Sequence record: SRR31156797_1849
Length of the DNA: 50,622 nucleotides
Reading direction: 5' to 3' (one strand)
The notes beneath the pieces were generated by a model. It searched no databases, had not been told where the DNA came from, and saw only the letters and a list, made by a program, of their open reading frames with translations. Position numbers and translations under genes: made by a program. Shown here piece after piece: positions 1 to 50,622 of this stretch (its first letter is position 1; each line of letters begins with the position of its first letter).

Positions 1-1261
1 AGAACCAGAACCGGAGCCAGAACCGGAACCGGAGCCAGAACCGGAACCGGAAGCTGAACCTGATTTCGATGATGACCTCTTTGACGAGGCTGTTGATGAG
101 TTAGGCGAGGAACTGGGCGAAGACCCGTTCGGCGATATTGCTGCTGATAAGCCGGGTGAAGCCCCCGCTGCTGATTCGGACGATCTTGAAGATGATCTTT
201 TCGGTTCTGATGATAATTCCGCTGATGCTGAAATCGGGGCCGATCTTTTTGATGATGACGACGATGATCCTTTTGCAGAGCCTGCCGCTGAGGAAGCCCC
301 TGCTGAAGACGATGATTTTGATATAGATGACGAGCTCTTCGGCGGAGATGACGATGAAGCCGAGGAAGCTGCTGTGCCGGCAGCCAGCGCAGAAGCCGAA
401 GAGGAAAGTGATGACCTTTTTGACGATGACGACCTGTTCGGTGATGACGATGACGGCGCTGATCTTTCCGAAGATAATCTTTTCGATGATGATGAAGAGA
501 TTGAGGAAGATGACGGCACCTTCGAAGAGGACGATTTCTCTGAAGAAGCTTTTGAGGAAGGTGAGGACTTCGAAGAAGAGGATTTTTCCGAAGATGAATT
601 GGATGACGATGACGGCCTCGCCCTTGATGATGGTGAGATAGCCGGATTTGATCTCGACGATGATCTCGATGCTCCTCCATCCAAGAAAAAAGAGAAAAAG
701 AAAGGTAAGAAAGGGTTGATCATTACCCTGATTATCCTGATTCTTTTTGCCGGTGGAGCCGGGGCCGCATGGTATCTCAAACTTTGGGAAAGCCTGCCTT
801 TCAGCATCCCCTTTGTCTCTTCCGAAGATGCCGGAACAACAGATTCCACCGAGCCGCCTTCCAAGCGTTTCAGCAAGTTCTCCTTCAAGGATCTGCGCCA
901 GTTCTATGTCAACAATGACAAGGCAGGACAGCTGTTCATCATTGAAGGTAAGGTGGTCAACAATTTCAGTAAGCCCAAAGAGTTGATTGAAGTTGAAGCG
1001 CAGCTTTTTGATGATAAGGGACAGGTGCTTGATTCCAAGCGTTTGCTTTGCGGAAACACCCTTTCCCTGTTCCAGCTGGAAGTGCAGTCCAAAGAAGAAA
1101 TCGAGGCCGGACTTGGCTCCAAGGTCGGCATACTCTCCAACAACACACTGCTCAAGCCGGGTATGGATACGCCGTTTATGGTCGTGTTCTTCAAGCCCTC
1201 GCCTGCAGTTAAAGAGTATGTCATCAACGTTGTAGATGCCAAGAATCCGCCTAAGAAATAG
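1..1261 (+). CDS. DUF3426-type membrane protein with long acidic linker (5'-truncated; probably zinc-ribbon/MJ0042 N-terminus outside window)
   Basis: Frame +2 is open from base 2 (EPEPEP...DFDDDLFDE) into ORF 374..1261. D/E-rich linker, KKKEKKKGKK, one TM helix (LIITLIILILFAGGAGAAWYL), then a periplasmic domain (LFIIEGKVVN...PFMVVF). Confidence 0.7.
   Translation, partial: EPEPEPEPEPEPEPEPEAEPDFDDDLFDEAVDELGEELGEDPFGDIAADKPGEAPAADSDDLEDDLFGSDDNSADAEIGADLFDDDDDDPFAEPAAEEAPAEDDDFDIDDELFGGDDDEAEEAAVPAASAEAEEESDDLFDDDDLFGDDDDGADLSEDNLFDDDEEIEEDDGTFEEDDFSEEAFEEGEDFEEEDFSEDELDDDDGLALDDGEIAGFDLDDDLDAPPSKKKEKKKGKKGLIITLIILILFAGGAGAAWYLKLWESLPFSIPFVSSEDAGTTDSTEPPSKRFSKFSFKDLRQFYVNNDKAGQLFIIEGKVVNNFSKPKELIEVEAQLFDDKGQVLDSKRLLCGNTLSLFQLEVQSKEEIEAGLGSKVGILSNNTLLKPGMDTPFMVVFFKPSPAVKEYVINVVDAKNPPKK
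2..52 (+). repeat. (Glu-Pro)n coding tandem repeat
   Basis: Degenerate 6-nt GARCCR units (gaaccagaaccggagcca...) encoding EPEPEP; continues off the window edge. Confidence 0.85.
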
Positions 1262-1286
1262 TTTTGCCTGTTAGGAATGAATTAAT

Positions 1287-1327
1287 GGCGGGAGATTTGC
1301 TTTTAAGGCTAAATCTCCCGCCTTTTT
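1287..1327 (+). terminator. Rho-independent terminator
   Basis: GGCGGGAGATTT (1287-1298) / AAATCTCCCGCC (1311-1322) inverted repeat followed by TTTTT. Confidence 0.8.
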
Positions 1328-1355
1328 ATATGTGAATTTAATTAAGGGCATCCCA

Positions 1356-2675
1356 GTGAAAACTAAAGACGTTTTTGTTTGTACAAATTGCGGTGCACAA
1401 GCCTTGAAATGGCAGGGCCAGTGTCCTCGTTGCGGCGAGTGGAATACTTTACAGGAGAAGGTGGTTGTTCGTCGTAAGGGCGGAGTAAGCCATGCTCCAG
1501 CTGACACGCTTGCTGTTGCGCTGGCGGATATTCCTGTTGAGCATACCGAGGCCCGATCTACTGGTTTCAAGCCTCTTGATACCGTGCTGGGCAAGGGCTT
1601 TGTGCCGGGAGGTGCTGTGCTTGTGGGTGGTGAGCCGGGGATCGGTAAGTCTACTCTGTTACTGCAGTTGGCGGCTGAGCAGTGCCGTATGGGCAATAAA
1701 GCGGTTTATTTTTCAGGTGAGGAATCATTGGCTCAGATTCGTGGCAGAGCTGATCGTTTGGGCGTGCTGCAATCAGGCTTGTTGGCGGTAGCATCTACTA
1801 ATGCTGAAGAGGCTCTTTCCATTCTGGAAGCTCCGGAAAAGCCGGATTTGATGATTGTGGACTCTGTGCAGACTTTGACTTCTCCCCGGGCGGACGGCAT
1901 CCCCGGTAGCGTCAGTCAGGTCCGTGCGGTTTCTTCCGAACTGGTGGAAGCGGCTAAAAAGACCAGCACCACGTTGGTTATCGTGGGCCATGTAACCAAG
2001 GACGGACAGATTGCCGGACCGAAATTACTGGAACATATGGTTGATACGGTGCTGTACCTTGAGGGTGACCGCAAGCATATGATGCGCATTATGCGGGTAC
2101 TCAAGAACAGATTCGGTCCCAGCGATGAACTCGTGGTTTTTTCCATGCGTGAAGCAGGTATGGAAATTGTGGAAGACCCTTCAACTCTTTTTCTGGGTGA
2201 CCGGGACGATTCCTGTTCCGGGGCCGCGGTAGTCATGGCCATGGACGGGCATAAGCCTTTTGCAGTGGAAGTTCAGGCGCTTGCAAGTCGTACTGTGCTG
2301 TCTATTCCGCGCCGGACAGCATTGGGCTTTGATACCAATAGGTTAAACCTTATTTTGGCTGTGTTGGAAAAACGACTAAATTTGAACTTGGGTCAGCTGG
2401 ATATTTATGCCAAGATCGGCGGCGGCCTAGCCATGCGCGATCCTGGACTCGATCTGGGGATGGTGGCAGCGGTGCTGTCCTCGTTTTATGACCGTCCCTT
2501 GCAGTCCGGAGCAGTGTTCTGGGGTGAGGTGGACTTGAACGGGCGCATCCGTCCCGCATCAGGCGGGGAAACAAGACTCAAGCAGGCTGAACGGCTGGGC
2601 TATGGACCTATTTTTCAGTCCGCAACTTGCCGCACTCTGGATGAATTGCAGGCGAAGTTATTTGGTCCTGAGTAA
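1356..2675 (+). CDS. radA: DNA repair protein RadA/Sms
   Basis: CTNC...CPRC zinc finger, Walker A GEPGIGKS, KNRFG motif, Lon-like C-terminal domain. GTG at 1356 is the likely start. Confidence 0.95.
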   Translation: MKTKDVFVCTNCGAQALKWQGQCPRCGEWNTLQEKVVVRRKGGVSHAPADTLAVALADIPVEHTEARSTGFKPLDTVLGKGFVPGGAVLVGGEPGIGKSTLLLQLAAEQCRMGNKAVYFSGEESLAQIRGRADRLGVLQSGLLAVASTNAEEALSILEAPEKPDLMIVDSVQTLTSPRADGIPGSVSQVRAVSSELVEAAKKTSTTLVIVGHVTKDGQIAGPKLLEHMVDTVLYLEGDRKHMMRIMRVLKNRFGPSDELVVFSMREAGMEIVEDPSTLFLGDRDDSCSGAAVVMAMDGHKPFAVEVQALASRTVLSIPRRTALGFDTNRLNLILAVLEKRLNLNLGQLDIYAKIGGGLAMRDPGLDLGMVAAVLSSFYDRPLQSGAVFWGEVDLNGRIRPASGGETRLKQAERLGYGPIFQSATCRTLDELQAKLFGPE

Positions 2676-2702
2676 TTTTGAACATGACATTCTTTGCTTA
2701 AC

Positions 2703-2790
2703 TGAGCGAAGCTTAATAAAAGTTTTTGAAGAGTTCAGAGAAACTTTTTCTAAAAAGTTTCTTTGGCCCTCGGAGAACCGCCGGAGGCTT
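2703..2790 (+). repeat. REP/MITE-like intergenic element
   Basis: Internal hairpin AGAAACTTTTT-CT-AAAAAGTTTCT (2739-2762). Terminal CCGCCGGAGGC (2778-2788) recurs inverted at 50596-50606. Confidence 0.55.
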
Positions 2791-2795
2791 CTTAT

Positions 2796-3893
2796 ATGAA
2801 AAAAGTTTTTTTGGTTGCTGGGGCTAGACCCAACCTGATGAAAGTTGCGCCTATTTTTCGGGCTGCGCGGAACATTGATTCTATTCAGTGCGAGATGGTT
2901 TACACCGGACAGCATTACGACCGTCAGATGTCGCAGGTTTTCTTTGAAGATTTGGACATCCCAAAGCCCAAGTTCAATATGGGTAAATCCACCGGGACAC
3001 ATGCCGAGCAGACCGGGGCGATCATGGTTGCTTTCGAGAAGATGTGCATGGAAGAAAAGCCGGACCTTGTGGTGGTTGTGGGCGATGTGAATTCCACGCT
3101 GGCTTGTTCAGTCACAGCACGTAAACTGCACATTCCGGTGGCTCATGTGGAGGCCGGACTGCGCAGCGGCGATATGGACATGCCCGAGGAAATCAATCGT
3201 ATGGTTACCGATTCCATCAGTAATTTATTTTTTACCACTGAGGATCATGGACGCGAAAACCTGCTTCGTGAAGGCAAGGATGCGGATAGGATTTTTCATG
3301 TGGGTAATGTGATGATCGACAACCTTTTCCACAATGTGGACCGTTTGGGACCTGAGATTGTTGCTGATTATCAGAGCCGTGAGTTGAAGGAGAAAATCGG
3401 GCGTTATGGATTCATGACCATGCACCGTCCTTCCAATGTGGATAAACGTGATGTTCTGGAAGGTATTGTTAAGGCGCTGAATAAGATTGCCGAAGACCTG
3501 CCTCTGCTTTTTCCCATCCATCCGCGTACCGAGAAAATGATGGCCCAGTTCGGGATTTCATTTTCCGAAAATGTGCATACTTTTCCGCCTCTTTCGTTTA
3601 GGGAATCGCTATATCTGTGGAAAGATGCGCAGGTGGTGATTACTGACAGTGGCGGCTTACAAGAAGAGACGACCGCGTTGGGTGTGCCTTGCGTGACTGT
3701 GCGTAAGAATACTGAACGTCCGGTCACCATTGAGAAAGGCACTAACGTGCTGGCGGGAATTTCCGGTGAAAATATTCTGCGCGAAGCGGAAGGAGCCTTG
3801 AAAAAGACCGGTAACCCGGCCCCGAAGATTGACGGTTGGGATGGTCATGCTTCTGAGCGTATCTGGAAAGTTCTGTTGGATTTTCTGGGCTAA
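2796..3893 (+). CDS. wecB: UDP-N-acetylglucosamine 2-epimerase (non-hydrolysing, WecB/WbpI-like)
   Basis: GARPNLMK, TGQHYD, VVVGDVNST, HVEAGLRS, MPEEINR, TDSGGLQEE, TERP motifs. ATG at 2796 with GGAGG upstream. Confidence 0.9.
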   Translation: MKKVFLVAGARPNLMKVAPIFRAARNIDSIQCEMVYTGQHYDRQMSQVFFEDLDIPKPKFNMGKSTGTHAEQTGAIMVAFEKMCMEEKPDLVVVVGDVNSTLACSVTARKLHIPVAHVEAGLRSGDMDMPEEINRMVTDSISNLFFTTEDHGRENLLREGKDADRIFHVGNVMIDNLFHNVDRLGPEIVADYQSRELKEKIGRYGFMTMHRPSNVDKRDVLEGIVKALNKIAEDLPLLFPIHPRTEKMMAQFGISFSENVHTFPPLSFRESLYLWKDAQVVITDSGGLQEETTALGVPCVTVRKNTERPVTIEKGTNVLAGISGENILREAEGALKKTGNPAPKIDGWDGHASERIWKVLLDFLG

Positions 3894-3920
3894 TCTGATT
3901 TGATTTAAATTTATTACGAC

Positions 3921-3954
3921 AACCCGTCTCTGATATTCAGGGGCGGGTTTTTTT
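3921..3954 (+). terminator. Rho-independent terminator
   Basis: AACCCGTCTCTGA-TAT-TCAGGGGCGGGTT stem (with G:U pairs) followed by a T run. Confidence 0.75.
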
Positions 3955-4026
3955 CGTTGTTTAAACAATGGAAAATTCAGGTGTGCTCATGTTAAGGTGT
4001 GGCATAAATTGAAAAAGGGGACATTT

Positions 4027-5673
4027 ATGAAATCCTGCCTGCGATATTTATTGCTAGCTTTGACTATTTCAATGCTGTTGGTCCAGCAGGGGCTGGCTTC
4101 CAATCTTTTTCCTTTGGAACCGCCGGATACCTCCAGCCCAAGGGCTACTCTTTCAAGCTTTATTCATTATACGGATAAGCTTTACGAAGCGGCGACTGCT
4201 GCTGAGGAAGATCTGTTTCTTGCAAGAGAATTTATGCAACGGGCTGAACGTTGTTTTGATTTCAGCAGGGTTCCCCCTAGTCTGGTTAGCGATGTGAGTA
4301 TTGAATCCGTGCTCCGGCTACGGGAGATTCTGGATCGCATTGAGTTGCCTGATCTCGTTGATGTGCCTGATAAGTCTGAAGTAAAGAAACACAATGTTTT
4401 GCTTTGGCGTATCCCACACACTGAAATTACCATCGGGCGCTGCCCGGATGGTCCGCGCATGGGGTCATATTTATTTACTCCTGAAACTGTGCGGAGGTTA
4501 GAAGAATATTACAATGAAGTGAATCATTTGCCGTACCGTAGTGACAAGGGTGATAATTATACCGGTTTTTATGAACAATATATTTATTCTTCCGGCTGGA
4601 TGATACCGAATGGATTCTTAAAAAAATTGCCTGAATGGATGAAGAAGGGCTATTTGGGGCAGGCTGTCTGGCAGTGGATTGCAATGATCGTCATATTGGT
4701 TCTGGGGGATGCGAGCATGTGGTTTTTCTGGCTCTGGCATAAAAGACAGAAAGATAGGACTCGCAAGTGGAACTGGAGGCTGGAAAGATTGCTTTTTCCG
4801 CTTTATGCCATGCTGGCCTGTTTTATCATTGAGTATATTATTGATGACCAGATCAACATTACTGGTGATGTGCTTTCATGGGTGTCCATGATGTTGGAAT
4901 TGTTTTTTGCCATATTCGGGGGTGTTGCTATAATTATAGGCGGCGATGTGGTTATGCGTGGTATTATTCATACTTCCAAGATTAAGGAAGAAGCTCTTGA
5001 TGCGGATGTTATCAGGCTTGGATGTCGACTGACTTCATTCGCTCTTGTGTTTGTGCTTTTCTACAATGCAGGCAGTTATTTTGGTGTTCCGGTGACTGCT
5101 ATTTTTGCGTCGGCCGGTATTGCCGGTGTTGCTGTTGCCCTTGCTGCACGGGAAACTCTGGCCAATTTCTTCGGCGGAGTCTCCATTTTCTTGGATCGTC
5201 CTTTCAGGGCAGGAGATTACATAGTGCTCGATAACGGGGATCGGGGTGAGGTCAAGGCTGTCGGCATGCGTAGTACTAGGATTCAGACCCGTGATGATAT
5301 TATGATTACCATACCCAACTCGGTTATCACCAATGGGAAGGTGGTCAACCAAAGCCGTCCTCATCCGCATTTTAGAGTACGTATTAAGCTTGGAGTGGCT
5401 TACGGTACAGATGTTGATAAGGTGGAAGATATCTTGATGGAATTGGCAGAGAGTAACAAATTGGCCATCGCTGAGCCTGCGCCTCGGGTAAGGTTCCGCA
5501 GGTTCGGAGATTTTGCCCTTGAGTTTGAGCTGCTTTGCTGGGCCGCTCGTCCCCATGATCGGGGCAGGCTGATCCATGAACTCAGTCGTGATATTTACAA
5601 GCGTTTCAATGTGGAAGGCATAGTTATTCCCTTTCCACAGCAGGATGTGTATCTTCATAGGACGGAGGATTAA
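4027..5673 (+). CDS. Mechanosensitive ion channel, MscS family, with N-terminal periplasmic domain
   Basis: Signal peptide, DTSSPRATL periplasmic motif, AGIAGVAVALAA..TLANFFGG, DRPFRAGD, GMRSTRI, IPNS, IPFPQQDV. Confidence 0.9.
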   Translation: MKSCLRYLLLALTISMLLVQQGLASNLFPLEPPDTSSPRATLSSFIHYTDKLYEAATAAEEDLFLAREFMQRAERCFDFSRVPPSLVSDVSIESVLRLREILDRIELPDLVDVPDKSEVKKHNVLLWRIPHTEITIGRCPDGPRMGSYLFTPETVRRLEEYYNEVNHLPYRSDKGDNYTGFYEQYIYSSGWMIPNGFLKKLPEWMKKGYLGQAVWQWIAMIVILVLGDASMWFFWLWHKRQKDRTRKWNWRLERLLFPLYAMLACFIIEYIIDDQINITGDVLSWVSMMLELFFAIFGGVAIIIGGDVVMRGIIHTSKIKEEALDADVIRLGCRLTSFALVFVLFYNAGSYFGVPVTAIFASAGIAGVAVALAARETLANFFGGVSIFLDRPFRAGDYIVLDNGDRGEVKAVGMRSTRIQTRDDIMITIPNSVITNGKVVNQSRPHPHFRVRIKLGVAYGTDVDKVEDILMELAESNKLAIAEPAPRVRFRRFGDFALEFELLCWAARPHDRGRLIHELSRDIYKRFNVEGIVIPFPQQDVYLHRTED

Positions 5674-5678
5674 GCTTT

Positions 5679-6278
5679 ATGGGTAGTGAAAAAAATATCC
5701 TGATGTTTCGGGGAGATGTTTTCAGGGAAGACAGGGAAAATCTTAATGAACACAAGGCCGCTGTATTTTGGTTTACGGGGCTTTCTGGAGCTGGAAAGTC
5801 AACCATTGCCCATAGGGTGGAGAAAGAGCTTTTTGACCGTTCCATGAGGGCTTATGTGTTTGACGGGGATAATGTCCGTCACGGTTTGTGTGGGGATTTA
5901 AGTTTTTCACCGGCTGCCAGGACTGAGAATATTAGGCGTATAGCCGAAGTTTCCAAGCTGTTTATTGAGAACGGGACAATTTGTATGTGTGCCTTTATTT
6001 CGCCTTTAAAGGAATATCGTCAGATGGCCCGGGGGATAATCGGTGATAGTGATTATTATGAAGTCCTTGTCACTTGTCCATTAGAAGTCTGTGAAGAACG
6101 GGATGTGAAGGGGTATTACAAAATGGCCCGCGAAGGTAAAATTAAGAATTATACTGGAATTTCAGCGCCATATGAAGCTCCTGAGTCTCCTGATTTGATT
6201 GTGGAAACAGATAAAGAGACTCTTGAAGAGTCGGTCGCAAAGGTGAAGGAATTTATTCTTGAAAAGGTAAGTTTTTAA
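5679..6278 (+). CDS. cysC: Adenylyl-sulfate (APS) kinase
   Basis: WFTGLSGAGKST P-loop, DGDNVRHGL, ENIRR, CEERDVKGYY, YTGISAPYEAP. Confidence 0.95.
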   Translation: MGSEKNILMFRGDVFREDRENLNEHKAAVFWFTGLSGAGKSTIAHRVEKELFDRSMRAYVFDGDNVRHGLCGDLSFSPAARTENIRRIAEVSKLFIENGTICMCAFISPLKEYRQMARGIIGDSDYYEVLVTCPLEVCEERDVKGYYKMAREGKIKNYTGISAPYEAPESPDLIVETDKETLEESVAKVKEFILEKVSF

Positions 6279-6293
6279 CAGGTACAGACGATG

Positions 6294-6332
6294 AAAAAAA
6301 CTCCCCGGAAATGGATTCCGGGGAGTTTTTTT
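6294..6332. terminator. Bidirectional terminator between convergent cysC and fabH-like genes
   Basis: A7-CTCCCCGGAA-atgga-TTCCGGGGAG-T7. Confidence 0.85.
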
Positions 6333-7305
6333 AGTATTTGAGTACAGCACCTGACCAACTTAGTCCGATTCCGAATCCGAAGAGCATGATCGTGTCTCCA
6401 CGCTTAAGTTTGCCGTTTGCTTCCGCCCGTTTTAAGGCGATGGGGATAGTGGAGGAGGTGGTGTTGCCTACTTCGTACAAATCCATAATCATTTTGTCTT
6501 CCGGGATATCAAGCTTGTCTGCGAGTGATTCCAGAACTTTATTGCTGGCCTGATGAAAGACGAAAAGGTCGATCCCATCCATGCCCGCTCCAGACTGCTC
6601 TGCAAGTTTCCTGATCTCGTTCGGTATGGTTTTCACTGTGAATTGGAAGACTTTGAATCCATCCATCTGCATGTCAGGTTTAGCGATAGGTGTGTTGGCA
6701 TCCTTTCCGGTTACAACGCTGATACCTGAATTGAGACAGCGTATTGATTCACTGCGGCTTCCGTCTGTGCCGAACAGAAAAGATGGGGCAGCTTCAGGCT
6801 TATCGAGAATTGTTGCTGCTGCGCCATCTGAAAATATTAAGAAAGATGTCTTGTTTTCCGGATCTATTGTTTTGGAGTAATTATCCACAGTAACGAAGAG
6901 TACCCTTTCAGATATTCCGGCTGCCATGTAGCCGAAGGCAATGGAAAGCCCGTAACAATAGCCGCTGCAACCAAGACTTACGTCAAAGCATTTGGTTGAT
7001 GCTGGAAGTCCGAGCTCGTGTTGCAGACAGGCGGAAACATGAGGCAGCAGCTGGTCCGGGGTTTGGGTACAGACGATCAGGGTGTCAGGGAGCTCATCTT
7101 CGGAGAGATCAGCAAGAATTTTTGACGCTGCTTTATGAGCCATTTGCAAGGTTGTTTCATCTTTTGCAGAGTGGTGCAGGTAACGCACGCCTGTTTTGGG
7201 GAGAGAATTGCGCACATGCCAGTGTGGTTTGGTTTTATCCAGCTCATGGCAGTCGATGATATGCTCAGGGAGATAGTATTCTATATTATTGATAAAGCTG
7301 TTCAT
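6331..7305 (-). CDS. 3-oxoacyl-ACP synthase III (FabH-like) family protein
   Basis: Cys-His-Asn triad motifs SLGCSG, FHQAS, GNTTS; FSDGAAA; GFGIGLSW. Confidence 0.85.
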   Translation of the reverse strand: MNSFINNIEYYLPEHIIDCHELDKTKPHWHVRNSLPKTGVRYLHHSAKDETTLQMAHKAASKILADLSEDELPDTLIVCTQTPDQLLPHVSACLQHELGLPASTKCFDVSLGCSGYCYGLSIAFGYMAAGISERVLFVTVDNYSKTIDPENKTSFLIFSDGAAATILDKPEAAPSFLFGTDGSRSESIRCLNSGISVVTGKDANTPIAKPDMQMDGFKVFQFTVKTIPNEIRKLAEQSGAGMDGIDLFVFHQASNKVLESLADKLDIPEDKMIMDLYEVGNTTSSTIPIALKRAEANGKLKRGDTIMLFGFGIGLSWSGAVLKY

Positions 7306-7525
7306 TGCTCTTGCAACTGTATTGCGCTTGTTGTCTTCAAAAGAAGGTAGTTAATGGTAAAGTAGTATCGGGTAAGAGATAGACCGGGGATGGTTCTAAT
7401 AGCGAGATTTTATGCGCTAGGCAAGCTTGCAGGGCAAAATAATATACCTTCTCTGGTGTATATAAAATGTCCGGCGTATTAAAGACACACCGGACAGATA
7501 TACTAGATGCTTGTTTTGCAGGTAA

Positions 7526-8110
7526 TTATTGACTTTCGTTGATCGTATTAATTGCTTTGGGAAGGAACAGAGTGAAAATATCATGAAGTCCGGCCATGAG
7601 CTTGCCGGCATTGTCGCCGGTGTTGGACATGTCCTTTTTCTGTTTGGATGTATAGTTCTTGGCGAAAAGCAATTTATTGCTCTTGGTGACCATGCCGTCC
7701 AGACGGACCTTGTAATTCATTTCAAGCTGACCGGGACGGTTGAGGTATACCTTGTTGGCTATTCCGGTGATGATGAAGCGCTCACCTGCTTCGTCCATGG
7801 TTTCGAAGTATTCGACATCCAGCCCTTCGGCCTTGAGTTGTTTATATACAGCCTTTCCCATCCATGAACCAATATCAACTGAAGGGTAATAGTTGAAAAG
7901 TTTGCTCTGCCCTATTTTCTTGATGGGCTTGCTTTCTGTGAATTTAACAACCGCAATCTTGATAGGGCACGGAGGAATATCAATATCGATAGGAGTGTAG
8001 CTCAGTTGTAGAGTGGTATCTTTCATTTTTGTGTCGGAGGAAATACCTGTATTGGGAAAAGCTAAAATTATTAAGAGCAGGGTAGCGAAATACAAAGTCC
8101 GTTTTTTCAT
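7526..8110 (-). CDS. Exported hypothetical protein
   Basis: MKKR plus hydrophobic signal peptide, GGAG RBS; no recognisable catalytic motif. Confidence 0.65.
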   Translation of the reverse strand: MKKRTLYFATLLLIILAFPNTGISSDTKMKDTTLQLSYTPIDIDIPPCPIKIAVVKFTESKPIKKIGQSKLFNYYPSVDIGSWMGKAVYKQLKAEGLDVEYFETMDEAGERFIITGIANKVYLNRPGQLEMNYKVRLDGMVTKSNKLLFAKNYTSKQKKDMSNTGDNAGKLMAGLHDIFTLFLPKAINTINESQ

Positions 8111-8161
8111 GATTTCTCCCGTGTTATTTAGTGTCGTGGTTATGAAAATGTACTTAGTATC

Positions 8162-8191
8162 AATTTAGTTGATCTATGCTGTTTTTGTCAA
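8162..8191 (-). promoter_or_regulatory. Putative sigma70 promoter for the 7526..8110 gene
   Basis: TTGACA (8191-8186), 18 nt, TAAATT on the - strand. Confidence 0.35.
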
Positions 8192-8396
8192 AGTTGTTTT
8201 TATCAGACTGTCCTAGTCGGAGGTGTGAACTTGACCGGGGTTACGTGCTGGTTTAATTGCAGACTGGCCGTGAGTGTTTTTGTGATGGTCGTTATTTTCT
8301 GTTTACTTGGTCTGGACTTTATAGGTTGGGTATGCTTTATTTCCATGCCTTTCGGCAGTCATGATCGTTTGAAACAAGATTTGTGAGCTTTTTAAA

Positions 8397-9428
8397 GTGA
8401 AAGATATATCAGCAATTAATCCTAAGAAAATACTAGTTTGCCAGTTGCGCCAGATTGGCGATGTTGTGCTGGCCACTCCTTCTGTTTCCCTTCTCCACAA
8501 AAAATATCCTGATGCTGAAATCCATGTTTTGACCGAGGGAAAATGCACACAGGTATTTGATAACAATCCGGCTGTCAGCCATATATGGGCTATTGATAAA
8601 GAGAAGTTACGTAATCCTCTTAAGGCCTTATCTTTTTATTGGAAGGTTGGTCGTGCTGGATATGATCTGATTGTTGATTTTCAGCAGCTTCCCCGCTGTC
8701 GATGGGTAGTGCTTTTCAGTAATGCCCCGGTCAAGCTGGCTGAAATGCCGCCGTGGTATAACCGCTGGCTGTATACTAACTGGCCGGAATCTATCCCGGA
8801 TGGTTACGCAGCCATGTATAAAGCCGGGGTGTTGAAGCCACTTGGCATTGACTGGAATTCAGAGTGTCCAAAGATTTTTGTTTCAGATGAAGAACGGGCT
8901 GAGGCAAAGTCCTGCTTGGAGTCCTTGGGTGTGGCTGAAGATGAACCGTTGATCACAATTGATGCATCGCACAGAAGGCATACCCGCAAGTGGCCGGAAG
9001 AGTATTACGGAAAATTAATTCGTCTGATTTCTGATAAGCGTCCTGAATTCAAGTTTTTTCTGCTCTATGGTCCCGGCGAAAAAGATGTTGCGCTTAAGGT
9101 AAGGGAAGAGTCCGGAGTTGCCGACAAATGTGTAATGGTTGAAAAGCCTGGTTCTCTGAGAATAATGGCGGCCTTAATTGAGCGGGCTGTGCTGCATATC
9201 GGTAACTGTTCCGCCCCGAGGCATTTTGCCGTGGCCGTAGGCACGCAAAGTATTGTTATGCCCGGTTCGTCTGGAAGCTGGGTTTTTCCTTCTCCTAAAC
9301 ACGAGGAAGTGGTTGCTGGTATTGAGTGCGAGCCTTGCGGAAGGGAGAAATGTGATCGTGGGGATCTTGCCTGTCTGACGAAGGTTATGCCGGAAGATGT
9401 TCTTTTAAGGGTTTTAGATAGAGTGTAA
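8397..9428 (+). CDS. Glycosyltransferase family 9 (LPS heptosyltransferase-like)
   Basis: QLRQIGDVVLATP, RKWPEEYY, YGPGE, IGNCSAPRHFAVAVG, C-terminal CEPC...C...C. Confidence 0.9.
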   Translation: MKDISAINPKKILVCQLRQIGDVVLATPSVSLLHKKYPDAEIHVLTEGKCTQVFDNNPAVSHIWAIDKEKLRNPLKALSFYWKVGRAGYDLIVDFQQLPRCRWVVLFSNAPVKLAEMPPWYNRWLYTNWPESIPDGYAAMYKAGVLKPLGIDWNSECPKIFVSDEERAEAKSCLESLGVAEDEPLITIDASHRRHTRKWPEEYYGKLIRLISDKRPEFKFFLLYGPGEKDVALKVREESGVADKCVMVEKPGSLRIMAALIERAVLHIGNCSAPRHFAVAVGTQSIVMPGSSGSWVFPSPKHEEVVAGIECEPCGREKCDRGDLACLTKVMPEDVLLRVLDRV

Positions 9429-9521
9429 ACCTGTTACAAGGGGATTCTCTTGAGCGGGATGTTCGGTTTTATCCTTTTCAGGTGCTTGAATAATAGAACA
9501 AATGGATAGATAACAAAGCGT

Positions 9522-9974
9522 ATGGTTTATGATTTTTTCGTAAACCGAATCTTGAAAGGGATTTGGTGTCAGTTTAAATGGGGGGCGCTTAGCCTTACCG
9601 ATCCTATCTTTTATTTGTTTCTTTCTTTTGGTTTTGTAGGCCTTTATGTGCCTGAACCTGATTTGAAACTTTCTTTGAGTGTGTTGTTCTTAAAGGCACT
9701 GTTTGAGGAGTTTTTTTTCAGATTTCTGCTACAAGAAGGTCTTGATCGTCTTTTTAAGTACCAATGGCGATTAGGTCCGCTTAGTCTGGCTAATTTACTT
9801 GCTTCTTTGACTTTTGCATGCATGCATTTGATTCATCAGCCCCCACACTGGGCGTTGCTTACTTTTTTTCCGTCACTTGTTTTCGGTTATATATGGCAAA
9901 GATATCGCAGCTTAGTTTCGGCGACTCTTATCCACTTTGCCTACAATGCGTTTTTGTTTTATCAGTTTATGTGA
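9522..9974 (+). CDS. CPBP/CAAX-family glutamic intramembrane protease (resembles JDVT-CTERM-associated MrtJ type)
   Basis: EEFFFR (EExxxR), FACMH (FxxxH) and HFAYN (HxxxN) motifs; very hydrophobic; SLANLLAS and FFPSLVFG segments. Confidence 0.85.
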   Translation: MVYDFFVNRILKGIWCQFKWGALSLTDPIFYLFLSFGFVGLYVPEPDLKLSLSVLFLKALFEEFFFRFLLQEGLDRLFKYQWRLGPLSLANLLASLTFACMHLIHQPPHWALLTFFPSLVFGYIWQRYRSLVSATLIHFAYNAFLFYQFM

Positions 9975-10132
9975 TTTTGTCTGGATTGCGGAAAGCTTGA
10001 CGGGCGTTTGCAAGTGTAGGATGTTTGCAGGGATGCAACTCTTTAATTGTTAGAATTTAAGGATTGTCGGCTGGATGGCTGGTAATTCTATGCAGATAAA
10101 AATGATTCGTACCGGGAATACCGGTGGAGCTT

Positions 10133-12151
10133 ATGGCGCTGAATATGCTGAAAAAAGTTTGTAAATTTGTTGTAGGTTTGGTTTTGTCCATGGTCCTTAT
10201 GGTTTCTGTTGCCGTAGCACAGCCAGAAGGCGGTGACGGAGTCCATGCCAACCTTGAGAGTATTTCCCTTGTTGAATTCATCAAATTCGTAGGTCGCTAT
10301 ACCGGCAGGAATATTGTTTTTCAAAAAGGAGCCTTACCCGGCTCTCATATCAGCATTTATGCCGGGCAGTCGCTCACTGAACCGGAATTGATGGCCGTTT
10401 TTCAAGAAGTTTTGAGTGGAGCCGGGTTTCATGCCGTAACCCGGGACAATGTCACTTATGTTTTGCCGTTGAGAGATGCAAAACTTATTTCTCCTGATAT
10501 TAAAGCGTCCCCTTCTTCCGGGAATGGGGAAGAGATCATTACTTCTGTGTTTCAGCTTGAAGGGAAAATGGACCCGGCTAAGGTTCAAACAGTGCTGGCT
10601 CAAATTGCTTCAAAAATTGGGAGAATTACACCTGTTCCCATGGCCGATGCAGTAATGGTGCGGGACTTACAGGGCCATGTGAATAAAATGAAAAAGCTGC
10701 TGAACATTCTGAAAAAAGCAGGTGAGCAGCAGGAGTCGGCCCTAATTGAGTTGGATAAATCCAGTTCTAAAACTGTGGCATCAAAGCTGACTTCATTTTA
10801 TAAAAAATTGTCAACATCCGGAAAAACCGGGATTCCGCCGGTTATTGAATCTTTAGATTGGGCTAACAGTCTGCTTGTGTCTGGGAGCGGCGATCAGATC
10901 GATACTATAAAAAGACTTATTTCCAAGCTCGATAAAGGCAGCGATGTCTATTCTAAGATGAAAATTTACAGGCTGCATAACATTGAAGCGGTTGTGGCCG
11001 GTGAAGTTTTGAAGAGTCTCGTTACGGGCGGAGGTATTCCTTCTTCAAGCAATTCTGCAGAAGAAGGCTCCGGTTCGAAGTCAGAATCAACAAGTTCTTC
11101 AAAGTCGTCTGCGCCTAAGTCTTCCGATGATTCAGCTGAAATTCAAGTTTCCGCAGACGAAACTACCAACACCCTTATTGTAATGGCTAGCGCTGATCAG
11201 CTGCCCCAGATTGATAATTTCGTTGAACAATTGGATCAGGCACAGGATCAGGTCTACATCGAAGCTCTCGTTCTTGAAACTACTCTCGATAACGCCAAAG
11301 CATTCGGTGTAGAGTGGCAGGGCGGTATAGACATGGGCGGTAGCGTAGCCACCTTGGGCTACACTAAGACTAAGGACAGTAACCTCCCCGGCTATGCAGC
11401 TAATCCATCCAGTGTCCCCGGCGGTTATTCCATGGGGGTTTTGGGGGACACAATTTCTTATGCGGGTAAAAGCTTTCCTACTATTGGGGCTCTGGTTAAT
11501 TTTACCAAGTCCGCTACTGATTTTAATCTTATTTCTGCTCCTCAGATTATGACCTTGGACAATGCTGATGCTGAGATTTTTGTTGGTGAAAACAGACCAT
11601 ACAAAAGCGGAGAAAGTACAACAACAGGCAGCGGGGTTGTCTCGACTTATTCTTATAAAGATGTAGGTATTAAGCTTAAGATTACCCCTAGGATTAACCG
11701 TGAAGACGGGTTGATCAAACTTAAAGTGTATCAGACTTATAATACTGTCTCCGAGGCTAGTACATCCGAACTTCCGATAACAAATGATCGTGTAACAGAT
11801 ACAACCGTTCTGCTTGCAGATGGTTCGACCATGGTTATCGGTGGACTTATTCAGGCGGACCAGACCCGCTCTGAGTCCGGAGTTCCTTATCTTTCTGATC
11901 TCCCTTTGCTGGGCTGGCTTTTTAAGACTACAAGCAATAGTGGCAAGAAGAATACTTTGATGGTTTTTCTTTCCGCACGCATAATTCAGACTAATGAAGA
12001 ACTTGAGGCTCTGAGCAAGGCCAAGATGGACAAATACAGGAATCAGCGTAAGCGTTTTGACAGCTTCATTGATAAAGAGTTCAATACCTATAAAAATGAT
12101 TCTAAAGAATCAGATGAGAACAGTGTAAGTTCTTCTTTTTCTGATGGTTAG
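10133..12151 (+). CDS. gspD: Type II secretion secretin GspD-like
   Basis: Signal peptide, N0-N3 domains, QVYIEALVLE, APQIMTLDN, YKDVGIKLKITPRIN, VPYLSDLPLLGWLF. Start could be 10124, 10133 or 10145. Confidence 0.9.
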   Translation: MALNMLKKVCKFVVGLVLSMVLMVSVAVAQPEGGDGVHANLESISLVEFIKFVGRYTGRNIVFQKGALPGSHISIYAGQSLTEPELMAVFQEVLSGAGFHAVTRDNVTYVLPLRDAKLISPDIKASPSSGNGEEIITSVFQLEGKMDPAKVQTVLAQIASKIGRITPVPMADAVMVRDLQGHVNKMKKLLNILKKAGEQQESALIELDKSSSKTVASKLTSFYKKLSTSGKTGIPPVIESLDWANSLLVSGSGDQIDTIKRLISKLDKGSDVYSKMKIYRLHNIEAVVAGEVLKSLVTGGGIPSSSNSAEEGSGSKSESTSSSKSSAPKSSDDSAEIQVSADETTNTLIVMASADQLPQIDNFVEQLDQAQDQVYIEALVLETTLDNAKAFGVEWQGGIDMGGSVATLGYTKTKDSNLPGYAANPSSVPGGYSMGVLGDTISYAGKSFPTIGALVNFTKSATDFNLISAPQIMTLDNADAEIFVGENRPYKSGESTTTGSGVVSTYSYKDVGIKLKITPRINREDGLIKLKVYQTYNTVSEASTSELPITNDRVTDTTVLLADGSTMVIGGLIQADQTRSESGVPYLSDLPLLGWLFKTTSNSGKKNTLMVFLSARIIQTNEELEALSKAKMDKYRNQRKRFDSFIDKEFNTYKNDSKESDENSVSSSFSDG

Positions 12152-12163
12152 CAGGGCGATAAA

Positions 12164-13645
12164 TTGAGTAATTCCTATGATTTGAATCTGGTTCCGCGCG
12201 AAGTGGTGGATCTTTTTTTGACATTTCCTCAGCGTAATGAGTTTATTCCTGTGGAAGTGCAAGATAGGCAGATTAAGGTGCTTTTGCAGAATGAAGCGTC
12301 TTTACCCATGGCTGATTTTTTGGCTTGGAAGGTAGGTAAGAACGTTGTTTCGGAAATTGTATCCGAGGAAGAGTTTTTCCCTCTGCTTGAGCAGGCGTTG
12401 ACTGTCTGGGAAGAGGAAAGTGCCATTGAATCTGATTCTGATGATGCTGAGGGCGAAGATGGTCAGGACCTGCTTGGCTGGTCCCATGATGATGCTCCTA
12501 TTGTTCGTTTAGTGAATAAAACATTGCATCAGGCTATTTCCACTGGAGCCAGTGATATTCATTTTGAGGGGCAGGGTAACGGTTTCGTGGTTCGTTATCG
12601 GCAGGATGGTGTTTTGAAGGCGGTTAAGCGTCTTGATAAAGGGTTGCAGCCTACAGTGATCGCCCGTCTTAAGGTTATGGGCGAGATGGATGTTGCCGAG
12701 AGTCGTAAACCGCAGGACGGACGTATTTTTCTTAAGCTCGGACAGAAGGAAGTTGATGTCCGTGTTTCCACAATTCCTACCATGAGCGGAGAGAAGGCTG
12801 TCCTGCGTATTTTGGACCGCTCCAAGAATATTCTTAATCTTGAAGATCTCGGCCTTAAAGGGCCGGACCTTGAATTGTTCAGAAAGGTTCTTGCCCAGCC
12901 CCACGGTATTGTACTTGTTACCGGGCCTACCGGTTCTGGTAAAACCACCAGCCTTTATGCCGGACTTAGTGAACTGCCACGCGACGACAAGAATATTGTC
13001 ACCGTAGAAGATCCCGTGGAATATCAGCTTTCAGGAGTTAACCAGGTTCAGGTTAACAAGGCCGCGGGCATGACTTTTGCCACCACTATCCGTTCCTTTC
13101 TAAGGCAGGATCCGGACATTATCCTCGTTGGTGAAATTCGAGATCAGGAAACCGCAAGCACTGCTGTTCAGGCATCTCTTACCGGTCACCTTGTGCTTTC
13201 CACTTTGCATACTAACGATGCGGCCACTGCGGTGACCAGAATGCTCGATATGGGTATCGAGCCGTTCTTACTTGCATCATCACTTTCTCTTGTGCTCGGT
13301 CAGCGTCTTGTGCGCGTCAATTGTAAGCACTGTTCTCGTACTGTGGATGTTTCCGAAAATACCCATAAACTCTTTGAGGAAGTGGAAGGGCTGCCTTTAA
13401 CTCAGTCTGCCGGAGCAGGGTGTGAGCATTGTAACTTTACCGGATTCAGCGGGCGACGTGGTGTTTACGAGCTTATCCCAGTAACAGAAGATATGCGTGG
13501 GTTGATCATGGAAATGGCGTCTTCTGATCAGATTAAGGCTTACGCTAGAGAAATGGGGCGTGAGACAATGGTTGATCATGGTGTCAGGTTGGTCAAAGAA
13601 GGTGTTACTACACTTGAAGAAGTTGTCAGGGTTACTAAGCTTTAA
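12164..13645 (+). CDS. gspE: Type II secretion ATPase GspE/PulE
   Basis: ASDIHFE, RKPQDGR, Walker A GPTGSGKTT, TVEDPVE, LRQDPDIILVGEIRD, GHLVLSTLHTND, CKHC...CEHC tetracysteine. Confidence 0.93.
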   Translation: MSNSYDLNLVPREVVDLFLTFPQRNEFIPVEVQDRQIKVLLQNEASLPMADFLAWKVGKNVVSEIVSEEEFFPLLEQALTVWEEESAIESDSDDAEGEDGQDLLGWSHDDAPIVRLVNKTLHQAISTGASDIHFEGQGNGFVVRYRQDGVLKAVKRLDKGLQPTVIARLKVMGEMDVAESRKPQDGRIFLKLGQKEVDVRVSTIPTMSGEKAVLRILDRSKNILNLEDLGLKGPDLELFRKVLAQPHGIVLVTGPTGSGKTTSLYAGLSELPRDDKNIVTVEDPVEYQLSGVNQVQVNKAAGMTFATTIRSFLRQDPDIILVGEIRDQETASTAVQASLTGHLVLSTLHTNDAATAVTRMLDMGIEPFLLASSLSLVLGQRLVRVNCKHCSRTVDVSENTHKLFEEVEGLPLTQSAGAGCEHCNFTGFSGRRGVYELIPVTEDMRGLIMEMASSDQIKAYAREMGRETMVDHGVRLVKEGVTTLEEVVRVTKL

Positions 13646-13686
13646 TTCTTATAATTTTCCCATAAAACACTTGCAGGTGTATCAAT

Positions 13687-15801
13687 ATGAATATTCGTGA
13701 TGAATTTCGTAAACCAGAATGGGTCGCCGACTGGAAACTTTTTATATTTCTCGCTGTGATTTCGTTTGCTGCTGCATTTGGATTGCGTTGTTTAGAGTTT
13801 CCCAAATGGGATAACCCGGCATTTATGATCAATGGTGAGTATATCATGGGAACTCATGATGCTTACTTCTGGCTAGCCGGTGCAAAGGGGGTCGGTAACG
13901 CAGTAAATAACCCTATGTCAGGTCTTATTCGTTTTCTGGGTGGCCTGACCGGTGTTTCATATGGGAACATCGCATTCTGGCTGCCTGCTGTCTTTGCCGG
14001 GTTTACAGGGATTGCCGCATTTGCCTGGGGGCTGTTGATCGGTGGCCCTTGGGTTGGCCTGACCGGTTCTCTCTTTGCCACTACTGTTCCGGTATATTTT
14101 TTCAGAACCAGACTTTCCTATTATGATACTGATGTAGTCACATTATTTTTCCCTTTGCTGTTGTCGATTCTGTTAGCTCGGTGGATTTATTCTGGCATTA
14201 GTTCGGGGTGGCTGTCGTCCAAGGAAGATGTTCCGACGTTCAAGCCTAGGATCATTGATTATTTTCTGCCCTTGCTGGCCGGTGCGGTAACCAGCTACGG
14301 AAAGTTATGGCACGTGGATATTTACTCTTTCGGTGTTTTGAGTTTTGTCTTTGCGCTCGGACTTGCCTTGCTGCTTTCTAGAGATGAAAACCGTACTTCA
14401 TTACTGAAAGGATTGGTTGTTTTTTCTTTTGCCGCGTTTCTGGGGCTTCCCGGCCTTGTCGCTGCTTTAGGATGTGTCTTCCTGTTCCGTTCTGACCGGT
14501 TTGCCGGAAATAAATATTTATCCAACGTTTGGGTGTTGCTGGCATGCGTGCTCGGGGTTTTTCTTGGGGGGGCAGGTAATGCTCTTTATGTTACTGTTCT
14601 GGGCAAAGTTGTCGCATATATAAAGCCTGTTTCGGAAAGTGTAACCCAAAGTGGCGGGCCATTATATCCCGGAATAACTCAAAGTGTAATTGAAGCGCAA
14701 AATATCAGCCTTGGAGCTTTATTTGAAAATCTGACAGGTAGTGAAGTTCTGTCATGGTTTGGAATCGTTGGTTTTTTCTTTTTATTGTTCATGAGACCTT
14801 CCGCTGCATTTTTGCTCCCTTTTACTCTGATGATCTTTGCAGCAGTAAAGCTGGGGGGCCGTTTTTCGATGTTCGGCGGCATCACAGTGGGTATTGGAGC
14901 CTCTTTTGCTTTAATGTGGATAGGCGATAGGTTTCTCCCGAACAAAAAGAATATTTCAGTATATAAGTTTTGTGCAACTGCCGTGTTGATTTATGTCTTA
15001 GCCTCAAATTGCTGGACTGTTTTCTTCAATGCGCAGCCTACGCCGATAATGGGCAACTACCACGCAAAGGCCCTGATTGAGACCGGTGAAGCAGCTCCGG
15101 AAAACAGTATGTTTTGGACCTGGTGGGATTGGGGATATGCCACCATGTATTACACCGGGAAAGAATCATTTGCTGATGGTGGAAGGCATGGCGGAACAAT
15201 TCTCTTTCCTCTTGCGCTTCCCTACGCGACCTCATCCCCTTTGCAGGCCAGTCAGGTAATTAAGTATTCTGCAATGAATAATTATGCTCCTAGTTCTGGC
15301 TGGGATAAAATGTCTGCAAAAGAAGTTGCAAATGGTCTCCGTGTGATGTCCGAAAGTCGAGTTAATCTTCCTGTTAAAGACAAACAGTATTTTGTGGTCA
15401 GCTGGGAAAATATCAGGTTGGCTTATTGGATTTTATATTATGGTTCCTGGAACATCGAGACAGGAGTAGGGGTTCACCCCAATATTTCAGGTATTCATGA
15501 GGCATTCGGATTTGATCAATCTTCCGGTTTACTTACCTTTAATCAGGGGCAACGGGTCTTGATTAGAACATCCGATCTTCTGGCTAATGGAAGATCTGTC
15601 CATAATGAATACAAGAATAAGAGCTGGACGCATCTGATTTTCAACAAGGCAATCAGTCAGGGATATTTTGTCGATTCTTTTGCTTATAATAGCCTGCTGG
15701 TTCGTTTGTTGGTTGCAGATCCGCAGACACCAGAGATCAGTTCAAATTTCAAGCTTGTTTATGAAGGCTTTCCTCTGGTGAGAATTTATGAAGTTCTTTA
15801 G
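13687..15801 (+). CDS. pglB: STT3/PglB family oligosaccharyltransferase (N-glycosylation)
   Basis: THDAYFW, RTRLSYYDTD (DxD), SVIE, GGRF, WWDWGY and DGGRH motifs in PglB order; multi-pass TM N-terminal half plus periplasmic C-domain. Confidence 0.92.
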   Translation: MNIRDEFRKPEWVADWKLFIFLAVISFAAAFGLRCLEFPKWDNPAFMINGEYIMGTHDAYFWLAGAKGVGNAVNNPMSGLIRFLGGLTGVSYGNIAFWLPAVFAGFTGIAAFAWGLLIGGPWVGLTGSLFATTVPVYFFRTRLSYYDTDVVTLFFPLLLSILLARWIYSGISSGWLSSKEDVPTFKPRIIDYFLPLLAGAVTSYGKLWHVDIYSFGVLSFVFALGLALLLSRDENRTSLLKGLVVFSFAAFLGLPGLVAALGCVFLFRSDRFAGNKYLSNVWVLLACVLGVFLGGAGNALYVTVLGKVVAYIKPVSESVTQSGGPLYPGITQSVIEAQNISLGALFENLTGSEVLSWFGIVGFFFLLFMRPSAAFLLPFTLMIFAAVKLGGRFSMFGGITVGIGASFALMWIGDRFLPNKKNISVYKFCATAVLIYVLASNCWTVFFNAQPTPIMGNYHAKALIETGEAAPENSMFWTWWDWGYATMYYTGKESFADGGRHGGTILFPLALPYATSSPLQASQVIKYSAMNNYAPSSGWDKMSAKEVANGLRVMSESRVNLPVKDKQYFVVSWENIRLAYWILYYGSWNIETGVGVHPNISGIHEAFGFDQSSGLLTFNQGQRVLIRTSDLLANGRSVHNEYKNKSWTHLIFNKAISQGYFVDSFAYNSLLVRLLVADPQTPEISSNFKLVYEGFPLVRIYEVL

Positions 15802-15931
15802 AGCCTTATTGAATAAAATGGTTGCTAAACAAGGCTTGATAAGTTAACAATTCAATTGAAAATGGATCAAAACGCTGTGTTTTGGTTCGTTCTTTGTTTC
15901 TTACTAACCTATATCATTGGAGAAAACTGTT

Positions 15932-17923
15932 ATGAAAAAAATTACAGTTTTGATGGTTTCCATGCTGATGCTGATGGCTTCCTACGCATCCGCAGCGGTT
16001 ACTCCGGATTTCCCGGCGTACCTGAACTCCAGTTCCGACTACATTAACGGAACTGTTATGGTTTTTACAGGATTCAGTGTTAACGCTACTGCTGGTTCCG
16101 TTGTAGCCGGTACCGGTACTGAACAGCCGATTATCCCCTTTTCCAGCAACATGACTAAGGGCGACAAATCCACTCAGTTCTTTTTCAACGGAACTGGTAC
16201 TCAGTACTTTTCCAACGCTACCGTAGTTTCCTACAACGCTACTAAAGGTCAGTGGGGACTGAACGGTACTTCCATGATGTTTACCTTCGGTAACAACACC
16301 GGTAACATCGTTGACACCGTAATGCTCGGTGCAAAAGCAACCAACGGCGCTGCTCCTTTCAACGGAACCACTGCTACTGGTCGTCCTTTCTTTATCCCTG
16401 CAGGTAACTACCAGATGATGGTTGGTCTTGCTAACGGTACCCTCGGTGACAAGCATCAGGCTGACGCTCAGGTTGCTGGTGTTATCCCCGCAGCTGGTGG
16501 TCCTAAGTCTGGTCTGTCCATGCCTATGATGTACGCTAACGGTACTTTCGAAGGCATCAACAGCTCCTCCGACACTTGGGATTACTACGCATACGGTGTA
16601 GCTAACGAATACCCCGTAATGGTATTTGCTCAGGTTCAGATTACCGCTATGAACGGTGATGCTAACGCTCAGGTTAAGTACTTCGTTGATAACGCTACTT
16701 CTACCATCACTGACAACACCTCCTCTTGGATGAACTACAACGCTACCAACATGCAGGAATCCAACGGTGGCGTGATGGCTCTGACCAGAAGCGGTGGCAT
16801 GTCCCTCTTCGAAAACGCAACCATCAACGTAGACCAGAACATGGTTACCGGTTACGTTTACACCGACACCATCAAGCTTTTTGGTGTAATGGTTAAGAGT
16901 GGTACTACCCTTAGCTCTGACGACGTTAAAAACCGTGGTTTCAACATGATTTATGTTGGTTCCGGTTACGATTCCAACAGCCTCGGTAACGCAACTGCTG
17001 GTGTCCTGCAGTTCAACGCTGATGATAACCTGACCCTCGCTGGTAACGCTCGTGTTCTCGAAGACGGCGCAACAGGCGCACAGGTAGCAACCGACGCATC
17101 TCTCGGTGGCTTCTCTCTCGCTCTTGCTTCCACCAGCCAGTTCGGTCTCTCCCAGTCTAACATGACTGTATACGCAGCTGACGGAACTACCGTTGTAGGT
17201 AACTTCTACGGTAAACAGTCTGCTGATAAAGTATTCTCCGTAGGTTTCTTTGAAGATGCAGACGGCTACCGCGGTCTCTCTTTCATGATCCCCACTCAGG
17301 CTAGCACCACTGCTGCTGCTACTGCAGCTTCCGGTTACCAGCACAACTCTACTGCGACTCTGGCACCTGTATGGTTTACCCAGAACGCAACTGGTTACAC
17401 CTCCGTAGCTCTTAAAGCTCGTTGGACTAGCGTACCTTCTGACTTCACTCCTCTGACTGACGTTAAAGGTTATGACACTAGCGTAACTGGCCAGAAAGGC
17501 GACTACTACTTCTCCTCTCAGTACCAGATGTCTGGTATTAGCGGTAAAGTTGAGAACCTCCGCCTCTACAAGCTGATGACCAACTCTGCTAACAGCCACA
17601 TGTTCACCTACGCATCTTCTGCAACTCCTTCTACTGACGGTTCCTGGTGGATTTCTACCGCGGCTGCTGACGGTTACCTGAACCCGAACTCCGTTCTTGA
17701 TCCTGCCACTTCCTACTACGTAACTTGGGTTGTAAAAGACAACGGTACTTACGATGCTAACTCCACTGCAGCTGGTATCCTTGACCCGGTTGTACTTGGT
17801 TCTGTTCCTAACTCCTCCAGCTCCTCCGGTTGTGTATTCAACCCCGCAGCTGGTTTCGGTCTGGAATGGCTCCTGCTGATGCTTGCTCCCATGGTTGCTA
17901 TCGTACGTAGCCGCTTCAAGTAG
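15932..17923 (+). CDS. Secreted S-layer-like glycoprotein candidate with Cys-containing C-terminal sorting signal (JDVT/Synerg-CTERM-like)
   Basis: GGAG RBS, Sec signal ending ASA, A/G/S/T/N-rich, 25 N-X-S/T sequons (hand count), tail SSSSSGCVFNPAAGFGLEWLLLMLAPMVAIVRSRFK, extreme codon bias. Confidence 0.8.
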   Translation: MKKITVLMVSMLMLMASYASAAVTPDFPAYLNSSSDYINGTVMVFTGFSVNATAGSVVAGTGTEQPIIPFSSNMTKGDKSTQFFFNGTGTQYFSNATVVSYNATKGQWGLNGTSMMFTFGNNTGNIVDTVMLGAKATNGAAPFNGTTATGRPFFIPAGNYQMMVGLANGTLGDKHQADAQVAGVIPAAGGPKSGLSMPMMYANGTFEGINSSSDTWDYYAYGVANEYPVMVFAQVQITAMNGDANAQVKYFVDNATSTITDNTSSWMNYNATNMQESNGGVMALTRSGGMSLFENATINVDQNMVTGYVYTDTIKLFGVMVKSGTTLSSDDVKNRGFNMIYVGSGYDSNSLGNATAGVLQFNADDNLTLAGNARVLEDGATGAQVATDASLGGFSLALASTSQFGLSQSNMTVYAADGTTVVGNFYGKQSADKVFSVGFFEDADGYRGLSFMIPTQASTTAAATAASGYQHNSTATLAPVWFTQNATGYTSVALKARWTSVPSDFTPLTDVKGYDTSVTGQKGDYYFSSQYQMSGISGKVENLRLYKLMTNSANSHMFTYASSATPSTDGSWWISTAAADGYLNPNSVLDPATSYYVTWVVKDNGTYDANSTAAGILDPVVLGSVPNSSSSSGCVFNPAAGFGLEWLLLMLAPMVAIVRSRFK

Positions 17924-17967
17924 TAAGTTGATGCATCTCTGGGTCATTAGATCTAGACGCTGATTAT

Positions 17968-18000
17968 ATGGAGAGTCGGATTATTCCGGCTCTCCATTTT
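17968..18000 (+). terminator. Rho-independent terminator after the surface protein gene
   Basis: ATGGAGAGTCGGA / TCCGGCTCTCCAT stem followed by a short T run. Confidence 0.75.
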
Positions 18001-18033
18001 CGTCTTTAAGGTTTTAGAAAAGGTTGGCTAGCC

Positions 18034-18906
18034 GTGTATCCTGAGTTTCTGGCAACTCATTATTCAAACAAATTGGTAGCAAAGTTTGCTCGTGAGATAG
18101 TGCATAGAGTAAGGCCTGATCTTTTCTTTTCCGCTTTCATGAAAAAGCAGTCTAACCCTTTTCCTCACGCGGCCTATTCACTTACTTTTGATTTTGATTT
18201 TGAAAAAGACATTGAAGCATTTCCTGTGCTTTTGGATAAATTGTCTGAATATAAAATCAAAGCCGGGTTTGCCGTGATAGGAAAGTTTGTAGAAAAGTAT
18301 CCGGATATACATCTGCGAGCTGTTGATGAAGGGCACGAGATCATCAACCATACCTACACACACCCTGATAATCCGCACTGGGCTCCGAATAGATATTTCA
18401 ATAAGCTCTCATATTCCGAGCAGTACGATGAAATCTACAAAGCGCACGATGTCTTCAATCGAATCCTTAAGATTAATTGTGTGGGATTCCGCACTCCGCA
18501 TTATGGCAATCTGCATTGCGATAGTGTTTATCCTATTCTGAGAGATTTGGGCTATCTTTACAGCAGCTCAACAGCAGCATGTTGTTTTTCCGGATATGGT
18601 GCTCCTGTAAGTTATAAGCACGGAATAGTCGAAATTCCGACTGGATGTAGCCTTCATTTTCCGTTAGCGATATTTGATTCGTGGAACATGCTGCGAAAGA
18701 AGAAACCTTTCTTAAGCACTGATGAGGCTTTTTGCGAAGAATTTGAGAATACAATTGCTTTCCTTAGCAAGAATGATTTGTTTCTTACACATTATTTTGA
18801 TCCGTACGATATAGTTGAAAATTCCAAGATTGATAGGGTTCTTTCTATGCTGTCCGGCATTAATACAGTTTTGTACCGGGATATTCCTTTTACTGGTTTA
18901 CAGTAA
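18034..18906 (+). CDS. Polysaccharide deacetylase (CE4/NodB-like)
   Basis: LTFDFD, GHEIINHTYTH, GFRTPH, GYLYSSS motifs. Confidence 0.85.
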   Translation: MYPEFLATHYSNKLVAKFAREIVHRVRPDLFFSAFMKKQSNPFPHAAYSLTFDFDFEKDIEAFPVLLDKLSEYKIKAGFAVIGKFVEKYPDIHLRAVDEGHEIINHTYTHPDNPHWAPNRYFNKLSYSEQYDEIYKAHDVFNRILKINCVGFRTPHYGNLHCDSVYPILRDLGYLYSSSTAACCFSGYGAPVSYKHGIVEIPTGCSLHFPLAIFDSWNMLRKKKPFLSTDEAFCEEFENTIAFLSKNDLFLTHYFDPYDIVENSKIDRVLSMLSGINTVLYRDIPFTGLQ

Positions 18907-19008
18907 GTGAGAGTAATAATATGCTGCCCCAGTTTTCGCGCTAGCGAATTTATTTTAAATGAAATCAGATTTGAATAAGCTTCAACAAACAAGGCCGAGA
19001 TTATTTTT

Positions 19009-20415
19009 ATGAGTACTAAACCCTCAATACTATTTTTAGCCCGAGCCCGTCTGGACGTATTATATTTAGAGACTATTAAGGAGCTTCGCAAAAAATATAC
19101 AGTTGTAGTTATCTGTGCTGAGGATTCAATTAATTCATACAAAGATCTGGAAGGCATAATTGTAGTTGGAAGCAGTTACCTTTATACTGAATCTGATAAT
19201 GCCGATTTGAACCGGATAAGCGATGTTGAGAAAAAGCTTGGCCTTGATTGCTATGCGTCAAATATAAATTATTTCCTGTACCGCAAATTTGCTGGCCACT
19301 ACGGCGTCGATCAGATGCATAAGAGCGAAAACGAACGTGTTCCTAGCGTTTTTATTCGTGCTTATGATTTTTTGATGGAGCTGGTGGATAAGTACAACAT
19401 TCAGTATGCCTTTTTTGAGACCATCGACACAATTGATTCCGTTATTCTTGCGGCTATGGCAAAGGTTGGGATAATCAGGCAGACCTTTGAAAGAGGGTTT
19501 CTGTCGATAGGCGGGGAAATGAGGATGCGGCTTTGCTCTGAGCAGACCAAAATTTCACCTCGTTTGAATCATATATATGAGCATAAGAAGTTTTCCGCTG
19601 AAGATGTAGCTTGGGCAGAAAATGTTATCGGGAAGTCAAAAGCGAAGCGAGTTATTTCCGATTATGATCGCGTGCATATGAAGATGGGCTCTACTCTTCC
19701 GCGGAAGAAGGTATCTGAGTATGTGTCGAAGGTGAAGGGTATAATGGCAGGTAAAGACGCTGCTCTTCCTACGCTTTTGAAGATAAAAAATAGAATTTTT
19801 GCTAAAAAATATTTTACCGATTCTTTACCCAAGACTAAGGTTTTAAGTTATTTTCTGCAGCTTACCCCGGAAGCAAGCTTGTGTTATCAGATCCCTAAAT
19901 TTGCAGACCAGCTCTATATGCTTGAGCAGGTCGCCATGCGGGGCAAATATGACTACACAATTGTCGTAAAGGAGCACCCCCGTTGCTACGGCAACAGGCT
20001 TCCTCAATTTTATAAAGAATTGACGATGCTCCCAAATGTGATTTTGCTTCCTCCTTCCTTCTCAAACCGGGAGATCATAGACAAGAGTGAGGCTGTCCTT
20101 TGTCTTGGTGGAAGTAGTCCGGCTTTGGAATCCCTGATAAACAGTAAGCCTGTTATCACATTAGGGCATCCTTATTTTGATGTTTGTAAGAACGTTTACA
20201 ATGTAGATGCACCGGAACAGGTATGGAACATAATTGAAGCTGTTAAGCACGATCATGATGATCAGGTGCGTTTTTTTGCTGCATTGCATGCGGCAACTTG
20301 TCCACACCCGGAATCTAATTCGCTGCGAGGTTTGGCTCAGGCTTCTGGGTTAGGTCCTGTGCTTGCGAAATTTATTGACCATGAAATTGATCTTTATGAA
20401 CAGGGTGTTCTTTAA
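19009..20415 (+). CDS. Capsule-biosynthesis (KpsS-like) putative CMP-sugar glycosyltransferase
   Basis: C-terminal LQLTPEA, VVKEHPR, ALESLINSKPVITLG segments resembling the Capsule_synth family; adjacent to neuBCA-like genes. Confidence 0.55.
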   Translation: MSTKPSILFLARARLDVLYLETIKELRKKYTVVVICAEDSINSYKDLEGIIVVGSSYLYTESDNADLNRISDVEKKLGLDCYASNINYFLYRKFAGHYGVDQMHKSENERVPSVFIRAYDFLMELVDKYNIQYAFFETIDTIDSVILAAMAKVGIIRQTFERGFLSIGGEMRMRLCSEQTKISPRLNHIYEHKKFSAEDVAWAENVIGKSKAKRVISDYDRVHMKMGSTLPRKKVSEYVSKVKGIMAGKDAALPTLLKIKNRIFAKKYFTDSLPKTKVLSYFLQLTPEASLCYQIPKFADQLYMLEQVAMRGKYDYTIVVKEHPRCYGNRLPQFYKELTMLPNVILLPPSFSNREIIDKSEAVLCLGGSSPALESLINSKPVITLGHPYFDVCKNVYNVDAPEQVWNIIEAVKHDHDDQVRFFAALHAATCPHPESNSLRGLAQASGLGPVLAKFIDHEIDLYEQGVL

Positions 20416-20443
20416 TTGTTATATCGGATGATGGAGTTTTGTC

Positions 20444-21478
20444 ATGCCGGATTTTCAGTTTGCTACCGAGTTTGAAATTGCTGGACGCAAAGTAGGTGGA
20501 GATGCTTCTTGCTTTATCATAGCTGAGGCTGGTGTTTCTCATTTTGGCGATTTGAATAAAGCTTACCAATTGGTAGATATGGCCAAAGAGGCTGAAGCCG
20601 ATGCGGTGAAGTTTCAGATTTTCAAGACAGATGAGCTTATTTCTGAAGCATCTGAGGAGTGGAAAGACAGGTTGCGCTCCAAAGAGCTCGTTTATGAGGA
20701 TTTTATTAAAATTGCGGATTATTGCAGCGAGCAGGGAATAACTTTTCTGGCTACTGCGCATGATGAACCAAGCCTCGAGTTTTTAGAGTCCCTGAATGTT
20801 CCTGCCTACAAAATTGGTTCCGGCGAGATTCAAAACTGGCCTTTTATTGAAATGATTGCCGCAACACAAAAGCCGGTTATCCTTTCAACCGGTATGTACA
20901 GGGAAGAAGATATCGAAAACGCCCTGACTGTTTTCGCCAAAGTTGGCAATCCCAATCTTGCTGTACTGCATTGTGTCACAAGCTACCCTACGCCGCCTTC
21001 CGCTGTTAATCTCAAGGCAATCTCATTTTTAAAGAAGCGGTTTAATGTTATCAGCGGTTTTTCCGATCATACAGAAGGGTATCATATCCCTCTAGCTGCT
21101 GCTGCATTGGGAGCGCAGGTCATAGAGAAACATATTTCCATGGATTTCAATGTACCCAATGCCCAAGACTGGAAAGTTTCCTGTGGGCCACACAATTTAG
21201 CCCGGTTTATTTCTGAAATTCGTGATGTAGAACAGGCTTTGGGTGTTGAGAGTAAGAATGTTGAGGCTTGTGAAGAGCAGAGCATTGAGTGGGCCCGTAA
21301 GAGTATTACCGCAGCTCGGGATATTGATGCGGGAAGCATCATTTCCAGAGAGGATTTAGTTTTTAAGCGCCCTGGAACAGGGCTTCCTCCATCGGAAATT
21401 GATCAGGTGTTGGGCAGGAAAACAGTAAAGTCCATCAAAGCGGATACCATTATTTCAAAGGACATGATTGATGGCTAG
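20444..21478 (+). CDS. neuB: N-acetylneuraminate synthase family (NeuB/LegI-like) with SAF domain
   Basis: IIAEAGVSHFGD, ADAVKFQ, KIGSGE, ILSTGM, LHCVTSYP, GFSDHT, IEKH, KRPGTG. Confidence 0.9.
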   Translation: MPDFQFATEFEIAGRKVGGDASCFIIAEAGVSHFGDLNKAYQLVDMAKEAEADAVKFQIFKTDELISEASEEWKDRLRSKELVYEDFIKIADYCSEQGITFLATAHDEPSLEFLESLNVPAYKIGSGEIQNWPFIEMIAATQKPVILSTGMYREEDIENALTVFAKVGNPNLAVLHCVTSYPTPPSAVNLKAISFLKKRFNVISGFSDHTEGYHIPLAAAALGAQVIEKHISMDFNVPNAQDWKVSCGPHNLARFISEIRDVEQALGVESKNVEACEEQSIEWARKSITAARDIDAGSIISREDLVFKRPGTGLPPSEIDQVLGRKTVKSIKADTIISKDMIDG

Positions 21479-22622
21479 GCAGAAAATATGTGTGATAATT
21501 ACCACTCGAGGTAATTATGCGAAAATGAAGTCTGTTATGCATAGGCTTCAGGACAGTGACAAATTTGAACTGCAACTGATTGTGGCCGGTGGTATTGTTT
21601 TACCCAAATATGGGTATGATATTACCAGCTTGATTGAGCAGGATTTTAAAATCGACCGCCGTATTTACTATATTGTTGAGGGAGACACTCCTCTAACCAT
21701 GGCTAAGTCTGCCGGGTCAGCAATTGTTGAGTTCAGTACAGCTTTTGAGAATCTGCAACCCGATGCTGTTGTTGTTATTGCCGACAGGTTCGAATGTCTT
21801 TCCATCGCCATGGCCTCAAGCTACATGAATATTCCTGTCATCCATGTTGAGGGTGGGGAGGTTTCCGGCTCCATTGACGAATCGGTAAGGCATGCTATTT
21901 CCAAACTTTCCCATATTCATTTTCCGGCAACCTCCGATGCAGCTGAACGAATCGTCAAGATGGGTGAAGATCCGTCTACAGTTTTTACTGTCGGAGCTAC
22001 CAGTCTTGATGTTATCAGCCGTATTGATGCCGGACGTGAAAAGCTTAAGGAACTTGCTCCTAAAGGTGTAGGTGCGGATATTTCACTTGAGGGTGACTAC
22101 CTTGTGGTCAGCCAGCATCCTGTTACAACCGAGTACAGCAAGAACCTTGATCATATCAATGAGACTGCCGAGGCCGTAAAAGAGCTTGCGATGCCAACTG
22201 TCTGGATCTGGCCGAATATGGACGCTGGGGCTGATGAAGTTTCTAAGGGTGTAAGAATTTTCAGGGAACAGGAAAATCCTAAAAATGTACGTTTTTACAA
22301 GAGTCTGCCTATCCAGCTTTATGCTCCGCTGATTGCGAATGCGGCATGTATTGTCGGTAACTCTTCCAGTGGATTAAGAGAATCCGCCTTTTTGGGAACA
22401 CCGTGTGTTAACATTGGGACCAGACAGAGCGGGAGAGAGCGTGGGCACAATGTAAGGGATTGCGGCTATAGCCGTGATGAGATCCTTGAAAGCGTTAGAT
22501 TTCAACTGGGCCATGGCCGCTATGAACCGGATCATCTTTACGGTGACGGTATGGCTGGTGAAAAAATAGTTGACGTGCTTGAAGATTATTCCTTTACCAT
22601 TCAAAAACAGATTACTTACTAG
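21471..22622 (+). CDS. neuC: Hydrolysing UDP-sugar 2-epimerase (NeuC/LegG-like)
   Basis: TTRGNY, ADRFE, HVEGGEVSGSIDESVRHAISKLSHIHF, QHPVTTE, GNSSSG, GTRQSGRE. Confidence 0.9.
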   Translation: MARQKICVIITTRGNYAKMKSVMHRLQDSDKFELQLIVAGGIVLPKYGYDITSLIEQDFKIDRRIYYIVEGDTPLTMAKSAGSAIVEFSTAFENLQPDAVVVIADRFECLSIAMASSYMNIPVIHVEGGEVSGSIDESVRHAISKLSHIHFPATSDAAERIVKMGEDPSTVFTVGATSLDVISRIDAGREKLKELAPKGVGADISLEGDYLVVSQHPVTTEYSKNLDHINETAEAVKELAMPTVWIWPNMDAGADEVSKGVRIFREQENPKNVRFYKSLPIQLYAPLIANAACIVGNSSSGLRESAFLGTPCVNIGTRQSGRERGHNVRDCGYSRDEILESVRFQLGHGRYEPDHLYGDGMAGEKIVDVLEDYSFTIQKQITY

Positions 22623-22629
22623 ATTTATA

Positions 22630-23592
22630 ATGAAACCTACTCTGATATACTACTCAATACTCAAATACCGTGCTGAAAATCTGGCAGTACTTGACTCTAT
22701 TTTCGATGTTATCGAGCTACCAGATCCTTCACATGATACACCGGAGATCTTGGAGCGTGCTGAGGCCGTTCTTGCACCACTTGGCTATAAGGTGGACCGT
22801 GAGAAGATTGATGCCATGCCCAAACTCAAGGTGATCGGTTCCAACACTACCGGGCACCCCCATATAGACGTGGATTATGCAGCCGAAAAAGGTATTGCAG
22901 TCCGTACCTTGAAATATGAAAAGGATTTTCTGCGTACAATCACTCCCACTGCTGAATTGACCTGGGGACTGCTTATTGCTGTTACCCGCAATTTCCGTCC
23001 GGCAATCGATTCTGTGCTGGATGGCAGTTGGGATCGCAGGCCATATCCGGGACCAGCAATGCTCTCTCAGATGAGTATCGGTATCGTGGGACTGGGGAGG
23101 CTTGGCTCCATTGTAGCTGACTATGCATGCGCTTTCGGAATGAAGGTCGGGTATTATGATCCGTTTGTCTCCGAAGGGCGTGATGAGCTTGTCAGGTATG
23201 AAAGTCTTGAAGAGTTGGTTGCTGGACATGATATAATTACTGTTCATGTCCCGCACGAACCCGAGACTGAGAATATGTTTGATAGGCGGCTTTTTGATAT
23301 GTTCAAGAAGGGGTCGTATTTTATCAATACATCTCGCGGTGAGCTTGTTGACCATCAAGCTCTCATGGATGAGCTTGATAGCGGTAGAATTTCCGGGGCA
23401 GCCATGGATGTCTTTCCGGATGAATTCAACCCGCAGTTTGATATTACCCGCCAGAAAATGTGGAAATATATCAATGAACATAAAAATGTGATCGTCACAC
23501 CGCATATTGCAGGGTCTACGGAAGATGCATGGCGGCTTACTGAGCGCAAAGCTATAGATATGGTCAGTGAAATTTTTAAAGCTGGAGCTTAG
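22630..23592 (+). CDS. D-isomer-specific 2-hydroxyacid dehydrogenase
   Basis: TAELTWGLL, GIVGLGRLG, YYDP, INTSRG, MDVF, TPHIAG. Confidence 0.88.
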   Translation: MKPTLIYYSILKYRAENLAVLDSIFDVIELPDPSHDTPEILERAEAVLAPLGYKVDREKIDAMPKLKVIGSNTTGHPHIDVDYAAEKGIAVRTLKYEKDFLRTITPTAELTWGLLIAVTRNFRPAIDSVLDGSWDRRPYPGPAMLSQMSIGIVGLGRLGSIVADYACAFGMKVGYYDPFVSEGRDELVRYESLEELVAGHDIITVHVPHEPETENMFDRRLFDMFKKGSYFINTSRGELVDHQALMDELDSGRISGAAMDVFPDEFNPQFDITRQKMWKYINEHKNVIVTPHIAGSTEDAWRLTERKAIDMVSEIFKAGA

Positions 23593-23594
23593 CT

Positions 23595-24320
23595 ATGTCT
23601 GTTGATAAATCTATCTGGGCTTTGATCCCCGCCCGAGGCGGCTCCAAATCTATCCCTTATAAAAACATTTTTAAGCTTAATGGTCGTCCGCTGATTGACT
23701 ATCAGGTTCTTGCTGCAAGGGCTGCCACAAGTATCGACCGGATTATCTGCTCTACTGATGATGAAAAAATTGCAGGGCATTGCCGAGAACTCGGGATCGA
23801 TGTTCACGAGCGTCCGATAGAACTTGCGTCTGACAGTGCTAATGTTGTGGATGCTATCAAGCATTTTCTGTTACAGGAGCAGGCCAAAGGAGAGGCGCTG
23901 CCGTACGCAGTGGCCTTGCTGCAGCCAACATCCCCCTTTTTGCTTCCGGCGCAAATAGATGCTTGTTCTGACGCTCTCAGAGGTAATCCTGGTGCGAATT
24001 CATCACAGACTGTGGCGGATATCCCGCATAACTACCATGCTTTTAATCAGCGGGTCATAAAAGACGGTACTGTGGATTTCAATTTTACCGAAGAACGGAA
24101 GGTCTGTTACAACAAACAGTCCAAACCGCATTTTTACAGCTTCGGTAATTTAGTGATTACTCGCAGCGATGCTCTGCTGGCGGATAAGGGTGTTTTTGCA
24201 GTACCTTCCGTACCGGTGGAGATTCCGACTGTCTATGCCTACGATTTTGATGGCCCGCAGGATGTGCAGCTGGCTGAACTGTATCTTTCCAGCGGGATGG
24301 TTGAGTTAGGGCATTTGTAA
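23595..24320 (+). CDS. neuA: Acylneuraminate cytidylyltransferase (NeuA/LegF-like)
   Basis: IPARGGSKSIPYKN, CSTDD, RP.ELASD, LLQPTSPF. Confidence 0.9.
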   Translation: MSVDKSIWALIPARGGSKSIPYKNIFKLNGRPLIDYQVLAARAATSIDRIICSTDDEKIAGHCRELGIDVHERPIELASDSANVVDAIKHFLLQEQAKGEALPYAVALLQPTSPFLLPAQIDACSDALRGNPGANSSQTVADIPHNYHAFNQRVIKDGTVDFNFTEERKVCYNKQSKPHFYSFGNLVITRSDALLADKGVFAVPSVPVEIPTVYAYDFDGPQDVQLAELYLSSGMVELGHL

Positions 24321-24343
24321 GCAAAAATTTCGTCAAATTAGTT

Positions 24344-24380
24344 GGGGCTGACATAGTTAACTATGTCAGCCCCTTTTTTT
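24344..24380 (+). terminator. Terminator hairpin between the convergent clusters (perfect 30-bp palindrome)
   Basis: GGGGCTGACATAGTT|AACTATGTCAGCCCC followed by a T run. Confidence 0.85.
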
Positions 24381-24410
24381 ATTTTTCGGAAATGTTTTTT
24401 GGCATATTCA

Positions 24411-25559
24411 TTACCATTTCATCCCCTTGAAGATCACATCCTTTCGGATATTGTCTTTGTAGGATGCAACTATCTTGAAAATAGAAGCCATTACGTCTTC
24501 TGTCAGGTAGTGAGGTTCGACCCCAATCTCCTGCAGCCCCTGATATGCGGGGTTGTAATAATGGTCTTCAGCTTCTTTGCGCGGGTTTTCCAGATTCTGG
24601 ACTTCAACCGGATAACCCAGATCACGTCCTACCTTGCAGGTCAGGTCAGCTAGTTCATTGACGCTGAATGTTTCCATGATCTGGTTGAATATGCGCAATT
24701 CACCGGCTTTTGCAGGGGAAAGAGCCGCTTTTTCAACGCACTGCAGGGTATCCTTGATATTCAGGTAGCCGCGGGTCTGTCCGCCCTTGCCGTAGACTGT
24801 GAGGGGATACCCGGTTACGGCCTGCACAATGAAACGGTTGACTACAGTGCCGAAAATTTCGTCGTAGTTGAAAATTGTACGCAGGCGTGGATCAATAACC
24901 GACTCTTCGGTTTCCACTCCGTAAACAGGGCCTTGCATCAGGTCGGTAATGCGTAGTCCCCATGTGCGAACAAAAAACCACATGAGGTCTGTATCCATGA
25001 TCTTGGTGGTGTGGTACAGGGACGATGCCTGTCTGGGGTAGAGAAATTTATCCTTGCGACCTTTATGTTCAATTTCGAGCCAGCCTTCTTCAATATCAAT
25101 ATTGGGCGTTCCATATTCACCCATGGTTCCAATGTGGACGATATGGGTTTCAGGACTGAGGTCCCGGATTGCAAAGAGAAGATTGTTGGTCACCATCAGG
25201 TTGTTGGAGAGGGTGATGTTGGCATATTTGTAATTAAGAAGCGAATAAGGTGCAGAGGGTTGTTCGGCATAATGGAATACGGTTTCAGGTGCGTCTCCGT
25301 CCTTGAACAACGAACGCATCAGTTCTGCATCATTTAAGTCTCCGATGACGACCTTAATCTCCAGCCCGGTAAGCTCGTGCCATATCTTTGCCCGCTCAAT
25401 GAGCGTAGGGACTGGGTAAAGCATGCCTACGTCAAGTTCAGTGCATGCATTCCGGCGCATGTAGTTATCTACTACGGTAACATCGTGTCCCTGTTTGGAA
25501 AGGCGCATGGCGGTAGGCCAGCCAAGATATCCGTCTCCGCCGAGAACTAAAACTTTCAT
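24411..25559 (-). CDS. sqdB: UDP-sulfoquinovose synthase (SqdB/SQD1/Agl3 family)
   Basis: GGDGYLGWPTA, AEQPSAPYS, GTMGEYGTPNIDIEEG, YHTTK, TDLMQGPVYG, PLTVYGKGGQTRG, NPRKEAEDHYY. Confidence 0.88.
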   Translation of the reverse strand: MKVLVLGGDGYLGWPTAMRLSKQGHDVTVVDNYMRRNACTELDVGMLYPVPTLIERAKIWHELTGLEIKVVIGDLNDAELMRSLFKDGDAPETVFHYAEQPSAPYSLLNYKYANITLSNNLMVTNNLLFAIRDLSPETHIVHIGTMGEYGTPNIDIEEGWLEIEHKGRKDKFLYPRQASSLYHTTKIMDTDLMWFFVRTWGLRITDLMQGPVYGVETEESVIDPRLRTIFNYDEIFGTVVNRFIVQAVTGYPLTVYGKGGQTRGYLNIKDTLQCVEKAALSPAKAGELRIFNQIMETFSVNELADLTCKVGRDLGYPVEVQNLENPRKEAEDHYYNPAYQGLQEIGVEPHYLTEDVMASIFKIVASYKDNIRKDVIFKGMKW

Positions 25560-26650
25560 GACTGTTCCTCCTTTTCTCCGGGGAAATACCTTGAATCAGG
25601 ATGTCTTGTGACATTTGGATCATCAAGCAGATTATGTCTGATCAGAAAGTCCCGTAATTCGTCTTGAGTCAGCGCTGTTTCATTGGCTGAATGGTATGGG
25701 TTGGTGATATCACGGGAAATAATGTCAGCGTAGTCATAGCTTATTTCGCGATATATGCCCCTGAAAGCAGGCATGATGGAAAAATATTTTTCCAACTCCA
25801 CTGTGCGGGTGGTTTCCTCATCGCTCATGAGTTCTTCATACATTTTCTCACCAGGTTTGGCACCGATGATGTCGATATCGATATCAGCAGGGGCATATCC
25901 GTAGTGTGGTGCCAGTTCATTGATCATAACCTGTGCGAGGTCGGCAATGCGGATTACCGGCATTTTGGTGACAAAAACTTCACCTCCTCGGGCGTGTTTG
26001 CAGGAATCGATAACTAGCTGGGTCGCTTCCTGAATGCTCATGATGAAGCGGGTCATGGATGGATCGGTCAGGGTGACGGTTTTGCCTTTACGGATCTGTT
26101 CACGGAAGATGGGGATAACCGAACCACGGGAACCGAGAACATTACCGAAGCGGGTAGACGCAAAAATAGGCCCATCACCCTTGTAGGAGCTGTTAGCGGC
26201 GGTAATAAGCCGTTCTCCCATGAGTTTGGAGGTACCCATGACGTTGGTCGGATTAACAGCCTTGTCGGAGCTGGTGAAGATAACCTTTTCCACATTGCAT
26301 TCACATGCCGCATCAATGACGTTACGCACCCCGAGGATATTGCTTTGCACAGCTTCAAAAGGGGAGCGTTCGCAGAGGAGTACATGTTTAAATGCCGCAG
26401 CATGAAAGATTACATCAATGCCTTTGAATTTGCGGATAAGTTTATCCCGGTCACGAATGTCGCCGAGAAAGAACCACGCATTGGAATAATCTTTGTACTT
26501 TTGGTCCAGAAAGAAAATTTCGGATTCATTGTTGTCCAGACCAATGAGTTCCCCCACATCACATTGAGTAAGAAGCTGCTTCACCAGTTCAGAGCCGACA
26601 GTCCCGCAGGCTCCGGTTACCAGTACTCTTTTGTTTTTTAAGAAATGCAA
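25556..26650 (-). CDS. Soluble UDP-GlcNAc 4,6-dehydratase family (PseB/FnlA/CapD-like)
   Basis: TGACGTVGS, FHAAAFKHV, SSDKAVNP.NVMGTSK, RFGNVLGSRGSV, MTRF, GEKMYEEL; TTG start with GAGGA RBS. Confidence 0.85.
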   Translation of the reverse strand: MHFLKNKRVLVTGACGTVGSELVKQLLTQCDVGELIGLDNNESEIFFLDQKYKDYSNAWFFLGDIRDRDKLIRKFKGIDVIFHAAAFKHVLLCERSPFEAVQSNILGVRNVIDAACECNVEKVIFTSSDKAVNPTNVMGTSKLMGERLITAANSSYKGDGPIFASTRFGNVLGSRGSVIPIFREQIRKGKTVTLTDPSMTRFIMSIQEATQLVIDSCKHARGGEVFVTKMPVIRIADLAQVMINELAPHYGYAPADIDIDIIGAKPGEKMYEELMSDEETTRTVELEKYFSIMPAFRGIYREISYDYADIISRDITNPYHSANETALTQDELRDFLIRHNLLDDPNVTRHPDSRYFPGEKEEQS

Positions 26651-26768
26651 TTTATTATCCTCTTCAGTTCGCTGTGTTTATGGACATGGTAATTGGGCAG
26701 TTCAAAACAATAATTATATATAATAAAATTAAAAATGGTGTCTTATCATACGTTGTAGTTAGAATGCA

Positions 26769-27305
26769 TTACTTGCTTGCTATGCAGATAACCCACTGAG
26801 ATCTAAGGAGCTTAATGAAACGTGGGGTTAGCCCCCAGATTATCTTTTTTGCAACTGTAACAGGAGGGTTGTTTACTATTTTTTCTAATTTGAAACTATT
26901 AAATCCAGCCTTAATAATGTGTTCTTTGTAGTCATTTTCATTGTATGTGTGAAAGACAACACCTTGCTCGCGAGATTGTCTTTTGAGATTGTCCTGTTTG
27001 TAGGTGGCAATGATAAGTTTACCCTTGTCTGTAAGCAGTTTTTTACATTGGCGGAGCATCTCATCGTGTTCTTTTACATAGTAGTCTACTGCGACCATAA
27101 AGATCATATCAAATGAATTTGGCTTAAATGGCAGTTTGGAAGCATCCAATACCAAATCGTTTCCAGGCAGATGCTCTATGTTACCTTTCGTGTGGGTCGC
27201 ATTTTGGATTACATATCCATTGGGGGCAGCACCAATCTCAAGGACTTTTGAATTCGGAGCAGTGTGCTTGTTTAACAGTTTTTCAAGTTCTTTATATATA
27301 ATCAT
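26769..27305 (-). CDS. Class I SAM-dependent methyltransferase
   Basis: VLEIGA, DASKLPFKPNSFDMI, LTDKGKLII. Confidence 0.7.
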   Translation of the reverse strand: MIIYKELEKLLNKHTAPNSKVLEIGAAPNGYVIQNATHTKGNIEHLPGNDLVLDASKLPFKPNSFDMIFMVAVDYYVKEHDEMLRQCKKLLTDKGKLIIATYKQDNLKRQSREQGVVFHTYNENDYKEHIIKAGFNSFKLEKIVNNPPVTVAKKIIWGLTPRFIKLLRSQWVICIASK

Positions 27306-27371
27306 GGTGTTGTCTTACTTGTCTTGCGGTTGTTGAAACATATTTGCTGTAATGTGTCGCGGTAATTGCTG

Positions 27372-28325
27372 CTAATTTTTAAGTCGCCAGTTCCAGTAAG
27401 TGTAGGGCATGAGGAGATGTATTCCCCAGAAGCCCGCATAGTACAGGTACAAACTCTTTTCATCAACCACTGGTGATGCAAAACCAACCCCGCCAAGCTC
27501 GTGATTATTTAGTTTCTCTAAAAGAGTTGTTGTTTGAGATTGGTCAAGGTTTTTTCTTTTGAGTCCGCTGTAATCCAGAACTTCCAAAGGTAATGACCAG
27601 GTTTCAAGATCTTTTGAGGTTGTCATCCATATTTTGCTGCCCCATGAAGTCCTGTTGGACGCTCTGAAATAAATTTTCCATTCGTTGTTAAAGTAAACAA
27701 GGGAAGGATTATTAATAAAACTTGCTTCAGGTAATTGTACGTCAACTACAGAGTCTATTTGCCAGTTTGTGATATCTTTGCTGGACCGGGCCAGAAAAAA
27801 AGATTTGGAATCTGAACTGAATGCGCCAACCATGATGTTCTGATAAATATGGAAATCATCGCACAGAACAGGAGTGTTGTTCTGGTGTACTATGAGATTG
27901 TTGTCTTGCTCCATATTATCAAACGGCGCGATGCGGAGTGATTTTTGTGCATCGCCATTTGTCCAGACCAGATAATTTTGGTTTTGGTGGATTAATAATC
28001 TTGGGCACATATTGTAATCGCCATGGCATCTGACTTTTTTAATATTGCCGAATTCGTAAGGAGTCGATGAGGTCCCGTGATACAGGGCTGCAGTACGCTC
28101 ATTTCTACGTAAGTTATCGGTGCCGGTGAATATTATGTGCCACTCTTGGCCCTGTTTCCATACTAAAGGCCAGTATGCCATATCGTAATCGTGATTATGC
28201 CCTGTATCAATTATCGGTCTGATATGTCTGGTCCAGTTTATGCCGTCTTGAGACTTAGCGACAAGGATCTTGTCCCGACCATAGACAGGGAAAAATTTAT
28301 CAAGGGTGTAAAGTAAATTCCGCAT
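27372..28325 (-). CDS. Hypothetical protein, possible five-bladed beta-propeller (GH32/43/130-like)
   Basis: Repeated S-x-D-x-x-x-W motifs (SQDGINW, SKDITNW, SKDLETW); NPSLV, LYLYYAG. Confidence 0.45.
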   Translation of the reverse strand: MRNLLYTLDKFFPVYGRDKILVAKSQDGINWTRHIRPIIDTGHNHDYDMAYWPLVWKQGQEWHIIFTGTDNLRRNERTAALYHGTSSTPYEFGNIKKVRCHGDYNMCPRLLIHQNQNYLVWTNGDAQKSLRIAPFDNMEQDNNLIVHQNNTPVLCDDFHIYQNIMVGAFSSDSKSFFLARSSKDITNWQIDSVVDVQLPEASFINNPSLVYFNNEWKIYFRASNRTSWGSKIWMTTSKDLETWSLPLEVLDYSGLKRKNLDQSQTTTLLEKLNNHELGGVGFASPVVDEKSLYLYYAGFWGIHLLMPYTYWNWRLKN

Positions 28326-28337
28326 ATTGTTTCCAGT

Positions 28338-30371
28338 CTACCGGGGCGTAAGAGGATTGCCGTACCGTGCAATCCATGCTTCAACAAGCTTCAGGCTTCC
28401 ATAATAGTTGAGATGGTTATCGTCACAGTACATGGGTAGCCCTTCAATTACCGCAAGACATTTTCCTTCCGGATAATCAGGGCAAAGAATTTTTTTTGGA
28501 TCAATGACGATCATGGTCGGAAATTCCTTTTTCAGATTATCAATCACTGAATCTTCAAATCCATGTCTTTCAGCTACCTCTGCAGCCGGGATTTCTGTGG
28601 GGTAGCTGGTGCCGAAAGCCATGTTCTTTACATAATTTGTAGAGAGCATAGCTTTTACATACGGAACATCTTTGAAAACAACGGGAATTTTTCCTCTACT
28701 GACAAGATATTCAATGCTGTCTCGAAGTCCCAATGCAAAGCTTTTTTTGTTGTCTTCAACTATATCTCCGCTTTGCTTCATGCCTTTGTAGGTCATTTTT
28801 TGCGGGGCATCGTTTCCTTTGAAAATTCTGGAATAATAAAATGCGGCGATAAAAACATACTTTATTTCAGAATCATCAATCAGCCTGCTCCAATAGTCGA
28901 TCATCTCGGATTTGTCCTTACGCAGGACAAGTTCTTTATTGATGTCACGATCATAGAAAGTCACGTTGCGCAGATATGGAGTACTGTCCCGGGCAATCTG
29001 GACACCTTTGATGCCCATACCTTCTGAAATGACTTCCACAAAGGGACGGATAGCCGTGGCATGTGAGTCGCCGATCAGCAGTGCGTTGATGGGACCGGGA
29101 ACTTCATCTCCCCAGACGGTCCTGTTATTGACCACATGGGTGTTTGTCGGCGATCCCTTGCCGAGTTGTGCTTCAGGATAAAAAGTGTAGGGAGTGCTTT
29201 CCACAGCGACAATGGATGAAATAAGTTCATCGGAGAAGCGTCCGGGAAATCCTGAGTACTTTTTGGTTGCATAGTAGAACCCGCCGCAGAGTAGTGCCGG
29301 GATGAGCACTAAACTGATAAAAAGGGTTGTAAAACTCTTCTTACTTCTACGGAAAGGGTTCTCCACAAAGCGGTAGGATAAAATAGAAACGATCAGGCTC
29401 AGGGTAATCGCTTCCCAACGGTATTCTGCAACTTCATATCCGGCGTAGGCAATGAAGGCCAGCGGCGGCCAGTGCCAGAGGTAAAATGAGTATGAAATCT
29501 TGCCGATGCCGACCATTGGTCCGCTGGAAAGGAATTTTTTTACCGGACACCAATGCTCTTTCTGCGGCAGGAGCAGGAGGGTTGATCCCAGACAGGGCCA
29601 GAAGGCATTTATGCCGGGAAAAGCCATTTTTTCCCTGTATAATGTGGCCGGAATAAAGATAAGTATTAAGCCTATAACAGAAAGCAGAGGTCCCAGATTA
29701 ATCCTTCCAGCCTTAAGCTCCAGAGGCTTTCTTACGGCGATGGCTAAGCCGGCACCCATGAAAAGCTCAAATGCTCTGGCAGGGATCATATAAAAGGCGA
29801 ATTCCGGGTAGGTGATGAGATATTGGGACAGGCCGATCATGGCGGCCAGTGATGTCAGTATAAGAGTCAGATGAAATTTTTTTGGTATGTATTTATAGGC
29901 CAGCAACAAGACCAGCGGCCATATGAAATAGAATTGCTCTTCAACTGCTAAGGACCATGTATGGGTTAGTGGGAAGGCCTGCACATATGTTCGCCAGTAG
30001 CCGCCGAAAAAGCGCCATAAAAAGAAGTTTGACCATGATGTGGAGGTGGCGAATTGAGCTTCAGCATAACTGATGAGTCTTTCTGGGAACAATATGAATA
30101 AACTGGCGATGGTGACGCAAAAGAGCATGAACAGGAGCGCAGGAAGAATCCTGCGAATCCTTCTGATATAGAAGTTTTTGAATGAGAATGTTTCCCGGTC
30201 TATTTCAGAGATAATAATTGAGGTGATCAGGTAGCCGGAAATAACGAAAAATATATCGACACCTATGAATCCGCCCTCAAATGCTGCAAATTTGCAGTGT
30301 CCAAGGACAACTAGGAGGATGGCTATGGCACGCAGGCCGTCTATATCTCTGCGGTAAGGAATGGAACTCAT
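28338..30371 (-). CDS. Acyltransferase-3 / SGNH fusion O-acyltransferase (OafA-like)
   Basis: DIDGLRAIA, GGFIGVDIFFVISGYLIT, HTWSLAVEEQFY, ISYSFYLWHWP, GDSHA, DDNH. Confidence 0.92.
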   Translation of the reverse strand: MSSIPYRRDIDGLRAIAILLVVLGHCKFAAFEGGFIGVDIFFVISGYLITSIIISEIDRETFSFKNFYIRRIRRILPALLFMLFCVTIASLFILFPERLISYAEAQFATSTSWSNFFLWRFFGGYWRTYVQAFPLTHTWSLAVEEQFYFIWPLVLLLAYKYIPKKFHLTLILTSLAAMIGLSQYLITYPEFAFYMIPARAFELFMGAGLAIAVRKPLELKAGRINLGPLLSVIGLILIFIPATLYREKMAFPGINAFWPCLGSTLLLLPQKEHWCPVKKFLSSGPMVGIGKISYSFYLWHWPPLAFIAYAGYEVAEYRWEAITLSLIVSILSYRFVENPFRRSKKSFTTLFISLVLIPALLCGGFYYATKKYSGFPGRFSDELISSIVAVESTPYTFYPEAQLGKGSPTNTHVVNNRTVWGDEVPGPINALLIGDSHATAIRPFVEVISEGMGIKGVQIARDSTPYLRNVTFYDRDINKELVLRKDKSEMIDYWSRLIDDSEIKYVFIAAFYYSRIFKGNDAPQKMTYKGMKQSGDIVEDNKKSFALGLRDSIEYLVSRGKIPVVFKDVPYVKAMLSTNYVKNMAFGTSYPTEIPAAEVAERHGFEDSVIDNLKKEFPTMIVIDPKKILCPDYPEGKCLAVIEGLPMYCDDNHLNYYGSLKLVEAWIARYGNPLTPR

Positions 30372-30464
30372 GATTTATGCTTTCTTAAGACGTTGTCGAT
30401 TCTTCTGTTCCTGCATCCTGAAGATGCTTGTTTTCGCTTGAACCTTTGCGGCCAAGAAGTCTGC

Positions 30465-30500
30465 AACGGGCCTGCCTTCAATTATGAAGACAGGCCCGTT
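30465..30500. other. Intergenic hairpin (possible terminator or mRNA-stability element)
   Basis: AACGGGCCTGCCTTCA-ATTA-TGAAGACAGGCCCGTT; no clear T tract. Confidence 0.5.
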
Positions 30501-30556
30501 ATGTCCAGTGTTATCTTGTCGACTTTTTGAAAGATGAGCCGATTTATATTTGGCAC

Positions 30557-31540
30557 TTAAAGGTTCTTTCCGCAGTCGATTACCTGCAGGGCGAGATCAA
30601 GGGCTTTGTAGCCGTCTTCGCCGGTGACCTTGGGGGTGCCGTTGGTTTTGCATGTTTCAAGGAAGGATTCAATCTCAACCCGCAGGGGTTCTTTCTTGAG
30701 AACTCTGAATCTTGTCATATCGCCTTCTTCTACGCCGAATTTGGTGGTGAACCATTCACTCTTGGTTTCGTTTTGCTCAGCAGCGTAGTTGGAGTTGAAG
30801 GTGAGGTTCTGGTTAAGGTAATCCACAGTGAACATGCCGTTCTCACCGGTAACAGTTATTTCGCGGATTTTGGTGGGGGTAACCCAGTTTACATCAAGAA
30901 TGCCGAGGATACCGTTTTCCAGACGCAACAGACCGCAGACGATATCTTCATTGTCAGTGTTCATCACGCTTGAAGTTGCTGCTTTAAGGGATGTGATTTC
31001 GGACTGAGTAATAAAACGCATCATGTCCAGTTCGTGGGTTGCGAGGTCACTGGCCACTCCTACGTCAGTAATACGTCCGGGGTAGGGAGACTGACGGCGG
31101 GAATGAACGGTGAAAACTTTTCCAAGCTGTCCTGCTTCAAGTCTTTCTTTCAGCTGAAGTACGGCAGGGTTAAAGCGTTCAATGTGTCCGACCTGAAGAA
31201 CTTTACCGGTTTCTTCTGCCTTTTCGATCATTTCCCTTGCTTCTTCAAGAGTTTTGGCAATGGGCTTTTCTACCAGCACGTGGATTCCTGCTTCAAGGCA
31301 ATCCAGAGTTGCTTGCTGATGAAGCTTGGTGGGTAAGGCAATGGTAACTGCTTCAGGTTTTTCTTTTTCGATCATCTCGCGGTAGTCTGCGTAAGGACGT
31401 CCACCATAAAGTGCGGTCAGCTTTTCAGTCTGATCTTTGTTTACATCCGCGATACCTACCAGTTCGCATCCTACTATGTCGGAGTACAGGCGTACATGGT
31501 TCTGGCCCATGGATCCTGTTCCGATAACTGCTACTTTCAT
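30557..31540 (-). CDS. Gfo/Idh/MocA oxidoreductase (WbpB-like sugar 3-dehydrogenase)
   Basis: VIGTGSMG, HVLVEKPIA, VGHIERFNPA, DLATHELD. Confidence 0.85.
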   Translation of the reverse strand: MKVAVIGTGSMGQNHVRLYSDIVGCELVGIADVNKDQTEKLTALYGGRPYADYREMIEKEKPEAVTIALPTKLHQQATLDCLEAGIHVLVEKPIAKTLEEAREMIEKAEETGKVLQVGHIERFNPAVLQLKERLEAGQLGKVFTVHSRRQSPYPGRITDVGVASDLATHELDMMRFITQSEITSLKAATSSVMNTDNEDIVCGLLRLENGILGILDVNWVTPTKIREITVTGENGMFTVDYLNQNLTFNSNYAAEQNETKSEWFTTKFGVEEGDMTRFRVLKKEPLRVEIESFLETCKTNGTPKVTGEDGYKALDLALQVIDCGKNL

Positions 31541-31575
31541 TTTTAATCCTGTTTTTCTTGGGTTATTTATCCTGA

Positions 31576-32193
31576 TTAGGATTTGTTTATGATAGTGACT
31601 AGCCCGCATTTCGGGCATTTCACTTCAAAGTCCTTTTCTTCAGTCGGTTCGAGCGGCAGTTTGTTGCTGCATGGGCATACGTATCCGTGCAGACGTGCCG
31701 GGTTGCCGTATACTAGTCCGTAATCGGGGACATCCCGGGTGACTACGCTGCCTGCCCCGATGACGGCCCATCTGCCGATAGTATTTCCGCAGACGATGAC
31801 CGATCCGGCCCCTATGCCGGCTCCAGTCTTGACCAGAGTTTTGAAACATTCCCAGTCGGAGGCATCCTGAAGTGTGCCGTCTGGATTGATTGCTCTGGGA
31901 AACTTGTCGTTGGTAAAGTTTACCGCCGGTCCGACCATGACGCCGTCTTCAATGGTCACACCTCTGAAAATATTGCAGTAGTTCTGTATTTTTACACGGT
32001 TGCCAATGACAGCTTCCAGATCAATGAAGGCTCCCTTACCGATAATGGTTTCGCTGCCAACAGTGCTTCTGGGGCGTATCTGAACATTTTGCCAGATATA
32101 AGTATTTTCACCGATGCTTGATTCCGGTGAGACATCAGCAGTGGGGTGAACGTAGCCCGTGTTGTTTTCTTTATTTTTTGCTTGCATATGCAT
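31576..32193 (-). CDS. Hexapeptide-repeat N-acetyltransferase (WbpD-like)
   Basis: VHPTADV, GNRVKIQN, FTNDKFPR, IGAGSVVTRDVP, YGNPAR, CPC...CPKC. Start 32193 or 32187. Confidence 0.88.
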   Translation of the reverse strand: MHMQAKNKENNTGYVHPTADVSPESSIGENTYIWQNVQIRPRSTVGSETIIGKGAFIDLEAVIGNRVKIQNYCNIFRGVTIEDGVMVGPAVNFTNDKFPRAINPDGTLQDASDWECFKTLVKTGAGIGAGSVIVCGNTIGRWAVIGAGSVVTRDVPDYGLVYGNPARLHGYVCPCSNKLPLEPTEEKDFEVKCPKCGLVTIINKS

Positions 32194-33328
32194 CTTTTTC
32201 CCATCCATAATCTTTGAAACGTCTTCCGGTAAGTTTGAAAACAAAGAAGAGTATTCTATCGCAAACTACTTCCGGGTTGTGTTGCCTGTGTACCCACCTG
32301 TATAACCTGCTGGCTTTTTCTTGTAGAAAATCGTGATTATTACAGGCCATCAGCTGTTTGTATATTTCGTCCTCTGACCAGCAGTTTATTACAGGCGGAG
32401 TATCTCCCCCGTACTGCAGGCGAGAGCAATTTTCCTGAATGTAAGTCATTACCGGACGCCCTGAAGCCATTGCTTCTGCCGCAATTCCACCGACAGCCCC
32501 TACATCAAACTGGTCCACGACAACATGGCATTGCTCAAAAGTCTTAAAGAGCTCGTCCCTGCTGAGATTCTTTTTCCAGATAAAGCGGTCTGCAATTCCA
32601 GATTCATTAACAATCTTTTTTGCTTGTTCTCTATCGGAGCCTCTGTCAAGGATTATGCATTCTGCGTCCAGTCCATCGTTGACCGCTTTAATGAAGGATC
32701 GCAGGAAACGGTCATTTCCTTTAGTAGAGTTTCTGTTAGGGCTTGAGTCCGTTGCTTTCCAGTCCAGATGTGCGGGGTGGAAAAATTTAAGTCTGCCGCT
32801 TTCCGGCAGGGGGTATCTGGTTTCCGGCAGCCTGAATGCCGGGAATGGAAAGAAATAGGTTTTTTGTATGTTAAATTTTTGTATGTTCTTGAGAGCATGG
32901 GGATATTCGACCATCCAGTTCAGCGCAGATGTTCTGAGATGAAGTCTGTAAAGAAAAGCTTTGAAGCTTGATTCTCCCAAGAATTCAGTTGTATCCGAGC
33001 CTGTAGCAATATTAACTATAGGAGGGAAACAGGGGAGAAAACGCAACGGATATATCGGTTTCAGCGGACCGAGTACCGAGGCTGTGAAGCTCATGAGTAC
33101 CCGGCATGAGCATGCTTTTCTGTAAAAATCCATACTGCTTTTGAAAGAGTAGACATCATAAGAGTTTGTACCGTTATGATAATTGTCTACGATCTCAGTT
33201 TGTTTTCCAAAATGGGTTTTGTCCAGAACCAGCACTTTCGGACCAAGTTTTGAAAGGGTGTCCGCAAGGTTCATGTCATTGGAACACAGATCACCTATGA
33301 TTCCTATGTCGTACTTTTTGAAAAACAT
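32171..33328 (-). CDS. Glycosyltransferase (GT-B, GT4-like)
   Basis: KGNDRFL, VVVDQFDVGAVGGIAAEAMASGRPV. Confidence 0.8.
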   Translation of the reverse strand: MFFKKYDIGIIGDLCSNDMNLADTLSKLGPKVLVLDKTHFGKQTEIVDNYHNGTNSYDVYSFKSSMDFYRKACSCRVLMSFTASVLGPLKPIYPLRFLPCFPPIVNIATGSDTTEFLGESSFKAFLYRLHLRTSALNWMVEYPHALKNIQKFNIQKTYFFPFPAFRLPETRYPLPESGRLKFFHPAHLDWKATDSSPNRNSTKGNDRFLRSFIKAVNDGLDAECIILDRGSDREQAKKIVNESGIADRFIWKKNLSRDELFKTFEQCHVVVDQFDVGAVGGIAAEAMASGRPVMTYIQENCSRLQYGGDTPPVINCWSEDEIYKQLMACNNHDFLQEKASRLYRWVHRQHNPEVVCDRILFFVFKLTGRRFKDYGWEKDAYASKK

Positions 33329-33382
33329 GGATAACTACTCCTGAACGATTCTGTTGGTGACAAACAGCCCGGCGCGAGGACT

Positions 33383-34498
33383 TTAAATCCTGCTGCTAGG
33401 GCAGTTTTTGCAAAAAGCATAGTCGCCTTTGGTCTTTTTGAATTTAGACCGGAATTTTACAGCTTTTTCACTGTTCCATACCCCTGAAAAACCATCCTTG
33501 AAAACATTACCAAAAGACATTGATACCGGAGCATACGGCTGAACCGCGCAGCAGGGGAACATTTCCCCATCGCTGTTAATGAATGCTCCTGACAGCGCAG
33601 AGGGGCAGTTTCCGGTAAAGTCATTGAAAAGGGTTTTATCCCGCATAAGTCCGGTTTTCGGGTCAAGTTTATAAAGGTCGTATTCAGGAAATCTTGTTGT
33701 CTTCCATTCTTCATACTTTTCAACAGTAGTAGTGATGGGCATTGTTGAAAGCATCTGATAGTTTTCCGGCGGAATCATGAATCCACCTTTGTAGATGGTC
33801 ACGAAATCGTAGTGATCGAAAAGTTCGAGCGCTTTCTCATAATCCAGTTCGCTGTAGCTGTTGAGCAGGAAACGCATCTGTATTTCAACCGGATTTTCTT
33901 TCTTGGCGTTAAGTTCGCAGAAAGCAGTCATTCTTCTGATTACGTTGTCGATACTTCCGCCGATTCTGTATTTTGAATACGATTCCGGGGTGATACAGTC
34001 CAGGGCGAAGTGCAGTACCGAAATCTTTGCTTCAGCTAATTTTTCCGGATCAAAGACGCTTCCGTTAGTCTCAAGGGTTACAAAAAGTCCTTTTTCATAA
34101 GCATAGTCGATCATCTCATAGATGTTGGGGTGCAGAAAACTCTCCCCGCATCCGGTAAGTGAAAGATACCATGTCTTATGACAGACTGAGTCAATGAATT
34201 CCTTGTATTTGTCGAAATCCATGTAGCGGTCACGTTCCGCCAGTCTGGCTTTACCTTCAGGCATGCCATGGGAGCATGACAGGCAGCGGTAGTTGCACTG
34301 GGTAGTGGGCTCAATGAGAATCTGTGTCGGAAAATAGGGCAGTTTGCCTGTGTATTTCAGCTTAGAGTTGGTTTTAGACAATGCAATATTGAACAGCTTA
34401 GAGCTGATATGCTTGCTCTTCAAAAGGTATTTAAGCTTGTCCAGCTGTGAATATCTTTGAACGAAAACGGATTTGCCTTTGCGGATAAGTGCCTTCAT
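33383..34498 (-). CDS. Radical SAM / SPASM-domain protein
   Basis: IEPTTQCNYRCLSC (CxxxCxxC), GCGES, ETNG; C-terminal CPSA...DGEMFPCC...GNV...WNS...CKNC. Confidence 0.9.
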   Translation of the reverse strand: MKALIRKGKSVFVQRYSQLDKLKYLLKSKHISSKLFNIALSKTNSKLKYTGKLPYFPTQILIEPTTQCNYRCLSCSHGMPEGKARLAERDRYMDFDKYKEFIDSVCHKTWYLSLTGCGESFLHPNIYEMIDYAYEKGLFVTLETNGSVFDPEKLAEAKISVLHFALDCITPESYSKYRIGGSIDNVIRRMTAFCELNAKKENPVEIQMRFLLNSYSELDYEKALELFDHYDFVTIYKGGFMIPPENYQMLSTMPITTTVEKYEEWKTTRFPEYDLYKLDPKTGLMRDKTLFNDFTGNCPSALSGAFINSDGEMFPCCAVQPYAPVSMSFGNVFKDGFSGVWNSEKAVKFRSKFKKTKGDYAFCKNCPSSRI

Positions 34499-34500
34499 TA

Positions 34501-35553
34501 TTAGCTCTCCACCTTTTTGGGATTCAAATTTTTCACTGTGCGTTTTACTGCGGATAAAATATTTTTTGCCATGCCTTGCCCCCATCTGAGGAATTTGATC
34601 AGCATATCTTTGGATTTGCAGGTCGTCTTTTCATAAATGAAATATTCAACGAGTTTCCCACCCCATGAAAGTTTGAATTTCATGATGTTCTGCATTTTGG
34701 GGTCCTCTGATTCCGGTTCTGCCCCGACCCAGTCTATCCATTTAATGCCGCGTTCAACAGCTTGCTCAATTACAAACCACTGCAAGGCATAGTTAGCAAA
34801 AGTTTTATTGTAACGTGCTTCAGGCGCAAGGGCGTTGCCTTCAAGTATGGCTACATCTTTGCCCCATCTTACGGCCTGCCATGCCATAGGTTCGCCATCA
34901 AGGGTGGCAACCAGAAAATCAAAATTATTTGAATCGTAATTGTCGGCTGAAGTCAGAAATCTGTATGTGGCATCATCGTTTCTGTTTTTAATTTTTTGCC
35001 ATTTTTTCACATGCTCTGGATCGCAGGTTTGGCTAATCTCCAGATTTGCTTCCAGAGATCGCCTGACTTTGCGTCTGGTTTCTGACTTAAGCATTTTAAA
35101 CGCTGCATCCTTGCCCTTGCGGATATCCAAGACAACAGTATGCATTTTGACTTTGTCGAATCCAGCCTTCCCAAACGCGTTATCAAAAATAGTTTTCAGT
35201 TCAGGGTTGTCCTGAAACAAATACAGAGGCGGAGTTGCGGACAGCTTCACCATGGACATTTTTTTAGCAATTCCCTCAGCGTACTCTATCCATTGCTCAA
35301 TATTCTTTTCACTGTAGGCAGCAGAAAGCGGGCCGTTGAATGCCTGCATATGGAACAGCTTGAAAAGCCTTGATAAAAAAGAACCTGCTTTGGTGCTTAT
35401 GTCGAAAACATCCCTTAAAAGCACAGGACATGCACACTCACTAGTATCGATGGTGATCCTGTAAGGTATGCCGCCACTTCTGGCATCCTTGACCGCTCCG
35501 GACTCTGTTCCTTCGTGCCAGTATGTTCTGGCGGAATAGTTAGACGTGTTCAT
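34501..35553 (-). CDS. FemAB/GNAT-fold acyl- or aminoacyl-transferase
   Basis: TVVLDI, ETRRKVRRS, ANYALQWFVIEQA..RG..WIDWVG, FKLSWGG; AGGAG RBS before ATG 35553. Confidence 0.75.
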   Translation of the reverse strand: MNTSNYSARTYWHEGTESGAVKDARSGGIPYRITIDTSECACPVLLRDVFDISTKAGSFLSRLFKLFHMQAFNGPLSAAYSEKNIEQWIEYAEGIAKKMSMVKLSATPPLYLFQDNPELKTIFDNAFGKAGFDKVKMHTVVLDIRKGKDAAFKMLKSETRRKVRRSLEANLEISQTCDPEHVKKWQKIKNRNDDATYRFLTSADNYDSNNFDFLVATLDGEPMAWQAVRWGKDVAILEGNALAPEARYNKTFANYALQWFVIEQAVERGIKWIDWVGAEPESEDPKMQNIMKFKLSWGGKLVEYFIYEKTTCKSKDMLIKFLRWGQGMAKNILSAVKRTVKNLNPKKVES

Positions 35554-35589
35554 CAGACCTGTCTCCTGTGCTGCTCTGGATCGTCGCAA

Positions 35590-36267
35590 TTATTTCTTTT
35601 GGTAAATAAAAAAATCAACAAACAGGTCATTGTATTCGTCATTGATGGGCACATCGTTTTTGATATGGCTGAGCTGTTTCCATTCAGGTTTGTTATCTTT
35701 AATCCAGTCGGTAAACTTGCGGTGTTTCACATGTTCGGCCTGAAGCTTGTACTGCTGGGTGGTATCGGTGGAGTAAAGAATGACATATGCATTGGACGAA
35801 TCAAAAAGACGGTCCATATAGGCAGTAAAAATCTCGTCTTCTACAAGGTGGTAGATAACGTCCAGCGAAAGGGTCAGTTCGGCTGTTTCTCCGTCGTAGT
35901 CGTTCACGGCCTTGAAATTTTTGCTTTTATCTCCAGCGTATTTAGCGCTGCACTGTTTTACCGCTTCGGCACTAACATCAAAGCCGAGGTAGGCCGGATA
36001 GTTGATCATACCAAGCTGGTTACCGTCTCCACACCCATATTCGATGACGGTTTCCACTTTATGCTCAGAGAGGAAGCCGTTAAGTACCCGGGCCTTGAAT
36101 TCAGAAGACTGGCCGTAGGATCCTGCTCCTGAATTGCCGCCGGAATTGTATCTGTCGTTCCAATAGTCAGCAGAACTTGAAAATTCGGGCTGTTTCAATA
36201 TGAATTTAGTATACAGGTAGTTGGCAATTGTATTTATTACTGGAATTTTTTTAATAATTTCTTTCAT
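35590..36267 (-). CDS. Class I SAM-dependent methyltransferase
   Basis: YWNDRY..GGNSGAGS, VIEYGCGDG, LSLDVIYHL. Confidence 0.8.
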   Translation of the reverse strand: MKEIIKKIPVINTIANYLYTKFILKQPEFSSSADYWNDRYNSGGNSGAGSYGQSSEFKARVLNGFLSEHKVETVIEYGCGDGNQLGMINYPAYLGFDVSAEAVKQCSAKYAGDKSKNFKAVNDYDGETAELTLSLDVIYHLVEDEIFTAYMDRLFDSSNAYVILYSTDTTQQYKLQAEHVKHRKFTDWIKDNKPEWKQLSHIKNDVPINDEYNDLFVDFFIYQKK

Positions 36268-36305
36268 TTGACGTCCCTATATTTGTAACTTTTATTGTTT
36301 GTCTT

Positions 36306-38003
36306 TTATCCGTTAACCAGACTGATGTTACGGTTTTCTATCCTGTAAACCTTGTCGCACCTTTCGATGGTTGAGAGGCGGTGTGCAATAATAATCAGCG
36401 TCTTATCTTTTCCGATTTCGAAAAGCTGATCCATTATTTGCTGCTCAGTTTCTTTGTCCAGCGCGGCGGTAGCTTCATCAAGAATGTATATTTCCGGGTC
36501 TCCGTACAAGGCCCGGGCAATTCCGATACGTTGCTTTTGACCGCCGGAAAGCTGGGTGCCGTTTTCACCTACAATGGTTTTCAGGCCATCTTTTTTTTGC
36601 AGGTGATCCATTATTCTGGACTGTTTCAGAGATTTTGAAATTTTCTCTTCATCATACGGCCTTCCAAAGGCGACATTTTCAGCAACTGTTGAATCAAAAA
36701 GATATATGGATTGCGGGATGTATCCTATTTTGCTGCGCCAGGAAAGCAGATTCCCTTCGGAAAGGGCGGTGCTGTCCACAGTTATTTGTCCGGAATATGA
36801 GGTGTACATTCCGATTATGATATCAGCTAGCGTGCTTTTTCCCGATCCGCTTTCACCTATGAAAGCTATTTTTTCCCCTTTTTTGATTTCAAAGGATATG
36901 TTTTCAAGGACGTTAACATCTTTGTATTTGAAAGAAAGGTTTTCAATGTTGATGCTCTTCTCAAATGAAACGGGACCATTTCCAAGTTTCTGAATATCCA
37001 AGTTAAAATCTTCATATATGAGGTCTAATGTTTTGGATAGATAAAGCATGTTGTTGTAGCAGCTGAGTATTCTGTTTACCGATGGAAGAAGCCGATACAT
37101 GGCCAGTGCGAAGAGGGTCACCACGGGAATGATGCTGTTCACGCTCATCCCTTGAGAAATAACAAAAATTAGTGCCCCGATGAGCATGGAAAAGCCGATG
37201 CTTTCCAGCGAAAGACGGGGTATGGAGTTATAGGTATTGTTTAATACGTTGGCTCGGTTGTATCCCCGGCCCGATTTTTCCAGATTTTCAATGGCAGGCC
37301 CTTCACTTGAAAGGAGCTTGATGAATTTGAGATTGCCTAAAGTTTCGCTAATGGTTCGGTAGTATTTTTCTTGAAAGGAGTTGCGTTTAACCCCCTCTTT
37401 TTTGATCATTACTGAAACTGTTTTCAACAGCAGAAGAACCATCACTCCCATGAATAAGGTCAGCGCCAAGGTCACCTTATAGTTTACGAACAGGAGTGCG
37501 CAGTACAGGAATCCGGAAACAAATAGTTCGGAGATAAGCAGTAGCATGGAGTAAAAGAATTTTCCTGCAAATTCAGTCTCCGTGATGAGTTTTTTGGAAA
37601 GATCTGAGCTATTGCGGGTAGTCATGTCCTGATATTTGATGTTCACATAATTAGAGAACAGCCTGGTGGACAGTGACAGGAACATTCCTTGTGAAAAACT
37701 GTGGACCAAATAAAGATAGCAGAGGTTGATGAATCCTCTTGAAACGTAAAATGCGAGTAAGGCGTATCCAAAAACAACTACAAATGACTGTGGAGAGCTG
37801 AAATTTAGTAAATTGTAGACATAGTTGTAGTATTGGTTGGTGGTTACAAGGGAAAAGTCGCTGGCCACGGATATGAAGGGTAGAATTGCGGATATCCCAA
37901 CAGTTTCAATGCATGAAATGACAATCGACAGGGCAATTAATGCCATGATTGTCCTTTTCTGCTCTTTTGTGGTCAGTGCCTTAATTTTGTGAAGCATGCT
38001 CAT
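36306..38003 (-). CDS. pglK: ABC transporter (fused TMD-NBD), PglK-like lipid-linked oligosaccharide flippase
   Basis: ILPFISVASDFS external-helix region as in PglK, YRLLPSVNRI, GESGSGKST, GYIPQSIYLFD, LSGGQKQR, LDEAT, IIAHRLST. Confidence 0.8.
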   Translation of the reverse strand: MSMLHKIKALTTKEQKRTIMALIALSIVISCIETVGISAILPFISVASDFSLVTTNQYYNYVYNLLNFSSPQSFVVVFGYALLAFYVSRGFINLCYLYLVHSFSQGMFLSLSTRLFSNYVNIKYQDMTTRNSSDLSKKLITETEFAGKFFYSMLLLISELFVSGFLYCALLFVNYKVTLALTLFMGVMVLLLLKTVSVMIKKEGVKRNSFQEKYYRTISETLGNLKFIKLLSSEGPAIENLEKSGRGYNRANVLNNTYNSIPRLSLESIGFSMLIGALIFVISQGMSVNSIIPVVTLFALAMYRLLPSVNRILSCYNNMLYLSKTLDLIYEDFNLDIQKLGNGPVSFEKSINIENLSFKYKDVNVLENISFEIKKGEKIAFIGESGSGKSTLADIIIGMYTSYSGQITVDSTALSEGNLLSWRSKIGYIPQSIYLFDSTVAENVAFGRPYDEEKISKSLKQSRIMDHLQKKDGLKTIVGENGTQLSGGQKQRIGIARALYGDPEIYILDEATAALDKETEQQIMDQLFEIGKDKTLIIIAHRLSTIERCDKVYRIENRNISLVNG

Positions 38004-38029
38004 TTATAATCCTTCTACAAATCTCGGCT

Positions 38030-38989
38030 TTATTCTTCGATATCATATTCATCAACGTACCAGTCCACAGTCTTTTTCAGACCTTCTTCGAGAGGAACTT
38101 CCGGTTCATAGCCGAGAACTTTCCATGATTTGGAAATGTCGGAGAGGCGGTCTTTTACCGCATCCCAGTTGCGTCTTTCCTTAAAGATGATTTCAGAGGA
38201 TGATCCGGTAAACTCAATGATCATTTTGGCAAGGTCGATGATCTGGGTCGGTTTGCCGGTTCCGCCGTTAAAAATATCACCGTCTTTGACTTCAGAAAGT
38301 GCAGCGAGGGTCAAGAGCTGGGCAGTATTGCCCACGAAGGTGAAATCGCGGGTCTCGGTACCGTCGCCGGTGATGAAGAGAGGGTCGCCCTTGATGGCAC
38401 GTACAATAAAATTGGGGATAACGTTACGGTAGGCCCCGTGGGGTTCATAGGGACCGTAGGTATTAAATACCCTGATGGATACAGCTGGGATCTGGAACAT
38501 GGAAGCGTAATATTTTACGTACAGTTCAGCTGTGTACTTATTTATAGCATAGGGTGTTTCGTGCGGATAAATATAGTCTTTTTCATTCATCATGGCGGCG
38601 TTGCCGTACACGCATGAAGAAGAGGTGTAGACGAATTTTTTCAGCCCTTTATTTTCTTTGCATATTTCCAGCAGGTTCATGGTGCCGATGATGTTGGCCT
38701 GTACATCCTTGAAAGGATGGTCCACGGAGTTCTGGTTTGCAAAGTGCGCAGCCAGATGAAAAACATAGTCAGGCTTGAACTCGTCCATTTCGCTACGATA
38801 GGTTTCGATCTGTCCGATGTCGGCTTTGATAAAAGTTATTCTTTTATCTTCCGGGAGATAATTTTTATATCCAGAGGAAAGGTCATCAAGAACCATCACC
38901 GATCCGGCTCCGGCCTTAAGCAGTCTTTCGATCAAATTAAGCCCGATGGCACCTGCGCCGCCGGTTACAAGCACTTTGGTATTATTCAT
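38030..38989 (-). CDS. NAD-dependent nucleotide-sugar epimerase/dehydratase
   Basis: TGGAGAIG, FHLAA, YAINK (YxxxK), GDGTETRDF. Confidence 0.9.
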   Translation of the reverse strand: MNNTKVLVTGGAGAIGLNLIERLLKAGAGSVMVLDDLSSGYKNYLPEDKRITFIKADIGQIETYRSEMDEFKPDYVFHLAAHFANQNSVDHPFKDVQANIIGTMNLLEICKENKGLKKFVYTSSSCVYGNAAMMNEKDYIYPHETPYAINKYTAELYVKYYASMFQIPAVSIRVFNTYGPYEPHGAYRNVIPNFIVRAIKGDPLFITGDGTETRDFTFVGNTAQLLTLAALSEVKDGDIFNGGTGKPTQIIDLAKMIIEFTGSSSEIIFKERRNWDAVKDRLSDISKSWKVLGYEPEVPLEEGLKKTVDWYVDEYDIEE

Positions 38990-40160
38990 TGAAAAGAGCC
39001 TCGCGAATTTTTTCGTAGCTATTGTTCATGTTGTAGAAATCCTTCCCATCTTCCCGCAGTTCGGCAAGTTTTGTTGAGTCCAGCCGGCGTACAAGGGCAG
39101 CAATGGAAGGGATATCGGCACTGTCCGCAACCAGAAGTTCTTTCTGGATGTCGCGGACAATCTGGGTGGTGGTGGATGAAAGCGGACTTAGGGCCACCAC
39201 AGGTTTGCCCGCTCCGATGTAGTCGGCGAGCTTGGAAGGAAAAAACGGGGAGTCCTTGAGCGGGGCATCAATGACCAGCAGAATGTCCGCTTCGGAAAGG
39301 ACTTCAATTGAGTTGAGATAAGGCACTGGATCAAAGAATTTGATCAGTTCAGCACATTTCTGCTCTGCCAATTGCCGTTCGTCTTCCTTCATGCGTCCAT
39401 AGAAATGAAATTCAAGATTTTTCGGTTGGACTTTGTGGACCGCTTCAATGAGCGGACCAGCTGAGCGCAATCCGTATATGTTTCCGGTATGGGCGATTAT
39501 CTTTTTCTGCGGTTCGTTTTGCCTGCGTGTGTATAAATCAGGGTCATAAACATGGGGCAGGACTTTAATTTTATCCTGATTAGCATTTAACCCTTTGACG
39601 AAAAGATCTTTGGTCTTTTCTGAAGTGACGGTTATCGTGTCAGCTCGCGAAATTACAGATTTTTCGTACAGCTTGTTGATCTTACGCTGGAACCCTGTGC
39701 GGTATGAGAGATATGGGTTCAGAGTCCATGGATCGGAAAAATGTGCGGTCCAATGCAAATTGCGGTCAGTTTCCTTTACAGCCAGTCCGGCCAGATGATT
39801 CACCAGCGGGGTTGAGTGGGTGTAAAGGGCGTCGATCTGAAACTCTTTGATCAGCTTGATCGCGGCATTGGCTGCGGGAAACTTCCACCAGAATTTGCGG
39901 TCAGTGATTTCAATACCGCCACATAGGTAGTGTAACCATTTTTCGCCGGGAATCCTGTTCACACGGTGAATAGTCAAGTTCTCATGATCCCGGAGCAGTT
40001 TCTGGTCCAGAAATTCGAAATCAGGGTTTTCGCAGCAAGTCAGTACATGAACCCGGTGTCCGTTACGGGCAAGGGTCAGTGCGCGGCGCTGTACCTGGAT
40101 TGATTCCGGAGAAAGGATCGGCGGAAAATCGTATGTTATGAACAGGATTGATTTTTTCAT
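38982..40160 (-). CDS. Glycosyltransferase (GT4-like)
   Basis: ITYDFPP, HFSDPW, HTGNIYG.R, PSKLADY. Confidence 0.8.
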   Translation of the reverse strand: MKKSILFITYDFPPILSPESIQVQRRALTLARNGHRVHVLTCCENPDFEFLDQKLLRDHENLTIHRVNRIPGEKWLHYLCGGIEITDRKFWWKFPAANAAIKLIKEFQIDALYTHSTPLVNHLAGLAVKETDRNLHWTAHFSDPWTLNPYLSYRTGFQRKINKLYEKSVISRADTITVTSEKTKDLFVKGLNANQDKIKVLPHVYDPDLYTRRQNEPQKKIIAHTGNIYGLRSAGPLIEAVHKVQPKNLEFHFYGRMKEDERQLAEQKCAELIKFFDPVPYLNSIEVLSEADILLVIDAPLKDSPFFPSKLADYIGAGKPVVALSPLSSTTTQIVRDIQKELLVADSADIPSIAALVRRLDSTKLAELREDGKDFYNMNNSYEKIREALFNE

Positions 40161-41302
40161 TTTCCAGTCAGTTCCCTGTGAATATCCGCAAAGATTTTTT
40201 CCGCGTTTGCGGGTTCCCAATGCGCATTTGCATAGCGCACAGCATTAATGCCGAATTCCTTGCGTCTCGCCTCGTTCAAAAAGAATTCAATCCCTGAACG
40301 GTATCCGGCTGGGGAATCTTCCACCATCTTTGCAATATTATTTTCAAATTCAGGGACAGGGCTTCCCCTACGCGAATTAAACAGAATGGGCAATGCGCAC
40401 AGGGCTGCCTCTAATACAGTTTTTGGGAATTCACTGTATTGGGAGTGTCCGGCAAAAAGGTCATATTCGTGCATTGTCCGGCAGAGTTCATCGTTAGGGA
40501 TGGCCGGGATGAAACGGACCTGATTTTCCAGTTTCAGATTATTGGCCAGTTCAACAAGCTCCTGTTCCTTTGATCCACTGCCCACAACAGTTAATTCCGC
40601 TTTAATTCCTTGCAGCGCGCGGATGATATTTTCTGGGTTTTTGGCCGGAATAACCCTGCCTACGTAAAGAATTTTCAGTGTTTCAGAACAGTTGTAATTC
40701 TTTTTAGGGACTATTTTGTCCGGATTTATCACGTTGTAGGCAACAAAAGGATTCTTCGCTCCGTTGTTTTTGGCGTAGTCCAGAATGGAACCGTAAACGC
40801 AGCTGACTTTGTCTGCCTTTTTCAGGGTGTATTTTTCAACTCCCTTTGAAAGTGCGTAAAAGACCTTTGTTTTGAAATCCACTTCCGGGTTGGCCCGGGT
40901 CTGGTCGGGCTGGGTGTGCAGGGAGACGAAAAAAGGAACTTTTAATTCTTCTTTTACCCTTGCGCCTACGTATCCGTTGATAAAGTTTCCATAGCAGCGG
41001 ATCAGGTCCGGCTTTATTTCTTTAGCAAGAGCAACAGCCTGATCTGCCCAACTCCGCAACAGGAAAGGACGCCAGAAAGTTTTTGCCAGCAACTCCATGC
41101 CCGAGGGCAAATTATGCAGAGTAAGTTTCGCATCGCCCACGGTCCGCTGAAGGGCGGCTTTATCCGGTGTGTCATCATTAGTCATCAGGATATGGACGTC
41201 ACTGAAGACCCCGCCTGGATTGTAGTAGCGGTCAATCAGTTCGCCTTTCTCAATAATATGAGAAAGGCGATCTGAAATGATGACTAATAGTGTCTTGGGC
41301 AT
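40157..41302 (-). CDS. Glycosyltransferase family 4
   Basis: YVGRVIPAKN, VGSG, EFPKTVLE (ExxxxxxE-like). Confidence 0.82.
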   Translation of the reverse strand: MPKTLLVIISDRLSHIIEKGELIDRYYNPGGVFSDVHILMTNDDTPDKAALQRTVGDAKLTLHNLPSGMELLAKTFWRPFLLRSWADQAVALAKEIKPDLIRCYGNFINGYVGARVKEELKVPFFVSLHTQPDQTRANPEVDFKTKVFYALSKGVEKYTLKKADKVSCVYGSILDYAKNNGAKNPFVAYNVINPDKIVPKKNYNCSETLKILYVGRVIPAKNPENIIRALQGIKAELTVVGSGSKEQELVELANNLKLENQVRFIPAIPNDELCRTMHEYDLFAGHSQYSEFPKTVLEAALCALPILFNSRRGSPVPEFENNIAKMVEDSPAGYRSGIEFFLNEARRKEFGINAVRYANAHWEPANAEKIFADIHRELTGK

Positions 41303-41305
41303 CTG

Positions 41306-42463
41306 CTAGGCATTCCTGATGATATCAGCAATAAATTCCTGCTGCTCTCGTTCAAGGTACGGATGCATGGGAATAGCGAAAATACGGCTTGCGGCATCTT
41401 CGCTTATCGGGCAGTCGCCCATTTTGTAGCCGAGGTCTTTGAATGCAGTCTGCAGGTGCAGCGGAATGGGATAATAAATGGGTGAGGGAATGTTCTTTTC
41501 ACCAAGAGCTTTCTGGATACGTTCGCGGTGTTCGCCGTCTTTGGCGAGCGGGCAGTACTGAGCCCACACGGAACGGTATCCTTCAGGTACGGAGGGAGCA
41601 GTAAGTCCTTCCACATCCGCGAGAAGTTCTGCGTAAGTGTCAGCAACCTTGTCGCGCAAATCTACTTCTTCAGGGAAAATATCGAATTTTGCCTGAAGGA
41701 TTGCGGCCTGCAGAGAATCCAGGCGGCCGGTGATACCGAGGCGCACATTGTCATAACGATCCGGACCCATGCCGTGGATGCGGTGGGAGCGGAGGCGTTC
41801 AATCAGTGCGTCATCATCAGTGAAACACATGCCGCCATCTCCGTAGCAGCCAAGGGGCTTTGCGGGGAAAAAGGATGTGCAGGTAATGTCTCCCAGTGAG
41901 CAGGCTCTTTTGCCTTTGTATTCACCGCCGAAGCTCTGTGCTGCATCTTCAATGAGAAAAAGGTCATGTTTGTCTGCTACAGCTTTGATTGCTTCGTAGT
42001 CGGCAGGCAGGCCGAAAATATCAACAGAAATAATGCCCTTGGGGGTTAATCCGTCCACTTTGGGTAGGGTGCAGCCATTGTCGGCACCTTTCAGGGCTTC
42101 AATGGTTTTGTCCAGTTTTTCCGGGTCAATGTTGAAAGTGACCGGGTCGATGTCGACGAAAACCGGGGTAGCACCAGCAAGGGCGATTGTTTCAGCTGTG
42201 GCGAAGAAGGTGAAGGGGGTGGTGAAAACAGCGTCGCCGGGTTTTACGTCCAGAGCCATAAGAGCGAGAGTCAGGGCGTCGGTTCCGGATGCGCAGCCCA
42301 GAGCATGCTTGGTGCCGCAGTATTCGGCAAGCCTTTCTTCAAGAGCTGGAATTTCAGGTCCCATGATGTAGGCACCGTGCTCCAGAACAGTGTCCATATT
42401 TTCGCGAACCTGTTTTTCAACACGACCAAACTGTTTTTTTAAGTCAATAAAAGGGATATTCAT
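41306..42463 (-). CDS. DegT/DnrJ/EryC1/StrS aminotransferase (WbpE-like)
   Basis: IPFIDLK, SGTDAL, IEDAAQSFG, SFFPAKPLGCYGDGG, RLDSLQAA. Confidence 0.9.
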   Translation of the reverse strand: MNIPFIDLKKQFGRVEKQVRENMDTVLEHGAYIMGPEIPALEERLAEYCGTKHALGCASGTDALTLALMALDVKPGDAVFTTPFTFFATAETIALAGATPVFVDIDPVTFNIDPEKLDKTIEALKGADNGCTLPKVDGLTPKGIISVDIFGLPADYEAIKAVADKHDLFLIEDAAQSFGGEYKGKRACSLGDITCTSFFPAKPLGCYGDGGMCFTDDDALIERLRSHRIHGMGPDRYDNVRLGITGRLDSLQAAILQAKFDIFPEEVDLRDKVADTYAELLADVEGLTAPSVPEGYRSVWAQYCPLAKDGEHRERIQKALGEKNIPSPIYYPIPLHLQTAFKDLGYKMGDCPISEDAASRIFAIPMHPYLEREQQEFIADIIRNA

Positions 42464-42500
42464 GGATTATATTCTCCATTAAAAGCAGAGTTATACGTTG

Positions 42501-43028
42501 TTAGACGACCTTCCAATTGGGGCGCCTTAAATAAATGTCACTGGTCTTATCAAATTCCTCGGTATTGAGGATCATGAGTCTGATTTTTCGTTTGATGGCT
42601 TCTTCGGCTTTTGTGCAAAGATCGCCAATACGATCAGGGTTGGTGGCGTCCCCGATAATGAGGACATCAATGATGCCTGAGTCAATGCCCTTGGCGTAAT
42701 CATCAAGAATATAAACAGAGTCCACATCACCAATGGTAGATAGGATGTACTCAAGAATCTGGTCGATTCCGATGTATTTACGGACAATTGAGCTGATTTC
42801 AGGGAAAAAGGGATGGGAAGAGTTGGCGTTGTAAAATATGTAACGCCCTTCTTTCTTTTTGTTCAGGTATCCTGCTTCACTCAAGCCATCGAGTTCTTCT
42901 TTCATGGCATTGGGGGAAACATCAAATTCGGCTGCTAATTCCCTAAGATATGATGAAACATCAGGGTTGAGGAAAAGCTTTAGCAGCAGCTTGATTCTGG
43001 TCTTTGAGGTGAATAATTCTTTGAGCAT
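42501..43028 (-). CDS. Winged-helix transcriptional regulator fused to a degenerate nucleotidyltransferase-like domain
   Basis: LFTSKTRIKLL, YLRELAAEFDVSPNAMKEEL (HTH); C-terminal DDYAKGIDSGIIDVLIIG resembles the MNT GSxAxG..DxD motif. Confidence 0.7.
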   Translation of the reverse strand: MLKELFTSKTRIKLLLKLFLNPDVSSYLRELAAEFDVSPNAMKEELDGLSEAGYLNKKKEGRYIFYNANSSHPFFPEISSIVRKYIGIDQILEYILSTIGDVDSVYILDDYAKGIDSGIIDVLIIGDATNPDRIGDLCTKAEEAIKRKIRLMILNTEEFDKTSDIYLRRPNWKVV

Positions 43029-43034
43029 GATGTG

Positions 43035-43066
43035 AGTTTGTTAGGTTATTCTGAACAAACTGTCAA
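43035..43066 (-). promoter_or_regulatory. Putative promoter/operator of the HTH gene
   Basis: TTGACA (43066-43061), 17 nt, TAACAA, 9 nt, ATG. Inverted repeat AGTTTGTT-N11-AACAAACT (43035-43061). Confidence 0.45.
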
Positions 43067-43133
43067 TCAGGAAGGTGGGTCACATTGTATAATCAAGTCG
43101 CGATATGGTTGGAAACCGTTTGATGAGAAGGGG

Positions 43134-45005
43134 TTACCCTTCCTCATCAAATTCAGGAACAACCGTGTGCAGCATGGCTCTGACATCACCCGCACTAAAT
43201 TTGTCCGCAGCTACTTTCATATCACAAAGTTGGTCTTTAAATTTGGTGCAGTATGCTTCAAGGTCGTTTTCAACACCTTTAAGGACCATGATTTTGTCGT
43301 GCTCGGTGCGGACAATACCCTCACCTTCGGTAATCAATTCTTCGTAGAGCTTTTCACCTTCGCGTAGTCCGGTAAAGATGATCTCAATATCTTTGTCCGG
43401 TTCCTTGCCGGAGAGTCTGATCAGGTCGCGGGCCATGTCGGCAATTTTGACAGGTTCACCCATTTCGAGAATGAAAATTTCTCCGCCGTCAGCCATTACG
43501 CCGGCCTGCAGGATGAGCTGGGCTGCTTCGGATATAGACATGAAGTAGCGGGTCACGTCTTTATGAGTAACGGTGACCGGGCCGCCTTTTTCTATTTGAC
43601 GGCGGAACAGTGGAACAACTGAGCCGGAAGAGCCTACTACGTTGCCGAAGCGAACTGCCATGAAAGTTGTTTCGGAATTGTGGAACAGTCGCATGAGCAG
43701 TTCTGTTACCCGTTTGGATGCCCCCATTATGTTGGTCGGGCGTACGGCTTTGTCGGTGGAGACGATGACAAAACGGGCCACTCTGTGCTTGTCTGCAGCG
43801 GTCATGACATTCTTAGTGCCGCAGATGTTATTGTGCACAGCCTGCCACGGGTTGCGTTCCATCATGGGGACATGTTTGTAGGCTGCGGCGTGAAATACGG
43901 TGTGCGGTTTGTATTTGCCGAATGTTTCGTCCATGAGTTGTTCATCTTGAACAGAGCCCAGCACGGTTATATAGTCGTGAAATTTCAGTTCGTGGTGCAA
44001 TTCCATCTGAATTGAGTAAAGATTAGCTTCACTGGCATCCACAAGGATGAGTTTTGCCGGGTTAAAGCGAACCACCTGACGGACCAGTTCGGAGCCGATT
44101 GAACCTCCGCATCCGGTAACCAGTACGGTTTTCCCGGAAAGGTAGTCGCTGATGGCCGTTGTATCCAGTTGGACCGGGGCACGCCCCAGCAAATCTTGAT
44201 AGCTAACATCTCGTAATGCTTTGATACCGACCTTGCCGTTGATGATTTCATCCATTCCGGGCAGGATTTTGTAAGGCAGTCCGGTTTCTTTACAGGCGTC
44301 GATAATCTCGCGCATCTGTTCGCCGGAAGCTTCGGCCACGGCAATGAGAATCTCGTTGACGCACTTGTTCTGCACCAGCTCCTGCAGATCTGAGAGAGGT
44401 CCGAGTACGGGAACTCCGTGGATGGTCCGACCACGCTTGGATTTATCGTTATCCAGAAAGCCTACAGGTAAATATTTAAGCTGTCCGCTGCTCCTGATTT
44501 CTCGGACAACTTTTTCTCCGGCCCGGCCGGCTCCGATAATCAACGCATTGTTACCCTCTACAGGACATGATTCAGGAGAAAATTGGATGGAATTGCCGTC
44601 TTTGATGGCGTAAAAAGAGCGGATCATGATCCGAATGCCGCCGCACATGAATACAGTCAGCATCCAGTCGATGATGAATACTCCGCGGGAAAAACCGCCG
44701 AAGCCGAATTTATAAAGAACTACAGTAACCAGAATCAAAGACTGCAGGAAGGTGGCTTCAAGTATATGCCAGAGGTCACGCAGGCTGGTATAGCGCCACA
44801 TACCGCGATAAAGGCCCAGCCCAAGGAAAACTGAAAATTTGATGACCACTGTATATTTGAGCAGCTCGAGGCATTGGACGGACGCAAATTCGGGTAGGCT
44901 GAAATCAAAACGGAACAGATATGCTCCGTAAAAAGCCCCGGCGAAGATGAGAAGGTCCAGTAGGACCATTAGGTAGAAATTTGCGTTACGCAGGTTGTTG
45001 ATCAT
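43134..45005 (-). CDS. pglF: Membrane-bound UDP-GlcNAc 4,6-dehydratase (PglF/CapD/WbpM)
   Basis: N-terminal TMs, IIGAGRAG, TGCGGSIGSEL, HAAAYKHVP, STDKAVRPTNIMGASKR, VRFGNV.GSSGSV, GEKLYEEL. Confidence 0.9.
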   Translation of the reverse strand: MINNLRNANFYLMVLLDLLIFAGAFYGAYLFRFDFSLPEFASVQCLELLKYTVVIKFSVFLGLGLYRGMWRYTSLRDLWHILEATFLQSLILVTVVLYKFGFGGFSRGVFIIDWMLTVFMCGGIRIMIRSFYAIKDGNSIQFSPESCPVEGNNALIIGAGRAGEKVVREIRSSGQLKYLPVGFLDNDKSKRGRTIHGVPVLGPLSDLQELVQNKCVNEILIAVAEASGEQMREIIDACKETGLPYKILPGMDEIINGKVGIKALRDVSYQDLLGRAPVQLDTTAISDYLSGKTVLVTGCGGSIGSELVRQVVRFNPAKLILVDASEANLYSIQMELHHELKFHDYITVLGSVQDEQLMDETFGKYKPHTVFHAAAYKHVPMMERNPWQAVHNNICGTKNVMTAADKHRVARFVIVSTDKAVRPTNIMGASKRVTELLMRLFHNSETTFMAVRFGNVVGSSGSVVPLFRRQIEKGGPVTVTHKDVTRYFMSISEAAQLILQAGVMADGGEIFILEMGEPVKIADMARDLIRLSGKEPDKDIEIIFTGLREGEKLYEELITEGEGIVRTEHDKIMVLKGVENDLEAYCTKFKDQLCDMKVAADKFSAGDVRAMLHTVVPEFDEEG

Positions 45006-45008
45006 ACT

Positions 45009-46148
45009 TTACTTTCCGCATCTTTTAATCAGGTCTACAATTCTTTCCATCTCTTCAGCTGTCATTGCTGTGCCGGAGGGCAAGCAGAGTCCGCGTGAAA
45101 ATAGATCTTCGCTGACCTTGCCTCCGAAGACGGTATTGTTTTTGAAAACAGGCTGGTTGTGCATGGGCTTCCAGACCGGACGCGATTCAATGTTTTCTTC
45201 TTCAAGGGCAATGCGGATTTCATCCGGATCGGCACCGAATTCTTCTTTATTCACCAGCATGACTGAGAGCCAACGATTGCATTGGCCGTAATCCGCTTCG
45301 GGCATGAATGATATACCGGGACAGGAGCCTAGTTCCTGTTTGTAATAATCGAAAATTTCTCTTTTACGCTTAACCCGGTCAGGAATTACTTCTACCTGCC
45401 CGCGACCAACCGCGGCTACGAGGTTGGACATGCGGTAGTTGTAGCCGATTTCCTTGTGCTCGTAGTATGGCTCAGGCTCTTTGGCTTGCTGGGAAAGCCA
45501 GCGTGCTCGGGAGATCATTTCTTCGTTATCAGAAGCCAGAAGTCCTCCGCCGGAGCTGGTGATGATCTTGTTGCCGTTAAAGGAATACGAAGCCATGAGT
45601 GCGCCCTTGCCAGCATGTCTCCCTTTGTAGGTAGCGCCTACGGATTCGGCTGCGTCAACAATCAAAGGAATCCCGTGTGGTTCGAGAATTTCGAGGATGC
45701 GGTCATAATCAGCGCACTGACCATATAGGTCAGTAGGGATGACAGCCTTGGGTTTGCGTCCAGTGGAAATATAGTAATTCACTGCTTCAGCGAGCAGTTC
45801 CGGATCCATATTCCATGATTGGTAGTCGCTGTCGATGAAAACAGGCTCTGCACCCAGAAAAGTCACCGGGCTGACGCTGCCGATAAAGGTCAGGGAGGAG
45901 GCGATAACCACATCTCCCGGTTCGACACCTATTATACGCAGGGCAAGGTGCAGGGCTGCGGTTCCACTGGAAAGAGCCGCGCAGTGTGCAAATCCGGTAA
46001 GCTCTGAGAAATCCTGCTCAAATCCGTTAACCATGGGGCCAAGCGGAGCAATGAAATTGCTTTCAAATGCCTGACGGACATATTCCTGTTCATTGCCTCC
46101 CATATGCGGAGGAGAAAGATATATACGTTTGTTCTTATTTGCGGACAC
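45009..46148 (-). CDS. pglE: UDP-4-keto-6-deoxy-GlcNAc 4-aminotransferase (PglE-like)
   Basis: IYLSPPHMGG.E, SSGTAALHLAL, DAAES.G, SFNGNKIITSSGGG, GYNYRMSN, RPVWKPMH, GLCLPSG. Confidence 0.88.
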   Translation of the reverse strand: MSANKNKRIYLSPPHMGGNEQEYVRQAFESNFIAPLGPMVNGFEQDFSELTGFAHCAALSSGTAALHLALRIIGVEPGDVVIASSLTFIGSVSPVTFLGAEPVFIDSDYQSWNMDPELLAEAVNYYISTGRKPKAVIPTDLYGQCADYDRILEILEPHGIPLIVDAAESVGATYKGRHAGKGALMASYSFNGNKIITSSGGGLLASDNEEMISRARWLSQQAKEPEPYYEHKEIGYNYRMSNLVAAVGRGQVEVIPDRVKRKREIFDYYKQELGSCPGISFMPEADYGQCNRWLSVMLVNKEEFGADPDEIRIALEEENIESRPVWKPMHNQPVFKNNTVFGGKVSEDLFSRGLCLPSGTAMTAEEMERIVDLIKRCGK

Positions 46149-46284
46149 TTGCAGGATTTCCTTTAAGGCTGAAAATTATCTGTAACAACGGGTCTGATAT
46201 TATATTTTGAACTTTTAGTACAGTTCTGAACTATTTCCTACAAAAGCAGCTGTAATGATTGCTTTTATATTGATGCGGGTAAAG

Positions 46285-46917
46285 TTAGGATTTAAAGCGG
46301 GCGGGTATCCCTACTGCCGTGACATCATCCGGGATGTTTTTGATCGCTGTTGATCCACCACCAAGTGTGGCTCTATTGCCGATCATTGTCCGGGGCAAAA
46401 CCGTAGCTCCGATACCGACCATGGTCTCTTCGCCGATAACAACCTCACCGCCCAGCGTCGAACCCGGTGCCACATGCGCATGTGGGCCGATTCTATTATG
46501 ATGTTCAATGGTTGAGTTGGTATTTATGATGGTGTTGTTTTTAATTTCAGCGCCAGTGTTGATGACCGCCCCTGCCAGAATCATGCAACCGTCACCTATC
46601 TTTACATTGGGTGCGATTATGGCTGAAGGATGGACAACCGTGAAAAGTTTTTCCCCGGCTTTAATCAGTTCGTTGTAAATTCGTTTACGCAATCCGTTAT
46701 TGCCGATAGCGATGACAATGCCATCATGTTCAATCTTGCTGATCGTTGCCCTGCCTCCCGGTATGGGAATGCCCATGACTTCGCTGCCGATCACATTTGG
46801 ATTTTCATCCACGAAGGCAACAGGCTCAGCTCCTTCCATCTGTAATAGGGCATCGGCCACGACCTGCCCGTGTCCGCCGGCGCCCACAATGATGATTTTT
46901 CCCATGCTATTTTTCAT
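46285..46917 (-). CDS. pglD: Sugar N-acetyltransferase (PglD/NeuD family)
   Basis: VGAGGHGQVV, AIGNN..R, HPSA, IEHH, hexapeptide repeats, VGIPAR. Start 46917 or 46905. Confidence 0.85.
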   Translation of the reverse strand: MKNSMGKIIIVGAGGHGQVVADALLQMEGAEPVAFVDENPNVIGSEVMGIPIPGGRATISKIEHDGIVIAIGNNGLRKRIYNELIKAGEKLFTVVHPSAIIAPNVKIGDGCMILAGAVINTGAEIKNNTIINTNSTIEHHNRIGPHAHVAPGSTLGGEVVIGEETMVGIGATVLPRTMIGNRATLGGGSTAIKNIPDDVTAVGIPARFKS

Positions 46918-47512
46918 TTTGGCTGCCCATGAATTCCTGCGCTGTGGCCTGTCCGGGCTGGGAGATGCCTTCGCGTTTGAACACGCGGGCCACTGTCAGG
47001 TATAAAATTTTAATATCCAGCAGCAGGTTGTGGTTGTCCACATACCAGACATCAAGCTTGAATTTATCTTCCCATGATATAGCGTTGCGGCCGTTAATCT
47101 GTGCCCATCCGGTGATTCCGGGGAGGACATCGTGGCGGCGGGCCTGTTCCGGGCTGTAGCGTTCAAGGTATTGCATAAGCAGGGGGCGTGGTCCTACCAA
47201 GGACATGTCTCCGAAAATTACGTTGATCAGTTCCGGCAATTCGTCCAGTGAAGTGGAGCGCAGGATTTTACCGAATTTGCTCAGCCGTTCTGAATCCGGG
47301 AGCAGGTTGCCATGCTCGTCCTTGGCGTCGGACATGGTTTTGAACTTAATGATATTAAAAGGTTGTCCGTGCAGCCCCGGTCGGCGCTGAATGAAGAAGA
47401 TACCACCGCCCATTTTTTTATGAATGGCAATGGCTACCCCGACCAGAACGGGAAAGAAAATGATCAGTGCGCTGATGGAAACAACAAGGTCAAAACATCT
47501 TTTAACGGTCAT
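46907..47512 (-). CDS. pglC: Undecaprenyl-phosphate phosphoglycosyltransferase (PglC)
   Basis: KRCFD, RPG, KFKTM, SLDELPEL.NV..GDMSLVGPRP, PGITGWAQINGRN. Confidence 0.92.
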   Translation of the reverse strand: MTVKRCFDLVVSISALIIFFPVLVGVAIAIHKKMGGGIFFIQRRPGLHGQPFNIIKFKTMSDAKDEHGNLLPDSERLSKFGKILRSTSLDELPELINVIFGDMSLVGPRPLLMQYLERYSPEQARRHDVLPGITGWAQINGRNAISWEDKFKLDVWYVDNHNLLLDIKILYLTVARVFKREGISQPGQATAQEFMGSQNEK

Positions 47513-47514
47513 AA

Positions 47515-48624
47515 TTAAAGTCCCATGGCTTTCATAATGGTCGCATTGACCTTGTTAACATCAAATTTTTTAGCAACATATTTTAAAGAAGCATCACCCA
47601 TATTTTGCAGAAGCTCAGACTGGAGAATGAACTTTTCCATAGCCTGTTCCAGTGCGGAAATATCTTTTACCGGAACCATGAAGCCGTTCTGTCCTTCAAT
47701 TACTGTTTCCCGGCATCCGGTGGTATCGGTGGTTACGATGGGCCTTGCGGTTGCCATGGCTTCCAGTACCGAGCGCGGGGTCCCTTCCCTGTAGGAAGGC
47801 AATACATAGACCGAGCAGTTTTCCAGCTCTTCGCGCACATCGTCAACCGGTCCGAGGCATTCAACTCCGCCATTCTGCCATGTTGTGATAAGATCGTCAC
47901 TTATTGAATCCGGGCCATGATCGTGGGGGCCGACCAGTCTGAATTTTGCTTGCGGATACTTCTTTTTTAACCGTAGGGATGCTTCTCCGAATTCTCGCAC
48001 ACCCTTTTCTTTAAGCAGCCGGGAAATACATAAGAATACAGTACTGCCTTCCGGCACGGGTGAACTTGTATAGTGTCCAAGGTCAACCCCTGAACCATTG
48101 GTGATAGCTGTCGTTTTATTCTGCGGGATGATGCCCAGCTTTTTGAACAAATCCCGGTCATCCGGGTTTTGGAACATGACTGCTTTATTGCAGGCCAGAC
48201 CTGCGCGGTACATGTTTTTGACAAGTTTAAAGAGTATTCCCCGTTTACCGGAAGTCTGTCCGAAGGCATAGCCCAGTCCGGTAATCATGGAATATATATT
48301 TTTTATCCCGGCCAGTTTTGCAGCAATGGAGCCATAGATTACCGGTTTGATGGTGTAGGAAAGTATTGCATCTGCTTTGATTCCCTTTAAAATTTTGACC
48401 AGCGCGAAAAGAGTCGCCAAATCTCTGATAGGATTCATGCCCTTGCGTTGAATGGGGGCTTCGAGATATTTAACACCCATTGCTGCCAGCTTTTCAGGCA
48501 CTTCCGGGGAATCAAGCGGAGCAATGCCATAGACTTCATGTCCGGCATCTTTCATGGCACGCAGCATGGGGCCGCGAAAATTTATAAGTGATGGGCCGTA
48601 GCCGCCTATTACTGCTACTTTCAT
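47515..48624 (-). CDS. Glycosyltransferase family 4 (PglA/CapM-like)
   Basis: SLINFRG, YTIKPVIYG, ITGLG, FQNPDD, GSGVD, RLLKEKG, LPSYREGTPRSVLEAMA. Confidence 0.9.
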   Translation of the reverse strand: MKVAVIGGYGPSLINFRGPMLRAMKDAGHEVYGIAPLDSPEVPEKLAAMGVKYLEAPIQRKGMNPIRDLATLFALVKILKGIKADAILSYTIKPVIYGSIAAKLAGIKNIYSMITGLGYAFGQTSGKRGILFKLVKNMYRAGLACNKAVMFQNPDDRDLFKKLGIIPQNKTTAITNGSGVDLGHYTSSPVPEGSTVFLCISRLLKEKGVREFGEASLRLKKKYPQAKFRLVGPHDHGPDSISDDLITTWQNGGVECLGPVDDVREELENCSVYVLPSYREGTPRSVLEAMATARPIVTTDTTGCRETVIEGQNGFMVPVKDISALEQAMEKFILQSELLQNMGDASLKYVAKKFDVNKVNATIMKAMGL

Positions 48625-50588
48625 TACCCAATCTCCCAGTGTTCGCACCATGACTGGAACATGAGCACACTCCAGATTTTGTACTGGTTGTCCTTGATTC
48701 CGGTCAGATGCTCATTCCATGCAAGGCGGATTTCACCCGAATTAAAATAGCCCGCGTGGTCCAATCTGTCCGGGGCCAGTAGTTCTTCGGCCCATTCCCG
48801 CAGTGGACCGCGTAGCCAGTTGTCGATGGGTACGCCAAAGCCCATTTTGGGTCGCTCAATCATTTCTTGCGGTACGTATTTGTAGAGGATTTCGCGCAAA
48901 ATGTGTTTGCCTTGTCCATTGTTGATGCGCAGGTGCATGGGCAGACGCTGGGAAAATTCTACGATTTCATGATCCAGAAACGGAGCACGGGTTTCTAGGC
49001 TGATGCCCATGGCTGCCCGATCCACCTTGGTCAGGATATCGTCGGTCATGTAATTGGCTGCGTCCATGAACTGCATCCACGCGGTCAGATTTTGCTGTGG
49101 AGGTTGGCGGTTGGCATGTTGGAACGGGCCTTTGAATTCATTGGCATTGCGTACAACAACTTCGGGATTGAGCCAGATGGAGGTCAGGTCTCGGTAGTAT
49201 TCGGATGCGGATGCAGCGCCCATTACATCGGCCAGCTTGTGCAGTTTCTGTCCTGGAAGGCGCATCTGTAAAGCAGGCGGCAAGAACGAACCGTACATTT
49301 TAAAGACTTTGTTCCAGCTCTGAGGGGAAATGTTGGAAATCATCCTTGCACCCATTTTACGCAGGGGGGCGGGAATGTTTTCCAGTTTGCGCCACAGGGA
49401 GCAGCCTTTGAAGTGGCGGTTGTAGCCAGCGAAAAGTTCATCACCGCCGTCGCCGGAAAGTGCTACGGTTACATGTTCACGGGTCATGCGTGAGACAAGG
49501 TGGGTGGGAATCTGCGAGGAGTCGGAAAAAGGCTGATCCCAGATTTGCGGGATCTGCGGGATGATGTCCAGCGCGTCCTGTGGCGAAACATACAGCTCAG
49601 TGTGTTCCGTGCCGATGTGTTTGGCAACGGTCTTGGCGTCGTCCGCTTCGTTGTATGCTTCATCATCAAAGCCGATGGTAAAAGTCTTGACCGGGGCCAG
49701 CGCGCATTGTTGCATCAGGGCCACGATAAGTGAGGAGTCCACCCCGCCGGAAAGGAATGCTCCCAGTGGCACGTCTGAAATCATTTCCCTTTCAATGACT
49801 TTGAGTAGCAAATCTTCCAGAGTCTCGACGATAGTTTCGTCTGGGGCAGTGAAAATTTTGTTTTCTGCTTCGCGGGCGCAGTCCAGCAGGGACCAGTATG
49901 GGCGGGGTTCCATGAGTTCCCCGTCTGGTCGCAGGCAGGTCCATGTCCCGGGCATCAGGCAGAATGTGTCTTTGAAGATTGTGCGCGGGGCAGGGACATA
50001 GCAATAGCGCAAGTAAGCGGCCAGCGAGTCGCGGTCCACTGTGCGATTGAAATATTTTTTGTAGCCCATGAGTGCTTTCAGCTCTGAGCCGAAGAGAAAA
50101 TTACTCCCCTGTCTTGAGTAGTAGAGCGGTTTTTCGCCCATGCGGTCACGGGCAAGCAGCAGGCAATGCTCTTTGCGGTCCCAGATGGCAATGGCGAACA
50201 TGCCGTTGAACCGTTTCAAGGCTTCTTCAAAGCCCCATTGTTCAACAGCTTCCAGCATGACTTCGGTATCGGAATGACCACGCCAGCCCGGAAAGCCTTC
50301 TGTCTGTTCTAGTTCCGCACGCAGGTCGCGGTAATTATAGATTTCGCCGTTGTAGACGGTGACGTAGCGGCCTGACTTGGAATGCATGGGCTGCACGCCT
50401 TCTTCGGTCAGGTCGATGATGGCAAGGCGTCGGTGGTCGAGGCCTACACCCCATTCCGGGTCGGCCCATTGTCCGGAGCCGTCCGGGCCGCGCATGTTCT
50501 GGGCGTCACCCATCTTGCGGACTATGCGTTCGAGACGTTTCGCATCAGATGAATGGCTAAGATCAATAAAGCCAGCGATTCCACACAT
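48624..50588 (-). CDS. asnB: Asparagine synthase (glutamine-hydrolysing) family amidotransferase
   Basis: N-terminal MCGIAG, RGPD, HRRLAIID, YNGEIYN, FLSGGVDSS, SGDGGDELFAGY, LTKVDR, KMGFGVP. Confidence 0.93.
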   Translation of the reverse strand: MCGIAGFIDLSHSSDAKRLERIVRKMGDAQNMRGPDGSGQWADPEWGVGLDHRRLAIIDLTEEGVQPMHSKSGRYVTVYNGEIYNYRDLRAELEQTEGFPGWRGHSDTEVMLEAVEQWGFEEALKRFNGMFAIAIWDRKEHCLLLARDRMGEKPLYYSRQGSNFLFGSELKALMGYKKYFNRTVDRDSLAAYLRYCYVPAPRTIFKDTFCLMPGTWTCLRPDGELMEPRPYWSLLDCAREAENKIFTAPDETIVETLEDLLLKVIEREMISDVPLGAFLSGGVDSSLIVALMQQCALAPVKTFTIGFDDEAYNEADDAKTVAKHIGTEHTELYVSPQDALDIIPQIPQIWDQPFSDSSQIPTHLVSRMTREHVTVALSGDGGDELFAGYNRHFKGCSLWRKLENIPAPLRKMGARMISNISPQSWNKVFKMYGSFLPPALQMRLPGQKLHKLADVMGAASASEYYRDLTSIWLNPEVVVRNANEFKGPFQHANRQPPQQNLTAWMQFMDAANYMTDDILTKVDRAAMGISLETRAPFLDHEIVEFSQRLPMHLRINNGQGKHILREILYKYVPQEMIERPKMGFGVPIDNWLRGPLREWAEELLAPDRLDHAGYFNSGEIRLAWNEHLTGIKDNQYKIWSVLMFQSWCEHWEIG

Positions 50589-50593
50589 TTTGT

Positions 50594-50622
50594 ATGCCTC
50601 CGGCGGCCCTGCCGGGGGCCTT
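50594..50622 (-). repeat. End of a second copy of the REP/MITE-like element (truncated by window edge)
   Basis: GCCTCCGGCGG (50596-50606) is the reverse complement of 2778-2788. Confidence 0.5.

Follow-up and report, generated by a model that had tools for sequence, protein, structure and literature searches.

The described systems closest to the locus treated here are PglB glycosylation, myxosortase-type sorting and archaeal S-layer glycoprotein biogenesis. In the Pgl systems of Campylobacter jejuni and Campylobacter lari, the single-subunit oligosaccharyltransferase (OST) PglB, with its WWDxG and acidic catalytic motifs, acts on Sec-exported proteins at the Asn of N-X-S/T sequons that carry an acidic residue at position -2, and PglC/D/E/F and PglK genes lie nearby. 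A glycoprotein of Campylobacter typically has just a few such sites. Archaeal S-layer glycoproteins, modified by AglB, combine a signal peptide, many minimal N-sequons, a linker rich in Ser/Thr and a tripartite tag at the C terminus, on which a dedicated sorting enzyme of the membrane acts. Among sorting tags, PGF-CTERM pairs with archaeosortase A (ArtA) (10.1101/2023.06.07.544157).

The PglBs of Desulfovibrio accept minimal N-X-T in E. coli assays (PMC4894442). DmPglB likewise takes minimal sequons although it keeps the Arg that reads position -2 (PMC12229607), and the variants R377N, R377H and R377Y of DgPglB favor QYNST over DYNST (Ollis 2015, PMC4894442). These relaxed enzymes are prized tools of glycoengineering, and in the available papers their native substrates are essentially unreported. 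The only native Desulfovibrio glycoprotein cited there is HmcA of D. gigas, with the single site N261, and a literature search found no Desulfovibrio glycoproteome study.

For the tripartite MYXO-CTERM tag of Myxococcus, composed of an invariant Cys, a transmembrane (TM) helix and a basic end, cleavage by the CPBP-family protease MrtX has been shown experimentally, and surface display dependent on the type II secretion system (T2SS) has been proposed (PMC11980579). The JDVT-CTERM tag, a single-Cys tag paired with the protease MrtJ, has a DP motif nine residues after the Cys and is described for one protease-adjacent client per genome (Haft preprint, 10.1101/2023.06.07.544157).

The DNA analyzed here (the window, 50,622 nt, record SRR31156797_1849) encodes at positions 15932..17923 (+) a protein of 663 residues with 49 Asn, 25 of which (51%) stand in N-X-S/T sequons with X other than Pro. 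The original prediction had given the same numbers, together with two sequons acidic at -2 and an excess over what the S+T content suggests, and all three statements hold. Acidic residues at -2 are confined to N366 and N610, so that the Campylobacter-type extended sequon is absent at 23 of 25 sites. None of 20,000 shuffles with fixed composition reaches 25 sequons (mean, 9.75; standard deviation, 2.69; maximum, 21; z = 5.6). The density of 3.77 sequons per 100 residues compares with 0.52 (80 sequons in 15,496 residues) for the 41 other open reading frames (ORFs) of the window, which served as the proteome for this comparison. In these ORFs 12% of 659 Asn are in sequons, the shuffles expect 72.8 sequons, and the highest z value is 2.4. 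The 25 sequons comprise 21 N-X-T and 4 N-X-S, a preference for Thr not expected from the 68 Thr and 68 Ser of the whole protein (binomial P = 0.0009). Their consensus is N-[A/G/S]-T with a hydrophobic and not an acidic residue at -2.

The gene directly upstream, at 13687..15801 (+), encodes a single-subunit OST of the PglB/STT3 family with 704 residues, as the original prediction had placed it. The product matches PF21436 (52 bits; cutoff, 23) and PF02516 (25.6 bits; cutoff, 24.5) and aligns with C. lari PglB (5ogl/6gxc/3rce; E value, 3e-14), but it scores only 81.5 bits in the C. jejuni PglB equivalog model NF050801, far below the cutoff of 1300. The motifs THDAY, QSVIEAQ and WWDWG are kept in 10/10 relatives. 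The enzyme belongs to the same clade as DgPglB, DdPglB, DvPglB and DmPglB and has the SVIE-type motif flanked by Gln that is known from Desulfovibrio PglBs (PMC12229607). At the position corresponding to R331 of C. lari, which reads -2, the window enzyme has Asn; of 10 related PglBs, nine have Asn and one has Ser. This equivalence comes from a phmmer alignment at low identity. DgPglB and DmPglB have Arg here (R377 and R375), and DmPglB is relaxed even so. The natural change from Arg to Asn equals the engineered substitution that relaxes DgPglB (PMC4894442), which makes it a testable determinant of specificity. The label "eukaryote/archaea type" in the original prediction overstates the oddity of the sequons, because Desulfovibrio PglBs accepting minimal N-X-T are already in print (PMC4894442, PMC12229607). 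Such relaxed enzymes being known, the new elements are the candidate dedicated client with its very high number of sequons and its coupling to sorting and secretion genes; the published Desulfovibrio PglB studies, as far as their available text goes, used heterologous targets, in contrast to the candidate native client with about 25 conserved sites found here.

The 663-aa protein is almost entirely beta in its AF2 model (pLDDT, 83). A signal peptide of about residues 1 to 21, judged by eye from a basic N terminus, a stretch of hydrophobic residues and A-x-A close to residue 21, coincides with a model helix at residues 2 to 18. It is followed by an N-terminal beta region dense in sequons (residues 22 to 200), two eight-stranded beta-barrels (about residues 205 to 323 and 325 to 456) and a C-terminal beta domain (about residues 480 to 625) common to other tagged proteins. 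A poly-Ser linker then leads into a tripartite sorting tag (17813..17920, +) made up of an invariant Gly-Cys (Cys634), an NP motif, a hydrophobic helix (residues 638 to 661 in the model) and a basic end. The tag is near-invariant across 21 orthologs, all 43 sequences of a wider alignment share G633, C634, P638 and E645, and most of 150 relatives among the matches listed have similar tails. The Cys motif, TM helix and basic C-terminal cluster, with a CPBP-family protease encoded in the same genome, follow the tripartite design of the myxosortase type. The original prediction mentioned neither this tag nor its MrtJ and T2SS surroundings, nor the extreme codon bias described below.

That protease, of 150 residues, is encoded at 9522..9974 (+). 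It is a CPBP/Rce1-like intramembrane protease of the MrtJ type within the myxosortase family (NF033192 CPBP_JDVT_MrtJ, 86.6 bits; cutoff, 75; with a match to PF02517) and is the candidate processing enzyme of the C-terminal tag. Two secretion genes follow it, the T2SS secretin GspD at 10124..12151 (+) (TIGR02517, 421 bits; cutoff, 351; Pfam Secretin, Secretin_N and GspD N0) and a GspE-type ATPase at 12164..13645 (+) (PF00437, 460 bits; TIGR02533, 564.9 bits, below the cutoff of 630). A search for related loci with the 21-sequence alignment finds the order heptosyltransferase-MrtJ-GspD-GspE-PglB-client in 7/8 full-length related loci, with MrtJ syntenic and 75 to 93% identical in L001 to L007. 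Genes matching the MrtJ model occur once per genome in 5/5 relatives.

Compared with MYXO-CTERM, the tripartite tag, the CPBP-family protease and the link to type II secretion recur, here with GspD and GspE between protease and client. The motif after the Cys differs, the protease is of the MrtJ type and short, and an OST and a glycan island accompany the sorting genes, a linkage that the available text of PMC11980579 does not mention. MrtJ and a single-Cys tag are shared with JDVT-CTERM, but the tail of the 663-aa protein lacks the DP motif and gives no match to the JDVT-CTERM model NF033191 at an E value of ≤10. This model exceeds its cutoff in 0/5 related genomes, and the ortholog tag in genome G003 reaches 12.3 bits against the 27 needed. 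Unlike the one protease-adjacent client of the JDVT-CTERM description in the preprint, several clients occur here, and three genes separate MrtJ from the 663-aa client gene. Searched alone against known families, the tail gives E values of 1.2 for Synerg-CTERM and 0.12 for choice-of-anchor U, both far under the cutoffs.

Genes for a glycan lie on the other side of the client. Downstream, family matches at 18034..24320 (+) indicate a polysaccharide deacetylase, a capsule-synthesis-like protein, a NeuB-type nonulosonate synthase (TIGR03569, 345 bits, below the cutoff of 399.65), a UDP-GlcNAc 2-epimerase, a 2-hydroxyacid dehydrogenase and a cytidylyltransferase. A candidate PglK-like ABC flippase is encoded at 36306..38003 (-) (NF050066, 576.9 bits, below the equivalog cutoff of 1000; ABC_tran and ABC_membrane). 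The genes at 43134..47512 (-) encode a PglF-like dehydratase (PF02719), a DegT aminotransferase (PF01041), a PglD-like acetyltransferase (PF17836, PglD_N) and a PglC-like phosphoglycosyltransferase (PF02397), which, judged from these families, may start a lipid-linked glycan on a di-N-acetylated sugar. The locus shares with the Campylobacter Pgl system the type of OST and its catalytic motifs, the nearby pgl-like genes and, for the candidate substrate, Sec export and the Asn of N-X-S/T. It differs from it in the 23 sites without acidic -2 and in the Asn aligned with the -2-reading Arg.

Taken together, the 663-aa protein is probably an abundant, exported, all-beta protein and the dedicated major client of the adjacent PglB in a Maridesulfovibrio-like marine sulfate reducer, following a pathway of four steps. 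Here, the protein would be exported by Sec with the help of its N-terminal signal peptide, after which PglB would transfer a lipid-linked glycan at the periplasmic face to at most about 25 minimal N-X-S/T sites. Synthesis of this glycan would fall to the adjacent pgl-like genes, namely, the PglC/D/E/F-like enzymes, the glycosyltransferases, the PglK-like flippase and the nonulosonate genes. In the third step, the MrtJ-type protease would process the Cys-containing tag and probably leave the protein lipid anchored, and in the last step the T2SS would move it to the cell surface to form a glycan-rich coat. In outline, the protein resembles the archaeal S-layer glycoproteins, with a different family of sorting enzyme, and the searches found no relation to them in sequence or fold. 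Since the host is diderm, a step across the outer membrane, here the T2SS, is needed, unlike in the archaeal case. By analogy, the locus suggests that diderm bacteria may be able to build a heavily N-glycosylated surface coat that parallels these glycoproteins.

A more tentative extension sees the OST, the sequon-rich client and about 35 to 45 kb of glycan genes as one hypervariable surface-coat cassette inserted into a T2SS locus, with MrtJ-GspD-GspE on one flank and GspF-GspG on the other. A breakpoint lies about 470 nt into pglB. In this view, PglB, its client and the glycan would diversify jointly, and the protein, lipid anchored through its C-terminal Cys, would present a dense shield of glycans that differs from strain to strain, for instance, where phages or grazers exert pressure, as a possible bacterial counterpart of archaeal S-layer glycoprotein biogenesis.

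Glycosylation by PglB would not by itself require a coat. The 663-aa protein could instead stay in the periplasm or be released, for example as a binding protein or an enzyme with lipocalin- or avidin-like barrels, with MrtJ and the T2SS serving other clients. In each related genome, 2 to 12 proteins share its C-terminal domain and its tag, so that MrtJ is not dedicated to the 663-aa protein. The whole protein matches no Pfam or NCBIfam family. Fold comparisons return only generic eight-stranded barrels and no specific family: a wide VIA-align search, covering only residues 205 to 456, gives Z values of 7 to 11 to many unrelated barrels, as close to soluble ligand-binding proteins as to surface proteins. 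Foldseek against the PDB gives no global match (TM ≤ 0.15) and generic local matches to AttH (2ich) and TbpB, and the best ESM Atlas score is 0.78, to unnamed clusters that offer no lead. A location away from the surface nevertheless appears unlikely, given that the tag is kept in 21/21 orthologs, that the conserved gene order sets the client beside protease, secretin and ATPase and that the related MYXO-CTERM tag is described as leading to surface anchoring (PMC11980579).

The relatives bear on whether the sequons are used at all. An alignment of 21 orthologs from Maridesulfovibrio and Desulfovibrio, 40 to 55% identical, contains 21 to 28 sequons per protein (z = 2.8 to 6.5) in every member, and in 19/21 none of 3,000 shuffles reaches the observed count; the members are phylogenetically related, and their counts are hence not independent. 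Cultured relatives that have the locus include M. hydrothermalis AM13 (ortholog P0003) and strain FT414. Eight genomic orthologs, one with 31% identity, have 23 to 28 sequons (z = 4.1 to 6.3), and 18 full-length relatives together have 400 against 178 expected (ratio, 2.25). At about 50% overall identity, nine sequon columns are conserved in 21/21 sequences. The Asn is invariant at 9/25 reference sequons compared to 2/24 other Asn (Fisher P = 0.037) and is kept in at least 17/21 sequences at 15/25 compared to 5/24 (P = 0.009). Where it is kept at a reference sequon column, the S/T at +2 is kept too. Acidic residues at -2 are not enriched (26 of 510 family sequons, 5.1%, against a background of 7.0%), and the selection for minimal sequons put forward in the original prediction is supported by these data. 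Given 25 glycosylation motifs conserved across relatives, the 663-aa protein is likely a heavily sugar-coated protein of the cell surface.

Conservation would be expected as well if N-x-T were a structural element, with Asn-Gly/Ala-Thr recurrently forming turns or capping strands in a beta-rich fold and unused for glycosylation. The almost all-beta model agrees with this: 13/25 sequon Asn lie in loops adjoining strands and 11/25 in strands (DSSP), and Gly, Ala and Ser predominate at +1. The register of the excess points the other way. S/T occurs 25 times at +2 of Asn but only 6 to 11 times at each other offset from -3 to +4, and the mirror motif [ST]-x-N occurs eight times. Thr is preferred to Ser as in OST substrates, N-P-[ST] occurs only twice in the 21 aligned proteins, and variable columns gain and lose sequons while the total stays steady. 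The OST gene is conserved immediately upstream, and beta-rich proteins of about 1,200 residues with the same C-terminal domain have no such excess. A purely structural role is thus very unlikely. The larger proteins, which bear the same tag and directly follow PglB in L009 and L011, have 12 and 10 sequons against 13.8 and 13.0 expected (z = -0.6 and -0.9), which indicates that adjacency to an OST alone is not sufficient for the excess. The genomes of L009 and L011 have no full-length ortholog of the 663-aa protein, which means that PglB must act on other clients in them.

With about 25 minimal sequons and an adjoining enzyme gene, the 663-aa protein is a concrete first candidate for a natural client of this PglB type, and such a client lets site rules, occupancy and glycan structure be measured. 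In one locus, three systems described separately are joined: PglB glycosylation, myxosortase-type sorting and type II secretion. A literature search found no mention of the accessions of the protein or of the locus tag of an ortholog.

In codon bias the 663-aa gene exceeds each of the 41 other ORFs of the window (Nc, 36.4, compared to 43.7 to 61.0), with AAC for 49/49 Asn and no TTA, CTA or TCA codon. Taken as a proxy for expression, this bias would point to high abundance; it is weaker in some orthologs (AAC/AAT, 29/27 in L003 and 37/28 in L006). A codon-aligned antisense frame of 677 residues (15914..17947, -) is open throughout and lies in a region of reversed GC skew, but the idea that it is the real gene and the plus-strand reading an artifact can be dismissed as having next to no probability, since the frame is a by-product, open only because the plus-strand gene avoids these three codons and shut by 1 to 23 stops in 7/8 orthologous loci, and the plus-strand product carries a signal peptide, has 172 relatives in the databases and is modeled with a confident fold.

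The locus is absent from the main text of an RNA-seq paper on D. hydrothermalis. Among the sequencing runs listed as containing the stretch, there is one DNA run, which may be its source, and no RNA run. A weak promoter-like hexamer pair lies at 15836..15863 (+), in the 130-nt gap between the PglB gene and the 663-aa gene, with such sites not significant in number (2 against 3.0 expected in shuffles). A terminator-like hairpin of 13 pairs (7 G-C) with a T-rich tail at 17968..18007 (+), 45 nt after the stop codon, is suggestive only, with 2 such sites against 2.2 expected in shuffles. The sequence GGAG is found about 8 nt before the ATG of the 663-aa gene.

The gene at 15932-17923 (+) is a real gene encoding a product of 663 aa, with GGAG at ~8 nt in front of its ATG and a TTG at 15917 as an in-frame alternative start. 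The original prediction of 25 N-X-S/T sequons among about 49 Asn in about 663 aa agrees exactly with the recount, which finds 49 Asn and divides the 25 sequons (X not Pro) into 21 N-X-T and 4 N-X-S; the only two sequons with Asp or Glu at -2, also as first counted, are N366 and N610. Composition-fixed shuffling of the protein gives a mean of 9.75 sequons (sd 2.69, maximum 21), and none of 20,000 shuffles reaches 25. The signal is register-specific, since Ser or Thr stands at +2 of an Asn 25 times compared with 6 to 11 times at the other offsets from -3 to +4, with 8 occurrences of the reversed motif. Thr is favored over Ser in the sequons (21:4; p = 0.0009), with both residues equally abundant protein-wide. 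The 41 other ORFs within the window, which serve as the background for density, contain 80 sequons in 15,496 aa, with 72.8 expected. This corresponds to 0.52 per 100 aa, sequons at 12% of Asn and a largest z of 2.4, compared with 3.77 per 100 aa, 51% and a z of 5.6 for the sequon-rich protein. The excess is far beyond chance, and the observation that roughly half of all Asn lie in sequons is confirmed.

A word-seeded search finds 20 relatives with 40-53% identity, all annotated "hypothetical" and nearly all from Maridesulfovibrio or Desulfovibrio. Every member of the 21-sequence alignment carries 21-28 sequons (z 2.8-6.5); of 3000 shuffles each, none reaches the observed count in 19 members, 1 does in P0019 and 18 do in P0022. 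Nine of the 25 sequon Asn are invariant as sequons (21/21), compared with 2 of 24 invariant non-sequon Asn (Fisher p 0.037), and 15/25 versus 5/24 are kept in at least 17 of the 21 sequences (Fisher p 0.009). In the conserved sequon columns, wherever a sequence has the Asn it has the complete sequon too; in the remaining columns, sequons are gained and lost with the total held constant. Counts of 23-28 sequons (z 4.1-6.3) are found in eight genomic orthologs, one of them from a Desulfovibrionales MAG and only 31% identical. All these counts, in the alignment as in the genomic orthologs, share phylogeny and are not independent of one another. Despite this shared phylogeny, selection appears to act on whole sequons, to judge from the bimodal, always-or-never behavior of the columns and from sequons changing place while their number stays constant. 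The +1 residue of family sequons is Ala in 32%, Gly in 28% and Ser in 15%, and the +2 residue is Thr in 75%. The suggested selection for minimal sequons is supported by the 21-28 sequons per ortholog and by D/E at -2 in 26 of 510 family sequons (5.1%), versus a background of 7.0%.

An exhaustive phmmer search yields 172 proteins at E ≤ 0.001, most of which match over the tail and the ~130-160 C-terminal residues alone. Full-length relatives (n = 18 among the representatives listed) contain 400 sequons versus 178 expected (ratio 2.25), compared with 1051 versus 782 (ratio 1.34) in C-terminal-only relatives of at least 250 aa (n = 115 among the matches listed). The ratio is at least 2 in 27 of these 115, and several high-ratio proteins of ~650-730 aa may be distant members of the family. 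A ~1200-aa tagged class shows no sequon enrichment over expectation, including the copies that follow PglB in the related loci L009 (12 versus 13.8 expected) and L011 (10 versus 13.0). These controls indicate that tag, C-terminal domain and oligosaccharyltransferase (OST) adjacency alone do not bring a sequon excess. Both loci (L009 4385-10432, L011 4215-10306) have a single PglB gene and then the ~1200-aa protein with the same tag, in genomes without the 660-aa family.

The OST encoded at 13687-15801 (+) can be aligned with PglB structures from C. lari (E 3e-14), and the THDAY, WWDWG and Gln-flanked SVIE motifs are kept in 10/10 relatives. In C. lari PglB, R331 forms a salt bridge with the -2 Asp. 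The position 12 residues past the motif Glu, probably equivalent to R331 in an alignment at low identity, holds Asn in 9/10 and Ser in 1/10 of these OSTs. In PMC12229607, the Gln flanks are described as a Desulfovibrio signature, and DmPglB accepts minimal N-X-T with the Arg retained. The work of Ollis et al. (PMC4894442) describes glycosylation of minimal N-X-T by Desulfovibrio PglBs and a preference of DgPglB variants R377N/H/Y for QYNST over DYNST.

Pfam and NCBIfam show no family match for the sequon-rich protein. An AlphaFold2 model from a 43-sequence alignment (pLDDT 83.2, pTM 0.85) is almost all-beta. An N-terminal helix corresponds to the signal peptide, and residues 22-200, modelled with lower confidence, are dense in sequons (11 sequons, 6.1 per 100 aa). 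Then come two 8-stranded barrels (residues ~205-323 and ~325-456), a beta domain towards the C-terminus, a poly-Ser linker and a terminal helix (residues 638-661). At Z 7-11 the barrels resemble a wide range of unrelated small barrels (OmpA-like, avidin/lipocalin-like, TbpB, fHbp), and Foldseek finds no global match; the fold thus gives no hint of an enzymatic function.

The tail hardly varies among orthologs, and G633, C634, P638 and E645 are invariant over the 43 more distant sequences. With a Cys motif, a TM helix and a basic end, it has the same tripartite layout as the Cys-containing sorting signals described in the Haft preprint (10.1101/2023.06.07.544157). The tag at 17813-17920, like the tails of the database relatives P0003-P0168, consists of Gly-Cys, NP, a hydrophobic helix with a conserved Glu and a basic end, and more than 100 proteins of differing lengths carry it. 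None of the NCBIfam models JDVT-CTERM, MYXO-CTERM and Synerg-CTERM captures it at cut-off, although its cognate protease scores above the cut-off of the MrtJ model; the tag may merit its own model. Assignment to JDVT-CTERM is rejected: MrtJ is passed once per genome in 5/5 related genomes, the JDVT-CTERM model in 0/5 (12.3 bits for an ortholog's tag versus a cut-off of 27), the DP motif described in the preprint is absent, and each genome has 2-12 tagged proteins versus one in that system. The tag is therefore filed under the wider myxosortase-type class. For the related MYXO-CTERM, PMC11980579 reports cleavage by MrtX and proposes T2SS-dependent surface display. Because of this precedent, it is proposed that MrtJ would process the tag, probably with lipid anchoring, and that type II secretion would move the protein to the cell surface.

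Upstream, in the same orientation, lie in order a heptosyltransferase-like gene, MrtJ (9522-9974 (+), a 150-aa CPBP protease at 86.6 bits versus 75), GspD (above its model cut-off), a GspE-type ATPase and the OST, an order kept through to the sequon-rich gene in 7/8 full-length related loci. Sugar genes fill the window downstream and on the opposite strand: a deacetylase, a NeuB-type synthase, epimerases, a cytidylyltransferase, acyltransferases, GT4 glycosyltransferases, a PglK-like ABC transporter and PglF/E/D/C-like genes. Amid them lie genes for a FemAB-family protein and a radical SAM/SPASM protein (33383-35589 (-)), a hint that sugars or peptides may be modified in an unusual way. In a related complete genome (L013, G001:C1:2146000-2162000), the far end of the island has DegT, PglD-like, PglC-like, GT4 and AsnB-like genes, as at the window's end (45009-50588). 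Beyond them lie a KpsF-like gene and GspF, then genes for a PDZ protein and a two-component pair, then GspG and pseudopilins. GspD and GspF are 41-52 kb apart in three genomes. With GspD before the island and GspF/GspG beyond its far end, the type II secretion locus appears to be split by a ~35-45 kb glycosylation island.

Compared with the related loci L004 and L005, flanking genes show 86-96% protein identity, PglB 50-52% and the sequon-rich protein 42-48%. The DNA is collinear with both at 81-82% identity from 5926 to ~14159 and breaks ~470 nt into pglB; the break against L001-L003 falls at the same place (range over L001-L005 14141-14187). Pairwise PglB identities are mostly 43-64%. The part of pglB for the C-terminal two thirds of the OST, the sequon-rich gene and the glycan genes have the look of a hypervariable cassette that recombines, and they behave as surface-antigen loci do.

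Codon bias is the strongest in the window (Nc 36.4 versus 43.7-61.0 in the 41 other ORFs), with AAC for 49/49 Asn, TAC for 94% of Tyr, GGT for 75% of Gly, and TTA, CTA and TCA absent; some orthologs (L003, L006) show it less strongly. The bias explains the local GC skew reversal, and the missing TTA, CTA and TCA explain a codon-aligned antisense ORF of 677 aa spanning the whole gene (15914-17947 (-)). This ORF is rejected as a gene, with 1-23 stops in that frame in 7/8 orthologous loci. A terminator-like hairpin follows the stop codon, and an upstream promoter-like match is not above chance.

The protein is quite likely an abundant surface protein, heavily N-glycosylated and anchored at its C-terminus, and the main client of a relaxed-specificity PglB; the glycan coating is a prediction. 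Of the elements combined here, relaxed Desulfovibrio OSTs are already known, as are Cys-containing sorting tags and T2SS display. A search of the openly accessible literature found no account of their coupling around one hyper-sequon client in a hypervariable island. The DUF3426 protein at 2-1261 (+), with the second-lowest TTA/CTA/TCA use in the window (0.24%) and an Nc of 45.8, may be another well-expressed envelope protein.
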